Positions 1 through 36,670 of a stretch of DNA of 36,670 bases are shown one piece after another. The DNA is from a virus. The position numbers and the translations under genes were made by a program. The stretch covers positions 1-36,670 of IMG/VR virus record IMGVR_UViG_3300045988_060017; one strand, written 5' to 3'. How positions within the stretch are numbered: the first letter of the stretch is position 1; the number at the start of each line of letters is the position of its first letter. Under the pieces are notes generated by a model. The model made no database searches. It worked only from the letters and a program-made list of their open reading frames with translations, and was not told where the DNA came from.

Positions 1-50
1 TAACAGAACCGGAAGTAACAGAACCGGAAGTAACAGAACCGGAAGTAACA
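1..50 (+). repeat. 15-bp coding tandem repeat GAACCGGAAGTAACA (PEVTE), start-of-window part. It is continuous with 36616-36670.
   Basis: taaca + 3 perfect units at 6-20, 21-35 and 36-50, then a degenerate gaacctaccgagccggaagca. Confidence 0.95.
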
Positions 51-206
51 GAACCTACCGAGCCGGAAGCAGAACCGACCGAGGAGGAAATCGCCGCAGC
101 AAAACGCAGCGCAGCCGCAAAGAAGGCCGCAGCTACTAGAGCAGCAAAGAAGGCCGCAGAAGAAGCCGAAAAAGCCGAAAATGCGGATATCTCCGAGTTT
201 GAATAA
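1..206 (+). CDS. 3' portion of the gene that starts at 36286 and crosses the window junction. It encodes the rest of a (PEVTE)n linker and an Ala/Lys-rich C-terminal helix (AAAKRSAAAKKAAATRAAKKAAEEAEKAE). Virion-assembly protein of unknown role, possibly scaffold-like.
   Basis: 36286..36670 is 385 nt (128 codons + 1 nt). The split codon g|ta (Val) and the frame continue at position 1 to TAA at 204-206. The 15-bp repeat unit is continuous across the junction. Confidence 0.7.
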   Translation, partial: TEPEVTEPEVTEPEVTEPTEPEAEPTEEEIAAAKRSAAAKKAAATRAAKKAAEEAEKAENADISEFE

Positions 207-220
207 TTAATTTAAAGGGC

Positions 221-1378
221 ATGATAGACGGAAAAAGAATATATCTAGCAGTCCGCAAGGCTATTAACCTACTTCCGCGACAGGCGGAAGGGGTTGTTAG
301 CTATGATGCGGATAACCTGTACCCGCAAAGGATAGCCAACCTTATAGACGCTAGCAAAACCGCTACGGCGTGCGTGGCAAAAGCCGCCGAGAATATAGTA
401 TGTGAAGGCTTCGCCGTGGAAGAGTTCGCCCGTATGACGAACGATAACGGGCAGGACATGAACGACATACTAGAATTTATCGGGGAGGACATTCCGAGAT
501 TTCGCGGTTATGCGCTGATAGTGCAGTACGGAGGCGACTACAAGCCGAAAGCGGTGTATCCTGTTCCGTTCGGCTATGTCCGCGCAGTACTTAACAAGAA
601 TTACAAGGAGAATAGCCGCGTAAACAAATGGTTAGTATTTGATAACTGGGACAGGGGGATGCTGAAGGACACTAACAGCAAAACCGGAAAGATATACCCC
701 ACATTCAACCCGGCTAAATTTGCCGAAGAATGTGAGGAATACGGAGGAATCGAGAATCACCCGGGACAACTGTATTATAGCAATTTTTCGAACCGTGTAC
801 CCTATCCTACCAGTCCGTTTCACGCGGTGCAGCCCGAAATGGCAGCGGAACGCGGAAACGCCATGTATGTGGAGAACGTATTATCTAGAGGGTTCCACGC
901 ATGTAGCATAGTTACGCACGGAGATTTTGAATCAGACAGGGAACAAGACGATTTCCGCGAAGCCCTTACAAATATGATGGGCGTTGAGGGGACCGGAGCG
1001 GTATTAACGGTACGTGACACAGCCGTAGGCATATCGGACAAACCATTTATCAGAGTGGAACAGGTAGGAACGCCAATAGACGCCGACCTGTATGAAAAGT
1101 ATTCCGAACCGTTACGCAAAGATATTGCAATAGCGTGTTATACTATCCCTATCCCGCTAATAGATTCATCATTAATTAACTTTGCGAATGCTTCCGGGGA
1201 AGTGGTTAAAGAGATGCAGAAAGTGTACAGGCGCTCGCTATCCCGAGTACGTGAACGCATATCTAGAGATTTGGCGTACATCTTTGACCTAGATACTGCA
1301 ATTACTGATATAAATAACAATCTCGAAGGGGAAGCGGTGGACACAGCCGCCACGAAACCCGGAGAACAAACCGTATAA
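221..1378 (+). CDS. Putative portal protein (385 aa)
   Basis: ATG preceded by an A/T-rich leader. The central segment FREALTNMMGVEGTGAVLTV...DADLYEKYSEPLRKDIAIACYTIPIPLI resembles the portal pattern 'G..naG..lvl ... f.e.r..i..af.iP..ll'. A connector-like gene follows. No other portal candidate is present in the genome. Confidence 0.55.
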   Translation: MIDGKRIYLAVRKAINLLPRQAEGVVSYDADNLYPQRIANLIDASKTATACVAKAAENIVCEGFAVEEFARMTNDNGQDMNDILEFIGEDIPRFRGYALIVQYGGDYKPKAVYPVPFGYVRAVLNKNYKENSRVNKWLVFDNWDRGMLKDTNSKTGKIYPTFNPAKFAEECEEYGGIENHPGQLYYSNFSNRVPYPTSPFHAVQPEMAAERGNAMYVENVLSRGFHACSIVTHGDFESDREQDDFREALTNMMGVEGTGAVLTVRDTAVGISDKPFIRVEQVGTPIDADLYEKYSEPLRKDIAIACYTIPIPLIDSSLINFANASGEVVKEMQKVYRRSLSRVRERISRDLAYIFDLDTAITDINNNLEGEAVDTAATKPGEQTV

Positions 1379-1380
1379 GT

Positions 1381-1821
1381 ATGGCATATCCTATTGCAAG
1401 ATTAAGAAGTTTGTTTTCTCTAGCGGCCGACGTCAAGGATGCCGACCTAGAGAAAGCATTTTATGAGGCTGACCAACTAGATGTCAAGCCCCAAATTTGT
1501 ATGACCTACGAGGCCACTCCACAAGAATACAAGCCGGATAATGACAATTACGCAGGACTTGACACCGTTATATGCTATTATGCTTTCGCGCGCTACGTGC
1601 AGACGAGTGAACTGAATAGCACGGCAAGCGGAATTAAGATACAGAACTACCTGGGTAGCTACATATTGCCGGACGTCAACAAGGCCAAGAGATTCGAGGC
1701 CGAGAGAGGGAAGGCGGACCAATTTATAGAGCCGCTTTTGGAACAACTCCGAAAAGACGGGCTATTAAAAGATTCGTGCGAATGTAACAGAGTACAAAGT
1801 AGAATATGTTTAATAAGGTAA
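1381..1821 (+). CDS. Hypothetical virion protein, possibly a head-tail connector/adaptor (146 aa)
   Basis: Starts 2 nt after the portal stop. The N-terminus (ARLRSLFSLAADVKDADLEKAFYEAD) resembles gp6-like connector N-termini. Position is between the portal and the lysis cassette. Confidence 0.35.
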   Translation: MAYPIARLRSLFSLAADVKDADLEKAFYEADQLDVKPQICMTYEATPQEYKPDNDNYAGLDTVICYYAFARYVQTSELNSTASGIKIQNYLGSYILPDVNKAKRFEAERGKADQFIEPLLEQLRKDGLLKDSCECNRVQSRICLIR

Positions 1822-2351
1822 TGGACAGGATACTAGACGCGGCGCGAATATCGGCGATTGCCTTTATAATGTCAGTAACCAACGATGTTATGACATTTTT
1901 TGTACTTATTGTCCTGTTCGGTACGCTGAATTTCGTGGTAGGGCTTGTAGCAGATTTAAGGGCCGGAAAACCGTACTCACACCGGAAGGCATTCCATGCA
2001 TTTTTCGAGTATGCGATAGCCGCGATAGTTATCACTTTCACGGCGGCGGCGGCAAGGCTTATACAACCGGAAGGGGACTATACACACGTTCTGAGACTGT
2101 TAACAACGTTATTTGCACTTGTGTATGCGAAGAATATTATTCGTAATTTCAAGTTGATACAGCCGGATAACGAATTTATAGCAGTGTTGGACATGCTGAT
2201 TAACACTAAGTATGTAGAATTTATAAAAAAGTTAAAGAATGGAGTATTTCACAGTGAAGGAATTAACAAGGTCGGTGACGGCGGAAGCCCGGAAGATAGA
2301 CAACACACCGACCCCGGAAGCGGAAGCAAATCTGAAAGGATTGATAAGTAA
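1806..2351 (+). CDS. Putative holin, a multi-pass membrane protein (181 aa from ATG 1806; alternative start at ATG 1821)
   Basis: Three to four hydrophobic helices (ISAIAFIMSV..FFVLIVLFGTLNFVVGLVADL; FFEYAIAAIVITFTAAAARLI; LRLLTTLFALVYA) and a charged C-terminal tail. It lies directly upstream of, and overlaps, the endolysin gene. Confidence 0.6.
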   Translation: MFNKVMDRILDAARISAIAFIMSVTNDVMTFFVLIVLFGTLNFVVGLVADLRAGKPYSHRKAFHAFFEYAIAAIVITFTAAAARLIQPEGDYTHVLRLLTTLFALVYAKNIIRNFKLIQPDNEFIAVLDMLINTKYVEFIKKLKNGVFHSEGINKVGDGGSPEDRQHTDPGSGSKSERIDK

Positions 2352-2637
2352 CGTACTAGACCCGCTACGGAAGGCATACGGGCACCCGATAACGGTAACT
2401 AGCGGTTATAGGTCGCCGAGGCTTAACGCGGCGGTAGGGGGCGTAAAAACGTCACAGCACCAAAGGGGCCAGGCCGCAGACATAACCGCAGGCAGCCTGG
2501 AAAAAAATAAAAAACTATTCGATTTGGCACAGGAATTGAACCTACCATTTTGTCAACTCATAGACGAGAAAAAATACAAGTGGGTGCACATCTCATATGA
2601 TAAGAATGATGTTAGACGTCAAGTACTACACTTATGA
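2239..2637 (+). CDS. Endolysin, zinc peptidase of the M15 (VanY / Peptidase_M15_3-like) family (132 aa)
   Basis: SGYRSPRLNAAVGGVKTSQHQRGQAAD (H-x6-D zinc ligands) and a C-terminal WVHISY histidine. The FTVKELTRS N-terminus is typical of the family. Confidence 0.85.
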   Translation: MEYFTVKELTRSVTAEARKIDNTPTPEAEANLKGLISNVLDPLRKAYGHPITVTSGYRSPRLNAAVGGVKTSQHQRGQAADITAGSLEKNKKLFDLAQELNLPFCQLIDEKKYKWVHISYDKNDVRRQVLHL

Positions 2638-3212
2638 GCCGATTAAATCAAATATTAATACTAGCCGTCGCACTGGCGGCTATATTGCTTTTCTTCGCGT
2701 TCGGTAAGATACGGAAGCAGAGAGCCGAGATAGACCGCCTAGATTGGAATATAGAGGCGGTAAATACCAAGTCGATGCAATACAAGTCAACGGCGGGAGA
2801 TTACGCGGAGCGTGTGAATACTTTGACCCTAGAGAAATCAGAGCTAGAAATGTTTAATGCAGACCTTAATAATAAGGTACGCGAGCTAGGAATAAAGAAC
2901 CGGGAACTAAAGAATGCCACACGCACCGAGACCGTTACGAGAATAGACACAGTAATAAAGACCGTAGTAGACCCTACCGGGACGAAAAGAACCGCGCACT
3001 ATAATGACGGTTGGAACGATATAAAGGTTGAGAGCCTTCCGGACAGTACGAAATTAGAGGTACATTGCACTGATTCGCTAGATGTAATTACGCACGTCCG
3101 GCAAAAGAAGTTCCTTTTCTTTAGAATCGGCAAACCGAAACCCTACACAACCGTCTCAAACAAAAACCCGAAAAGTACGCTTCATATTAGCTTTTCGGCA
3201 AAATTCGACTAA
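2634..3212 (+). CDS. Membrane-anchored coiled-coil protein, spanin-like (i-spanin/Rz-like candidate) (192 aa)
   Basis: ATGA overlap with the endolysin stop. It has an N-terminal TM helix (ILILAVALAAILLFFAFG) followed by a charged coiled-coil-like segment. It is the last gene of the lysis cassette. Confidence 0.4.
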   Translation: MSRLNQILILAVALAAILLFFAFGKIRKQRAEIDRLDWNIEAVNTKSMQYKSTAGDYAERVNTLTLEKSELEMFNADLNNKVRELGIKNRELKNATRTETVTRIDTVIKTVVDPTGTKRTAHYNDGWNDIKVESLPDSTKLEVHCTDSLDVITHVRQKKFLFFRIGKPKPYTTVSNKNPKSTLHISFSAKFD

Positions 3213-3220
3213 AAATATTT

Positions 3221-3570
3221 ACAATTGCAACCTATCTATTACACCTATCTGTGACACATAACTAGCTGTGTATCAAGTTACAAACTTTTTGCTGTCACAG
3301 ATAAACATTTTTCATCAGTGACACTAAACGTGCAGTAAATAAAGTACTTATGGCTAGTGTAATAGATGTAATAGATAAATCGTATAGAGATAAAATAGAA
3401 AAGTGCTATAAATGTTAATATATATCAAATCGTATATAGTATATTTTCATTTTAAACTAATAGGGAAAATGCTGTTACATCTGTGACATTACGCCTAACT
3501 TGCTGAACTACTGCACGTTAGGCGTCATTCTTCATCTGTGACGCTAGCAATGTATCTGTGACACCCCGCA
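3221..3570 (+). repeat. Non-coding iteron module, copy A, a direct repeat of 19691-20060. Six CTGTGACAC-type sites surround an AT-rich core.
   Basis: Conserved blocks against copy B are 3271-3324 (51/54), 3355-3395 (38/41) and 3511-3542 (30/32). Sites are ctgtgacac 3250-3258, ctgtcacag 3292-3300 (palindromic), cagtgacac 3316-3324, ctgtgacat 3481-3489, ctgtgacgc 3536-3544 and ctgtgacac 3556-3564. Confidence 0.9.
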
Positions 3571-3616
3571 AAATTGTTAATCGTAGTTAAATACACAAAG
3601 TTTTTTCGGAAAATGT

Positions 3617-3646
3617 TTTGTAGTTCAGAAATAAGCCGTATCTTTG
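3617..3646 (+). promoter_or_regulatory. Early promoter P1 (Bacteroidota type): -33 TTTG at 3617-3620, -7 TATCTTTG at 3639-3646
   Basis: gttttgtagttcagaaataagccgTATCTTTGcaatgtcg. It is near-identical to the cassettes at 11422 and 12951 and has an 18-nt spacer. Confidence 0.75.
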
Positions 3647-3863
3647 CAATGTCGATAAGGAAATGAGAACCCCGCCAATCGTAACCAAAGGGGGTGAGAA
3701 GGGAAACACGGACGGTATCCCAATTCATTTGAAAAGACGGTGCGGTATCCGCTTAATTGAAGCTATAAAGCCGGAATCCTTATAACGACAAAAACTGTAA
3801 ACCATACTAAATTTTATAGCACTATTCCGGAAGGCCGGAGAATCGGACTAATAATTACTAGAT

Positions 3864-4214
3864 ATGGGATATTTAAAAATTTACCGACTAGAAAAGTTTT
3901 TCTACGATACGGTAAAAAAGCGAATCTTTGAATGTCTTAACCTGTGGACGATAAATGAGCTATACGGGCGCAAAGGCGCTGTTAGCATAGCGGAAGTATT
4001 TGCAAAGGAACTAGAGGAAGAAGAAGCCGGAAAAAGATTTGAATATAACATCCGGGGCTTTATCATACCGAACGCCGACAAGTATCTATCCGTCTACGAG
4101 CAAGCGCGCCAACGCGCCTTTATAGATTACTTATACTCTCGGAAGGGGCAATTTAGAACGATGAAGGAAACAAAAGAAAATTGGAAAAGAAATGGAAGAA
4201 AAAAGAGAAAATGA
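3864..4214 (+). CDS. Hypothetical early protein with a basic C-terminal tail (116 aa)
   Basis: First ORF after P1, with ordinary non-repetitive protein composition. No motif recognised. Confidence 0.6.
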   Translation: MGYLKIYRLEKFFYDTVKKRIFECLNLWTINELYGRKGAVSIAEVFAKELEEEEAGKRFEYNIRGFIIPNADKYLSVYEQARQRAFIDYLYSRKGQFRTMKETKENWKRNGRKKRK

Positions 4215-4380
4215 CCTACTGACAGTAGCACAGGCCGCACGCCTAGTAGGGTGCACGGAAAACGCTATCCGGTATCAGTTGCAAACCGGGAATCTTACCA
4301 GATTTGAAAATGCAGCCGGGAAGATACGTGTATCACGTAATGAAGTATTAGATAAACTTTTAAATTTTGAAAAGAAATGA
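4192..4380 (+). CDS. Small helix-turn-helix DNA-binding protein (excisionase/MerR-like HTH_17 type) (62 aa)
   Basis: LLTVAQAARLVGCTENAIRYQLQTGNL is a classic HTH_17-like pattern. The gene overlaps both neighbours. Confidence 0.7.
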   Translation: MEEKRENDLLTVAQAARLVGCTENAIRYQLQTGNLTRFENAAGKIRVSRNEVLDKLLNFEKK

Positions 4381-4961
4381 GAATTAATTTTGAACTGAAC
4401 ACCGAGAACGAGAACCCGAGTATGTTACAGGCAACCGCCGAGTATCTGAACAACCTTGCAAAGATTAACGTAGGGCACGCAATTGAACCCGTACAGGGAT
4501 TTGCAGAACCTAAACCGGGTAATTGTGCATGTGAGGAAGAAAAGCCCTTAGAGGAGCTTAAAAAGGGTGAGAGTATTGCCGAATCTATTGAGGCAGTAAA
4601 GGAACAACTAGCCGCCGAGAAAGAAGAAGCTAAAAAGACTACTAGACGTAGAGCGGTTAAAAAGGAAGAACCGGAACCAGCTAAAGAACCGGAACCAGCC
4701 AAAGAACCGGAACCAGCTAAAGAACCGGAACCAGCTAAAGAACCGGAACCCGCTAAAGAACCGGAACCCGCTAAAGAACCGGAACCCGCTAAAGAACCCG
4801 CCACAATCGAACAGGCCAAGGCCGTTGCAATGAAGGCGTTAAATAAGGGCCGCCGGGATGTGGTAAAAGACGCATTCGGATATGTGGGTGCAACGTCTTT
4901 CCCTTCACTTCCCGCCGAGAATTACGCCGACTTTATCAAGTACATAGAAGAAAACTTGTAA
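4377..4961 (+). CDS. Hypothetical early protein with a (EPEPAK)x7 low-complexity linker (194 aa)
   Basis: ATGA overlap upstream. Layout is an N-terminal domain, a charged helix, seven EPEPAK repeats and a conserved-looking C-terminal domain (AFGYVGATSFPSLPAENYADFIKYIE). It lies immediately upstream of the nuclease gene. Confidence 0.75.
   Translation: MRINFELNTENENPSMLQATAEYLNNLAKINVGHAIEPVQGFAEPKPGNCACEEEKPLEELKKGESIAESIEAVKEQLAAEKEEAKKTTRRRAVKKEEPEPAKEPEPAKEPEPAKEPEPAKEPEPAKEPEPAKEPEPAKEPATIEQAKAVAMKALNKGRRDVVKDAFGYVGATSFPSLPAENYADFIKYIEENL
4668..4793 (+). repeat. 18-bp coding tandem repeat GAACCGGAACC(A/C)GC(T/C)AAA x7 (EPEPAK)
   Basis: Seven contiguous units. Units 1, 3 and 4 read ..ccagctaaa, unit 2 reads ..ccagccaaa and units 5-7 read ..cccgctaaa. 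A truncated unit follows (gaacccgcc). Confidence 0.95.
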
Positions 4962-6133
4962 TGATACAGAATCATAGCGAAAGGGAACACGCGCTATTAT
5001 CCCCTAGTTCATCTAGCCGTTGGTTGAATTGCACTCCTTCGGCTAGGCTAGCGGAGAACGCAGAAAATAAATCAAGTGTATATGCCGAAGAAGGCACTTT
5101 ATTCCACGAGATTTGTGAGTACTGCCTAGCGCAATGGAATGCCGGAGTATGGGAACCCGACCCGTTCGGGGAAGAACTTCCGGAACTTAAAGACGACCAT
5201 TTGATGCACCCGCTATTTAAACAAGAAATGTTCAAGCACGCCCGCAATTATTGCGATTTCGTGATGAACGAGAACTATAACCTAGAAAAGTCGGACGGGG
5301 CGTGCAAAATGCTGTTAGAGGAAAAAGTAGATATCTCCGAATACGCGCCGGAATGCTTCGGCTCTGTTGACTGTCAATTAGTGGGGCGTGATACGCTGAT
5401 AGTTATCGACTTGAAGTACGGGGAAGGTGTTAAAGTCTACGCAGAGCGCAACACACAAATGATGTTGTATGCACTTGGAGCGATTAAGGGGAAACCGTCT
5501 ATAAAGACTATCCGCCTAGTAATAGCACAAGTACGGTTAAATCATTTCGATGTGTGGGAAATATCAGCTAACGACTTGTTACAGTGGGCTGATAAGGTTC
5601 TGAAACCAACCGCTAAAAAGGCGTTCGCCGGAAATGGAGAACAAAAATTAGGTGATTGGTGCGGTTTTTGCCCCGTAAAGGCACAATGCCGTAAACAGTA
5701 CGAGGCGGTAGTATCGGACTTCGATAAGTACGAATACCCGGAACTATTGACGGAAGACGAGATTTGCGACCTTATCGAAAAGATAGATAAATACAAGGGC
5801 TGGCTAGAGAGTGTCAACAAGTTCGTGTATGATGAGGCGTTAAGGGGCCACAAATGGAAAGGCTACAAACTAGTATCGGGAAGGTCTAGCAGGGTGATAA
5901 CTGATGAAGAAGCCATACGGCAAGACCTGTTATCCAAGAAATACCTAGAAGATGAGATTTTTAACATCAAGTTGAAAGGTATTGGGGACCTAGAGAAGTT
6001 AGTAGGGAAAAAGCAATTTTCAGCCCTTTACGGACAGTATGTGAAGTCCAAGCCGGGCAACCCTAAACTAGTTCCGGACAGCGCGCCAGGGGACGAGATT
6101 AACCCGCTAAGCGATTTCGACATTGAAAGCTAA
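4961..6133 (+). CDS. PD-(D/E)XK nuclease of the Cas4/RecB-like (DUF2800-like) type with a predicted 4-Cys cluster (390 aa)
   Basis: N-terminal SPSSSSRWLNC, core VDCQLV...VIDLKYGEG (D...D/ExK), QMMLYALG (QxxxY) and C-terminal CGFCPVKAQC. It sits upstream of the SSB-like and PolA genes, as in known DUF2800-DUF2815-PolA modules. Confidence 0.8.
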   Translation: MIQNHSEREHALLSPSSSSRWLNCTPSARLAENAENKSSVYAEEGTLFHEICEYCLAQWNAGVWEPDPFGEELPELKDDHLMHPLFKQEMFKHARNYCDFVMNENYNLEKSDGACKMLLEEKVDISEYAPECFGSVDCQLVGRDTLIVIDLKYGEGVKVYAERNTQMMLYALGAIKGKPSIKTIRLVIAQVRLNHFDVWEISANDLLQWADKVLKPTAKKAFAGNGEQKLGDWCGFCPVKAQCRKQYEAVVSDFDKYEYPELLTEDEICDLIEKIDKYKGWLESVNKFVYDEALRGHKWKGYKLVSGRSSRVITDEEAIRQDLLSKKYLEDEIFNIKLKGIGDLEKLVGKKQFSALYGQYVKSKPGNPKLVPDSAPGDEINPLSDFDIES

Positions 6134-6156
6134 CAAATATTAAAATAAGTAAAGCG

Positions 6157-6189
6157 ATTGCAGGATATAAAAATAAAGCTATATCTTTG
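6157..6189 (+). promoter_or_regulatory. Promoter-like site: ATTG at 6157-6160, -7 TATCTTTG at 6182-6189
   Basis: It has the same -7 octamer as P1-P3, lies in an intergenic gap and is 35 nt upstream of the SSB-like gene ATG. Confidence 0.55.
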
Positions 6190-6223
6190 AATCGAATTAA
6201 AAATCCTATAAAAATTTAAAGAC

Positions 6224-6778
6224 ATGAGTAAAAAATTGATTTTAAAAAATGTGAGATTTTCCTATGTAAGAGTATTCGAGGCCGCTCCGATTATGGACGG
6301 AAATACAAACTATTACAGCGTATCCGTACTTATCCCTAAATCAGACACCAAGCAGGTGAACGAGATTAAGAAGGCCCTCAAAGAATTGGCGGACGAATTT
6401 CTAGCCAACAACCCGAAATTGAAGGGGGTACTTCCGGAAGGTTGGAGAAACCCGCTAACGGACGGAGATAAAAAAGGGGACACAGGGTACGAAGATATGT
6501 GGGTATTGAACGCAAAGAGACAGGAAAAGAACGGTGCCCCTATTGTTATTGACAAATATAAACAACCGATTACGGTTAAAGAAGATATGTATTCAGGTTC
6601 ATGGGGAACCGCATCACTAAGTTTGTTCACGTACTTTAAATCCGCTACTAGTTGCGGAGTCGGTGTCGGGCTTAACGGGATTCAAAAAGTTACAGACGAT
6701 GATCGGTTAGACGGGGGTGCAAGCGTTAACGACTTCGATTATGAAGGAGGAGAAAGCGGTTTAAGTGATTTTGAATAA
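6224..6778 (+). CDS. Single-stranded DNA-binding protein, DUF2815-like (184 aa)
   Basis: The N-terminus LILKNVRFSYVRVFEA is typical of DUF2815. The acidic C-terminal tail DFDYEGGESGLSDFE resembles an SSB tail. It lies between the nuclease and the polymerase. Confidence 0.7.
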   Translation: MSKKLILKNVRFSYVRVFEAAPIMDGNTNYYSVSVLIPKSDTKQVNEIKKALKELADEFLANNPKLKGVLPEGWRNPLTDGDKKGDTGYEDMWVLNAKRQEKNGAPIVIDKYKQPITVKEDMYSGSWGTASLSLFTYFKSATSCGVGVGLNGIQKVTDDDRLDGGASVNDFDYEGGESGLSDFE

Positions 6779-6837
6779 CATTTTACAGAGTTTTAATTTT
6801 TATTTATTAACCGATTTTATTTTATAACAAATGTGCG

Positions 6838-6875
6838 AGGTCCGCCCGAGTAGAAGCGGGTGGGCCTTATTTTTT
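6838..6875 (+). terminator. Rho-independent terminator
   Basis: aggtccgcccg (6838-6848), loop agtagaa, cgggtgggcct (6857-6867). This gives an 11-bp stem with two G-U pairs, followed by tatttttt. Confidence 0.8.
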
Positions 6876-6894
6876 ACCCCTAAAATTAGAACAA

Positions 6895-8886
6895 ATGATT
6901 AACCCAATTTACATAGACTTTGAGACGTATTCCAGCGAGGATATAAAGACGGGCGGCGCGTACAGATACACGTCCGCAATCGACTTTGAGATACTCCTAG
7001 TAGGTTACGCAGTTGGGGACGGTGATGTAGTTATAGTAGATGTTGCAAACGATGAACTCGAGTGGAGAAGATTTAAAGACCTTATACAGGATGAACGCTA
7101 CACGATAGTAGCGCACAACGCGCAATTTGAAAGATTGTGCCTAAAGGCCTACGGTATTAATATTCCGGCAAAGAGATTCTTATGCACCGCGTCACTGGCA
7201 TTATATGCGGGTTTTCCCGAATCACTTAAAATGGTATCTTCCGCGCTAAATCTGAAAGAAGGAAAGAAGGGAACCGGATTGGTCCTAATAAAATTCTTCT
7301 GCCTTCCACAGCAGGATAAGACCGGAAACACGTACCGTAACTATATGCAGGACTTTCCCGAGAAGGCCGAGGAATTTATAGATTATCTACGTTATGATGT
7401 TCTATCAGAACGCGAGGCATACCATAGATTAGAGTACTGCGGCTTTCCCGAATCGGAAAGGGAAGTATATGCGCTAGACCAATATATTAATGACGCCGGG
7501 ATAAAGATAGATACAGAGCTAGCCACGAATGCGGAGAAGATTAACAACGAGTTTTGCGACGGGCTGAAACACCGCATAAAAGACCTGTACGGAATATCCT
7601 CTCTAAAGTCAACCGCGCAACTGAAGAATTTTTGCCTTATCCGCACCGGAAAGAATTTCGATTCATTCCGGAAAGAGGATATAGACGCTATTATAGAGGA
7701 GTGCAACGACGAACAAGTAGCGGACGTATTAGAATCACGGAAGATTATCAATAAGACCAGCAACGCCAAATATACGTCAATGCTAAATTGCGTATGTCCG
7801 GACGGGCGCGTACATGGATTGTACCGTTACTATGGGGCGGGGCGTACAGGCCGTTTTGCGGGGCGCCTAGTGCAGATGCAGAACCTACCGCGCAATTATA
7901 TAACGGAGCTAGACGCGTGCCGTGATGACGCTAAAAAGAGTGATTTAAGTACGTTCGAAATGTTTTGGGGCGATGCGCCGGGAATGCTTTCCCAACTTAT
8001 CCGCACCGCCTTTATAGCTGATACCGGAAAGATATTTGTAGTTGCGGATTATTCCGCAATCGAGGCGCGCGTATTGGCGGGCCTGGCCCGTGAAGAATGG
8101 CGCCTAGATGCTTTCCGCAATGGAAAGGATATATATGTAGTATCCGCTAGCCGTACATTCAGCCTACCGGAAAATCAGTGCGGCAAAGGTACACATTACA
8201 GGCAGCAAGGAAAGGTAACGGAGTTGGCACTAGGATACGAAGGTTGGGTAGGGGCTATGGAAGTTATGGATTATGAAAAATCAATAGACCCGGCACTATA
8301 CAAGGATATAATACTACGTTGGCGCGACGCTTCCCCACGGATAGTCGAATTTTGGGAAACACTGGATTCAAAGGCGAAACTTTGCATACGTAACAAAAAG
8401 AGGGTAGATGTAATAGTGTACGGTGTATGGGTGTGCGCGTTCGAGTGGTTCACAGAAAACAATTCACTTGCTATCCGGTTACCTTCCGGGCGCCGCCTGT
8501 TTTACCCGGAATGCCGGATAAAGACAAAAACAATAAAGGGTAGGGAAAGAAGTGTTATAACATACATGGGAGTTAACCTTACCGGGAAATGGGGAGAACT
8601 GGACACATACGGCGGAAAGCTGACCGAGAATATAACACAGGCGGTTAGCCGCGATTTGTTAGTACATGGAATGCAAACCATAAGAGAGAGATTTCCGGAT
8701 GTGGATATAGTGGGGCATATACATGATGAGACGGTTAACGAGGTGCCTCTAGACGATTTTGGGGAACCAACCGTAACATTACGGGAGATTTGCCAAGCTA
8801 TGGCGACTACACCGGAATGGGCCGAACCGTTCGGAATACCGTTGAACGCGGAAGGATTTATAAGTAATTACTATAAGAAGGATTAA
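6895..8886 (+). CDS. Family A DNA polymerase with a 3'-5' exonuclease domain and no 5'-3' exonuclease domain (663 aa)
   Basis: Exo motifs IYIDFETYS, HNAQFE and YLRYDV. Pol motif A is VVADYSAIEARVLA, motif B is RQQGKVTELALGYEG and motif C is GHIHDE. Confidence 0.95.
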   Translation: MINPIYIDFETYSSEDIKTGGAYRYTSAIDFEILLVGYAVGDGDVVIVDVANDELEWRRFKDLIQDERYTIVAHNAQFERLCLKAYGINIPAKRFLCTASLALYAGFPESLKMVSSALNLKEGKKGTGLVLIKFFCLPQQDKTGNTYRNYMQDFPEKAEEFIDYLRYDVLSEREAYHRLEYCGFPESEREVYALDQYINDAGIKIDTELATNAEKINNEFCDGLKHRIKDLYGISSLKSTAQLKNFCLIRTGKNFDSFRKEDIDAIIEECNDEQVADVLESRKIINKTSNAKYTSMLNCVCPDGRVHGLYRYYGAGRTGRFAGRLVQMQNLPRNYITELDACRDDAKKSDLSTFEMFWGDAPGMLSQLIRTAFIADTGKIFVVADYSAIEARVLAGLAREEWRLDAFRNGKDIYVVSASRTFSLPENQCGKGTHYRQQGKVTELALGYEGWVGAMEVMDYEKSIDPALYKDIILRWRDASPRIVEFWETLDSKAKLCIRNKKRVDVIVYGVWVCAFEWFTENNSLAIRLPSGRRLFYPECRIKTKTIKGRERSVITYMGVNLTGKWGELDTYGGKLTENITQAVSRDLLVHGMQTIRERFPDVDIVGHIHDETVNEVPLDDFGEPTVTLREICQAMATTPEWAEPFGIPLNAEGFISNYYKKD

Positions 8887-8888
8887 AT

Positions 8889-11270
8889 ATGAATAAGTAC
8901 ACATTGTCGGTTGCAGGTAGTTCAGCGTCTTTAAAATGGTCTACTATCAGATATACGTGGGATGATTTTTTGGAACGCCTCAACCGTGATATACGCAGTA
9001 CGGAGACTATGCGCGATTTTGATAGGCTAGACCGCACGGCGCGCGCCAATCTGAAAGACGTTGGCGGATATATGGCGGGGGAACTTTCCGGCACTAGACG
9101 TCTTAAAAGTGCGGTATTATCACGGTCTATGATAACATTAGACGTTGACTATGCTGACAGTCTTTTTCCTGTGGAGTTTGAGACTAGGTTTCCCGGTGTA
9201 GCAGCCGTTATATACAATACACGTTCAGACCGGGAAAAGAGCAGGCGGTTCCGTGTGGTTATTCCGTTCGCCGAAGAAGTGCAGGACGCGGCGCAATACG
9301 AAGCCGCAGCGCGTAAAATGGCGGAATTGCTAGGTATAGACTTGTTCGACCCTACCACATTCCAAGCCGAACGGATGATGTATTGGCAATCTCTCTCATC
9401 AGACCAACCGAAAGTTTTCGAAGTGTTCGAGGGTGAGCCTATCAGCGCCGAATACCTGTTATCCCTGTACGGGAATAACGAGGAGTGGCGAGATATCCGT
9501 AATTGGGCGTTCAAGTCAGACCAGGAGAAAGAGACACGCGCAATTGTCAGTAAGGCAATGGCGCAGAACCCCCGCGAAAAGGCGGGTCTAGTAGGGGCGT
9601 TTTGCCGGGCTTATTCCGTTCCGGCAGCTATCGAAAAGTACCTTTCGGACGTGTACGAGATAGCGCCGGGAAACGACCGTTACACTTACAAGGCGGGGCA
9701 TAGTGTGGGCGGTATGATAGTATTTGACGACCTATTTTGTTTCTCGTACCACTCCACCGACCCGATATCGGACGGGCACGCATACAACGCATACGACCTT
9801 GTGCGTGTGCATAAGTTCGGGCACCTAGGCAAAGAGGACAGCACAAAGGAGATGAACAAACTGGTTTGCGCGGATAAGGAATGCGTTAAAGACATGGTTA
9901 CGCCGGATGCCGACCTAGACGATTTCGACGATTACGGGGATGCAGTGAAGTCAGATAGCACCAAGGAAGTTACGGAACTTGTGTGGGATTTAGACGGAAA
10001 AGGAAACAAGCAAGTAACAGTTAACAACTTCGTTAACGCCTTCAAGTCCGACCCCCTGTTAAATGGGCTGTTGGCTTATGACATGCTAAAGGAGACGATA
10101 GTATTTACCCGCCCGTCATTCACCGCCAAGGGAAGCAAGAAGGGCGACCTAGTCAATGATACGGATATCTCCATTATCAAGGGCCGCATAGAACGCATGC
10201 ACGGGATATACAATGATGCCAAGCTGAACGACGCGATAGAACAGGTTAGCAGTGATAACGCTTTCCACCCTATCAAATTGTATCTAGAGTCGTTGACATG
10301 GGACGGAGTACCGCGCATTGACACATTTCTAGTTGATTATATGGGGGCCGAGGATAACGCATATACTCGCGAGGCGTTCCGCAAAATGCTGCTCGCAGCC
10401 GTTACCCGCATATACGAGCCGGGGCGAAAGTTCGACACCGCTCTAGTGTTCTATTCCGAGCAGGGGGTAGGAAAGTCTACTCTTATCCAGCGGCTTTCTA
10501 AAGGCTGGTTCAACGACTCGTTAACCAACTTATCCGGTAAAGAGTCATACGAGGCTATTCAATTTGCGTGGCTCGTGGAACTAGCCGAATTATCAGCCCT
10601 AAGAAAATCGGACGTTGAGGCTGTTAAGAACTTCATATCGAAGCGGGAAGATACGTACAGGGGCGCATACGCTAGACGCGTGAAAACTCATAAGAGACAA
10701 TGCGTATTTTTCGGCTCTACCAATGATGACGAATTTCTGAAAGACGCGACCGGAAACAGACGATTTTTTCCCGTGGAGGTGAAACGCACAAGGAAAACCC
10801 GCCTTATATTTGAACCGGAATTTGATGCCATTGTAGACCAACTTTGGGCGGAAGCAATGGAGGGGTACATGTTAGGTGAAGCCCTCACACTATCGGATGA
10901 AGCGGAAGCCATTGCCGGCGGAACGCGCGAGGAGTTCACAGAGCGCACACCGATACAAGGTCTTATAGAGGAATACCTAGATAGACTTTTCCCGGCTGAC
11001 TATGAAGATAGATTCCTAGCGCAACGCCTGGATTTCCTTAACGGTGATTTAGGGGAGGAAGGAACGGAAACTAAAAACTCTTTCAGTCTTATTGAATTAT
11101 GGACGGAAGCACTAGGAAGGCGGAAAGACGAGTACACAGTAGTTAAGGCCCGCGAGCTATCCAACGCGGTAAAGGCGCTGAAAGGGTGGAAGCGCGACAA
11201 GCAGGCCCGGCAGAAAATATACGGCCCGCAGGTTATTTATAGGCGAGTGGGTGCGGGTATTACAAAATAA
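8889..11270 (+). CDS. Primase-helicase: N-terminal AEP (prim-pol-like) domain fused to a VirE/D5-like SF3 helicase (793 aa)
   Basis: AEP-like motifs LDVDY (DxD) and FSYHSTD (sxH). Walker A is SEQGVGKST and Walker B-like is WLVELAEL. It lies directly downstream of the polymerase. Confidence 0.85.
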   Translation: MNKYTLSVAGSSASLKWSTIRYTWDDFLERLNRDIRSTETMRDFDRLDRTARANLKDVGGYMAGELSGTRRLKSAVLSRSMITLDVDYADSLFPVEFETRFPGVAAVIYNTRSDREKSRRFRVVIPFAEEVQDAAQYEAAARKMAELLGIDLFDPTTFQAERMMYWQSLSSDQPKVFEVFEGEPISAEYLLSLYGNNEEWRDIRNWAFKSDQEKETRAIVSKAMAQNPREKAGLVGAFCRAYSVPAAIEKYLSDVYEIAPGNDRYTYKAGHSVGGMIVFDDLFCFSYHSTDPISDGHAYNAYDLVRVHKFGHLGKEDSTKEMNKLVCADKECVKDMVTPDADLDDFDDYGDAVKSDSTKEVTELVWDLDGKGNKQVTVNNFVNAFKSDPLLNGLLAYDMLKETIVFTRPSFTAKGSKKGDLVNDTDISIIKGRIERMHGIYNDAKLNDAIEQVSSDNAFHPIKLYLESLTWDGVPRIDTFLVDYMGAEDNAYTREAFRKMLLAAVTRIYEPGRKFDTALVFYSEQGVGKSTLIQRLSKGWFNDSLTNLSGKESYEAIQFAWLVELAELSALRKSDVEAVKNFISKREDTYRGAYARRVKTHKRQCVFFGSTNDDEFLKDATGNRRFFPVEVKRTRKTRLIFEPEFDAIVDQLWAEAMEGYMLGEALTLSDEAEAIAGGTREEFTERTPIQGLIEEYLDRLFPADYEDRFLAQRLDFLNGDLGEEGTETKNSFSLIELWTEALGRRKDEYTVVKARELSNAVKALKGWKRDKQARQKIYGPQVIYRRVGAGITK

Positions 11271-11274
11271 TGAG

Positions 11275-11282
11275 TATCTTTG
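11275..11282 (+). promoter_or_regulatory. Orphan -7-like box TATCTTTG just after the primase stop codon
   Basis: The octamer is identical to the -7 box of P1-P4. No TTTG lies at the expected -33 position. Confidence 0.3.
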
Positions 11283-11353
11283 CCGCGAGAGAATCAATTA
11301 CTACTCATTCAATTCATCACCAACTACTATTTTAAGGGGTTTACAGTTCAGAA

Positions 11354-11389
11354 AGGAGACGTTGCGAAACGTTTCCTTTTCTTTATTTG
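11354..11389 (+). terminator. Rho-independent terminator
   Basis: aggagacgtt (11354-11363), GCGA tetraloop, aacgtttcct (11368-11377). This gives a 10-bp stem with one G-U pair, followed by tttctttatttg. Confidence 0.85.
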
Positions 11390-11421
11390 TGTTAAATCTA
11401 CAAAGAATTTTCTCAAAGAGT

Positions 11422-11451
11422 TTTGCAGTTCAAAAAGTATCCGTATCTTTG
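11422..11451 (+). promoter_or_regulatory. Early promoter P2: -33 TTTG at 11422-11425, -7 TATCTTTG at 11444-11451
   Basis: gttttgcagttcaaaaagtatccgTATCTTTGcaatgtca is nearly identical to P1. Confidence 0.75.
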
Positions 11452-11493
11452 CAATGTCAATAAGAGATTAATAACCCTTTAAAATTAAAAGAT

Positions 11494-11745
11494 ATGGCAA
11501 CTAAAGTAATAGACGAAAAGAAGAAATTTAGCTACGTAGTGACATTTGACCTGTTCAGACAAACCAATGTTAAGATATCAGTAGGTAATAAGATATACGA
11601 ATTCGTGAACGTAGTCAACGACTATAACACCGCTAACGGGTGTAACACTATCGCGGTTCTGTACGACTTTAAGAGCCGAAAGTACGTAGCCGTAAATATA
11701 CAAGACGAGAAGATTAACAGCAAAGAATGTGTAATAATCAAGTAA
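11494..11745 (+). CDS. Hypothetical protein (83 aa)
   Basis: ATG preceded by the conserved leader ataaccctttaaaattaaaagat, downstream of P2. Confidence 0.65.
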   Translation: MATKVIDEKKKFSYVVTFDLFRQTNVKISVGNKIYEFVNVVNDYNTANGCNTIAVLYDFKSRKYVAVNIQDEKINSKECVIIK

Positions 11746-11756
11746 TCATTAACCGG

Positions 11757-11772
11757 GGCGGGGCGACCCGCC
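11757..11772 (+). other. GC hairpin ggcggg-GCGA-cccgcc, a possible weak terminator or RNA-stability element
   Basis: Perfect 6-bp stem with a GNRA loop, 12 nt after the stop codon. The downstream tract (tataaaac) is not U-rich. Confidence 0.35.
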
Positions 11773-11788
11773 TATAAAACATAATGAC

Positions 11789-11977
11789 ATGAAGATTAAA
11801 GTAACTTATAAGGTTAGCGGAAAACGCACCGTATCCACTGTAATAGAATTAAATGCCGAAAGTATAGCGGACATGCTAAAGGATATACCATTTAATGAAA
11901 TATCCGAAAAGGCAGGGGCCAGAAAGAAGGAAGCGGTAAGATATGGTTATATATCAAAAATTGAGGACCTAGATTAA
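11789..11977 (+). CDS. Hypothetical protein (62 aa)
   Basis: ORF in the single-strand gene array. No motif recognised. Confidence 0.5.
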   Translation: MKIKVTYKVSGKRTVSTVIELNAESIADMLKDIPFNEISEKAGARKKEAVRYGYISKIEDLD

Positions 11978-11989
11978 AGCCATACGGAC

Positions 11990-12088
11990 ATGAAGAAGAA
12001 TATACTTACATTTTTAACGTACCTATTTTGGGCGGTCGCGTTCGTAGCGTTTGTGTTATTATTCTGTGAACCAACAACTAATATATAA
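11990..12088 (+). CDS. Candidate small membrane protein (32 aa), below the ORF-track size cutoff
   Basis: The ORF translates to MKKNILTFLTYLFWAVAFVAFVLLFCEPTTNI: a basic N-terminus and one hydrophobic helix. It fills an otherwise empty 116-nt gap. Confidence 0.4.
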   Translation: MKKNILTFLTYLFWAVAFVAFVLLFCEPTTNI

Positions 12089-12093
12089 AGATT

Positions 12094-12315
12094 ATGTTTG
12101 AGATTTTAAAAGTAACCGTTATATTTGAAAGCGGGGAGGTAGTTAAGTACGTAGGTGACAGTGTTAGGCGCCTTATGGGAACGCCGGATGTATCCCACAT
12201 AGATACGGCACGGAAAATTATATGGGCCCGTATAAAAGACCTCCAAGAAGAACCCCGTAACGAGGCTCTAGGAAGGGTAGAGAGGATTATACTAGCGTAC
12301 AGGGAGAAGGAGTAA
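12094..12315 (+). CDS. Hypothetical protein (73 aa)
   Basis: ORF in the array. No motif recognised. Confidence 0.5.
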   Translation: MFEILKVTVIFESGEVVKYVGDSVRRLMGTPDVSHIDTARKIIWARIKDLQEEPRNEALGRVERIILAYREKE

Positions 12316-12341
12316 AGTACTAATCGTTAAATAATAAGATT

Positions 12342-12623
12342 ATGAGTAACAGAAAGAAACTAAGAGGGACAAGGGACGGCGCCACCCGTATAACGCCGGA
12401 CAAGTCATTTAACGGCCAGTTTATGGGAGTGTACAAATTGGAGGTCTACGATAAGAAGTCGGACAATTGGAACACCCTAGAGGGGTGCAGTAACTTAACG
12501 TGGGGGCGGGCAGTCATAGCCCGTACCAATTACACCGCGCTACGGAGGGAATGCAAGATAGCTAACAATACCGTTATACGGATAGTAAGACCGGGAATCG
12601 ATGAAGGCGAACGAGACGAGTGA
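12342..12623 (+). CDS. Hypothetical protein (93 aa)
   Basis: ORF in the array. It overlaps the VRR-NUC start by 23 nt. Confidence 0.55.
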   Translation: MSNRKKLRGTRDGATRITPDKSFNGQFMGVYKLEVYDKKSDNWNTLEGCSNLTWGRAVIARTNYTALRRECKIANNTVIRIVRPGIDEGERDE

Positions 12624-12915
12624 AAAGGTATTTGAACGTACTTTATCTAAGTACGTCAATGACAATGGAGGGATAGCAGTAAAATTGCTATCCCAATTTG
12701 TTAACGGGCTGCCCGACCGTATGTACCTGTTGCCCGGCGGGCACGCGCTGTTTGTTGAATTCAAGAGTACAGGAAAGAAGCCCACCAAGATACAGGAACA
12801 TATTATAGACCGGATACGAAAGGTAGGATTTTCCGTTATGGTAGTGGACAGTCCGGAAGCATACAAAAACGCTGTTTTGTACATTGATAAGTTACTAGGT
12901 GTTAATATCGAATGA
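12601..12915 (+). CDS. VRR-NUC domain nuclease (104 aa)
   Basis: GLPDRMYLLPGGHALFVEFKSTGKKPTKIQ matches the VRR-NUC core (PD...ExK, then Q). Confidence 0.8.
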   Translation: MKANETSEKVFERTLSKYVNDNGGIAVKLLSQFVNGLPDRMYLLPGGHALFVEFKSTGKKPTKIQEHIIDRIRKVGFSVMVVDSPEAYKNAVLYIDKLLGVNIE

Positions 12916-12950
12916 ACTGATATAACGAATGTTAATGTTTTGACAAAAAG

Positions 12951-12981
12951 TTTGGTAGTCCGGAAAGTATGCGTATCTTTG
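12951..12981 (+). promoter_or_regulatory. Early promoter P3: -33 TTTG at 12951-12954, -7 TATCTTTG at 12974-12981
   Basis: gtttggtagtccggaaagtatgcgTATCTTTGaagtgtca is the third copy of the cassette, with a 19-nt spacer. Confidence 0.7.
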
Positions 12982-13019
12982 AAGTGTCAAAAGGAAATAA
13001 CCACTTAAAATTAGAAGAT

Positions 13020-13160
13020 ATGAAAAAGTATTATGTAAATGGAAAAGAGATATCAGAACAAGAAGCGAAAGCTATTGAGGCAAAGAACGCCGAATATATG
13101 GGTAGCACCGATTTTTCCCTGTGGGCTAAATGCGAATTCATTACAGTAATAACCCTTTAA
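13020..13160 (+). CDS. Hypothetical small protein (46 aa); start moved from the ORF-track position 12969
   Basis: ATG 12969 lies inside the P3 -7 region. ATG 13020 is in frame and is preceded by the conserved leader ataaccacttaaaattagaagat. Confidence 0.5.
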   Translation: MKKYYVNGKEISEQEAKAIEAKNAEYMGSTDFSLWAKCEFITVITL

Positions 13161-13171
13161 AATTAGGATAT

Positions 13172-13333
13172 ATGGAAACTAAAACTTATAATTATTGTGT
13201 ATTATTTGGAATAACGAACCCCGTCATGGAAACATGGTATGACTACACCGAGAGTGCAGCAAGAAGAAAAGCCGAAAGACGTGCTAAGAAGTGGAATTGT
13301 GAAGTACGAATTTTCAAAGAATTATCTATATAA
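13172..13333 (+). CDS. Hypothetical small basic protein (53 aa); start moved from 13130
   Basis: ATG 13172 is in frame and is preceded by the conserved leader ataaccctttaaaattaggatat. Confidence 0.5.
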   Translation: METKTYNYCVLFGITNPVMETWYDYTESAARRKAERRAKKWNCEVRIFKELSI

Positions 13334-13334
13334 T

Positions 13335-13643
13335 ATGAAGTACCAACAAGGAGACCTAACCGAGGCGGATATAAAGGCCCGCTGTCGGTTTTGGAACAAG
13401 AGGGGGTTTTTTGGAACCCCTACAAAGAAGGAGCTAGAAAAACGTTCCAAGAAAATGCGGGAGCTATTATCCGCTATTAAGGATACGACCTATGAGGAAA
13501 TAACGGCGATACGGTGTACAATGTGGTTAAGGCATTTAAATAAGAAACAACTCATTGTTCGGAATGCTGATAAAAAAGACCTAGACTATGCTTTGCAGAT
13601 TGCCCCTAAGACATTTAAAGTAAACCAATCAAATAACATTTAA
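13335..13643 (+). CDS. Hypothetical protein (102 aa); start moved from 13239
   Basis: ATG 13335 is in frame and lies 1 nt after the upstream stop (13331-13333). This removes a 95-nt overlap. Confidence 0.5.
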   Translation: MKYQQGDLTEADIKARCRFWNKRGFFGTPTKKELEKRSKKMRELLSAIKDTTYEEITAIRCTMWLRHLNKKQLIVRNADKKDLDYALQIAPKTFKVNQSNNI

Positions 13644-13654
13644 AAATTAGAATC

Positions 13655-14080
13655 ATGAAAAAGTTAATCGGTATTTTAGCAGTAGTTTTGTTCTCAGTTA
13701 GCGCAATGGCGCAAGTATCTAGCCAGTCCGGGAAATTGGAGGTTATGAAGTCGTTCCGCCTAGGTACATGTAAGTTAGTGAAGGTAGAAAAGGAGGGCGC
13801 GGTAACGTATCAGATAACCGCCCTTATAGCGAATGCAGCGTCACACGAGTTAGACATACCATTGGGGGATAAAGACGCCGCTACGGCTCTTTTGACGTCC
13901 CTAGCGGAATACAAACCGACAAAGGGTGAGATAGTGAACCTTAACAACGTCGACGGAAATACGGCTACTTATTCCAAGTTCAACGGAACGTGGCAGATAT
14001 ACGGACGCGGAAAGACATTGTACATTGCAGTGAGCCGGAAAGAACTATTAACAATGTCCGAAATCATAGGGGGTAAATAA
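13655..14080 (+). CDS. Secreted/periplasmic protein with a Sec signal peptide (141 aa)
   Basis: MKKLIGILAVVLFSVSAMA|QVSSQ has the n-h-c structure with an AxA-like cleavage site. Confidence 0.65.
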   Translation: MKKLIGILAVVLFSVSAMAQVSSQSGKLEVMKSFRLGTCKLVKVEKEGAVTYQITALIANAASHELDIPLGDKDAATALLTSLAEYKPTKGEIVNLNNVDGNTATYSKFNGTWQIYGRGKTLYIAVSRKELLTMSEIIGGK

Positions 14081-14081
14081 C

Positions 14082-14534
14082 ATGGAGGAAAGAGATTACA
14101 ACGAGGTGTACGACAACGGTAACAACCTGTTAGAAGTGCTTGTACACATAGGAGATAACAAGGTTTTTGCCGCAACGAATAGCAATACTAGAGAAAGGAA
14201 AGTATTCCGTACCTTACAGGATTTAGAGTCATTCCTATATAACGGAGGATACCACATAACTATATCGGACAGGCGCCAAATGTTTATGCGCAATATGGAG
14301 CCGAACCGTCTTCGAAATGTGGTGTGGGTAACAACACGCCTAGACGGAAGCCCTAGAGAGGTTTGTTTCCTTCATGGTGGAAAGATTAGAACCGGGTGGG
14401 TGTTAGGAGTCAACGAGGACAACGATAATGAATTGACGGTTAGAAGTAACGTTGCCGGGGCGTACACCAATACAGAAGGTTATAAAACCGTATCTGTGCC
14501 TATCGAGAACATAGTAATACTATCAGATTATTAA
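14082..14534 (+). CDS. Hypothetical protein (150 aa)
   Basis: ORF in the array, starting 1 nt after the upstream stop. Confidence 0.6.
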   Translation: MEERDYNEVYDNGNNLLEVLVHIGDNKVFAATNSNTRERKVFRTLQDLESFLYNGGYHITISDRRQMFMRNMEPNRLRNVVWVTTRLDGSPREVCFLHGGKIRTGWVLGVNEDNDNELTVRSNVAGAYTNTEGYKTVSVPIENIVILSDY

Positions 14535-14545
14535 TATACTAAGAC

Positions 14546-14980
14546 ATGGAAGATTTTAATAAGAAACTTAAAGTAGACCGTATCAATCAGTTCGGGCACC
14601 TCGTTAAGTCTATGGCGAACGGTACGCCCGCTGAAGGGTACACAATCGGAGACGCTATAAAGGCGCTGCCGGATAACCTGCAACAATTCTTGTTGTCAGA
14701 GGTACCCGACCGGATAATACGGAAAGAGCACACTCGTAGAGGCCTCAACATCCTAGAAGATACCACGCTGCTTGCAGGTGTAGACGAACTACGGGAGACC
14801 TACACGGACGAGGTTTTCAAGGCCAACCCGGCTAGAGAGTTGTGCAACCTGTTAGGCATCAGGTCGGCCTTTCCCGATATACTAGATGTAATAGACGAGG
14901 TTCTGAAATTGTTCCCGGAAAGACTGACACGTAAAGACCTTGCTAACGAGTTATACATGGACGAGATAGGAATGAGATAA
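14546..14980 (+). CDS. Hypothetical protein (144 aa)
   Basis: ORF in the array. No motif recognised. Confidence 0.6.
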   Translation: MEDFNKKLKVDRINQFGHLVKSMANGTPAEGYTIGDAIKALPDNLQQFLLSEVPDRIIRKEHTRRGLNILEDTTLLAGVDELRETYTDEVFKANPARELCNLLGIRSAFPDILDVIDEVLKLFPERLTRKDLANELYMDEIGMR

Positions 14981-15002
14981 TAACGATTTAAATTATATAG
15001 CG

Positions 15003-15227
15003 ATGAAAAGATTTTATTATGAAGTGGGCGAAGTATTCAGAAAGGACCGAAAAAGATATGTAGTTAAAGAAGCCCCGCACGGAACTTGCAAAGGATGTGA
15101 TTTTTACAGGCTGAAACCGAACGGGCACCCGGAATGTATAGGAATGGACTACGCGTGCGATATAGATTACCGGGATGATAATAAGAGTGTTGTTTTTTCG
15201 GAACTAGGAAATGCTACGAAGGACTAA
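15003..15227 (+). CDS. Small 4-Cys (zinc-ribbon-like) protein, paralogue of 17652..17867 (74 aa)
   Basis: The pattern is ..Y.VKEAPHGTCKGCDFY....GHPEC......AC, i.e. C-x2-C-x12-C-x6-C. It shares the 'CKGCxF' core with the 71-aa ORF. Confidence 0.6.
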   Translation: MKRFYYEVGEVFRKDRKRYVVKEAPHGTCKGCDFYRLKPNGHPECIGMDYACDIDYRDDNKSVVFSELGNATKD

Positions 15228-16599
15228 TTTACATAAGTATCAGATAACGGCCGTCAACCATATCGAGGACAACCCGTTCGCCGCGCTCTTTCTTGATATG
15301 GGACTAGGGAAAACCGTGTCCACGTTAACGGCCGTGTCTGACCTTATAGAAAAATTTGAGGTAACTAAGGTATTGGTAGTAGCCCCTAAGAGAGTAGCCG
15401 AAATGACGTGGATAGACGAGGTTAACAACTGGGAGCAGTTAAGGCACCTACGTGTATCTGTCATAAAGGGCACCGCCAGGCAACGCGAGATTGCCGCCCG
15501 GGCGGATGCGGATGTGTACACGGTTAGCCGGGATAATCTCGTGTGGCTCTTACAAATGTGGGGTGGGCAAAAAGTTCCCTATGATATGTTAGTACTTGAC
15601 GAATTAAGTAGTTTCAAGAATCACAGCGCCAAACGTTTCAAGGCTGCAAAGGTTATCCGCCGGAGTTGTTCCCGTGTCGTAGGTCTTACCGGAACGCCTT
15701 CCCCAAATGGACTTATTGACCTGTGGGCGCAAATGTACTTGATAGACGGGGGGCAAAGACTGGGAAAGACAATAACCGATTACCGTGCTAACTACTTCCG
15801 CCCTGGGCGACAGAACGCCGGGATAATATACGAGTACAAGCCACTGGCCGATACCGAGGAAGTGATAGGCGGTAAGATATCCGACATAACATTATCAATG
15901 AAGGCCCTTGACTTCCTGGATATGCCGGAAGTATCCTACATCAACAACTATGTAGAACTATCTCCGAAAGTAAAGAAGGCATACGACAAGTTCGAGGAAG
16001 AACAACTTCTAACACTGCTTGACGCTACCGGGGGCGATTCAAAGGAAATAACCGCTATTAACGCGGCAGCCCTTACAAACAAGCTACTACAATACGCGGG
16101 CGGCGCGGTGTATGATGAAGTACGGGACGTGTACAACGTGCACGACGAAAAGATAGAGACCCTTATAGAAATGGTTGAGGCTGCGAACGGAGCGCCCGTA
16201 CTTGTGGCGTATGCGTTCAAGCACGAGGAGGCCCGGATAATGGAGGCGTTGAAACCGTTCGGGGCTAGAAGGCTTAACACCGTGGATGATGTAAGGGACT
16301 GGAACGAGGGAAAGATTCCCGTACTGGTTACCCACCCGGCGAGCGCGGGCCACGGGCTTAACATGCAGAAGGGCGGAAACCGTATAATATGGTTCAGTGC
16401 TACATGGAGCCTAGAATTATACCAGCAGTTCAACGCGCGTTTGTGGAGGCAGGGACAGAAGAATAGCGTATTTGTTCACCACTTGATAAGCAAGGGAACA
16501 GTAGACGAGCGGGTAATAGACGTGCTTAACAAGAAGGCGACCGCGCAGGACGGGTTAATGAATATAGTTAAGGAACTTATTAAAAAACATAAGATATGA
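15211..16599 (+). CDS. SNF2-family (SF2) helicase/ATPase (462 aa)
   Basis: Motifs seen: LHKYQ (Q motif), DMGLGKT (Walker A), VLDELS (DExx), LTGTP, C-terminal HPASAGHGLNMQ and WRQGQ. Confidence 0.9.
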   Translation: MLRRTNLHKYQITAVNHIEDNPFAALFLDMGLGKTVSTLTAVSDLIEKFEVTKVLVVAPKRVAEMTWIDEVNNWEQLRHLRVSVIKGTARQREIAARADADVYTVSRDNLVWLLQMWGGQKVPYDMLVLDELSSFKNHSAKRFKAAKVIRRSCSRVVGLTGTPSPNGLIDLWAQMYLIDGGQRLGKTITDYRANYFRPGRQNAGIIYEYKPLADTEEVIGGKISDITLSMKALDFLDMPEVSYINNYVELSPKVKKAYDKFEEEQLLTLLDATGGDSKEITAINAAALTNKLLQYAGGAVYDEVRDVYNVHDEKIETLIEMVEAANGAPVLVAYAFKHEEARIMEALKPFGARRLNTVDDVRDWNEGKIPVLVTHPASAGHGLNMQKGGNRIIWFSATWSLELYQQFNARLWRQGQKNSVFVHHLISKGTVDERVIDVLNKKATAQDGLMNIVKELIKKHKI

Positions 16600-17648
16600 A
16601 TGTATTGAGTTTATTCGACGGCATGAGTTGCGGACAAATCGCACTTACCGAACTGGGGTGTTTCCCGGACAAGTACTACGCTTCCGAGGTGGACAAGTTC
16701 GCCATACAGCAGACTATGAGCGTGTTTCCGGACACTATCCAACTAGGGGACGTTACCAAGGTAGATGTATCGCAATTAGATAAGATTGATTTGCTGATAG
16801 GCGGAAGCCCTTGCCAATCGTTTTCATTTGCCGGAAAACAGGTGGGTATGGTTACAACCGATAAGGTAGATATAACCGACTTGCAGACCTACCTAGACCT
16901 CAAGGAAATGGGATTTGAATTCGAGGGGCAATCATATCTATTTTGGGAGTATATGCGCATACTGACAGACATACGGAAGTATAACCCGAACGTCAAGTTC
17001 CTGTTGGAAAACGTAGTTATGGCTAAGAAATGGGAAGCCGTGCTAACCAAGGCTATCGGAGTGGAACCCGTCAAGATTAACAGTAACTTAGTATCCGCAC
17101 AGAACCGGAAAAGATTGTATTGGACTAACATAGCCGAGATACCCCAACCGAAAGACGAAGGTATATTAATCCGTGATATCCTAGAGGACGAAGTAGATGA
17201 AAAATATTATATATCATCTAAAGCCCTTGAGGGTATGGTTAACCACGCCAGGGTTAACGCCGAGAAGGGAAACGGTTTCGGCGCGCGTGTGGTTTCGCCG
17301 GGAGGGAAGGCGAACACGCTTTTGCAAAGGTGTTACAAAGACGGGAAAGATAATCTTATAATAGCTGCCGGCCGTGGAAGGGTGTGCGAGGACGGGGTTA
17401 CTAGGCAGCACCTAGAGCCGAGGAAGGACGGAAAGTCTGATTGTCTCACTACGGTACAGAAAGGAAACCCATTGATTGAGAATCGCAGCACGTTAAGACG
17501 GTTAACGCCTAGAGAGTGCGCACGGTTGCAGACCGTACCGGATTGGTACAAGTGGGTGGTATCTGACACACAGATATACCGGATGTGCGGTAACGGGTGG
17601 ACGGTGAAGGTTATAGAACATATATTGAGTCACTTATTTAAAAACTGA
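16596..17648 (+). CDS. DNA (cytosine-5)-methyltransferase (350 aa)
   Basis: Motif I LSLFDGMSCG, motif IV GGSPCQSFS, motif VI ENV, motif VIII QNRKRLY, motif IX RRLTPRECARLQTVPD and motif X GNGWTV. There is an ATGA overlap with the SNF2 stop. Confidence 0.95.
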   Translation: MNVLSLFDGMSCGQIALTELGCFPDKYYASEVDKFAIQQTMSVFPDTIQLGDVTKVDVSQLDKIDLLIGGSPCQSFSFAGKQVGMVTTDKVDITDLQTYLDLKEMGFEFEGQSYLFWEYMRILTDIRKYNPNVKFLLENVVMAKKWEAVLTKAIGVEPVKINSNLVSAQNRKRLYWTNIAEIPQPKDEGILIRDILEDEVDEKYYISSKALEGMVNHARVNAEKGNGFGARVVSPGGKANTLLQRCYKDGKDNLIIAAGRGRVCEDGVTRQHLEPRKDGKSDCLTTVQKGNPLIENRSTLRRLTPRECARLQTVPDWYKWVVSDTQIYRMCGNGWTVKVIEHILSHLFKN

Positions 17649-17651
17649 ATT

Positions 17652-17867
17652 ATGAACGAAAAGTTTGGATTAACAAAGTTTTCCGCGGGTGATACCAAGG
17701 AGCATGAAGGCGTAACCTACAAGGCGGTACGCCAAGAGCCGTACGAAATGTGCAAGGGGTGTGCGTTCCATAAGAGAGGCGAACCTTGCAAAAGCCCTAG
17801 AGGGTGGTTGTGCTTAGAGGTAATAGAAGGAGAACCGAATGGCTTAATTTTTAAAATAGTAGAATAA
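17652..17867 (+). CDS. Small 4-Cys (zinc-ribbon-like) protein, paralogue of 15003..15227 (71 aa)
   Basis: YEMCKGCAFHKRGEPCKSPRGWLC gives the pattern C-x2-C-x8-C-x7-C. Confidence 0.6.
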   Translation: MNEKFGLTKFSAGDTKEHEGVTYKAVRQEPYEMCKGCAFHKRGEPCKSPRGWLCLEVIEGEPNGLIFKIVE

Positions 17868-18379
17868 TGGAAAAAGAAAAATTCACATCAGAGTATCACG
17901 TAGGGGATACGGTGGCATTGGACAATGAAAGATTTACCTACGTGGGTACACAGTATGACGAACTTAACAGGTGTACCGTACATCTATATGAACCCGTTAA
18001 CGGAAAATCTAAAGAGTATCTGCAAACTAGCGCGGATAATTTTATAGAGTTTTTGTTCAAGGTTCCGGTAAAGGCTAGCAGCATTAACAATCCGGAAGCG
18101 CCGGAGCGTAAACGGTCGTTCACTTCTAAACTGTTCGGGTGGTTCCTTGAGTCCAACCGTTGGAAACATTTCCTATACGCTATCCCGGCGGGCGCGATAA
18201 ACTTTTGGCTCGCTATCGGACTGGCGCTAGGTATGGAATTCAAGGATGCGCAGCACGGCGGTAAATTTGATTGGGTGGACGCTACGTGCACGGCGGTAGG
18301 AGGTTTTGCCGGGGCGGTATTGTCCGGTTGGCTATTGGGCGATTACGTGCTACACTACATTATTAAATTAATATTCTAA
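17867..18379 (+). CDS. Membrane protein: soluble N-terminal domain plus two C-terminal TM helices (170 aa)
   Basis: TAATG overlap at the start. Hydrophobic segments are FLYAIPAGAINFWLAIGLALG and CTAVGGFAGAVLSGWLLG. Confidence 0.6.
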   Translation: MEKEKFTSEYHVGDTVALDNERFTYVGTQYDELNRCTVHLYEPVNGKSKEYLQTSADNFIEFLFKVPVKASSINNPEAPERKRSFTSKLFGWFLESNRWKHFLYAIPAGAINFWLAIGLALGMEFKDAQHGGKFDWVDATCTAVGGFAGAVLSGWLLGDYVLHYIIKLIF

Positions 18380-18390
18380 ATCATAAAGTT

Positions 18391-18705
18391 ATGGCAGACA
18401 TGGAACATTTATTCAGAGAGCAGGAAATGCGGGAGCAGGCTGAGGCAACCGGACGCCCCACGGCGAACGATATTTTCAAGACCGCATTGTACCGCGCGGA
18501 AAAGGCGCAATATAATATGCGCGTGAAGATAGGTAAGGCGGAAGCCGAGGAAGTGGTAATATACGCCGAGAGCGTGCCGAGAAGCCTAAAGAGGGCTACG
18601 GACTTCACGTTTTACCGGAAAAACAATCCGCAAGTACAACTAACATTGACGCGCACCGAGATGTATGCGTTACTTGGAAAGATACGGGAGGCACTGAAAT
18701 TATGA
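18391..18705 (+). CDS. Hypothetical protein (104 aa)
   Basis: ORF in the array. No motif recognised. Confidence 0.55.
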   Translation: MADMEHLFREQEMREQAEATGRPTANDIFKTALYRAEKAQYNMRVKIGKAEAEEVVIYAESVPRSLKRATDFTFYRKNNPQVQLTLTRTEMYALLGKIREALKL

Positions 18706-18845
18706 TTAAGAAGTTTTGCAAATGGATGAGTAGCCCGGAAGATTTGCCCGGGCTAGTAGTGAGAATGTTAACAGCTATTTTAATAACGGTGGTTTGGGCG
18801 TTCTTGCTAGCGCTGATAGCCGCAATAACAATGTGCAGATTATAA
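18702..18845 (+). CDS. Small single-pass membrane protein (47 aa), below the ORF-track size cutoff
   Basis: The ORF translates to MIKKFCKWMSSPEDLPGLVVRMLTAILITVVWAFLLALIAAITMCRL. It has an ATGA overlap with the upstream stop and a TAATG overlap with the downstream start. Confidence 0.6.
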   Translation: MIKKFCKWMSSPEDLPGLVVRMLTAILITVVWAFLLALIAAITMCRL

Positions 18846-19417
18846 TGGGGCAGAAACTAATGGAGTGCAGAAAGAAACCGCTAGAGTTCGTAATACAAGA
18901 CCTAGCCACGATACTGAATGTAAATGAGTTCTTTCTATTCAAGTTCTGCAAGGAGAACGGGATATATTACAGGAAGGCTAAAAATTTCCCTTACCACTTG
19001 GTAAAGGCAATGGAGATTTGCGAGGTGATTCCAAAATTAAGAAGGGAGATAGCTACGGTACGAGACGACCGGAACACGAGAACGGAGCCAAACCGGATAC
19101 CAACTATTGAGACCCTATTTATCAAGGACAACGAAAAGACCAAGCTAGACAAGTTCAATATGGAGGATATCCCTAGGATATGGTGCCCGGGAACGGGGAC
19201 GGTTAATTACCGAGGCAGGGTAGAATCAAATGTAATATACCGCCTTAACTATTATAAGGACGGAACCGTATCACTAGACATGTGGAAATGGTCGTTCCAT
19301 AAGTGGGAAATGGTGGAACCGTGCAGGGCGCTAAGGAATCGTAAGGAAATTTTACGCGAATGGGCAGGCAAACATAGCTTTATAGCGAGGGATAAAGACG
19401 GTAAAGTAGTCGAATAG
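18845..19417 (+). CDS. Hypothetical protein, last gene of the early arc (190 aa); start moved from TTG 18794
   Basis: ATG 18845 is in frame and coupled to the small membrane ORF. The N-terminal segment LEFVIQDLATILNVNEFFLFKFCKENGI is weakly HTH-like. Confidence 0.55.
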   Translation: MGQKLMECRKKPLEFVIQDLATILNVNEFFLFKFCKENGIYYRKAKNFPYHLVKAMEICEVIPKLRREIATVRDDRNTRTEPNRIPTIETLFIKDNEKTKLDKFNMEDIPRIWCPGTGTVNYRGRVESNVIYRLNYYKDGTVSLDMWKWSFHKWEMVEPCRALRNRKEILREWAGKHSFIARDKDGKVVE

Positions 19418-19420
19418 CTG

Positions 19421-19672
19421 AAAAAACTTTCTTCTCAAATTTCTATGTTATTACAATTTTAGTGATGACACAAAGATTTTGAGAGGAAAGTTTTTTCTCA
19501 TTTTATTAACATTTTAGGTTAATTGATACTAAATCGTTGTAAACAATATTTTTTGAGAGACAATTTGAAAATAACGTTTTTCGGGCAAAAAGAGTGTTTT
19601 AAAGGATATTGAGAGAAAAGTTTTTTGAGAGAAAATATACAATCAGCCGTTTTACTCATTTCTTCTCAAAAA
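19421..19672 (+). repeat. Cluster of six TTTGAGA(G/A)(G/A)AAAG(TTTTTT)-type iterons in both orientations
   Basis: Minus-orientation copies are at 19421-19439 and 19658-19674. Plus-orientation copies are at 19478-19496, 19549-19561, 19608-19626 and 19621-19636. 19421-19439 and 19478-19496 form a 19-bp inverted repeat with one G-U position. Confidence 0.8.
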
Positions 19673-19690
19673 AGTGTACTAAAAGGTTTT

Positions 19691-20060
19691 ACAATTCTGT
19701 TTTATCTGTGACACTTATCAATGACGCGTAAAGCGCTGATTATCAAGCTACAAACTTTTTGCTGTCACAGGTAAAGATTTTTCATCAGTGACACGTAACT
19801 GACTGATATTTATATAGTTATATATAGTGTAATAGATGTAATAGATGATTTGTATAGAGATAAAAATGAATGATTTTAGATTAGTGATTTGATATATATT
19901 AACTGATATTAATTAATATAAAATCAAAGGTGTTATTTTCGTATTTTTACCTTCCAGGGAAATATCAATTACATCTGTGACACTGGCTGTAACTCGCTGT
20001 GTCACTGCACGTTACGTGTCATTCTTCATCTGTGACACATCTATGACATCTATTACACCC
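19691..20060 (+). repeat. Non-coding iteron module, copy B, a direct repeat of 3221-3570. It carries seven CTGTGACAC-type sites.
   Basis: Sites are ctgtgacac 19706-19714, ctgtcacag 19762-19770, cagtgacac 19786-19794, ctgtgacac 19975-19983, ctgtgtcac 19997-20005 (inverted), ctgtgacac 20030-20038 and ctatgacat 20041-20049. It shares blocks with copy A. Confidence 0.9.
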
Positions 20061-20138
20061 CTGTGTTTCGAGACGTTAAGTTGCTGTAAAACAGATAGTT
20101 ACGGTACGTAAACCACGATTATAGGCATTTAGCGCATA

Positions 20139-20164
20139 TTTGAGGTAGGAATGTAGTATATTTG
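20139..20164 (+). promoter_or_regulatory. Candidate late promoter: TTTG at 20139-20142, -7 TATATTTG at 20157-20164
   Basis: The TAnnTTTG box lies 28 nt upstream of the terS ATG. The spacer to the TTTG is only 14 nt, which is suboptimal. Confidence 0.45.
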
Positions 20165-20192
20165 CTGTCAATAATTAAGAATCAATTTATGT

Positions 20193-20894
20193 ATGAGTAA
20201 AACAGATAAGAACAAGGATACGGGGAAGCCCGTGCCGGAGGTGGTAATAGGAAAGGACGGGGTGCCTGTTAACGTTGGTACGAAAGCCCGCCTCGAGAAA
20301 TCCCGCACGCGCCTGAATCCGGTCGACGAAATCGGCTGCAATAGCGTGTTTCAGATATGCCGCCGCCGTTGGGGGCTGACCCCGATTTGGCAGGAGCCGG
20401 ATGACCTTCTAGAAGCATTCAACAGGTACCGAGAGTGGATAGACGCGCACCCTATAATAGTTCACGACGTGGTTAAGTCGGGTAACATGGCGGGAACATT
20501 ACTAGATATCCCGAGAAAGCGCCTTATGTCAGAATCGGACTTTTGCGCGTTCCTTGGAGCGGCGCCCAACTACCTAGCAGACCGCAGGCGCATATATGAA
20601 TCCAACTACGAAGAGTTCGGCCTAGAGGCTTCCAAGGGCTTCGCTGAAGCTATCGACAATATCCGTATGATGATATTCCAAGATATGGACGCGGGCGCCG
20701 CCTCGCAGGCGTTCGACCCTACGTACATCCGCTCTTTGCGCGGGCTGAAAACGGCACTTGACTACACATCCGGTGGCAAGGAGATTAAGGGAGGCCTCAC
20801 AATACTGGTTTCAGACCCTAGGACGGCATCTAGAGTCCAAAAGCTAAAGGACTTCAAGAAAGAGCACAAAACGTCAGAAAACGAAGGAAAATAG
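20193..20894 (+). CDS. terS: Putative terminase small subunit (233 aa)
   Basis: It lies immediately upstream of terL. The segment RLMSESDFCAFLGAAPNYLADRRR resembles the HTH-like 'gl..fLGis..tl..y' region of small terminases. Confidence 0.5.
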   Translation: MSKTDKNKDTGKPVPEVVIGKDGVPVNVGTKARLEKSRTRLNPVDEIGCNSVFQICRRRWGLTPIWQEPDDLLEAFNRYREWIDAHPIIVHDVVKSGNMAGTLLDIPRKRLMSESDFCAFLGAAPNYLADRRRIYESNYEEFGLEASKGFAEAIDNIRMMIFQDMDAGAASQAFDPTYIRSLRGLKTALDYTSGGKEIKGGLTILVSDPRTASRVQKLKDFKKEHKTSENEGK

Positions 20895-20900
20895 CGTTAT

Positions 20901-22070
20901 ATGAAATGTACATATGTATTCGATAAAATGATAGGTCCGGTTACCGACCCGTACATTAGAGGGATAGCGAGTAAGGGCGGTACGCGTTCTTCCAAGACGT
21001 GGAGCGTGTTACAGCTACTTTACCTAATCGCCCGGGAAAGTACCGAGCCGCTAATGATTAGTTGCGTAACGGACACGCTTCCAGCCGTCCGCCGTGGTAT
21101 GTTGCGTGACTTCACTAATATGCTGATAGACGAGGGAGTATGGGAGGACAGCGCGTTCAACAAGTCCGAGATGATATACACCGTCAAGGAAGGAGTATAT
21201 ATTGAATTCTTCGGGTGCGACAGTGCCGCCAAGGTACACGGCCCGGCGCGAGACATTCTGTTCATCAACGAGGCGCAACGGGTGCCGAGGGAAATCTTCC
21301 GTCAATTGGATGTGCGTACCCGGCTAAAGGTGATAATCGACTTTAACCCGGTGCGTAGGTTTTGGGGCGAGACTGATTTTGTAGGGGACAAGTACGTAAC
21401 TATCCACAGCACGTACAAGGACAATCCGTTCCTAACCGAGCAGCAAGTACAGGCAATCGAGAAGAACGCCAACGACCCAAATTGGTGGCGCGTATATGGT
21501 GAAGGACAGACAGGCGGGCTGGAAGGCCTCATATATCCCGAAATTGACATTATCGAGGAGTTGCCTAAGGAATTGCAAGGGGAGGATACAAAACGCTGTG
21601 TAGGGCTTGATTTTGGCTTTCAGCAAGACCCGACCGCAATAGTCGATATCTACATGCGTGGTTGGGACTTGTACATAGATGAGATTTGCTACCGTACCGG
21701 AATGCTGAACCGCACAATAGCCGAGACGCTGAAGGAACACGGGCTGCATAACATCTACACCGTATGCGACAACCAAGAGCAGAAGAGTATCGTGGAGATA
21801 CGGCAGCACGGCTGCAAGACGATTCCCTGTGTGAAGGGCAAAGGCTCCGTAAGGGCAGGCATTCAGCAGGTGAAGCAATTCCGGCTACACGTAACAAAGA
21901 GAAGCGATAACGTACTGGACGAGGCGGATAACTATTCATACGTCAAGGACAACATGACGGACTTGTACACCAATGAGCCGATAGATGCATATAACCATGC
22001 ATGGGACGCTATCCGTTACGGCGTCGATTTCCTTATCCGCAAATATCGACCTAAAGCAGCCGCACAATGA
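20901..22070 (+). CDS. terL: Terminase large subunit (compact, PBSX/Terminase_3-like) (389 aa)
   Basis: Walker A-like ASKGGTRSSKTWS and Walker B DILFINEA. The C-terminal nuclease-like segment has acidic residues (GLDFGFQQDPTA, VCDNQE, AWDAIRY). Confidence 0.85.
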   Translation: MKCTYVFDKMIGPVTDPYIRGIASKGGTRSSKTWSVLQLLYLIARESTEPLMISCVTDTLPAVRRGMLRDFTNMLIDEGVWEDSAFNKSEMIYTVKEGVYIEFFGCDSAAKVHGPARDILFINEAQRVPREIFRQLDVRTRLKVIIDFNPVRRFWGETDFVGDKYVTIHSTYKDNPFLTEQQVQAIEKNANDPNWWRVYGEGQTGGLEGLIYPEIDIIEELPKELQGEDTKRCVGLDFGFQQDPTAIVDIYMRGWDLYIDEICYRTGMLNRTIAETLKEHGLHNIYTVCDNQEQKSIVEIRQHGCKTIPCVKGKGSVRAGIQQVKQFRLHVTKRSDNVLDEADNYSYVKDNMTDLYTNEPIDAYNHAWDAIRYGVDFLIRKYRPKAAAQ

Positions 22071-22231
22071 TACAGTTATACGAGCGTGTGCAGGTTACCG
22101 AGGACGGAAGGACAGGAACCGTATTGGAGTCGGATGTATTGGGAGTTGTCGTACAATACGACGGAACGGATGAACAAGAGTGGCTATTTTATGAACAAGT
22201 TGAACAATTAGAATTTGACGAATATGAGTAA
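22067..22231 (+). CDS. Small acidic protein (54 aa), below the ORF-track size cutoff
   Basis: The ORF translates to MIQLYERVQVTEDGRTGTVLESDVLGVVVQYDGTDEQEWLFYEQVEQLEFDEYE. It has an ATGA overlap with the terL stop, and its stop overlaps the next ATG (22224). Confidence 0.6.
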   Translation: MIQLYERVQVTEDGRTGTVLESDVLGVVVQYDGTDEQEWLFYEQVEQLEFDEYE

Positions 22232-22907
22232 AAAAGGATTTTACGGCCTTGAATGGCTGATACTGCAAGAGCGGACCAACTGGAAAGGAAAGGTTAAAAA
22301 TGTCTTTCGGCGCGTGTACTATGCACTTTGTCGGTATAATAACTGCAAACAGTTAGAATATATTTGTAACTTGCACCCGTGTTATGAGGGGGGCCTAACT
22401 TCCGACCAAAGTAAGTTATTGGAAAAATTGTCGGAGTACGTCAAGGCCTCCCCGTTCATAACCAAAAAGCTAAAGACCGTGTACGTCATTCCGAGCATTG
22501 AGAAAGTCACGCTATGGCAGCTAATCGAGACGAGACGAGCCGAGACGGCAACGGAGAAGGTTACGAAGTGGTGCACCCCGGTTGAGGGACAGACAGCCGA
22601 GTATTCACCCGACAACGTATATCACTTGCTAACCGCGATGAAGTACATACGGGAGCAGATTAAGGCGGCCGACGATTTGGAACGAACGCTATTCCCACAG
22701 GGCGCAGGAGGGCCGGACGCAGAGCCGGACACGCTAAAGGAGGCAAAGAACATATTGACGCTAGTACAGGCTACGGCGGAGTTGTTCAACTGCTCGTTCG
22801 AGGAGGCGAAACGGATAAATTACCTAGACGCTATATTGGCACTGTCCAAGAGGCACGAGGAAGTAGAAAAGGAAAAAGCGGAAATGAAGAAACATTTTAA
22901 CAAATAA
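22224..22907 (+). CDS. Hypothetical late protein (227 aa); start moved from TTG 22215
   Basis: ATG 22224 is in frame, three codons after the TTG used by the ORF track. No motif recognised. Confidence 0.6.
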   Translation: MSKKGFYGLEWLILQERTNWKGKVKNVFRRVYYALCRYNNCKQLEYICNLHPCYEGGLTSDQSKLLEKLSEYVKASPFITKKLKTVYVIPSIEKVTLWQLIETRRAETATEKVTKWCTPVEGQTAEYSPDNVYHLLTAMKYIREQIKAADDLERTLFPQGAGGPDAEPDTLKEAKNILTLVQATAELFNCSFEEAKRINYLDAILALSKRHEEVEKEKAEMKKHFNK

Positions 22908-22910
22908 CTT

Positions 22911-24893
22911 ATGATTAAAAAGTATGAGATAATCACAGTGGGAGGCAACAAGCGCGTAAAGGCGCTTCGGTCTTTTAGCGTACAAGGTCGTTACGTTAAC
23001 GTGGGCGATGTAGGCGGTATAGTCTATGACGAGAACACATTGTCACAGGAGGGCAACGCGTGGATATTTAGCGGTAATCTGAACTATCCGTCTATCCGTG
23101 TGGGAGGCGATAGCATTGTAGACACGAACGGATACGAAGGTGCAGTAACCGAACCTAGACCGTTCGTTAACATTACAGGTACTTCGGCCCTTATCGGCGC
23201 ACACGAGTTCGTTACGAGAAAGGTATCAGCCGCAAAGGTGCTTGCAGTAGGTGACGTAGAGCAGGGGGGTATAGGTGCCGCTATTGGTTATACTTATGAC
23301 GAGGCCAAAACGATAAGCTCGAATAGCATACGGACAAAGTCCCTTATCTATATGGGCGGCGCTTCTGTCACAGTTACGTTAGCGAGCGAAGGATACGAGA
23401 TGCGATTAGTACGGTACAATGCAGAAAAGAAATCGGTGGGCGGGTCTGCCTATGGAAATAGCGTCAGCACGGAGGGGGCATATTACGTTGGGGTTCAAAT
23501 TAGGAAAACCCCGGTAGCCGCAGTAGTTCCGGCAGATATCGTAGCCGCAAAGGTTACCATACCGTCAACAGCCATTGAAAGTACACTTAACATCAACGAC
23601 AGCCGGATAGTGTTTAACTACACTAGCGCAATGACTGTTACAACTAAGGTTAATGCGGGGAACACTCAATATGTAGATGTATATAAATCCGTAATTGACG
23701 GAAGTAACCTATCTATCAGTAAGACGGGTAACGGAGCATTTGCAGCTAACATACTTGCAGATGTGATTAAGTGTAACGTAGAATGGCGGTTGGTTTCTGC
23801 TAATAGCCTGCTTATTGGTAATTTTTACAACATTGGAAGGCTAGTAAATGACGGTTCATACTCATTTGCCGTGTCGTGTGTGACGAAAAATAAGATTATC
23901 GCTAGGGATTGCTACGCATTCACCCAATCGGAACAGGTCATACCTAAGGACGCACTTAGCGCCCTATCTGTTAGTTTTCCGTTTAAATTCATCCGTTGTA
24001 ACGTTGAAAATGGTATATTCTACCACAACCCGGTTAACCGCAATGTGTACACGGATATCGACTTTTCGAAAGCTAGCGCCGATTTGGGTAAAGCTCTCAT
24101 ATTCGGTACTCTATGCAGTTCGGAGGTTGAAGGAATGTACCGCGTGTATCACGTAGCTAGCGAAAAATTCGGCGCACTAGTGGAAAGCTACGACAGTATT
24201 AAAGATGCCGACTTTTCAAATTTGGCGACTATGGTCGATACCACGATTTACAAGGATGCAAAACTAACCGGGCTATTTAACATCTCGGGTACAAACGTAT
24301 TCGGCGGAACCGGAAACCACGGAGGCGGTAAAGGCTGCGAGATAACCAACACGAAAGAAACGGAAATGGTTATATCGGGCAATGTCCGTGTAGAGGGTAA
24401 CGCCAAGGTTAAAAATACTAGAATCACCGGAACGGGCTACTTTGGCGGGAACTCCGTTACGGAGAATGCCTACATATTCGGCTCCGCATACGTGACGGAT
24501 AACGGCGTTTTCTCCCCCGCCCAGGAAGAAGGAAAGTTCGATTCTGATATACACATAGAGGACAACGCTAAATTTTTGGCTACGTCTCGGGCGGGGAGTA
24601 CCGTTGTATATATGTGCGGAGACTCCGAGTTTTCCGGCACCATTGCATTTAATACCATTTCCTTGGCAATGTACGGAAAGTCTAGAATAGCTGGGAAGGT
24701 ATCCGGAAGAGGCGTATTAATACTAGAGGATAATGCGGATACGTCCAACAAGAATGTAGAGGTATACGGCTGTATTCGCCTTGTCGGAAATTACCGTCAA
24801 ACCAAAGAAAAGATATGGACGGGTAGGCGGACAATCAGCAGCGAGAACGAACCTACATACGATAACAACGTAAAAACTAAGTATGACTTTTAA
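22911..24893 (+). CDS. Beta-helix tail fibre/spike-like protein (660 aa)
   Basis: The C-terminal ~200 aa carry imperfect short repeats typical of parallel beta-helices (GNVRVEGNAKVKNTRITGTGYFGGNSVTENAYIFGSAYVTDNGVF...IHIEDNAKF...GDSEFSGT...GKSRIAGKVSGRGVLILEDNAD). The N-terminus is similar (VGDVGGIVYDENTLSQEGNAWIFSGNLNYPSIRVGGDSIVD). Confidence 0.5.
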   Translation: MIKKYEIITVGGNKRVKALRSFSVQGRYVNVGDVGGIVYDENTLSQEGNAWIFSGNLNYPSIRVGGDSIVDTNGYEGAVTEPRPFVNITGTSALIGAHEFVTRKVSAAKVLAVGDVEQGGIGAAIGYTYDEAKTISSNSIRTKSLIYMGGASVTVTLASEGYEMRLVRYNAEKKSVGGSAYGNSVSTEGAYYVGVQIRKTPVAAVVPADIVAAKVTIPSTAIESTLNINDSRIVFNYTSAMTVTTKVNAGNTQYVDVYKSVIDGSNLSISKTGNGAFAANILADVIKCNVEWRLVSANSLLIGNFYNIGRLVNDGSYSFAVSCVTKNKIIARDCYAFTQSEQVIPKDALSALSVSFPFKFIRCNVENGIFYHNPVNRNVYTDIDFSKASADLGKALIFGTLCSSEVEGMYRVYHVASEKFGALVESYDSIKDADFSNLATMVDTTIYKDAKLTGLFNISGTNVFGGTGNHGGGKGCEITNTKETEMVISGNVRVEGNAKVKNTRITGTGYFGGNSVTENAYIFGSAYVTDNGVFSPAQEEGKFDSDIHIEDNAKFLATSRAGSTVVYMCGDSEFSGTIAFNTISLAMYGKSRIAGKVSGRGVLILEDNADTSNKNVEVYGCIRLVGNYRQTKEKIWTGRRTISSENEPTYDNNVKTKYDF

Positions 24894-25281
24894 AGGAATA
24901 TTAGACGACGTATCAACATGGGCGGGCCGACACGGCCTACCCGTGTTTTTCGGAGACGAGTACACGCGTAACGTTCTAGCGAACCAAATTACGGGTGACT
25001 TCGTTTTCGTCGATGTGCCCGGAGGGATTCAGACATATTCCGATTTGGCACCTGAGCCGTTCGGGGTATCGGTACTTATCCAGGTGCTGGGAACGTCTTT
25101 CTACCTACGCAACGATGCAGAGGAAATAGAAGTCCTAGACAGGACTTTCGCCGTTATTACAGACATTGCCAAGCAAGCAGGGTGTAATTACATTAGCGGG
25201 GCTGCAAATGTCGTCAAACGGCAGAATATTTACGATAGTCCTAAATCGGGGTGGGAAATAACTATTAATATATCCGAGTAA
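24883..25281 (+). CDS. Hypothetical virion protein (132 aa)
   Basis: ORF in the late array, overlapping upstream by 11 nt. Confidence 0.55.
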   Translation: MTFKGILDDVSTWAGRHGLPVFFGDEYTRNVLANQITGDFVFVDVPGGIQTYSDLAPEPFGVSVLIQVLGTSFYLRNDAEEIEVLDRTFAVITDIAKQAGCNYISGAANVVKRQNIYDSPKSGWEITINISE

Positions 25282-25727
25282 TGGCAAAGAATCCGATAAC
25301 ACAGATTGAAGTGCTGCTAACCAAGCTACGCGACGATATCGAACAGTCGTACATTCAGAAGGGGCTAATAGCTTCCGGTAACTTCGGGCGCGAACTGAAA
25401 CTGACTGTTAGCGGCAACAACGCGAAGATAACCGCACCGCGCTATGTCGGGGCAATGGAGGGAGGACGCGCAGCCGGAAGGCGCCCACCGTTATCAGTCA
25501 TTAAGCGTTGGATAGAGGACAAGAACCGTAGAGGGGCTAACATACCGATAGAAGCGGCATATCCTATCGCCAAGATGATAGGCGAGGAGGGAATAAAGGT
25601 TCCCAACGACCATAACCCGGGCGGCGTGGTGTCGGATGTACTTAACCCGGCTAGAGTATTGTCATTGCAGAATGACATTATAACGATAATACGATATGCG
25701 ATTATTGACACATTAAATATTGAATAA
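25281..25727 (+). CDS. Hypothetical virion protein, possibly neck/tail-completion (HK97 gp10-like) (148 aa)
   Basis: TAATG coupling at the start. APRYVGAMEGGRAAGRRPP...IKRWI weakly resembles gp10-type proteins. Confidence 0.35.
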   Translation: MAKNPITQIEVLLTKLRDDIEQSYIQKGLIASGNFGRELKLTVSGNNAKITAPRYVGAMEGGRAAGRRPPLSVIKRWIEDKNRRGANIPIEAAYPIAKMIGEEGIKVPNDHNPGGVVSDVLNPARVLSLQNDIITIIRYAIIDTLNIE

Positions 25728-28300
25728 TGAATGTATATTTACCTATAATCAACAAGACGCTAGTAAGTAGCGAGTTGATTGACGAATCCAACTTCTATTT
25801 GCAACCTATCCCGGTATGGCCTACAAGGTCGTACACGATTACCATTACGCCGGAAAACTCCGCAAAGGACGTAGAGATATCTATTTCCCAATCCGGGGAT
25901 GACAAGTTCCTAAAGAATATCCCGTATTCACCTAAGATTGAGTTTGATTTGTCAATAGTGGGCACCATAATAAACCCGTTAACGCGTGACCAATCATTGG
26001 CAGATGGCGGAGGTAGCGATTTAGGGCTATTAACTATAAAGCACAATAGCAAATCTTGTATGCTTATTTTGTTTAACGCGGATGTTTCCGTGCATATGAT
26101 GCCCGCGCTAGGCGGAACCAATTTCAAGTTTCCGGTAAAGCCGAGAATCCCCGGACAGCCATACGACATTATTATGCCGTCTTTGTCGTGGGAAGATAAC
26201 GGGATTACTAATTACGACATCACGTGTGAACCTGTGGACGATTACCACGGCCCGCACGTGTTCCCCACCAAGTATTACCTAGGCGAGACAATAGATATCA
26301 GGTTCATAAAGAAACTAACCGTTAAGAGTCCGAATACTGGCGACACGGTAGCCGTAGCCGAGTATGAAAATAAGTTGCCGCAAGCCGTGGCAAATGACGA
26401 CCAAATGTTATGCGCCGCGCGCCTACGGTGGAATATGCGTAATGGGCAATGGATGTGGTACGCATTTAAGGACTACTTTTGGAACGAGGGATTCACTTAT
26501 ATGCGTGGTTTGGGCGGCGCGTCCGAGCAGGGCATTCTGACTATCAACGTAGCATATGCAAAGGAGTTTTATCCGGCATTCCAAGAGTTGTTAGTTTCCT
26601 CCAATATCGAATTGACACTGCCGAAACAGTTCCCCACAGTAGCCGAGGAGCAACGGTACAAAATGGAGATTACAAGTGACACGGGCGCACGGTGGAGCGG
26701 TTCGGAGCGTGTGTACCGCCAACAGATTACATTGCGTACTACCGGCTTTATGGACAATTATATACCGCCCGTTGAACCGGACGCACCCGCAACTATCCCC
26801 GTAGCATTTACCGCTACTCTGTATGAGCATACGTATCCGTACTTTGCCGATATAAATGATATTACGAACGTTACTAGTAATGTCAAGTGGGACTTAGTGC
26901 CGCAGGTTGATTGGCTGTTCCCGGTATCGCCCGCAGACGGAAAAGGGACTATCGGATTCACGCCTGTATCAACTAGACGCACGGCGAATCCTAACACGAC
27001 AGCCCGAACGGGATACATTCATTTCATTAAGGCGGGAACCACCGAGCAGATAGGAGGTATAAAGGTAAATCAGAACGGGGCGCCCGCAGTAAATACCACA
27101 CTAAAGTTTTTGCCGATGTCATCCAGGGGCGAATCGAAGTCGTTTACGGTGCGTTGCGTAACACAAGGAAGGGGGACGTTGCAAGTTAGAAATATGGCAG
27201 GTGCTAGTGGTGCATGGGTTAACCTAGACGCTAGCCAATTGGAGCAGGACGGAGGAGATGTGTATGTGAACCCGGCGAATAATTTGCCGGAAACCGGAGG
27301 CGTTCCGCGCTCGTGCATTATCCGCACTACACACGACATAACCGGACAAAAGGCAGATGTAAATGTTACGCAGTCAGTGGCTTGTCCGGTAGACCGTTTC
27401 CCGAACGATTTCAAATGGGGGGGCAAAGGTATGTATGCATATGACGGAAATGCGCATAATGATAATGAATTTACATTTACTTCCGGAATACCTTACACCG
27501 ATATGGTTGGGGAATGTAATCGTAGCTACGTAACTAATATTAGAATAGTACGTGTAGCACCTAACATTAAGCTAAAGTTTAATTTGGCGCAAAACGCGGG
27601 TCCCGGGGCGGACACTGATAGATTTGCGCGTATCAACGTCAAGCACGTACCCACAGGAAAAATATTGGGAACCGTAGTGATATTCCAACGCGCGTACAAC
27701 AACGCGCCTACTAACTATGTGTACGCTAGTTGGGACACATTAGAGGCAGGAGAAGGAAATATGCATTACTTTGATTTGATAACAGCCGCATCTACGGTTC
27801 CTAGCCTTGTACCGCCTTCACAGGCTAGAACATATAATATTGACAGCCTCAATGTAAATGGGGTGCAACTTAATAAGTTCCGCGTTATGCTAGATTGGAA
27901 TCCCGGACGGACCCGAACTATCAATTTATCTGCGAACGTTACAGGGGCTTCGGGGAACATTCCGATTATACAGTATTCCAACGTTGACGCTATGGCAATA
28001 TCATCTAATCAGATTTGGCACAGGTTAGACCCGGTATGGGTGCTGAGTGCCCCGAACGAAAGAACCGCAGAAATAGCGGTGCAGGCGCAAAAGCTAAACC
28101 AACGTGATGAGATATCGTTCTTCCGGTTAGATAGTTGGGTAACGCTAGATTCAACCGCCATAGACCCTAATAACGATTATATTAGAAAGTTCAATTTGCG
28201 GATAACGGCCAATACGACAGGCGCGGCACGGGGTACGGAGATACGGTTCCAAAGACCAGGGATATCTGATATAATTATACGAATCGAACAGGCAGGATAA
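25727..28300 (+). CDS. Large tail/adhesin-like protein with about four C-terminal BACON/Ig-like modules (857 aa)
   Basis: The C-terminal half contains repeated modules ending in N....R..I.......V.Q. Examples are KWDLVPQVDWLFPVSP..G.GTIGF...NPNTTARTGYIHFI...IKVNQ, ...VPRSCIIRTT...ADVNVTQ, ...DTDRFARINVKH...VVIFQ and ...NTTGAARGTEIRFQ...IIRIEQ. Confidence 0.5.
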   Translation: MNVYLPIINKTLVSSELIDESNFYLQPIPVWPTRSYTITITPENSAKDVEISISQSGDDKFLKNIPYSPKIEFDLSIVGTIINPLTRDQSLADGGGSDLGLLTIKHNSKSCMLILFNADVSVHMMPALGGTNFKFPVKPRIPGQPYDIIMPSLSWEDNGITNYDITCEPVDDYHGPHVFPTKYYLGETIDIRFIKKLTVKSPNTGDTVAVAEYENKLPQAVANDDQMLCAARLRWNMRNGQWMWYAFKDYFWNEGFTYMRGLGGASEQGILTINVAYAKEFYPAFQELLVSSNIELTLPKQFPTVAEEQRYKMEITSDTGARWSGSERVYRQQITLRTTGFMDNYIPPVEPDAPATIPVAFTATLYEHTYPYFADINDITNVTSNVKWDLVPQVDWLFPVSPADGKGTIGFTPVSTRRTANPNTTARTGYIHFIKAGTTEQIGGIKVNQNGAPAVNTTLKFLPMSSRGESKSFTVRCVTQGRGTLQVRNMAGASGAWVNLDASQLEQDGGDVYVNPANNLPETGGVPRSCIIRTTHDITGQKADVNVTQSVACPVDRFPNDFKWGGKGMYAYDGNAHNDNEFTFTSGIPYTDMVGECNRSYVTNIRIVRVAPNIKLKFNLAQNAGPGADTDRFARINVKHVPTGKILGTVVIFQRAYNNAPTNYVYASWDTLEAGEGNMHYFDLITAASTVPSLVPPSQARTYNIDSLNVNGVQLNKFRVMLDWNPGRTRTINLSANVTGASGNIPIIQYSNVDAMAISSNQIWHRLDPVWVLSAPNERTAEIAVQAQKLNQRDEISFFRLDSWVTLDSTAIDPNNDYIRKFNLRITANTTGAARGTEIRFQRPGISDIIIRIEQAG

Positions 28301-28301
28301 A

Positions 28302-30038
28302 ATGGAGACAGTAAAATTAAAGATTAACGGAAATTACGTGGAGGGCCTTTCGGGGTCCTCTGTAAAACTCACAGTCAACAATATATCACCCGTCACAATG
28401 ACAGGTGACAGTGTGGCATTTTCGGCTACTATCAAAGTGCCGAGGACACTCAACAATGACAGGACGTTCATTAACTTGCAAAAGGGTATGCACGAGTGCA
28501 TTTTTTACGATTGTCAGTTACTCGTGTACGGGCTTCCATTCCAATACATGGGCTATGATGTGGAGTTCTACGCTAAAGTATCATACAATGGCGGGAATTA
28601 CTCTATATCGCTAGTCGAAAATACGCAGAAGTGGAGCGACGAAGAAATACGGATACAACATAAGCTAGAGCAGGTAGAGCAGATGTTCGCCGGGTGGCTG
28701 AATGCGTCGCGGGTCGTCAATCTAGAAAAGATTATCAATGACCATATTACATGGAAAGAGGGCGAATTTCCGGTTCTCACCCCGAAAAACAACGAGGGGG
28801 CAGAAATACCCGAACCGATAGATGCGGCGCTGCTAAAGCCTACTATTATGATATTCCGTTCATCTATCGTATGGGATAATGATGTAGCATCCGGTAATAT
28901 GACTCTAGTACCTAAGGAATACACGAAGGGCCGGGGCGGATATATCTATCCGGATATTGCGCAGGTAGTAATATCCGATACCACGAAAGCCCTGTATGCC
29001 ACTCTTTTCGGGCTAGCCCCGGGCGGGCAAAATCCCGGGTTCAATATCCGGTCGGGCGTAGGGCGCGATATCCGTATGATAGTGGAGTACACAGGCACTA
29101 CCATTCCTAGCGGGTTGCCGGAACTGCACATAGTAGCGGAATCCACCAATTTAACGGAGTGCATTCTATATGCCCGTTCAAGGCTGACCGACCGCATTTG
29201 GCTGTACGTATCACCGCTTAACTCCGTGGCGTTCGTCACTCCTACGAGCGACAAGTATATGATACTGAAAGGGCTGATAGGCGGGGTCAAGCAGTCATGC
29301 TTCAAATTCCCGAACGGATACGCGCCGGAAGAACTCATTGATATGGGAGAAGGGAAAGCGGAAGTACTGACAGCGTACAGGCCCGCAGCCGGAACAATAG
29401 TAACCGGAACGGGGTTCCCGTATTCGGACGTCAAAAAAATGGTGGATGACCTGTGTACGGCGTTCCATTGGCGGAAGCAGTGGCGGAACAAGACATTAAG
29501 TATTGAGCCAATCATACACCCGTCAATACGTGATAGGAAAGACGACAGGCATAAATACATAGTTGATTGGAGCGATAGGTTTTCCGGAGTGGACACGATA
29601 GAAGTTCCGGATGAGTTTGCCGACCAACTTGTAACGCAGGTGGGCGATGTAAAGTACAGCTACTCGATAGGGCCCGGGACACTTAATCCGGTGAAGGACG
29701 CATATAAATCCGGCTTGCCATTTGCGTATAACTTTATGGCATTTCCGAAAGTCGCGCTAACATCCAAGTTCACCACAGGCGGAACCGCTACGTATGTGAC
29801 TGCACTAGAAGACATTTACAGGATGTATATAAAGAGGCACTTCAAGTTATTCGCGCCTAGAATGCAGGTTAAAATCAAGGCGCGGTTAAGCTATTCGGAC
29901 GTTATCAACCTAAAGTTGGACAGGGCGTATTACTTTTCGCAGTTGGGCGGATATTTTTACATAAAATCCCTAGGCGAATATGACGTAACTAAAGGAGATT
30001 GCAAGCTATCTTTGTACAAATTGGATTTAACGAACTAG
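28302..30038 (+). CDS. Tail tip/baseplate-like structural protein (578 aa)
   Basis: A large late ORF between the BACON-like protein and the tape-measure-like gene. The N-terminus VKLKINGNYVEGLSGSSVKLTVNN resembles distal-tail protein N-termini. Confidence 0.4.
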   Translation: METVKLKINGNYVEGLSGSSVKLTVNNISPVTMTGDSVAFSATIKVPRTLNNDRTFINLQKGMHECIFYDCQLLVYGLPFQYMGYDVEFYAKVSYNGGNYSISLVENTQKWSDEEIRIQHKLEQVEQMFAGWLNASRVVNLEKIINDHITWKEGEFPVLTPKNNEGAEIPEPIDAALLKPTIMIFRSSIVWDNDVASGNMTLVPKEYTKGRGGYIYPDIAQVVISDTTKALYATLFGLAPGGQNPGFNIRSGVGRDIRMIVEYTGTTIPSGLPELHIVAESTNLTECILYARSRLTDRIWLYVSPLNSVAFVTPTSDKYMILKGLIGGVKQSCFKFPNGYAPEELIDMGEGKAEVLTAYRPAAGTIVTGTGFPYSDVKKMVDDLCTAFHWRKQWRNKTLSIEPIIHPSIRDRKDDRHKYIVDWSDRFSGVDTIEVPDEFADQLVTQVGDVKYSYSIGPGTLNPVKDAYKSGLPFAYNFMAFPKVALTSKFTTGGTATYVTALEDIYRMYIKRHFKLFAPRMQVKIKARLSYSDVINLKLDRAYYFSQLGGYFYIKSLGEYDVTKGDCKLSLYKLDLTN

Positions 30039-30041
30039 AGT

Positions 30042-32555
30042 ATGGCAGACCAAGTAACATTATTAGACTTAAATTTTGGAACGTCAGAGGCTGAAAAAGG
30101 CCTCGACGCTCTGATAGCAAAGAGTATAGCGCTTGCAAAGACCAAAAAAGATTTACAAGCTGCGTATAACACTGAAAAATCAGCCCTTGACGCTCTTAAC
30201 CAAAATTACGCGGACGGGCTTGTATCACAAGACAAGTACGAGGCGTCAGTTCGGAAGCTGAACAAGGAAATGATAGAGACAAAAAAGGCTCTATTAGACA
30301 ATGCGAACGCGCAGAAGGAGAACAACGCCGAGATTAAGAGTACCAAGACGTTGTTAGACAGCGAGGCCACAAGCGTTAACGCGCTGCGTGCACAGTTGGC
30401 ACAGAACACCGTGGAACTTAACAAGATGTCCGAGGCGCAGCGCACTACTAGCAAGGAGGGGATAGAACTTACCGAACAAACCAAGGCGCTATCCGACAAA
30501 CTGAAAGAGCTAGAGAAGTCCGTAGGGGACAACCGTAGAAACGTGGGTAACTATGCGGAAAGCGTCAAGGAGGGAATTTTGCAAACGCAGGGTCTATCCG
30601 GTGGGACTGGCGCGCTAGTCGGCGCAATGAAAAGCGGGATAACAGGCGTACAGGCATTTAACGCGGCATTGAAGGCGAACCCGATTCTATTCATAGTTAC
30701 AACCGTGTTAACGCTTATCGGGCTGATTGAAAAGATGATTAAGCGTAACAGCGACTTATCAACTAGCCTAAAGGCGGCATTTGCACCGTTTCAAACAATT
30801 ATAGGGCGGTTGTTGGACTACATAACGGAGTTGTTCACGGCCCTTGCAAAGGCCTTTGAATGGCTAGCTGAGAAAATAACGTGGCTACTCAATAAGATAG
30901 GGCTTATATCGGACGCCACGTTGGAGGCCGCCCGGAGTGCTAGCGCTCTAGAGAAGGAAATGCAGCGCATATATAAGGCGGAAACGGATATGCTTGTGCC
31001 TATGGCACGGATGAAAAGGGAAATGGAGGAGTTAAAGACCCTAGCGGCCGACCAAAACAAGAGCACCGAGGAACGCCGGAAACTGTTAGAGCAGGCGACC
31101 GAGAAACTGCACGCTATCCGCGACATGGAGGTACAGATACTAGAGGCCAAGTACAAGCAAATTAAAGCCCAAAATGAGTTGGGATACACATCAGACGAGG
31201 ACGCACGGAAGGAGCAGGAAGCCCTAGCAGCGCTAGAGCAGGCCCGCGCCAATTACGCTACACAGGAGAAAGAAATATACGGGCAGTTGACAGGTTACGA
31301 AAAGGCGGATGCGGCGGCCAAACAGGCAAATATTAAGGCAGCACTAGAAGCTAGAAGGAAAGCCGCGGAGGACGCAGAAAAGGCAGAAGTGGACGCGGCA
31401 AGACGTGCGGCGGATGAGAGGACTAAAGCGCAACAAGCCATATTGAAGCAATACGCGGACGCTATCGAGGCTATGCAATTGCAGATTGCCGAGAACGAAT
31501 TGAAGAACGGCGCGGCAACACTGGAAGAACAACAGCGGGTTATCAACGCACAGATTGAGGCGGAAAAGTACAAGAGGCAGCAAAACCTAATTGGAGAGCA
31601 AGAATACCTCAACAACGTGAAGGCCCTGCAACTAGAGTTTGCCGCGTCAGTGAAGGCCGAGGAGGACGCACGGATGCAGGCAGACCGGGACCGTAAGGCA
31701 ATGGAGATTGAGAACCAAAGACAACTAGACGATATCAAGTTAGGCAACTCGCTAGAGGCCGACCTTATCCGGCTGAACATGAAAAGAGACGCGGAGGTAG
31801 CCGCAGCCGAGGCGATAGGAGCCGAGACGGACAGCATATATGAGCGTTACGAACTTATCAAGGAACAGAGGGAAAGAGCCGCAGCGAACGCGCGTGTAGC
31901 TTTGGCAGGTGATGTAGCCGGGCAATTGTCCACGCTGTTAGGTGAAGAATCCGAAGCCGGTAAAGCCGCCGCGATAGTGCAGGCCACTATCAACACATAT
32001 CTAGGCGCTACCAAGGCATTGGCGCAGGGCGGATTCCTTGGAATCGCACAGGCCGCTATTGTAGTCGCCGCGGGGATGAAGCAAGTAATGAGCATTACGA
32101 AAACCAAGGAGCCAGATACCAAGGTACGCACGCCGTCAGCGAAATACGCGAAGGGTGGACAGATTTACGGCCCTAGTCATTCCGCCGGGGGTGTAACGTT
32201 CGTAGGCTCCAACGGGCAGCGATTCGAGGCCGAAGGAGGCGAGAACATGTACATTCTTAACCGGAAGGCTTCCGGGGCTATTAACGCGCTGTCAGCACTT
32301 AATATGGAGTACGGCGGGCGTTCTTTCGGTTCTTCCGGTGTGTACCGTTACGCGAACGGGGGGAAAATTTCGGTAGGGTCTAACGGCACGGTTAGAATGC
32401 CCTCAAATTTCGCCTTATCTGATGACAGCCTGTACAAGTTAGCCGCGATTATGTACGATTCGGTAGCACGCGTTCCAGCGCCGCAGGTCGCAGTGACGGA
32501 CATAAATGAGGAAACCGAGCGCGCGCAGAGCGTACAGGTGGCGGCAGGCATATAA
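30042..32555 (+). CDS. Tape-measure-like protein (837 aa)
   Basis: Long Ala/Glu/Lys-rich coiled-coil regions, two hydrophobic segments (ILFIVTTVLTLIGLI; GFLGIAQAAIVVAAGM) and a Gly-rich C-terminal domain (KGGQIYGPSHSAGGVTF). Confidence 0.6.
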   Translation: MADQVTLLDLNFGTSEAEKGLDALIAKSIALAKTKKDLQAAYNTEKSALDALNQNYADGLVSQDKYEASVRKLNKEMIETKKALLDNANAQKENNAEIKSTKTLLDSEATSVNALRAQLAQNTVELNKMSEAQRTTSKEGIELTEQTKALSDKLKELEKSVGDNRRNVGNYAESVKEGILQTQGLSGGTGALVGAMKSGITGVQAFNAALKANPILFIVTTVLTLIGLIEKMIKRNSDLSTSLKAAFAPFQTIIGRLLDYITELFTALAKAFEWLAEKITWLLNKIGLISDATLEAARSASALEKEMQRIYKAETDMLVPMARMKREMEELKTLAADQNKSTEERRKLLEQATEKLHAIRDMEVQILEAKYKQIKAQNELGYTSDEDARKEQEALAALEQARANYATQEKEIYGQLTGYEKADAAAKQANIKAALEARRKAAEDAEKAEVDAARRAADERTKAQQAILKQYADAIEAMQLQIAENELKNGAATLEEQQRVINAQIEAEKYKRQQNLIGEQEYLNNVKALQLEFAASVKAEEDARMQADRDRKAMEIENQRQLDDIKLGNSLEADLIRLNMKRDAEVAAAEAIGAETDSIYERYELIKEQRERAAANARVALAGDVAGQLSTLLGEESEAGKAAAIVQATINTYLGATKALAQGGFLGIAQAAIVVAAGMKQVMSITKTKEPDTKVRTPSAKYAKGGQIYGPSHSAGGVTFVGSNGQRFEAEGGENMYILNRKASGAINALSALNMEYGGRSFGSSGVYRYANGGKISVGSNGTVRMPSNFALSDDSLYKLAAIMYDSVARVPAPQVAVTDINEETERAQSVQVAAGI

Positions 32556-32594
32556 TTGATAGGTAAATAACCCCTTAAATGTAGTTTAATATCA

Positions 32595-32602
32595 TAACTT
32601 TG
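32595..32602 (+). promoter_or_regulatory. Candidate internal late promoter, -7 box TAACTTTG
   Basis: It lies in a 68-nt intergenic gap, 22 nt upstream of the protease/scaffold ATG. There is no clear -33 TTTG. Confidence 0.35.
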
Positions 32603-32623
32603 TAACGCAATTAACATAACTAC

Positions 32624-33628
32624 ATGAAAAAGTTTGAAAAATTACGAATAATCGAGGCAGGAGAAACCAAAAATGCCATAGAGGACAACGGGAAAAGATA
32701 TAAATTAGTCATTTCCGCAAAATGTTTTCCGTCCCTCGTGGCCCTCGGGAACGAACGACCAATTCACGCACGCCGCACACATAACGGCGATGATTTGTTA
32801 GACGGGTATATAGGGCATTTTACCAACTTCTCGCATGATGAAAATGCGGTTTACGCGGATTTAGCAATGTCAGAAGCCCTGGAAACCGCATACCCTTCTG
32901 AATTCGCCTTCATGGTAGCCATGATTGAGAAGGAACCGGAATTGCTAGGCGTATCCGTCAATCAAATGGACGTTAAGGTTTTCGATGAGGAAGCGGAAAC
33001 GGCTACTGTTACAGAGGTGACAGAACTTTTCAGCGCTGATTTGGTAGGGCTTCCCGCCGCGACTAGTTCACTATTTAGCAATAATAATTTTAAAAATTCA
33101 AAGAACATGAGCAAATTTTCATTTAAAGGCCTGATTTCGTCTTTCTCCAAGACGAAGCTAGCGACCGAGACATTTACAACCGTAGACGGAACAGAAATCG
33201 TAGTTTCCGCAGCAGGTGACGAGGTGCAAGTAGGTGACGCCGTTACACTAGCGGACGGAAGCCCGGCGCCGGACGGAGATTACCAAATCACCACGCCGGA
33301 CGGGGATATTATTCTAGTCGTTGAGGGTGGCGTAATTGCGGGAGTCAAAGACATAGAGGTAGAAGAACCGGAAAAACTTGCAGAAGAAACCAAAACCGAG
33401 GAAGAGAAGAAAACGCCCACACCGGAAGAACTTGCAACGTTACAAGCCGAAGTTACCGCTTTGAAAACGGAAATCGCGGGGCTGAAAACCCAGTTAAACC
33501 GCAAAACCGGAACCCCTAGCCCTGCAAAGACCGAGCTAAAGACCGAGAAGAAGCCCAAAGAGGAAACCAAGTTAAGCCGTGAAGCCGTTCAGAAGGCATT
33601 CAAGGAAAACCGTAACAAGTGGCGTTAA
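32624..33628 (+). CDS. Prohead protease-like N-terminal domain fused to a scaffold-like acidic coiled-coil C-terminus (334 aa)
   Basis: ELFSADLVGLPAATSS resembles the C-terminal 'S.V..PA' motif of the S78/U35 protease family. The C-terminal half is acidic and coiled (EELATLQAEVTALKTEIAGLKTQL). It lies directly upstream of the capsid gene. Confidence 0.45.
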   Translation: MKKFEKLRIIEAGETKNAIEDNGKRYKLVISAKCFPSLVALGNERPIHARRTHNGDDLLDGYIGHFTNFSHDENAVYADLAMSEALETAYPSEFAFMVAMIEKEPELLGVSVNQMDVKVFDEEAETATVTEVTELFSADLVGLPAATSSLFSNNNFKNSKNMSKFSFKGLISSFSKTKLATETFTTVDGTEIVVSAAGDEVQVGDAVTLADGSPAPDGDYQITTPDGDIILVVEGGVIAGVKDIEVEEPEKLAEETKTEEEKKTPTPEELATLQAEVTALKTEIAGLKTQLNRKTGTPSPAKTELKTEKKPKEETKLSREAVQKAFKENRNKWR

Positions 33629-33664
33629 TATTAATCATTCATCAAAATTAAAAATTAGAAACTT

Positions 33665-34618
33665 ATGGCATTTACATTTAGTGACTTAAACAAATTGAAC
33701 ATTGACAGTCTGTCAGATGTTATTTCTTTAACGCTAGGTTTGGAAGGTGAACTTTCCACAGGCGTAACGGTGTTATCCGGGATTGAGAAGGGTAAACCTA
33801 TCTTGACCTTTTCGGCAGCAGACAAGGCGGTAAGACGCTCCGCAGGATGCGACAGCGAGTACAAGTACAGTTCTTTGCAGGACAAAGTTAAATATTACGA
33901 CCATGCACAGATAGAATTGCCTATCGTGGTTTGCTTGCAAGATTTATGGGGCAGAATGGTAGCTAAAGGTGTACACTTGTCAGACGAATTCGACCAAACT
34001 CAGTTGGCGGCGTTCATGCAGTCGGAAATTCTGAAAGTGTTGGAAGCCGATATGTTGCGCCTCGTGTGGTTGGACGGCTTGAAAACCTCTGATACCAATG
34101 GAGAATACACCGTATTCAAAAATGGCGGCATCATCAAGCAAATGAACGACTCTACGGAAGAAGTCGGAACGTTCACTCCTACCGATACGGCTAGTGTATT
34201 GGCTACACTAAAATCGTGTATTGACACGCAGCGTGCAGACCAATTGAACACATCAGAATTTTTCGTATCAAGTAACGTTATGCGTGCGTACAAGAATCTC
34301 GTAGAATCCAAAGATAACCATTTGGCACAGGCTAACATGGAGGACGGAAAGCCCGCCTACTATTTTGAAGGATACAAAATCAACGAGTTGCGCCACGTAT
34401 CTAACAGCGCCAAGGGCGATGCATTAACGGTTCAGTCATTTATCGCGTTCACTCCGAAAACCAACATTCAGTTGGCGTTGGAAGATTCCGCATTGAACAT
34501 TGCGCCGTTCATTCAAGATGCGAAAGACCGCAAGTATTACAGTACTACTGTGTTCGCTGCTGATGCTATGTTGGCGGTTCCTCAGTACATGAAATTATAC
34601 ACCGCCGCAGGCGTTTAA
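33665..34618 (+). CDS. Major capsid protein (317 aa)
   Basis: Called from its position after the protease/scaffold gene, its size and an A/T-rich leader of the shared type. No family motif verified by eye. Confidence 0.6.
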   Translation: MAFTFSDLNKLNIDSLSDVISLTLGLEGELSTGVTVLSGIEKGKPILTFSAADKAVRRSAGCDSEYKYSSLQDKVKYYDHAQIELPIVVCLQDLWGRMVAKGVHLSDEFDQTQLAAFMQSEILKVLEADMLRLVWLDGLKTSDTNGEYTVFKNGGIIKQMNDSTEEVGTFTPTDTASVLATLKSCIDTQRADQLNTSEFFVSSNVMRAYKNLVESKDNHLAQANMEDGKPAYYFEGYKINELRHVSNSAKGDALTVQSFIAFTPKTNIQLALEDSALNIAPFIQDAKDRKYYSTTVFAADAMLAVPQYMKLYTAAGV

Positions 34619-34636
34619 TCAACTAAAACAAAAAAT

Positions 34637-35170
34637 ATGGCTTGTATAAAGGCACTAGATAAGGCAATAGCATATAATTGCGAGGTTGGCGCAATAGGTT
34701 TACGGGAATTGTATCTCGTAAACGTCGCCGACATCGATACTATGACCGTATCAGCCGCCAATATTATCACGGCCTTAACATTAAAATCGGGGGCTAAAAC
34801 AGTCCCCGTTGATATAGTTAAAAATGGCGTGAAAGTAACGGAGGCTCTAAAAGCTACGGACGTGTCTAATGGGCTAGACCAAATGCTAACAATTGTATTA
34901 TACAATAAATCGGCGAACAGTACCATAATATTAGACGCACTTATGAACGGAAGGTTTATGGCAGCGGTATCTTATAGAGATTTGACGGCTAGCCGGGCTA
35001 TGCTTGGCACTATGTGCGGTCTAGAAGTATCCGACATTCAGACGGACAGCAGCGCGAACGGGGGATTTACTACAATTACGTTAAAGACACCGGACGACGC
35101 GAAAGGGGAAAAAAGAACCCTACTCGATACGCCCGCATGGACTACAATAGTTAACGCTAAACTTATATAA
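34637..35170 (+). CDS. Virion protein, paralogue 1 of 3 (tail-tube-like?) (177 aa)
   Basis: MACIKALDKAIAYNCEVGAIGLRELYLVN...LMNGRFMAAV...ANGGFTTITLKTPD. It aligns along its length with the next two ORFs. Confidence 0.45.
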   Translation: MACIKALDKAIAYNCEVGAIGLRELYLVNVADIDTMTVSAANIITALTLKSGAKTVPVDIVKNGVKVTEALKATDVSNGLDQMLTIVLYNKSANSTIILDALMNGRFMAAVSYRDLTASRAMLGTMCGLEVSDIQTDSSANGGFTTITLKTPDDAKGEKRTLLDTPAWTTIVNAKLI

Positions 35171-35172
35171 CT

Positions 35173-35703
35173 ATGGGATGTATATCAAAATTAAATAGGG
35201 CTATCTTAGTGGACTGCAATAGCGGCGCCACGGGCATTGAAGAATTGTTGCTAATCAACTATTCCGAGATTGCTACGCGTGACTTGTCGGCTGGGCAAGC
35301 TACGTTAACGCTGTCAAGCGGCGGGAAAGCTATCTTAGTGGAGTCCAATAAGAAGGGCGTTAACGCCTCATCAGAGGCCCGTATTAACGACAATGCGCCC
35401 GCCGGACTTGCTGATACTGTAACCTTTACGATTTACAGTAAGGACCAAAATAGCGCGGATATCGTGAACCGTATCTTAAACGGTCGGTTCGTGGCAGTCG
35501 CTAAGATGAAAGAGAAGAATATATACCGTGTGTACGGGCTAGTGTACGGGCTTAATATGTCCGCCTACACAGAAGAAGCCAATGCAAACGGTGGGTTTAC
35601 AACAATAACGTTAACGACGCCGGAAAACGTGATAGGCGAGCAGCGCGCACACTTCAATCCGACGACATATACGACGTTAAGAACGGGCGCTATTGTAGCG
35701 TAA
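35173..35703 (+). CDS. Virion protein, paralogue 2 of 3 (176 aa)
   Basis: MGCISKLNRAILVDCNSGATGIEELLLIN...ILNGRFVAVA...ANGGFTTITLTTPE. Confidence 0.45.
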   Translation: MGCISKLNRAILVDCNSGATGIEELLLINYSEIATRDLSAGQATLTLSSGGKAILVESNKKGVNASSEARINDNAPAGLADTVTFTIYSKDQNSADIVNRILNGRFVAVAKMKEKNIYRVYGLVYGLNMSAYTEEANANGGFTTITLTTPENVIGEQRAHFNPTTYTTLRTGAIVA

Positions 35704-35714
35704 AGGAGGTAAAT

Positions 35715-36266
35715 ATGGCATGTATTAAGAAATTAGAACAGAACGTCACCTTTGATTGCGCGAAGGCGAAAGAACCTACCTCAATGCGTGGAATAGAGGA
35801 GCTTATATTAATTAATTATTCCGATATTAGCAATTATTCGGTAGATAACGTGGGACTGGCGTCAATCACTATGGCTAAAGGAACTAAAGGTTACGTATTC
35901 ACTAGCGTAAATAACTCCGTATCGGTTAGTATAGCAGCCCGCGTCAATGACGCTATAATTACGGCGGAGGAACACTCCGTTATAATAAAGCTGATTGACA
36001 ATGGAGGTACTGTCGGAGCTAGGGAACTATCAAACTTAATTAATTCTCTTCGTATTGGGACATTTGCGGCGTGTGTAACAACTACGTCCGGTAACAGACT
36101 AGTATACGGTCTTATGTCGGGGCTAGAATGTTCCGAAATTGTAGGGGATTCCACGACGGACGGACTTATTACAATAACACTAAAGACGCCGGATAGCGCA
36201 GGAGGGGATAGAATGCTAGCTATTACCGAAGGCACATATAACGGGCTGAAGACGCCAAAGGTATAA
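35715..36266 (+). CDS. Virion protein, paralogue 3 of 3 (183 aa)
   Basis: MACIKKLEQNVTFDCAKA...MRGIEELILIN...LRIGTFAACV...TDGLITITLKTPD. Confidence 0.45.
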   Translation: MACIKKLEQNVTFDCAKAKEPTSMRGIEELILINYSDISNYSVDNVGLASITMAKGTKGYVFTSVNNSVSVSIAARVNDAIITAEEHSVIIKLIDNGGTVGARELSNLINSLRIGTFAACVTTTSGNRLVYGLMSGLECSEIVGDSTTDGLITITLKTPDSAGGDRMLAITEGTYNGLKTPKV

Positions 36267-36285
36267 CAATTTAAACTAAAATTAA

Positions 36286-36670
36286 ATGACTAAATTAACT
36301 GATATTGGACAGATTTTGGCGCTATGCGCGAAAATGACTAACTTAAAGTTGGAAGTAGTGTGCGGCTTTGATAGACAGTTCGCCACGAAATGGTACGAAA
36401 ATGAGTATCTTACCGGACGCCACGTGCGGTATGTGATGAAACCGGATAAATTCATAGCGTCCGTAGAGGACGGAAAGGTTTACCGGGCATTTAACACTCC
36501 GGATGCCAAGGCGGTTGAACTCATGGAAAGTAATCCGGAATACCGTGATTTCTTTATTGACATGGAGTCCGTTCCTAACACTATTCCGGAACTAGGTGAT
36601 GACCCGTTCACACCGGAACCGGAAGTAACAGAACCGGAAGTAACAGAACCGGAAGTAACAGAACCGGAAG
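36286..36670 (+). CDS. 5' portion of the junction-spanning gene (196 aa in total with 1..206): a globular N-terminal domain followed by PEVTE repeats
   Basis: ATG 36286 follows the leader caatttaaactaaaattaa. There is no stop before the window end, and the frame continues at position 1. Confidence 0.7.
   Translation, partial: MTKLTDIGQILALCAKMTNLKLEVVCGFDRQFATKWYENEYLTGRHVRYVMKPDKFIASVEDGKVYRAFNTPDAKAVELMESNPEYRDFFIDMESVPNTIPELGDDPFTPEPEVTEPEVTEPEVTEPE
36616..36670 (+). repeat. 15-bp coding tandem repeat GAACCGGAAGTAACA, end-of-window part
   Basis: Units lie at 36616-36630, 36631-36645 and 36646-36660. A 10-nt partial unit is completed by positions 1-5. Confidence 0.95.

Follow-up and report, generated by a model that had tools for sequence, protein, structure and literature searches.

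The circular, 36.6-kb genome of a virulent gut Bacteroides phage, analysed here as a single window of 36,670 nt (the whole stretch of DNA), carries a non-coding module of ~370 bp twice, the two copies being paralogous and lying in the same orientation in a genome whose genes are all on one strand. On balance, we lean towards the view that these modules are a pair of origin-type sites, comparable to oriL and oriR of phage SPP1, and that the primase-helicase encoded by the phage itself reads them. The paired arrangement of this phage family appears to be undescribed. In the literature searched, replication origins, packaging signals and regulatory sites have not been mapped for Bacteroides phages; this agrees with the original prediction, which knew of no equivalent for Bacteroidota phages. 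The two copies are located as follows.

3204–3567, + strand: module A, with a terminator-like hairpin of the late operon on one side and the early promoter on the other.
19676–20061, + strand: module B, ~130 nt upstream of terS and a direct repeat of A.

Three comparisons agreed on the shared orientation that had been proposed for the copies: a repeat search (3200–3400 versus 19670–19870, 201 nt, 76%; 3412–3542 versus 19906–20036, 131 nt, 72%), a MAFFT alignment of A and B (mean column identity 78%) and a BLASTN self-comparison (3200–3567 versus 19670–20061, E=8e-47). Direct reading also reproduced the three conserved blocks reported earlier (51/54, 38/41 and 30/32 positions), and the AT-rich cores do differ in length, that of B having a 24-nt insertion. 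The limits first given for the copies, 3221–3570 and 19691–20060, mark real regions whose better boundaries are ~3204–3567 and ~19676–20061. These had further been described as the only large non-coding regions; they do occupy the two largest gaps, 3213–3863 (651 nt) and 19418–20192 (775 nt), which exceed the modules in length, but other gaps exist, such as 11271–11493 (223 nt). On the circle A and B are separated by 16.5 and 20.1 kb, and each occupies the stretch separating a terminator from the promoter that follows. A repeat search of the genome found no further repeat families, and no other iteron-bearing or AT-rich candidate regions were detected in it. On the B side only there is a separate array of six TTGAGAGRAAA repeats (19428–19669).

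Each module has 8–9 strict motif sites (10–12 with degenerate copies), placed on both sides of an AT-rich core in the following layout.

3234–3324: left iteron set of A (motif matches), comprising ATCTATTACAC (3234–3244, +), ATCTGTGACAC (3247–3257, +), CTGTCACAGAT (3292–3302, iteron on the − strand) and ATCAGTGACAC (3314–3324, +).
3280–3292: family-invariant box ACAAACTTTTTGC, inside the left set of A.
3357–3376, − strand: two tandem inverted iterons of A at 9-nt spacing, GTGTAATAGATGTAATAGAT, abutting the left edge of the core.
3377–3469: AT-rich core of A, of low duplex stability, containing the invariant TATAGAGATAAAA (3383–3395) and the CTAATAGGGAAAA box (3457–3469).
3472–3564, + strand: right iteron set of A (motif matches and direct reading), comprising the tandem CTGTTACAT.CTGTGACAT (3472–3489), the inverted repeat ACGCCTAAC/GTTAGGCGT (3491–3499 / 3517–3525), ATCTGTGACGC (3534–3544) and, as last iteron, ATCTGTGACAC (3554–3564).
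19704–19794: left iteron set of B, with sites at 19704–19714 (+), 19717–19727 (+) and 19784–19794 (+), and CTGTCACAG at 19762–19770 (iteron on the − strand).
19827–19846, − strand: two tandem inverted iterons of B, at the left edge of the core.
19847–19963: AT-rich core of B, exceeding that of A by 24 nt and of a different allelic type.
19964–20058, + strand: right iteron set of B, comprising the tandem ATCAATTACAT/ATCTGTGACAC (19964–19983), the palindromic CTGTGTCACTG (19997–20007) and sites at 20028–20038, 20039–20049 and 20048–20058.

The left sets of A and B share identical 13-nt and 67-nt spacings. The concentration of the repeated word in the modules was upheld by counting it against shuffled sequence: with up to one mismatch and on both strands, YATCTGTGACAC has 10 matches, all 10 inside the modules, where 0.13 were expected and none of 100 shuffles reached 10. 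The form CTGTGACAC, with up to one mismatch, gave 17 matches with 3.77 expected, 13 of them in the modules (six in A and seven in B), and a degenerate motif, chosen post hoc, placed 18 of 18 matches there with 0.42 expected. The tandem GTAATAGAT x2 noticed earlier was recovered by TRF at 3358–3376 and 19824–19847; because its reverse complement reads ATCTATTAC.ATCTATTACAC, it represents an inverted copy of the iteron word family, and a pair equivalent to that at 3357–3376 was found in every clade.

Of all 100-bp windows in the genome, the two with the lowest duplex stability coincide with the cores (93–117 nt, GC 13–18%) and deviate by ~4 SD from the genome mean (−1.365, SD 0.086), the minimum being 19819–19918 in B (−1.005), followed by 3362–3461 in A (−1.024). 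The edges of the B core carry two inverted and two direct sites, and those of the A core two inverted sites, one clean direct site and one degenerate direct site, so that in A the opposed 2+2 arrangement needs the degenerate motif. Scored on identical 6-mers, this opposed geometry was present in 6 of 15 modules across clades versus 10 of 1,500 block-shuffled controls. The possibility that the TAAC...GTTA inverted repeats form a hairpin or cruciform was also considered and rejected, as the repeat has no covariation support beyond TAAC/GTTA, the flanks being G-rich on both sides and not complementary.

The arrangement is conserved well beyond this phage. In each of the 15 related Bacteroidales siphophage genomes examined the module pair is kept, one copy before the early/replication operon and the other before terS; a BLASTN comparison with relatives had been proposed as a test of this conservation. 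The modules are 350–390 bp long and contain the family-invariant boxes ACAAACTTTTTGC, TATAGAGATAA and TAACTnnCTGA, and the repeated word is clade-specific (ATCTGTGACAC, TATCTATCCA, GGAACA, TGTGCA) while the layout is maintained; iteron words show hardly any enrichment in some relatives, namely L005 and the BO1 group. Within the clade of the window, variable columns make up 3 of 104 in the iterons versus 31 of 243 elsewhere (p=0.003). The presence of the paralogues in every relative and the avoidance of iterons by substitutions bear out the earlier argument that discrete sites are under selection and that the duplication is not a recent one. A and B are paralogues of ancient date between which gene conversion has occurred from time to time: copies group overall by position and not by genome, core alleles, variable in sequence and length, are exchanged between the two positions in relatives, and A–B identity within one genome reaches 80–91% in some phages, such allele movement and high identity indicating that exchange between copies does happen. 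No match to the module was found in plasmids by sequence search, and a search of 185,579 bacterial genomes returned three matches, in Planctomycetota MAGs, taken as chance without inspection, so that copies in prophages or plasmids are not available for comparison.

The protein that best fits the role of iteron reader is the following.

8889–11270, + strand: primase-helicase of 793 aa, the candidate iteron reader.
10959–11267 (residues ~691–793): variable C-terminal domain of the primase-helicase.

This protein has a VapE-like domain (5e-77), and its residues 377–714 match the SaPI1 Rep1 structure 7pds (E=1.4e-77 with the whole protein as query); a profile of the C-terminal region also matches 7pds (2e-34), in an alignment that reaches the first part of the Rep1 CTD. 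The C-terminal ~70–100 residues are the least conserved of the protein (0.24–0.34 versus 0.41–0.76 elsewhere), with the exception of a linker bin at residues 331–360 (0.30). An AF2 model of the CTD, poor overall (pLDDT 53) and better in the last ~60 residues (70–77), suggests at low confidence a beta-alpha-alpha-alpha-beta-beta order, that is, a winged-helix-like topology; Foldseek placed 7pds on top (probability 0.95, E=0.012) and returned otherwise mostly winged-helix DNA-binding domains, none of the hits being significant. The phage also encodes a DUF2800 nuclease, a gp2.5-like SSB, PolA, a VRR-NUC protein and an SNF2 helicase. Among the ORFs scanned there was no O/Rep-type initiator, nor any of the Pfam/PHROG families of a gp38-type origin binder with DnaB-type helicase and loader. 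An origin directly 3' of the helicase gene, in the manner of SaPIs, was discarded, the region downstream (11271–11493) holding a terminator hairpin and a promoter only, with no iteron/AT-rich site; module A is located 5.3 kb upstream of this gene and module B 8.4 kb downstream.

The original prediction of replication origins thus gains support from the least stable cores and from a SaPI Rep homologue whose relatives have similarly organised origins, but the binders that it named are weaker candidates. ORF 3864–4214 and the HTH protein at 4192–4380 are 83–90% identical to those of phages with differently spelled iterons, and no counterparts were detectable in BU2-2 and BM127P2, where the module pair is kept; ORF 18845–19417 is absent from SJC01, BF1-8 and BM127P2, with a marginal match in BU2-2. 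All three are less likely readers than the primase-helicase, which had gone unnamed. The host initiator DnaA was considered too: CTTATCCACT of BO1 and TATCTATCCA of SJC01 resemble TTATCCACA, but on direct reading the iterons of the window do not, no DnaA boxes were seen by eye in its modules, and clade-specific iteron spelling argues against a universal host reader of this kind. A clade-changing iteron word coupled to a fast-evolving helicase C-terminus is what would be expected of a phage-encoded reader co-evolving with its sites. Counted against the helicase is the fact that the N-terminus of TerS likewise diverges quickly, and covariation was rejected as a means of telling the two proteins apart because both have fast-evolving termini and the independent clades are too few.

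We infer that the helicase binds the iterons, that the cores melt and that replication starts at the modules. In the proposed sequence of events, the primase-helicase would bind the short iterons via its variable, winged-helix-like C-terminal domain, the outward-facing sets flanking the core would position helicase assemblies in opposite orientations, and the AT-rich core of 90–115 bp, the easiest-melting DNA of the genome, would open and admit the helicase with its fused primase, the phage PolA and SSB. Either both modules may fire, or one may be the working origin and the other an auxiliary site for the same protein. GC skew, tried for origin mapping, is monotonic and carries no information here, the genes all having the same strand. 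Counted against the origin reading are the distance of the modules from the helicase gene, their larger size, the need for a degenerate motif in A, the poor CTD model, the slight enrichment of iteron words in L005 and the BO1 group, the invariant boxes ACAAACTTTTTGC, TATAGAGATAA and TAACTnnCTGA, which it leaves unexplained, and the constant position of both copies just upstream of an operon start, equally suited to a transcriptional role.

Such a transcriptional role would be that of cis-regulatory arrays, in which a phage DNA-binding protein on the iterons co-ordinates the early-to-late switch by looping or as an upstream activator or silencer, an explanation that we regard as unlikely, if the best placed of the alternatives. 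It depends on the following promoter elements.

3617–3646, + strand: early promoter, TTTG...TAtcTTTG, ~50 nt downstream of module A and outside it.
20157–20164, + strand: −7 box of the terS/late promoter, TAtaTTTG, ~95 nt downstream of module B.

The first, proposed earlier at these positions, fits the Bacteroidota consensus TTTG-N-TAnnTTTG; for the second, predicted at 20139–20193, the −7 box holds but there is no canonical −33 element, and this late promoter probably depends on an activator. Each copy is placed immediately 5' of an operon start in all phages examined, the clade-specific spelling of the iterons would fit a phage-encoded factor, and the first early genes include one for an HTH_17 protein. 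However, ~50 nt (A) and ~80 nt (B) separate the ends of the modules from the −33 positions downstream, so that the promoters are not overlapped: in A the last iteron extends to 3564 and the −33 starts at 3617, and in B the last iteron extends to 20058 and the TTTG follows at 20139. Conserved proximal elements of its own accompany each promoter. The genome has four full-consensus Bacteroidota promoters, none inside the modules, and the remaining three early ones have no module. A core of 90–115 bp with minimal stability and a variable, swappable sequence is moreover no trait of operator arrays, and the HTH protein and ORF116 remain 83–90% identical despite changed iterons and are undetectable in BU2-2 and BM127P2. 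Two other candidates in this neighbourhood were dismissed. A structured RNA in the conserved early leader (3652–3863) had no Rfam match and z=0.36 versus shuffles, the alifold alignment being too poor, and an opposite-strand ORF at 3525–3728, annotated in several GenBank relatives, was judged spurious because its span includes parts of the conserved promoter and leader and its start is lost in BK735P1.

A more elaborate proposal, to which we give slightly less credence still, is that the modules form a coupled pair splitting the circle into early and late arcs, of which one fires first. The same initiator at the second module would then arrest or handcuff the fork, bringing about a switch to concatemers, or would fire later, and one co-evolving protein–DNA code would link replication timing, the early–late switch and packaging, as B abuts terS. 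If this were true, two sub-genomic circles with one origin each would arise whenever the direct repeats recombined.

It is improbable, in our estimate, that the modules are packaging signals, with TerS binding the flanking repeats, the terminase cutting the centre and two pac sites per phage. Module B does occupy the classical pac location, ~130 nt upstream of terS, TerL is of the headful Terminase_3 type, headful packaging has been inferred for the related SJC01 cluster, repeats around a central segment would also fit the pac site of SPP1, and the TerS N-terminus diverges quickly. Nevertheless, module A, 16.6 kb from terS, is conserved as well as B, and we know of no pac phage that requires two sites, nor of extreme duplex instability as a property of pac sites. 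The fast part of TerS is a Lys/Asp-rich N-terminal tail, residues 61–233 being 80–87% conserved, and the TTGAGAGRAAA array present only near B is at least an equal pac candidate. Finally, BF503P2, which has replication genes in common with the window and a different terminase, still has paired iteron-bearing regions. This pairing suggests a tie between modules and replication genes; the phage does not separate replication from packaging cleanly and was set aside as no more than suggestive, since a packaging operon, though of a different type, also follows its second region.

Still more doubtful is that the modules serve as recombination substrates or module boundaries, used in exchange between co-infecting phages or in recombination-dependent replication with no dedicated reader. 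The phage family is mosaic, core alleles move between A and B with within-genome identities of 80–91% in some phages, and the gene products of the phage include a recombination-type nuclease, an annealing SSB and a VRR-NUC nuclease. On the other hand, copies cluster overall by position rather than genome, substitutions specifically spare the short words, and the layout is retained while sequence is replaced between clades, which is unexpected of mere homology tracts. Two copies of a non-coding RNA are very improbable despite the conserved TAAC...GTTA inverted repeats flanking the core on both sides, given that Rfam had no match (whole window at gathering threshold; 3180–3900 at E<=1), that no Bacteroidota promoter lies within the modules, that the centre is 83–87% A+T and variable in sequence and length, that the inverted-repeat flanks do not co-vary and that the conserved words occur in both orientations, as for duplex DNA sites.

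Few Bacteroides phages are in culture. If the modules are origins, they offer a hypothesis for how DNA synthesis starts in a widespread gut phage family, with the helicase CTD reading clade-specific words of 9–11 nt. The clades would represent natural specificity variants for studying DNA recognition by SF3 self-loading initiators, and the modules could serve as phage-dependent replicons and as markers for replication-based activity estimates in viromes. The conserved duplication would also make the role of a second origin-like site, a question posed by SPP1, testable in a second, unrelated system.

Several known systems share part of this organisation. In the pac site of phage P1, repeats flank a central segment. 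Headful pac sites resemble the modules in this respect and in the position of module B just upstream of terS, but differ in that the phage has a second copy far from terS, extreme core instability and a pairing that persists with a different terminase. The pac site of SPP1 is arranged as pacL-pacC-pacR, with repeats around the central segment (PMC6316719). Origins of lambda and of plasmids combine an AT-rich DUE with iterons, according to a review cited in PMC7145576. As in these origins, the iterons of the phage adjoin an AT-rich unwinding element and have a replicon-specific, here putative, reader; unlike them, the iterons lie opposed on both sides of the DUE, and the ORFs scanned include no O/Rep-type initiator.

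Besides SPP1, ICP1 offers a precedent for two sites, one of its origins being used early and another late. Satellite phage P4 has two separated cis sites, ori and crr, with iterons bound by its alpha protein, crr being a proposed auxiliary site for the same protein as ori; unlike A and B, these are not paralogous AT-centred modules, and their spacing is ~4.5 kb. The phage resembles P4 in having two iteron sites and a primase, an SF3 helicase and a putative C-terminal winged helix in one protein, and differs from it in that the P4 primase is DnaG-type. The alpha polypeptide unites primase, SF3 helicase and C-terminal winged helix (PMC2777425).

The virulent headful Bacillus siphophage SPP1 has oriL and oriR ~13 kb apart on the circular map, both bound by one phage protein, with one site in a transcription-bracketed stretch among late genes and oriR proposed as an auxiliary site for that protein (PMC6316719). 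The likeness lies in two similarly organised sites with repeats and an AT-rich DUE. In contrast, the SPP1 initiator is unrelated (gp38 with a DnaB-type helicase and loader), its repeats are unrelated in sequence and its oriL is inside a gene, whereas both phage modules are intergenic, co-oriented and paralogous over ~370 bp.

The origins of SaPIs carry 6–12 iterons of 5–6 nt around an AT-rich centre, with at least two per side pointing oppositely (PMC9371898), and the Rep CTDs are iteron-reading winged helices (PMC9371898, PMC7581432). The phage modules differ from them in not being immediately downstream of the helicase gene, in occurring as two copies per genome, in being 2–3 times longer with extra invariant boxes, and in being carried by a virulent Bacteroidota siphophage and not by a Gram-positive satellite. 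What they have in common with these SaPI (PICI) origins, served by the self-loading SF3 helicases Rep/PriRep, is the arrangement of short opposed iterons flanking an AT-rich centre with at least two per side, a putative initiator belonging to the same primase-helicase family (E=1e-77 with SaPI1 Rep1), and a variable C-terminal domain together with an iteron spelling that differs between elements.

The window is a complete phage genome, a circle of 36,610 bp whose assembled ends share an overlap of 60 nt, and its + strand carries every gene. An ORF crosses the junction, and the terminal overlap (window 1-89 / 36601-36670) falls within its EPEVT-like, 15-nt coding tandem repeat. The phage belongs to a group of virulent Bacteroidales siphophages of ~34-38 kb, its closest cultured relative being Bacteroides phage BC669P1 (~81% nucleotide identity to the window). 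The gene layout is as follows.

Early/replication arc, start: three small ORFs, one encoding an HTH_17 protein
Early/replication arc: DUF2800 nuclease, gp2.5-like SSB, PolA
Early/replication arc: VapE-type primase-helicase, 793 aa (8889-11270, +)
Early/replication arc: VRR-NUC nuclease, SNF2 helicase, C5 methylase
Late arc: terS and Terminase_3 TerL
Late arc: structural genes
Late arc: holin, M15 peptidase, DUF6549 protein

The C5 cytosine methylase gene (16596-17648) differs across the family: a Dam-type or shorter methylase takes its place in some relatives, and others have none. The early protein with the greatest length variation among relatives is the product of ORF 4377-4961, which contains an 18-nt coding tandem repeat (4648-4834; ~8 copies, KEPEPA-like).

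The genome's largest non-coding gaps, of 651 and 775 nt (the third has 223 nt), bear two modules.

3204-3567: module A, before the early promoter
19676-20061: module B, before terS

As originally predicted, these are co-oriented direct repeats (3200-3567 versus 19670-20061 by BLASTN, alignment and repeat search), and the three block identities reported for them were correct when the sequence was read directly. Iterons, short repeated words, stand on both sides of an AT-rich core in each module. The motif first proposed for them, YATCTGTGACAC, has ten genome matches with up to one mismatch, all inside the modules (0.13 expected); the tandem GTAATAGAT x2 is a member of this word family, read in the reverse direction. 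A degenerate motif, ATCWRTKACRY, has 18 of 18 sites in the modules versus 0.42 expected, but since it was built from these very data its statistic is biased, and the fair comparison is the one made with the prior motif. Iterons are spaced identically in A and B (13, 67 and 55 nt), and the two cores are the least stable 100-bp windows of the genome (-1.005 and -1.024 kcal/mol per step; genome mean -1.365, SD 0.086). An opposed geometry, with a pair of inverted sites to the left of the core and a pair of direct sites to its right, was found with identical 6-mers in 6/15 modules from several clades versus 10/1,500 block-shuffled controls; the window shows this geometry only under the degenerate motif (2+2 in B; 2+1 plus one degenerate copy in A).

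The paired arrangement proved to be kept in related phages, since self-BLAST found a direct-repeat pair at the same two positions in all 15 other complete genomes examined, one copy before the early/replication operon and the other before terS. This set comprises seven BC phages, BO1, BK735P1, BK687P1, SJC01, BF1-8, BU2-2 and BM127P2, reaching down to 42% helicase identity, and in addition BF503P2, whose pair has a reduced form. An IMG/VR anchor scan gave 36 further loci on ~26 contigs. The anchor search did not find the module in plasmids, and in bacterial genomes it matched only three Planctomycetota MAG contigs, presumably by chance. When 46 modules were clustered, A grouped with A and B with B, so the duplication is older than the family. 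Orthologues were 84-99% identical, A and B of the same genome 64-80%, and A and B taken from two genomes 61-65%, the small within-genome excess reflecting occasional conversion. The AT-rich core occurs in 2-3 allelic types that move between A and B positions: module B of contig 038561 has that genome's own A-type core, and both modules of locus L004 share one core. This movement explains the mosaic look of the modules and is evidence of natural gene conversion between them. The core of L004 module B also has a tandem duplication of ~52 nt. Selection on discrete sites, rather than a recent duplication, had been argued from the window, and it is upheld both by the age of the duplication and by substitutions in the window's clade, which avoid iterons. 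Variable columns in module A numbered 3/104 in iterons versus 31/243 elsewhere (p=0.003), and in module B 2/104 versus 78/267, a contrast inflated by the swapped core.

BF503P2 (53 kb) has only replication genes in common with the window. Its own enriched word, CATTTTRCNAY, has 8 matches versus 1.34 expected, six of them in two intergenic regions that share an 86-nt repeat, one preceding the replication genes and the other a terminase operon of different type (22214-22280 and 45846-46083).

Across the clades compared, the order of elements within the modules is kept, from left to right:

1: TTTACAA start
2: outer iterons
3: invariant ACAAACTTTTTGC
4: inverted iteron, then another direct iteron
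5: TAACTnnCTGA box
6: two tandem iterons, 9-nt-spaced, in inverted orientation
7: TATAGAGATAA
8: AT-rich core, variable in length and sequence
9: ATAGrGAAA box
10: tandem direct iterons
11: TAAC...GTTA repeat
12: outer iterons, with CCCC at their end

Although this layout is kept, the iteron word differs by clade, and some relatives show hardly any enrichment of the words.

Window clade: ATCTGTGACAC / ATCTATTACAC
BC phages: looser nnyGTGACrC
BO1 group: ATCTATTACAC / ATCTTATCCAC
SJC01 and BF1-8: TATCTATCCA
BM127P2: GGAACA / GTTCC
BU2-2: ATCTGTGCA

Clade-specific spelling on a conserved layout suggests a phage-encoded reader. The binders put forward in the original prediction are the weaker fits: the products of ORF 3864-4214 and of the HTH gene 4192-4380 are each 83-90% identical between the window and the BC phages though the iterons differ, and are undetectable in BU2-2 and BM127P2, and ORF 18845-19417 has no counterpart in SJC01, BF1-8 or BM127P2, with only a marginal match in BU2-2. 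The best candidate is the primase-helicase, which is found in every module-bearing phage. It shares homology with SaPI1 Rep1 over its helicase core (7pds, E=1.4e-77), and the profile alignment runs beyond Rep1 residue K346, where the Rep1 C-terminal domain starts. Conservation is lowest in the last ~70-100 residues (0.24-0.34 versus 0.41-0.76 elsewhere, except for one linker bin, residues 331-360, at 0.30). A low-confidence structure model gives this region a winged-helix topology, its fold matches, none significant, being topped by 7pds and followed mostly by winged-helix DNA-binding domains. The TerS N-terminus likewise diverges fast, yet it is a Lys/Asp-rich tail. We lean, with some reserve, towards the modules being origin-type sites at which the primase-helicase would assemble, and from binding onward we infer each step.

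That the modules are instead transcriptional control arrays is unlikely. An operon starts just after each copy and the late promoter looks activator-dependent, the terS promoter consisting of a -7 box only. However, the modules do not overlap promoters, the remaining early promoters have no module, and a melt-prone, swappable core is no operator feature. A genome scan placed no Bacteroidota-type promoter inside either module, and the genome's four full-consensus promoters (3617, 11422, 12097, 12951) all lie in the early arc. Three of them sit in cassettes of ~87 nt with 78% identity (3586-3672, 11391-11477, 12938-13022), kept in relatives, whose likeness reaches well past the -33 and -7 elements, hinting at regulator or UP-type sites in common. 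The early promoter is followed, ahead of the first gene, by a 210-nt leader (3652-3863), highly conserved even where its flanks vary, duplicated in tandem in SJC01 (20984-21210), recurring elsewhere in BM127P2 and deleted in BK735P1. The window and BO1 differ by one apparently compensatory change (ACCCC...GGGGT to GCGCC...GGGCGT); as a structured RNA the leader gave no Rfam match, z=0.36 versus shuffles and a poor alifold alignment. An opposite-strand 67-aa ORF, 3525-3728 (-), is probably no gene, as it lies across the conserved promoter and leader and its start is lost in BK735P1; similar ORFs across module A are annotated in several GenBank relatives.

A pac signal is a decidedly improbable reading, even if module B lies at the expected position and headful packaging is probable for this phage, for module A is equally conserved 16.6 kb from terS, BF503P2 retains paired iteron regions with a different terminase, and an alternative pac candidate exists upstream of B only, the TTGAGAGRAAA x6 array (19428-19669). 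This second repeat family (6 versus 1.49 expected; four +, two -) contains a long inverted repeat (19420-19439 / 19478-19497), takes the form of tandem GAGAGAAAAGTTTTTT units in relatives, and may represent a cluster of terminators or else the real pac region. Neither recombination tracts nor ncRNA genes agree well with the data.

The origin-type reading can be set beside known systems. SaPI Reps, which are initiator helicases of the self-loading kind, recognise iterons of 5-6 nt through a C-terminal winged helix, at origins where 6-12 iterons accompany an AT-rich centre and each side has two or more of them, pointing in opposite directions (PMC9371898); SCCmec Cch2 behaves in the same way (PMC7581432), and P4 alpha has the same three-domain plan (PMC2777425). 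Unlike in the SaPI model, the window's sites are not adjacent to the helicase gene, occur in two copies, and are longer, with invariant boxes that the model does not explain. SPP1 oriL/oriR offers a precedent for two similarly built sites bound by a single protein; the second of these, among late genes and bracketed by transcription, has been proposed to arrest the fork and set off the theta-to-sigma switch (PMC6316719). ICP1 uses one origin early and another late. Literature searches returned no description of these modules and no mapped origin for this phage group, in agreement with the earlier statement that no described equivalent was known for Bacteroidota phages. The parts are of known kinds (iterons with a DUE, SF3 self-loading initiators, paired origins in SPP1), and what is new is their combination: two paralogous, co-oriented modules of ~370 bp at the early/late boundaries, kept across a Bacteroidales phage family with a co-evolving word code.

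Follow-up and report, generated by a model that had tools for sequence, protein, structure and literature searches.

The non-coding gap between the early and late genes of a gut Bacteroides phage carries a family of short, partly inverted repeats, and the question raised by this locus is whether they serve as protein-binding sites for DNA packaging, as an earlier note made from the sequence alone had proposed, or play another role at the early/late boundary. The window, meaning the whole stretch of 36,670 nt that was analysed (IMG/VR record IMGVR_UViG_3300045988_060017), is an essentially complete phage genome, circularly assembled, whose ends overlap by 45 nt within a coding tandem repeat and whose genes are all carried by the plus strand. 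Judged by its sequence, the phage is a ~36.6-kb gut Bacteroides siphovirus of the proposed family 'Bacteroiduroviridae'. Its closest cultured relatives are the Bacteroides caccae sewage phages BC669P1-3 and BC679P1-5 (~77% nucleotide identity across 17-24 kb), which have been assigned to this proposed siphovirus family (PMC12694917). The literature on 'Bacteroiduroviridae' phages describes no termini, non-coding elements, transcription units, packaging signal or origins.

The early block (3864-19417, ~15.5 kb) is formed by co-directional genes, including a T7-like replication set composed of an exonuclease, a gp2.5-like SSB, PolA and a primase-helicase (8889-11270). The first genes of the late block are terS (20193) and terL (20901), and this block continues across the ends of the window as far as 3212. 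Both are separated by 775 bp of non-coding DNA, the left end of which is occupied by the array, with the last early gene (18845-19417) on one side of it and repeat copy B on the other. Strong Bacteroides-type promoters (TTTG-N18-19-TAnnTTTG) are found at 3617-3646, 11422-11451, 12097-12127 and 12951-12981. Regarding other kinds of element, an Rfam search (E-value mode) of 19000-20400 returned only chance look-alikes of plant and animal miRNA hairpins, scoring far under gathering, and no small ORF conserved among relatives was found within the array. The features of the boundary are the following:

18845-19417, plus strand: g190, the last early gene (190 aa), a homologue of which closes the early genes in all family members examined; its product is a candidate array binder.
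19420-19439, minus strand: motif copy 1 and left arm of the inverted repeat IR1; A6 and then the copy (TTTGAGAAGAAAG on the minus strand), invariant within the lineage and co-varying with the right arm.
19440-19477, plus strand: interior of the IR1 hairpin, predicted by folding to form further short helices and an apical stem-loop.
19478-19497, plus strand: motif copy 2 and right arm of IR1; TTTGAGAGGAAAG and then a T6/U6 tract.
19549-19564, plus strand: motif copy 3, degenerate; TTTTTTGAGAGACAAT, with a T6GAGAG core that shows little or no variation in 11 relatives.
19605-19620, plus strand: motif copy 4; ATATTGAGAGAAAAG, first unit of a 16-bp tandem pair.
19621-19636, plus strand: motif copy 5; TTTTTTGAGAGAAAAT, second unit of the tandem pair and left arm of the inverted pair IR2.
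19658-19673, minus strand: motif copy 6; the plus strand reads ATTTCTTCTCAAAAAA, right arm of IR2, invariant in its own lineage.
19670-20060, no strand assigned: repeat copy B, a neighbouring module outside the array; a core of 19% GC between CATCTGTGACAC and GTGTAATAGATG iterons, with a twin at 3200-3575.
20139-20164, plus strand: candidate late promoter; -7 box TATATTTG at 20157-20164 with TTTGAGGTAGGAATG 14 nt upstream, conserved in relatives.
20193-20894, plus strand: terS (233 aa), matching phrog_606 (2.8e-6) and, weakly, GP3_package; its product is an alternative candidate binder.

The repeat array and its distribution among relatives

Searched at ≤1 mismatch, the motif TTTGAGARRAAAG has five matches in the whole window, all of them inside 19427-19670, at 19427(-), 19478(+), 19608(+), 19624(+) and 19658(-). 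The chance expectation is 0.31 matches in shuffles of the whole window and 0.017-0.049 in shuffles confined to the local DNA of 26-30% GC, five matches being reached in 0 of 2000 of the latter. Just two matches with two mismatches lie elsewhere in the window, which is the chance level. Motif-enrichment statistics had been proposed by the earlier note, and they place the motif at the array (26% GC) far above the shuffle expectation; its count of six copies corresponds to five at ≤1 mismatch plus a degenerate one (19552-19564, TTTGAGAGACAAT), where the 5' core T6GAGAG alone is retained.

The arrangement described in the same note was also recovered, with the outer two copies in minus and the inner four in plus orientation (- + + + + -), as well as both inverted pairs: the first has 20-nt arms, 95% complementary with one G·T, and ends in T6, and the second has arms at 19614-19636 and 19658-19680, 78% complementary across 23 nt. 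The statement that most copies are followed by a T-run holds for the plus copies 2 and 4, which directly precede T6, but not for the other copies. Upstream of repeat copy A nothing comparable was found, in agreement with the note, the stretch being coding sequence.

For the comparison with related phages, ~40 loci from IMG/VR, gathered via TerL, and ~20 from GenBank were sorted by TerL identity into four lineages:

Window-like lineage (TerL 96-99%): six-copy layout as in the window.
BC669P3-like lineage (TerL 89-91%): IR1, followed by 1-5 plus-strand copies, with the terminal minus copy absent.
BO1/BKR1-like lineage (TerL 79-80%): an unrelated canonical terminator, followed by CTTC(TC/GG)AAAAAACTTTGTGAGARAAAAC and a second tandem copy.
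L029-like lineage (TerL 76%): terminator present, array absent.

Thus, looking upstream of terS in related phages, another suggestion of the note, the array is seen to recur in three related lineages, at -1500 to -1240 relative to terL in ~30 relatives (TerL 79-99% identical), and without exception it falls after the stop codon that closes the last early gene and before copy B begins. Copy 6 is missing from the BC669P3-like and BO1-like lineages, and the motif 17-mer is multi-copy in IMG/VR in the lineage of the window only. The 16-bp tandem units range from 1 to 4 among near-identical phages, being perfect in some BC669P3-like members (TTTTTTGAGAGAAAAG x4). In the BO1 lineage the repeats sit past a separate canonical terminator, where they either persist without a terminator role or represent a decaying remnant. 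Distant family members keep the same architecture, namely the last early gene, a hairpin with a U-run, lineage-specific repeats, an iteron/AT-rich module, a promoter and terS, with repeat sequences unrelated to those of the window, such as the 8 x 23-bp array of BT638P4, which abuts the late -7 box, and the perfect 24-bp inverted repeat of PM116P4.

The hairpin at the end of the early block

The arms of IR1 (19420-19439 and 19478-19497) are 38 nt apart, and the repeat begins 3 nt past the stop codon of g190 (19415-19417). Folding of the sense strand (19405-19520) gives a structure of -36.2 kcal/mol (z = -6.5), whose lower stem has 20 bp and whose interior is also paired, and the antisense fold of the region, at -26.7 kcal/mol, is 9.5 kcal/mol weaker. 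An equivalent fold with a different interior sequence is seen in BC669P3 (-32.1 kcal/mol, z = -4.5). When 15 distinct relative sequences were aligned, the 20-bp stem was 99.3% paired, and pairing fell to 44-62% in registers shifted by 1-3 columns. Both partners changed in three pairs (for example, two neighbouring pairs are C-G in one lineage and U-A in another), and the one-sided changes all yield G·U, a pairing that the opposite strand would present as C·A.

The stem, with G-C in 6 of its 20 pairs, is preceded at its 5' side by A6 and followed directly at its 3' side by U6, invariant in the 15 relatives and able to pair with the A6 flank. Regarding the interior, its pairs are maintained in both lineages despite the sequence divergence, two singleton changes disrupting apical pairs, and its support from sequence appears weaker than that of the main stem. 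IR1 is constant in all B. caccae phage isolates, where the remaining copies range from 1 to 5.

Intrinsic terminators are recognised by a stable hairpin on the transcribed strand with an immediate U-tract, by their place at the end of a transcription unit and by pairing preserved in evolution, all of which are found at IR1; however, its 20-bp stem and 38-nt interior depart from the short GC-rich stem (5-14 bp) and 3-8 nt loop of this class. A terminator consensus scan, which permits loops of 3-8 nt only, made no call at IR1 and gave no other candidate 3' of the early block within the window. In every other lineage, a strong hairpin with a U-run (-19 to -40 kcal/mol) lies directly past the stop codon of the g190 homologue, one sister-phage hairpin at the equivalent site having a 31-bp AU-rich stem. 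Because the same slot holds canonical terminators in other lineages, IR1 is most likely the terminator of the early operon or a 3' hairpin, and an RNase III-type processing or stability hairpin could fit it equally well. The earlier note had made this suggestion for the first inverted pair as a side remark, which turned out to be its best-supported part, considering the covariation, the strand-specific G·U pairs, the U-tract and the positional equivalence. The compensatory changes perhaps represent few independent events (3-4), and arm-to-arm gene conversion or a symmetric protein site might imitate part of the pattern, the strand bias of the G·U pairs being, as the alignment suggests, the one argument in it that is specific to RNA.

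The copies outside the hairpin and their candidate binders

A second hairpin formed by IR2 was rejected, as shuffled sequence folds just as stably (z = +0.49) and the changes seen in the left arm of IR2 are not compensated; RNAalifold also found almost no covariation over 19491-19694 (covariation term -1.3). Meanwhile, the four 8-nt cores of the copies outside IR1 are identical at 29-31 of 32 positions in the comparison with a diverged sub-lineage (L007, L011 and L014), where identity in the spacers between them is 61-63% (Fisher p = 6e-5 to 2e-3; P = 0.0006-0.004 for random four-block sets), and the terminal minus copy (copy 6) is invariant across 11 distinct sequences. As judged by this comparison, the cores are under purifying selection. 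Since they are conserved without structure, sequence-specific recognition is likely, making these copies likely candidate sites for a DNA-binding protein, and the protein-binding 'iteron' reading of the note appears plausible for the four non-hairpin copies. Ongoing slippage and homogenisation might explain the conservation of the cores in place of protein binding.

Regarding transcription, both strands are free of a Bacteroides -7 box (TAnnTTTG) from 19376 to 20157 and, therefore, the spacer would be transcribed, if at all, by read-through only. Promoters inside the array were also considered and rejected, with sigma-70-type matches at chance level; the sigma-70-type consensus is inapplicable to Bacteroides.

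The array is tentatively read, with slightly less than an even chance, as an element of two layers that closes the early block at its 3' side, in which IR1 acts as terminator or protective hairpin and the other copies are recognised by a protein, the g190 product being the first candidate. In the first layer, IR1 (19420-19497) would form the last part of the polycistronic early transcript and fold into a long AU-rich hairpin, with the 20-bp lower stem, the folded interior, the A6 flank at the 5' side and the U6 tail at the 3' side, working as an intrinsic terminator and/or a 3'-protective hairpin for early transcription. It would then shield the promoter-less spacer, with the array and the origin-like copy B, and the late promoter from early read-through. 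The second layer would comprise the unstructured copies at 19549-19564, 19605-19636 and 19658-19673, with the common core TTTGAGAG, whose number differs among relatives, partly as 16-bp tandem units. These are most likely sites for a phage-encoded sequence-specific DNA-binding protein at the early/late boundary, possibly g190 as a late-switch regulator in the manner of RinA/Alt and, as a second candidate, TerS. The repeats, their conservation, the covariation in the hairpin and the absence of promoters are direct observations, and termination, protein binding and the identity of the binder are inferred.

The weakly favoured binder, g190, has a homologue preceding the large non-coding region in all family members examined. 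No significant match was found in Pfam, PHROG or NCBIfam (Pfam/PHROG E<=0.01), a weak ANT/KilAC match (E=0.088) covering residues 16-50, and a PDB sequence search gave no match; a profile search of 1.8 billion proteins returned only 8 clusters, all within the 'Bacteroiduroviridae' phage family. The AF2 model (pLDDT 78) has an N-terminal beta-alpha-alpha-beta-beta domain with local, non-significant matches to the winged-helix domains of BldC and RacA; when two models were searched with Foldseek against the PDB, no match reached E<=0.001 (best E about 0.3-1.3), and the N-terminal winged helix is only putative. Further marks of the family are the invariant motif DDRNTR..P...PT(I/L)E and a beta domain at the C-terminus. 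In favour of g190, RinA/Alt-type late-activator genes are the last early gene just upstream of terS, a position held by g190 in all family members, with a DNA-binding fold weakly suggested; moreover, the BO1 lineage combines a g190 that is 80-99% identical with the same array core. Against it, the array is missing from the L029 lineage, where both g190 and TerS are present, and an activator would have to work over a large distance, with 490-740 bp separating the repeats from the late promoter: late-activator sites are expected at about -30 to -80 of the promoter, while the array ends at 19673 and the -7 box is at 20157-20164. In the comparison of array variants with both proteins, the HTH regions of TerS and g190 are conserved across the window-like and BC669P3-like lineages, and array haplotypes in the BO1 lineage follow neither of them. 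As array binder, g190 is preferred over TerS, both being weak candidates.

At the candidate late promoter, TTTG lies 14 nt upstream of the -7 box, compared to the usual 18-19 nt, a short spacing that would fit dependence on an activator. TTTGAG is found at this distance in the three array-bearing lineages and is absent in L029, but the promoter at 12097 also has TTTGAGA, as its regular -33 element; the array motif at the late promoter is a weak lead. A stronger version of the g190 reading, which is unlikely, takes the four copies outside the hairpin, and at the DNA level perhaps its arms too, as operators of previously unrecognised early/late switch proteins of the g190 family, the sites being embedded in, and ancestral to, the terminator. 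If true, protein occupancy would be coupled to termination.

Alternative readings and known systems

The large terminase subunit has the Terminase_3/3C domains PF04466 and PF17288 and belongs to TIGR01547 (PBSX family); its closest solved relatives are the SPP1 G2P nuclease (2wbn) and Sf6 gp2, and its nearest relatives outside Bacteroidales are from phi11-like staphylococcal phages. By these sequence matches it is of the headful type (PBSX/SPP1/Sf6/phi11). In the cluster-alpha B. thetaiotaomicron phages, which belong to the same family as the window phage (TerL identity 60%), no cohesive ends and no DTRs were detected by PhageTerm, and headful packaging was suggested by the authors (10.1101/2020.03.04.977157). 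The array lies 520-770 bp upstream of terS, ending 520 bp before the ATG at 20193, with the copy B module in between. A lambda-type cos would come with a gpA-type TerL and cohesive ends, and with TerS-binding repeats beside the cut site and within about 200 bp of the terS start, and neither set of features matches what was found in the window and its relatives. The analogy with lambda cosB on which the note had based its packaging proposal therefore fails, owing to the type of TerL, the lack of cos or DTR ends in relatives and the distance to terS with a separate repeat module between, and a lambda-style packaging site is unlikely. Physical termini were also sought in contig and record ends, as breaks at 19790-20170 are seen in several IMG/VR contigs and in one GenBank record. 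Since copies A and B share exact 20-mers and one contig opens with an A/B chimera, these were judged to be repeat-induced assembly breaks.

A pac site in the style of SPP1 pacL/pacR, where TerS binds the repeats and headful packaging starts at the array and proceeds rightward through terS and terL, is considered quite unlikely. The cluster is unique in the genome and upstream of terS, its mixed orientation and A/T tracts are those of known TerS sites, such as lambda R1-R3 and the SPP1 boxes a and c, the TerS N-terminus differs among lineages with different or no repeats, and with a headful-type TerL some pac site must exist. However, pac is located inside or beside terS in P22, Sf6, SPP1 and phi11/80alpha, while here the headful-type terminase is present but the repeats neither lie within nor abut terS, being set apart by copy B. 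Besides, two TerS types coexist with one array core in the BO1 lineage, 67% identical and with different putative recognition helices, and the haplotypes do not track the TerS type; the L029 lineage has a related TerS core yet no array; the constraint on IR1 is of RNA type, beyond plain site conservation; and the clustering of contig ends nearby is explained by the k-mers common to copies A and B.

The absence of co-variation with the array in both TerS and g190 would suit a purely RNA-based explanation, in which the motif is a terminator arm with its U-tract and the extra copies are slippage-made, VNTR-like paralogues, tolerated or serving as spare pairing partners, without a dedicated DNA-binding protein. 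It is also in line with every plus copy corresponding to the right arm with its T-run, with exact 16-bp tandem units ranging from 1 to 4 in near-identical phages, with the inner copies drifting more than IR1 and with the motif missing in lineages that have other terminators. This explanation is improbable, as the cores outside IR1 are much better conserved than the flanking spacer, copy 6 is invariant though IR2 is structurally unsupported, and the BO1 lineage retains two tandem copies past an unrelated terminator. A very unlikely option is that the array is an accessory of an origin, providing an unwinding element or secondary initiator sites for copy B, with the terminated early transcript as a possible primer in a T7-like origin. 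Copies A (3200-3575) and B have 82% column identity, with iterons around a 16-19% GC core whose spelling varies by lineage, and by analogy with SPP1 oriL/oriR or P4 ori/crr the module looks origin-like. The 26% GC array abuts copy B, with its iterons and 19% GC core, the replication module is T7-like (exonuclease, gp2.5 SSB, PolA, primase-helicase), and the array region would be silent in transcription save for read-through; a likeness also exists to the oriC 13-mers, which adjoin DnaA boxes, and to the T7 primary origin, which lies downstream of promoters. Nevertheless, copy A has the same iterons and AT core without an array, the L029 lineage keeps copy B without it, and no initiator protein was identified in the window, where the primase-helicase (8889-11270) is present and no initiator is linked to the array motif. 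As an iteron array, the window has one 16-bp tandem pair (up to 4 units in relatives) and mixed orientation. GC skew is uninformative in the window because every gene is on one strand.

The two-layer reading, which remains the preferred one, matters for ~36-kb 'Bacteroiduroviridae' siphoviruses, which are common in the human gut and have many members now cultured. A terminator with a lineage-specific repeat array is, by itself, ordinary phage anatomy, and it offers an entry point to the regulation and packaging of this family. Concrete and cheap experimental targets are the place where the early operon probably ends and the array, conserved by selection, beside an origin-like duplicated module, and mapping the early/late switch is relevant to a phage group used in Bacteroides genetics and microbiome editing.

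Compared to known systems, the window resembles lambda cosB, where the gpNu1 sites R3-I1-R2-R1 lie by cosN, in having several ~13-16-bp repeats of mixed orientation, non-coding, upstream of terS and unique in the genome. It differs in a TerL of the PBSX/SPP1/Sf6 type and not of the gpA family, in a family member without cohesive ends and in the distance between the array and terS, which exceeds 500 bp; nothing resembling the nick site of cosN was identified in the window. The TerL family is related to that of SPP1, whose pac (pacL box a, pacC and pacR box c) is bound by G1P, and A-tract repeats upstream of terS would suit a TerS ring that wraps DNA; however, the SPP1 site overlaps the terS promoter and 5' end, whereas the array is set off from terS by a 390-bp duplicated module. 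Iteron origins (plasmid and lambda ori, SPP1 oriL/oriR, P4 ori/crr) and the oriC 13-mers are similar in having short direct repeats by an AT-rich region and a second iteron family, and two related origin-like modules per genome (copies A and B) are also the case in SPP1 oriL/oriR and P4 ori/crr. In contrast to them, the array stands beside one of the two modules only and is partly constrained as RNA.

Regarding late activators, whose binding array the note had named as its alternative, g190 is comparable in position to the staphylococcal RinA/Ltr and to Alt from the lactococcal phage TP901-1, which binds direct repeats ahead of the late promoter; the window shares variable-number repeats and has a late promoter without a well-spaced -33 element, and the array of the relative BT638P4 abuts its late -7 box. 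Unlike these, the repeats of the window are 490-740 bp upstream of the late -7 box instead of -30 to -80, and g190 has no detectable homology to RinA/ArpU/Alt, its DNA-binding fold being weakly predicted. Finally, IR1 is similar to intrinsic terminators with an A-tract and a U-tract (bidirectional type) and to the RNase III hairpins of T7 early mRNA in its site after the operon, its A6/U6 flanks and its G·U pairing on the sense strand. It departs from both in a long, AU-rich stem with a 38-nt folded interior, and in arms that belong to a repeat family with four further copies downstream.

The candidate late promoter and its intergenic region

Ahead of terS, the first gene of the late block, one feature is proposed:

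20139-20164: candidate late promoter, with the -7 box TATATTTG

The TTTG of this candidate is located just 14 nt upstream of its -7 box, compared to 18-19 nt in four strong early/middle promoters. Across the lineages separated by TerL identity, it reads TTTGAGG... in the three that bear the array, the motif copies between the last early gene and copy B of the duplicated module (six in the window), and the L029 lineage is without it. By its sequence, this TTTGAGG... resembles the array core. Regarding other promoter regions, a duplication of 87 nt with 78% identity is found at 3586-3672 and 11391-11477, comprising a TTTG-N18-TATCTTTG promoter and the sequence upstream of it, and a leader/start-codon context of 37 nt, TAATAACCCTTTAAAATTAAAAGATATGG, occurs four times, at 6199, 11469, 12995 and 13147.

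Relatives carry other repeats in the same intergenic region. In Bacteroides phage BT638P4 (OP172722.1), around eight tandem units of 23 bp, AAATCGGTTCGATGGAACTAGGA, occupy positions 1594-1764 of locus L087, directly upstream of the late -7 box, TACCTTTG, and of terS; this array is lineage-specific and differs from that of the window. In Parabacteroides phage PM116P4 (OP172826.1), a canonical terminator is followed, at 1731-1831 of locus L085, by a perfect inverted repeat of 24 bp, AAAATTTGGTACACACGACATTTT, whose arms are separated by 53 nt; its architecture is similar to that of IR1, the hairpin at 19420-19497 of the window, although their sequences are unrelated.

The last early protein and coding tandem repeats

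The last early gene (g190, 18845-19417) encodes a protein whose family occurs in this phage group alone: out of 1.8 billion proteins, its members form 8 clusters at 50% identity. The motif DDRNTR..P...PT(I/L)E is invariant in the alignment of its homologues, and structure prediction places it in a flexible linker that joins a helix-turn-helix-like domain at the N-terminus to a beta domain at the C-terminus.

Tandem repeats are also present within coding sequences. The early ORF 4377-4961 contains eight copies of an 18-nt unit, AAGAACCGGAACCAGCTA, at 4648-4834, encoding PEPAKE-like repeats. The window ends (1-85 and 36601-36670) share an overlap of 45 nt, which falls within a coding tandem repeat with a unit of 15 nt, GAACCGGAAGTAACA, encoding EPEVT-like repeats; therefore, the window is a circular assembly cut inside a repeat-containing late gene.

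The duplicated module

Copy A (3200-3575) and copy B (19670-20060) form a duplication of about 380 bp with 82% column identity, one copy being located upstream of each of the two main transcription blocks. A matching small layout leads into both (3168-3227 and 19621-19696): it opens with a purine-rich arm, which a loop separates from a pyrimidine-rich arm, and continues with an A-run and then ACTAAAAnnnTTTACAAT. The copy A hairpin, CCCGAAAAG...CTTTTCGG, has a folding energy of -9.8 kcal/mol (z = -1.9) and overlaps the final late gene at its last codons.

Contigs also break or switch at these modules. Positions 1-60 of the metagenomic contig IMGVR_UViG_3300023486_000035 begin as copy A and change to copy B at a common GTGTAATAGATGTAATAGAT stretch, and two full-length contigs (L006 and L013) have their ends within copy B, reflecting either repeat-induced assembly artefacts or genuine recombination between the two copies.

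Both copies are composed of CATCTGTGACAC and GTGTAATAGATGTAATAGAT iterons, direct and inverted, flanking a core of 16-19% GC. The spelling of the iterons changes between lineages, the L029 group having CATCTATTACAC, the BO1 group CATCTTTTACAC and phages of B. thetaiotaomicron GGATAGAT. By analogy, the duplicated module looks origin-like, comparable to oriL/oriR of SPP1 and ori/crr of P4.

Follow-up and report, generated by a model that had tools for sequence, protein, structure and literature searches.

An old, maintained triplet of paralogous genes that probably encodes the tail tube in gut Bacteroidales siphophages

Virion genes of the phage genome

The window, which is the whole stretch of 36,670 nucleotides that was analysed (IMG/VR record IMGVR_UViG_3300045988_060017), is a complete, circularly permuted genome of ~36.7 kb from an ARB25/SJC01-like Bacteroides siphophage, about 80% identical in nucleotide sequence to phages of B. 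caccae. The features that concern us are these:

1..206, + strand: ORF X, 3' part
221..1378, + strand: portal protein (phrog_11226, E 2.3e-35)
1381..1821, + strand: DUF6712 protein, g146 (146 aa; PF20459, E 7.6e-7), candidate head-tail adaptor
24883..25727, + strand: g132 and g148, small virion-module proteins, candidate tail terminator and tail completion proteins
28302..30038, + strand: g578, directly upstream of the tape measure gene; tail-tip protein, candidate distal tail protein
30042..32555, + strand: tape measure protein (837 aa; four PHROG tape-measure families, best E 1.3e-12)
32624..33628, + strand: scaffold or protease-like head assembly protein, from its position and coiled-coil C-terminus
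33665..34618, + strand: major capsid protein (317 aa), from weak PHROG head-protein matches and the label of its homologue in phage BKR1
34637..35170, + strand: p1 (177 aa), predicted tail-tube fold, phrog_21217 match
35173..35703, + strand: p2 (176 aa), the copy nearest to the ancestral single-copy form, proposed as the bulk subunit of the tail tube
35715..36266, + strand: p3 (183 aa), the most derived copy
36286..36670, + strand: ORF X, 5' part

The three open reading frames p1, p2 and p3 were found on the + strand with the position and lengths given in the first-pass annotation, separated by gaps of 2 and 11 nt. That annotation set them between the capsid and portal genes, which is accurate on the capsid side; on the portal side ORF X intervenes after p3, and the portal gene neighbours the triplet region solely on account of the circular permutation of the genome in the window. 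The frame of ORF X runs on exactly across the junction of the window ends, where a 15-nt tandem repeat lies at both ends, to give a protein of 196 aa with a small conserved N-terminal domain followed by an acidic (EPEVT)n repeat; homologues of ORF X occupy the same slot in all relatives. The resulting gene order, tape measure - scaffold - capsid - p1 p2 p3 - X - portal, does not place the triplet where a tube gene usually lies (behind the head-tail connector genes and immediately ahead of those for the chaperones and the tape measure), and single-copy relatives keep the same atypical order: tape measure - scaffold - capsid - tube - small gene - portal.

The tape measure gene, with its 837 codons, implies a long tail. 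Assignment of the head genes is aided by relatives: the depositors of BKR1 labelled the capsid homologue major capsid/XkdG from structure alignment, and in the relative L016 the gene in the slot of the scaffold or protease-like protein matches head maturation protease PHROGs. The DUF6712 gene is conserved straight after the portal gene in all relatives, a position that makes its product a candidate head-tail adaptor. Genes g132 and g148 are conserved in five divergent genomes, and the structure-based notes of the BKR1 depositors on their counterparts begin 'Putative tail component of...' and 'Bacteriophage ...'; neither protein has a Pfam match or a meaningful PDB-sequence match. Since Pfam and PDB-sequence profiles yielded no usable matches by which g132, g148 or g146 could be named, the inventory of neck proteins rests on position and third-party notes. 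Homologues of g578 are present in all relatives, including the single-copy L016, at a mean identity of 27% (very divergent). Codon usage (NNC/NNT) was uninformative as a proxy for expression because it did not set the capsid gene apart from low-copy genes.

Three diverged paralogues under purifying selection

The proteins p1, p2 and p3 align over their full lengths, as the first-pass annotation had it, with a similarity far above chance: pairwise BLASTP gives 37% identity for p1 and p2 (E 3e-36), 31% for p1 and p3 (E 5e-18) and 30% for p2 and p3 (E 5e-20). On these alignments they are paralogues. Cys3 and Cys15 are present in all three, as are the motifs G(I/L)(R/E)EL.L(V/I)N, NGRF.A and TITL(K/T)TP(D/E) that had been picked out by eye; p3 carries insertions after Cys15 and before the helix. 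Ratios of dN/dS between 0.05 and 0.29 for each of the three genes indicate purifying selection on every copy.

The triplication was proposed to be ancient and maintained, and the comparison of genomes agrees: in each of the 11 genomes or contigs of gut Bacteroidales phages that were inspected, the same slot contains three copies, which sort into three position-matched groups, and no loss was seen. Bootstrap support for the orthologous groups in neighbour-joining trees is modest (25% for p1, 52% for p2). By tblastn, family members were located at 355-370 places in 137-143 phage records. Relatives at a greater distance share the gene order but possess one copy; the single-copy lineages L029, L032 and L034 group with p3 only tentatively (52% bootstrap) in the neighbour-joining analysis. 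Electron micrographs show both SJC01, a cluster-alpha relative, and Larrie, a single-copy relative, to be siphoviruses. Scans of IMG/VR with three representative proteins (P0345, P0257 and P0264) returned no loci.

Copies p1 and p3 have been exchanged independently among otherwise near-identical genomes. Alleles of p1 and p3 that are 53-64% identical have been swapped into backgrounds in which p2 is 89-96% identical, and in the near-identical contig L024 the p1 protein is only 64% identical, with a capsid protein 97% identical. The triplet genes rank with the fastest-evolving virion genes of these phages and with those that recombine most, which may bear on host defence or on interactions with the host surface.

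Two candidates for additional family members were rejected. The fourth ORF of ~180 aa in BT04-like phages encodes the unrelated protein X, and the 128-aa gene in the capsid-tube interval of the single-copy L016 is not a diverged member (hhalign probability 0.4%).

Conserved cysteines and predicted fold of the family

The family comprises about 700 clusters at 50% identity. Both N-terminal cysteines are found in 113 of 119 diverse members, with conservation of the two columns at 96-97% and a near-universal spacing of Cys-x(9-12)-Cys in the flexible N-terminal arm, and 69 of the 119 proteins contain no further cysteine. Judged from these alignments, the pair is far more widespread than the p1/p2/p3 trio, and it appears to point to a conserved, hitherto undescribed means of cross-linking or of binding metal during tail assembly. 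Major tail proteins often carry Ig-like domains at their C-termini; such domains (IPT/TIG) are present in 6 of the 10 longer family members tested. The homologue gp022 of Cellulophaga phage phi13:1 is annotated as a virion structural protein, verified by MS/MS. No virion proteomics of related Bacteroides phages was found in the literature.

Structure prediction points to the tail tube. The AlphaFold2 model of p2 (pLDDT 90, pTM 0.85) contains a long hairpin of strands 63-70 and 78-87 and a helix at 93-102, and its top PDB match is the SPR tail tube with a probability of 0.97; the p1 model is less confident (pLDDT 68), and its matches in the PDB are almost all tube-fold proteins. Matches of the two models include lambda gpV, SPP1 gp17.1, the SPR tail tube, Hcp, and the pyocin and monocin tubes, together with distal-tail and neck rings, and proteins named as major tail or tail-tube proteins are among the BFVD matches. 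Although match probabilities reach 0.97-0.98, the scores are weak (E 2e-3 to 1e-1, with best values of 2e-3 and 8e-3, and TM 0.3-0.45). With moderate confidence, therefore, the models can be said to have the elements of the tail-tube fold, namely a beta-sandwich, a flanking alpha-helix and a long beta-hairpin. Terminators, stoppers and distal tail proteins use the same fold, so the fold by itself does not prove a tube function.

Comparison of sequences does not connect the triplet with tube proteins already classified. A Pfam scan of the three ORFs and 16 homologues (19 members), carried to E 10, returned no tube family, profile searches of PDB sequences with alignments of 19 and 119 sequences gave only chance-level matches to unrelated proteins, and the PHROGs that match the family are described as 'unknown function' or 'virion structural protein'. 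By sequence, the family thus appears to fall outside the curated tube families (Pfam Phage_tail_2/3, Phage_TTP_1 and others). The first-pass suggestion of a tail-tube role stands on fold and genomic context; the likeness of an N-terminal motif to lambda gpV on which it had leaned finds no counterpart in a sequence match to any curated tube family. Its remark that no other tube candidate is visible was confirmed, as jackhmmer and hhalign comparison of every conserved virion-module family with the tube profile revealed neither a hidden extra paralogue nor a second tube gene.

Unequal constraint on the three copies

Conservation is distributed unevenly, with p2 set apart from p1 and p3. Mean identity within the groups is 40% for p2 versus 32% and 31% for p1 and p3, and the numbers of group-invariant positions are 26 for p2, 10 for p1 and 11 for p3. 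Against an HMM of distant members, mostly of the single-copy type, p2 scores highest and p3 lowest (39-105 bits), and in tblastn the single-copy Cellulophaga protein gp022 matches p2 only among the three copies. Constraint on p2 is strongest in the N-terminal arm, the long hairpin and the C-terminal motif, and the long beta-hairpin is least constrained in p3. In solved tubes, these three elements make the contacts between one ring and the next (PMC13576161). The asymmetry fits one bulk subunit with two specialised subunits at least as well as it fits a lattice built of all the paralogues.

A proposed arrangement and its alternatives

The triplet comprises old copies, maintained as a set, of an unannotated family that most likely forms the tail tube. 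The arrangement that we tentatively favour, while holding it to be far from assured, assigns the bulk of the tube to p2 and gives p1 and p3 the role of specialised rings with the same fold. In each protein a helix would flank a beta-sandwich, a long beta-hairpin would be present, and the cysteine pair would sit in a flexible arm at the N-terminus. The lone copy of distant relatives presumably makes the whole tube; in the clade of gut Bacteroidales phages, the gene would have been triplicated long ago and all three copies retained. As p2 polymerizes, its hexameric rings would stack around the 837-aa tape measure. Tape measures span ~1.5 A per residue and a tube ring ~40 A; our own estimate for p2 is roughly 30 rings, or ~190 copies. 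Proteins p1 and p3 would be low-copy rings at set positions in the channel, for example the head-proximal and tip-proximal ends of the tube, and at such specialised positions they may be freer to diverge and recombine. Neighbouring subunits or rings would most likely be joined by the cysteines of the N-terminal arm, either through a disulfide formed after release or through a shared metal ion; the hosts are anaerobes, which makes disulfide formation uncertain. Tube function, the division between bulk and specialised subunits and the cysteine chemistry are what we infer in this arrangement.

The tube of a long-tailed phage is regarded as the homopolymer of one protein, and one copy suffices in related phages; a tube made of three versions would accordingly be unusual. 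Nevertheless, an obligately heteromeric tube, in which two or all three paralogues are abundant and co-polymerise, perhaps tied through the N-terminal cysteine pair, deserves weight as a somewhat unlikely but substantial competitor, whether as mixed pseudo-hexameric rings or as an ordered stack of different homohexameric rings; it would be an unfused counterpart of the T5 and P74-26 tube proteins with their duplicated domain. All three proteins keep their length, the cysteine pair of the N-terminal arm, G122, the GL motif and, for the most part, the C-terminal TP(E/D), as expected of co-polymerising subunits; the short gaps between the genes are compatible with similar expression, purifying selection acts on all three, and duplicates of self-assembling ring proteins usually retain the ability to interact with one another. 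Moreover, the single-copy L016 has detectable homologues of g148, g578, the tape measure and the portal protein, and since the rest of the tail module is shared with such relatives, p1 and p3 are left with no obvious vacant role. Against this count the asymmetry of constraint, with p2 well above p1 and p3, especially in the hairpin and N-terminal arm, and the swapping of strongly diverged p1 and p3 alleles beside a p2 that stays 89-96% identical; furthermore, the symmetry of a (p1p2p3)2 ring would be no more than two-fold, whereas the tape measure that it surrounds is trimeric. No relevant case of a multi-paralogue or heteromeric tail tube was found in the literature, and such a tube, if it exists here, would be the first known to be made of several gene products, in an abundant clade of gut Bacteroidales siphophages.

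Other assignments are less probable. It is unlikely that the three are neck proteins (head-tail joining, stopper and terminator rings of the gpFII/gpU type), with the true tube gene unrecognised elsewhere, even though the genes sit between capsid and portal, the fold matches include neck, stopper or terminator chains of phiKZ, Pam3, XM1, T1 and T5, and the BKR1 depositors label p3 'Head-tail adaptor' and begin their structure-alignment notes on p1 and p2 with 'Head-tail ...'. A length of about 177 aa and a long hairpin suit tube subunits better than neck proteins of 110-135 aa, the high-confidence p2 model matches a tail tube best, and C-terminal fusion to Ig-like domains, as seen in the family, is typical of tube proteins; a neck assignment would also leave the single-copy siphophage relatives with no tube candidate, and X, g146, g132 and g148 are four other small conserved proteins free for neck roles. 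The independent exchange and fast evolution of p1 and p3 would suit interchangeable or decoy tube subunits, used to evade host defences that sense the tube or to match different host surfaces rather than being fixed components of a single structure, and tail-tube proteins are known triggers of defence, with complexes of DSR2 and a tail tube as the top fold matches. Such variants are nonetheless quite improbable: all of the inspected gut Bacteroidales phages carry the three position-matched groups next to one another, with no losses, and this speaks for three separate, necessary functions and against redundancy. Capsid decoration or cement proteins, raised as an alternative in the first-pass annotation, seem the faintest prospect: the triplet is immediately 3' of the capsid gene, evolves fast as exposed proteins do, and belongs to a family with Ig-like fusions of a kind also known on decoration proteins, but the top PDB and BFVD matches contain no decoration or cement protein and are mostly of the tail-tube fold, and a phage with a tape measure and siphovirus relatives would be left lacking a tube protein.

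Comparison with known tail systems

The triplet resembles the tube proteins of siphophages (the N-terminal domain of lambda gpV, SPP1 gp17.1, SPR and R4C) and the Hcp/tube fold in its predicted sandwich, helix and hairpin, its size of ~175 aa, a genome with a tape measure gene, the Ig-like C-termini of some members and the verified presence of one homologue in virions. It differs from them in having no detectable sequence similarity to curated families or solved structures and weak structural scores, in its capsid-portal slot rather than one immediately ahead of the chaperone and tape measure genes, in its three copies instead of one, and in its near-universal N-terminal cysteine pair.

Non-identical tube domains within a ring have a precedent in the tube proteins of T5 (pb6) and P74-26, which contain a duplicated tube domain fused in one chain and form trimers. 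These share with the triplet a duplication of the tube fold, so that a ring here could likewise hold non-identical domains; their domains are fused, whereas here there are three separate genes whose co-assembly is hypothetical. The arrangement that we favour, p2 in bulk with p1 and p3 as special rings, follows the same plan as T4 gp19/gp48/gp54 and Afp1/Afp5/Afp7 of AFP/PVC, in which a bulk tube subunit is accompanied by paralogues of similar size that form the end rings. Those are contractile machines with baseplates, whereas the genome with the triplet is that of a siphophage, and our searches found no siphophage with recognisably paralogous extra tube rings. Lambda gpFII, gpU and gpV reportedly share one fold (Cardarelli et al. 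2010 are said to have described this); like the triplet, they are three proteins of one fold encoded 3' of the capsid gene and lining the DNA channel from head to tail, although for the triplet the lining of the channel is our proposal. The lambda proteins differ in size and have no sequence similarity to one another, whereas p1, p2 and p3 are 30-37% identical and equally long.

A plausible model for the cysteine pair, by analogy, is gp39 of phage NBD2 (PF08813 branch), in which two cysteines link adjacent rings and raise thermal stability (PMC13576161). Each subunit has two conserved cysteines in both cases; those of gp39 lie in the core and the hairpin arm, whereas in the triplet family both belong to the N-terminal arm, at a spacing of 9-12 residues, and the pair is present in almost the whole family here as against about 14% of the family of gp39 (PMC13576161). 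The Pfam scan detected no PF08813 match in members of the triplet family.

Implications for gut Bacteroidales phages

The triplet is stable in ARB25/SJC01-like siphophages of human-gut Bacteroides, Phocaeicola and Parabacteroides, and relatives are single-copy; phages with three copies and phages with one therefore offer a natural before-and-after comparison of a self-assembling ring polymer that gains complexity by duplication. Three proteins that are still recognisably related also allow a test of the long-standing idea of a single ancestor for the rings of tube, terminator and connector.

Genes of the family that are now mislabelled or 'hypothetical' in GenBank could be re-annotated. Labels currently in use are 'hypothetical', 'Holin', 'signal peptide protein' and 'Head-tail adaptor'; 'Holin' and 'signal peptide protein' can be rejected, since the proteins, as we read their sequences, have no hydrophobic segment and are predicted to be soluble beta-sandwiches.

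Three tandem paralogues lie downstream of the capsid gene

The genes p1, p2 and p3, all on the + strand, occupy exactly the coordinates described in the first-pass annotation, which placed them between the capsid and portal genes; the capsid gene is indeed upstream, but a further ORF (X) separates p3 from the portal gene.

34637-35170, + strand: p1, ORF of 177 aa
35173-35703, + strand: p2, ORF of 176 aa
35715-36266, + strand: p3, ORF of 183 aa
36286 to the window end, in frame on into 1-206: X, ORF of 196 aa with an (EPEVT)n repeat
221-1378: portal gene (phrog_11226, E 2e-35)

The three proteins align end to end, with pairwise BLASTP identities of 37% between p1 and p2 (E 3e-36), 31% between p1 and p3 (E 5e-18) and 30% between p2 and p3 (E 5e-20), which puts their full-length paralogy, as originally read, beyond doubt; Cys3, Cys15 and the sequence motifs quoted at that stage are present in all three. 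A search across the genome found no further paralogue. Product names of orthologues conflict ('Holin', 'signal peptide protein', 'minor tail protein', 'Head-tail adaptor'; GenBank PQ571271/PQ571272/PQ571260; L037, H30, H37, H75), and most other GenBank records use 'hypothetical protein'.

The window is a complete, circularly permuted phage genome, cut within a repeat, because its ends fall inside the 15-nt tandem repeat that encodes (EPEVT)n of X and is present at both ends (about 7 copies when 36616-36670 is joined to 1-55, inside X at 36286..206); X thus wraps the ends, and the portal gene comes after p3 and X. Homologues of X have 99-196 aa, with the repeat varying in type or number (PETPE/PEAPE in phage BT04) or absent. 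The nearest cultured relatives, at ~80% nucleotide identity, are Bacteroides caccae phages BC679P1-5 and BC669P1-3, and the wider group takes in the ARB25/SJC/HNL phages of B. thetaiotaomicron, a cluster that is siphoviral according to TEM of SJC01 (bioRxiv 10.1101/2020.03.04.977157).

The virion module encodes TerS, TerL, g230, a 660-aa protein, g132, g148, an 857-aa BACON protein and g578 (g132, g148 and g578 being conserved), followed by an 837-aa tape measure (assigned from four PHROG families, best E 1e-12), a scaffold/protease-like protein, the capsid protein, p1, p2, p3, X and the portal; a DUF6712 protein, then a holin and an endolysin, are encoded downstream of the portal. This late-gene order (20193-36670 and 1-1821) is unusual yet conserved, with tail-tip genes and tape measure upstream of scaffold and capsid, the putative tube genes after the capsid and the portal last; it is the same in the distant single-copy contigs L016 and L034. 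Attempts to identify the candidate neck proteins g132, g148 and g146 from sequence yielded no name. The 857-aa tail protein (25727-28300) is likely a host-glycan-binding receptor protein, encoded in the variable part of the tail module, given its C-terminal BACON domain (PF13004, E 1e-8) and the absence of a homologue from four divergent relatives.

Probable assignment to the tail-tube fold

Searched by profile against 1.84 billion representative proteins, the family yields 700 clusters at E <= 1e-3, most members being 170-200 aa long; among ten longer members examined, six end in an IPT/TIG Ig-like domain and one has BspA-type leucine-rich repeats. C-terminal Ig-like domains are familiar in siphophage major tail proteins. 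None of 19 family members matched Pfam at a cut-off as loose as E 10, profile searches against PDB sequences returned only chance-level matches to unrelated proteins, and the PHROG families matched are described only as 'virion structural protein' or as having no known function.

The AlphaFold model of p2, built from 119 diverse sequences, is good (pLDDT 90, pTM 0.85): it has a beta-sandwich, strands 63-70 and 78-87 paired as a long hairpin, and a helix spanning 93-102, and residues 1-20 form an N-terminal arm modelled at low confidence; that of p1, from a shallow alignment, is mediocre (pLDDT 68). The structure search that had been proposed as a check returned, for both models, mostly tail-tube-fold proteins from the PDB: tube subunits (lambda gpV, SPP1 gp17.1, the R4C and GTA tubes, Hcp, pyocin/monocin tubes, and the Bacillus phage SPR tail tube in DSR2 complexes at probability 0.97) and other rings (distal-tail-protein N-domains and the neck, stopper or terminator rings of phiKZ, XM1, Pam3, T1 and T5), but with low scores (best E 2e-3 and 8e-3, TM 0.3-0.45). 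Matches in BFVD are mostly uncharacterised, some being named 'Major tail protein' or 'Tail tube protein'. As first suggested, the genome offers no other tube candidate upon searching. The tail-tube reading of the first-pass annotation is supported by fold and context, but with weak scores and no matching Pfam family; the models suggest a tail-tube fold with moderate confidence, and this predicted fold would not by itself separate a tube from a terminator or connector. That the family consists of tail-tube-fold virion proteins, the single-copy form being the tube subunit, is quite probable.

Apart from one glycine, the N-terminal cysteines are the best-conserved residues: of 119 full-length representatives, 113 have the two, 3 have just one and 3 lack the pair altogether. 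The two lie 9-12 residues apart (most often 11), and 69 of the 119 have no further cysteine. Most plausibly, the pair would cross-link subunits or rings, or bind metal. A model for cross-linking, though of another family, is the tube of phage NBD2, in which cysteines link adjacent rings (PMC13576161); variable spacing and anaerobic hosts leave the chemistry uncertain.

Copy number and divergence

Cellulophaga phages phi13:1, phiST and phi19:2 and Tenacibaculum phage Larrie, a siphovirus with a tail of ~99 nm (PMC10013915), have one copy; that of phi13:1, gp022, carries an MS/MS-based annotation as a virion protein. Metagenomic contigs L016, L025, L034, L029 and L032 also have one copy, right after a capsid-like gene, in the order tape measure, scaffold/protease, capsid, tube, small gene, portal where contigs are long enough. 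The triplet, whose distribution the first-pass annotation had proposed to check, is kept in the post-capsid slot of all gut Bacteroidales phages inspected (11/11: BT04, BU241P1, PM93P1, BV737P3, BM127P4, BK735P1, BC679P1, BC669P2, IMG/VR contigs L023 and L024, and ENA contig L030). By tblastn, p1 matches 355 places in 138 phage records, p2 365 in 143 and p3 370 in 137; some IMG/VR scans returned no loci. Neighbour-joining trees sort the copies into three groups agreeing with gene position (bootstrap 78% for p3, 52% for p2, 25% for p1). Single-copy L029, L032 and L034 join the p3 clade weakly (52%) instead of falling outside the triplet, which, if real, would mean secondary copy loss or a more complex duplication history.

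With dN/dS of 0.05-0.29 against close relatives, p1, p2 and p3 are all under purifying selection. They are also among the fastest-evolving virion genes: across five divergent genomes, mean pairwise identity is 32% for p1, 40% for p2 and 31% for p3, versus 61% for the capsid protein, 60% for the portal and 51% for the tape measure. Alleles of p1 and p3 are exchanged independently. Compared with the window, L024 is 97% identical in capsid protein and 96% in p2 but only 64% in p1 (dS near 1), and BC669P1 is 53% identical in p3, 79% in p1 and 89% in p2. The mosaicism is gene-sized (34637-35170 versus L024:3817-4350, flanking genes 96-98%; 35715-36266 versus BC669P1); p2 versus BC679P1 is the reverse case (dS 0.4, neighbours 1.0-1.7). 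Codon usage, as a proxy for expression, gave no signal.

Possible roles of the three copies

Sequence comparisons indicate that the copies are not equivalent, four results singling out p2. The single-copy Cellulophaga protein matches only the p2 orthologue by tblastn; an HMM trained on distant members alone, mostly of single-copy type, gives 106-126 bits for p2, 92-129 for p1 and 39-105 for p3; group-invariant positions number 26 in p2, 10 in p1 and 11 in p3; and constraint on the N-terminal arm, long hairpin and C-terminal NGG..T..TPE..GE motif is strongest in p2, hairpin and helix being least constrained in p3. In solved tubes, ring-to-ring contacts involve the N-terminal loop and hairpin arm (PMC13576161).

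We tentatively favour a model in which p2 would make up the bulk of the tube, with p1 and p3 forming low-copy rings, each specialised for particular positions in its channel. Precedents are the contractile systems T4 (gp19/gp48/gp54) and Afp (Afp1/Afp5/Afp7), and the one fold common to lambda gpFII, gpU and gpV. The main rival, a truly heteromeric tube, is on the unlikely side; it draws on the family hallmarks kept in all three copies, the close packing of the genes, and the presence in single-copy L016 of much of the tail module (homologues of g148, g578, tape measure and portal), so that no role looks vacant for extra copies. A three-component tube lattice is possible. The literature searched yielded neither a description of a multi-paralogue siphophage tube nor virion proteomics on these phages. 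Gene position and the names that depositors gave to homologues in phage BKR1 ('Head-tail adaptor', for example) point to neck proteins, an improbable reading, and a decoration role is very improbable.

Other sequence features

An ORF unrelated to the paralogues (4377-4961, 194 aa, early/replication region) contains an in-frame tandem repeat (4666-4798, 18 nt x 7.4 copies, 97% match), Pro/Glu-rich by inspection of the consensus unit. GC content falls from about 0.46 overall to 0.37 at 3001-4000 and 0.35 at 19001-20000, matching the inter-ORF gaps 3213-3863 and 19418-20192, the second immediately preceding TerS; positions 3370-3436 contain an AT-rich 24-nt repeat. The low-GC stretches may serve in regulation, as an origin or in packaging.
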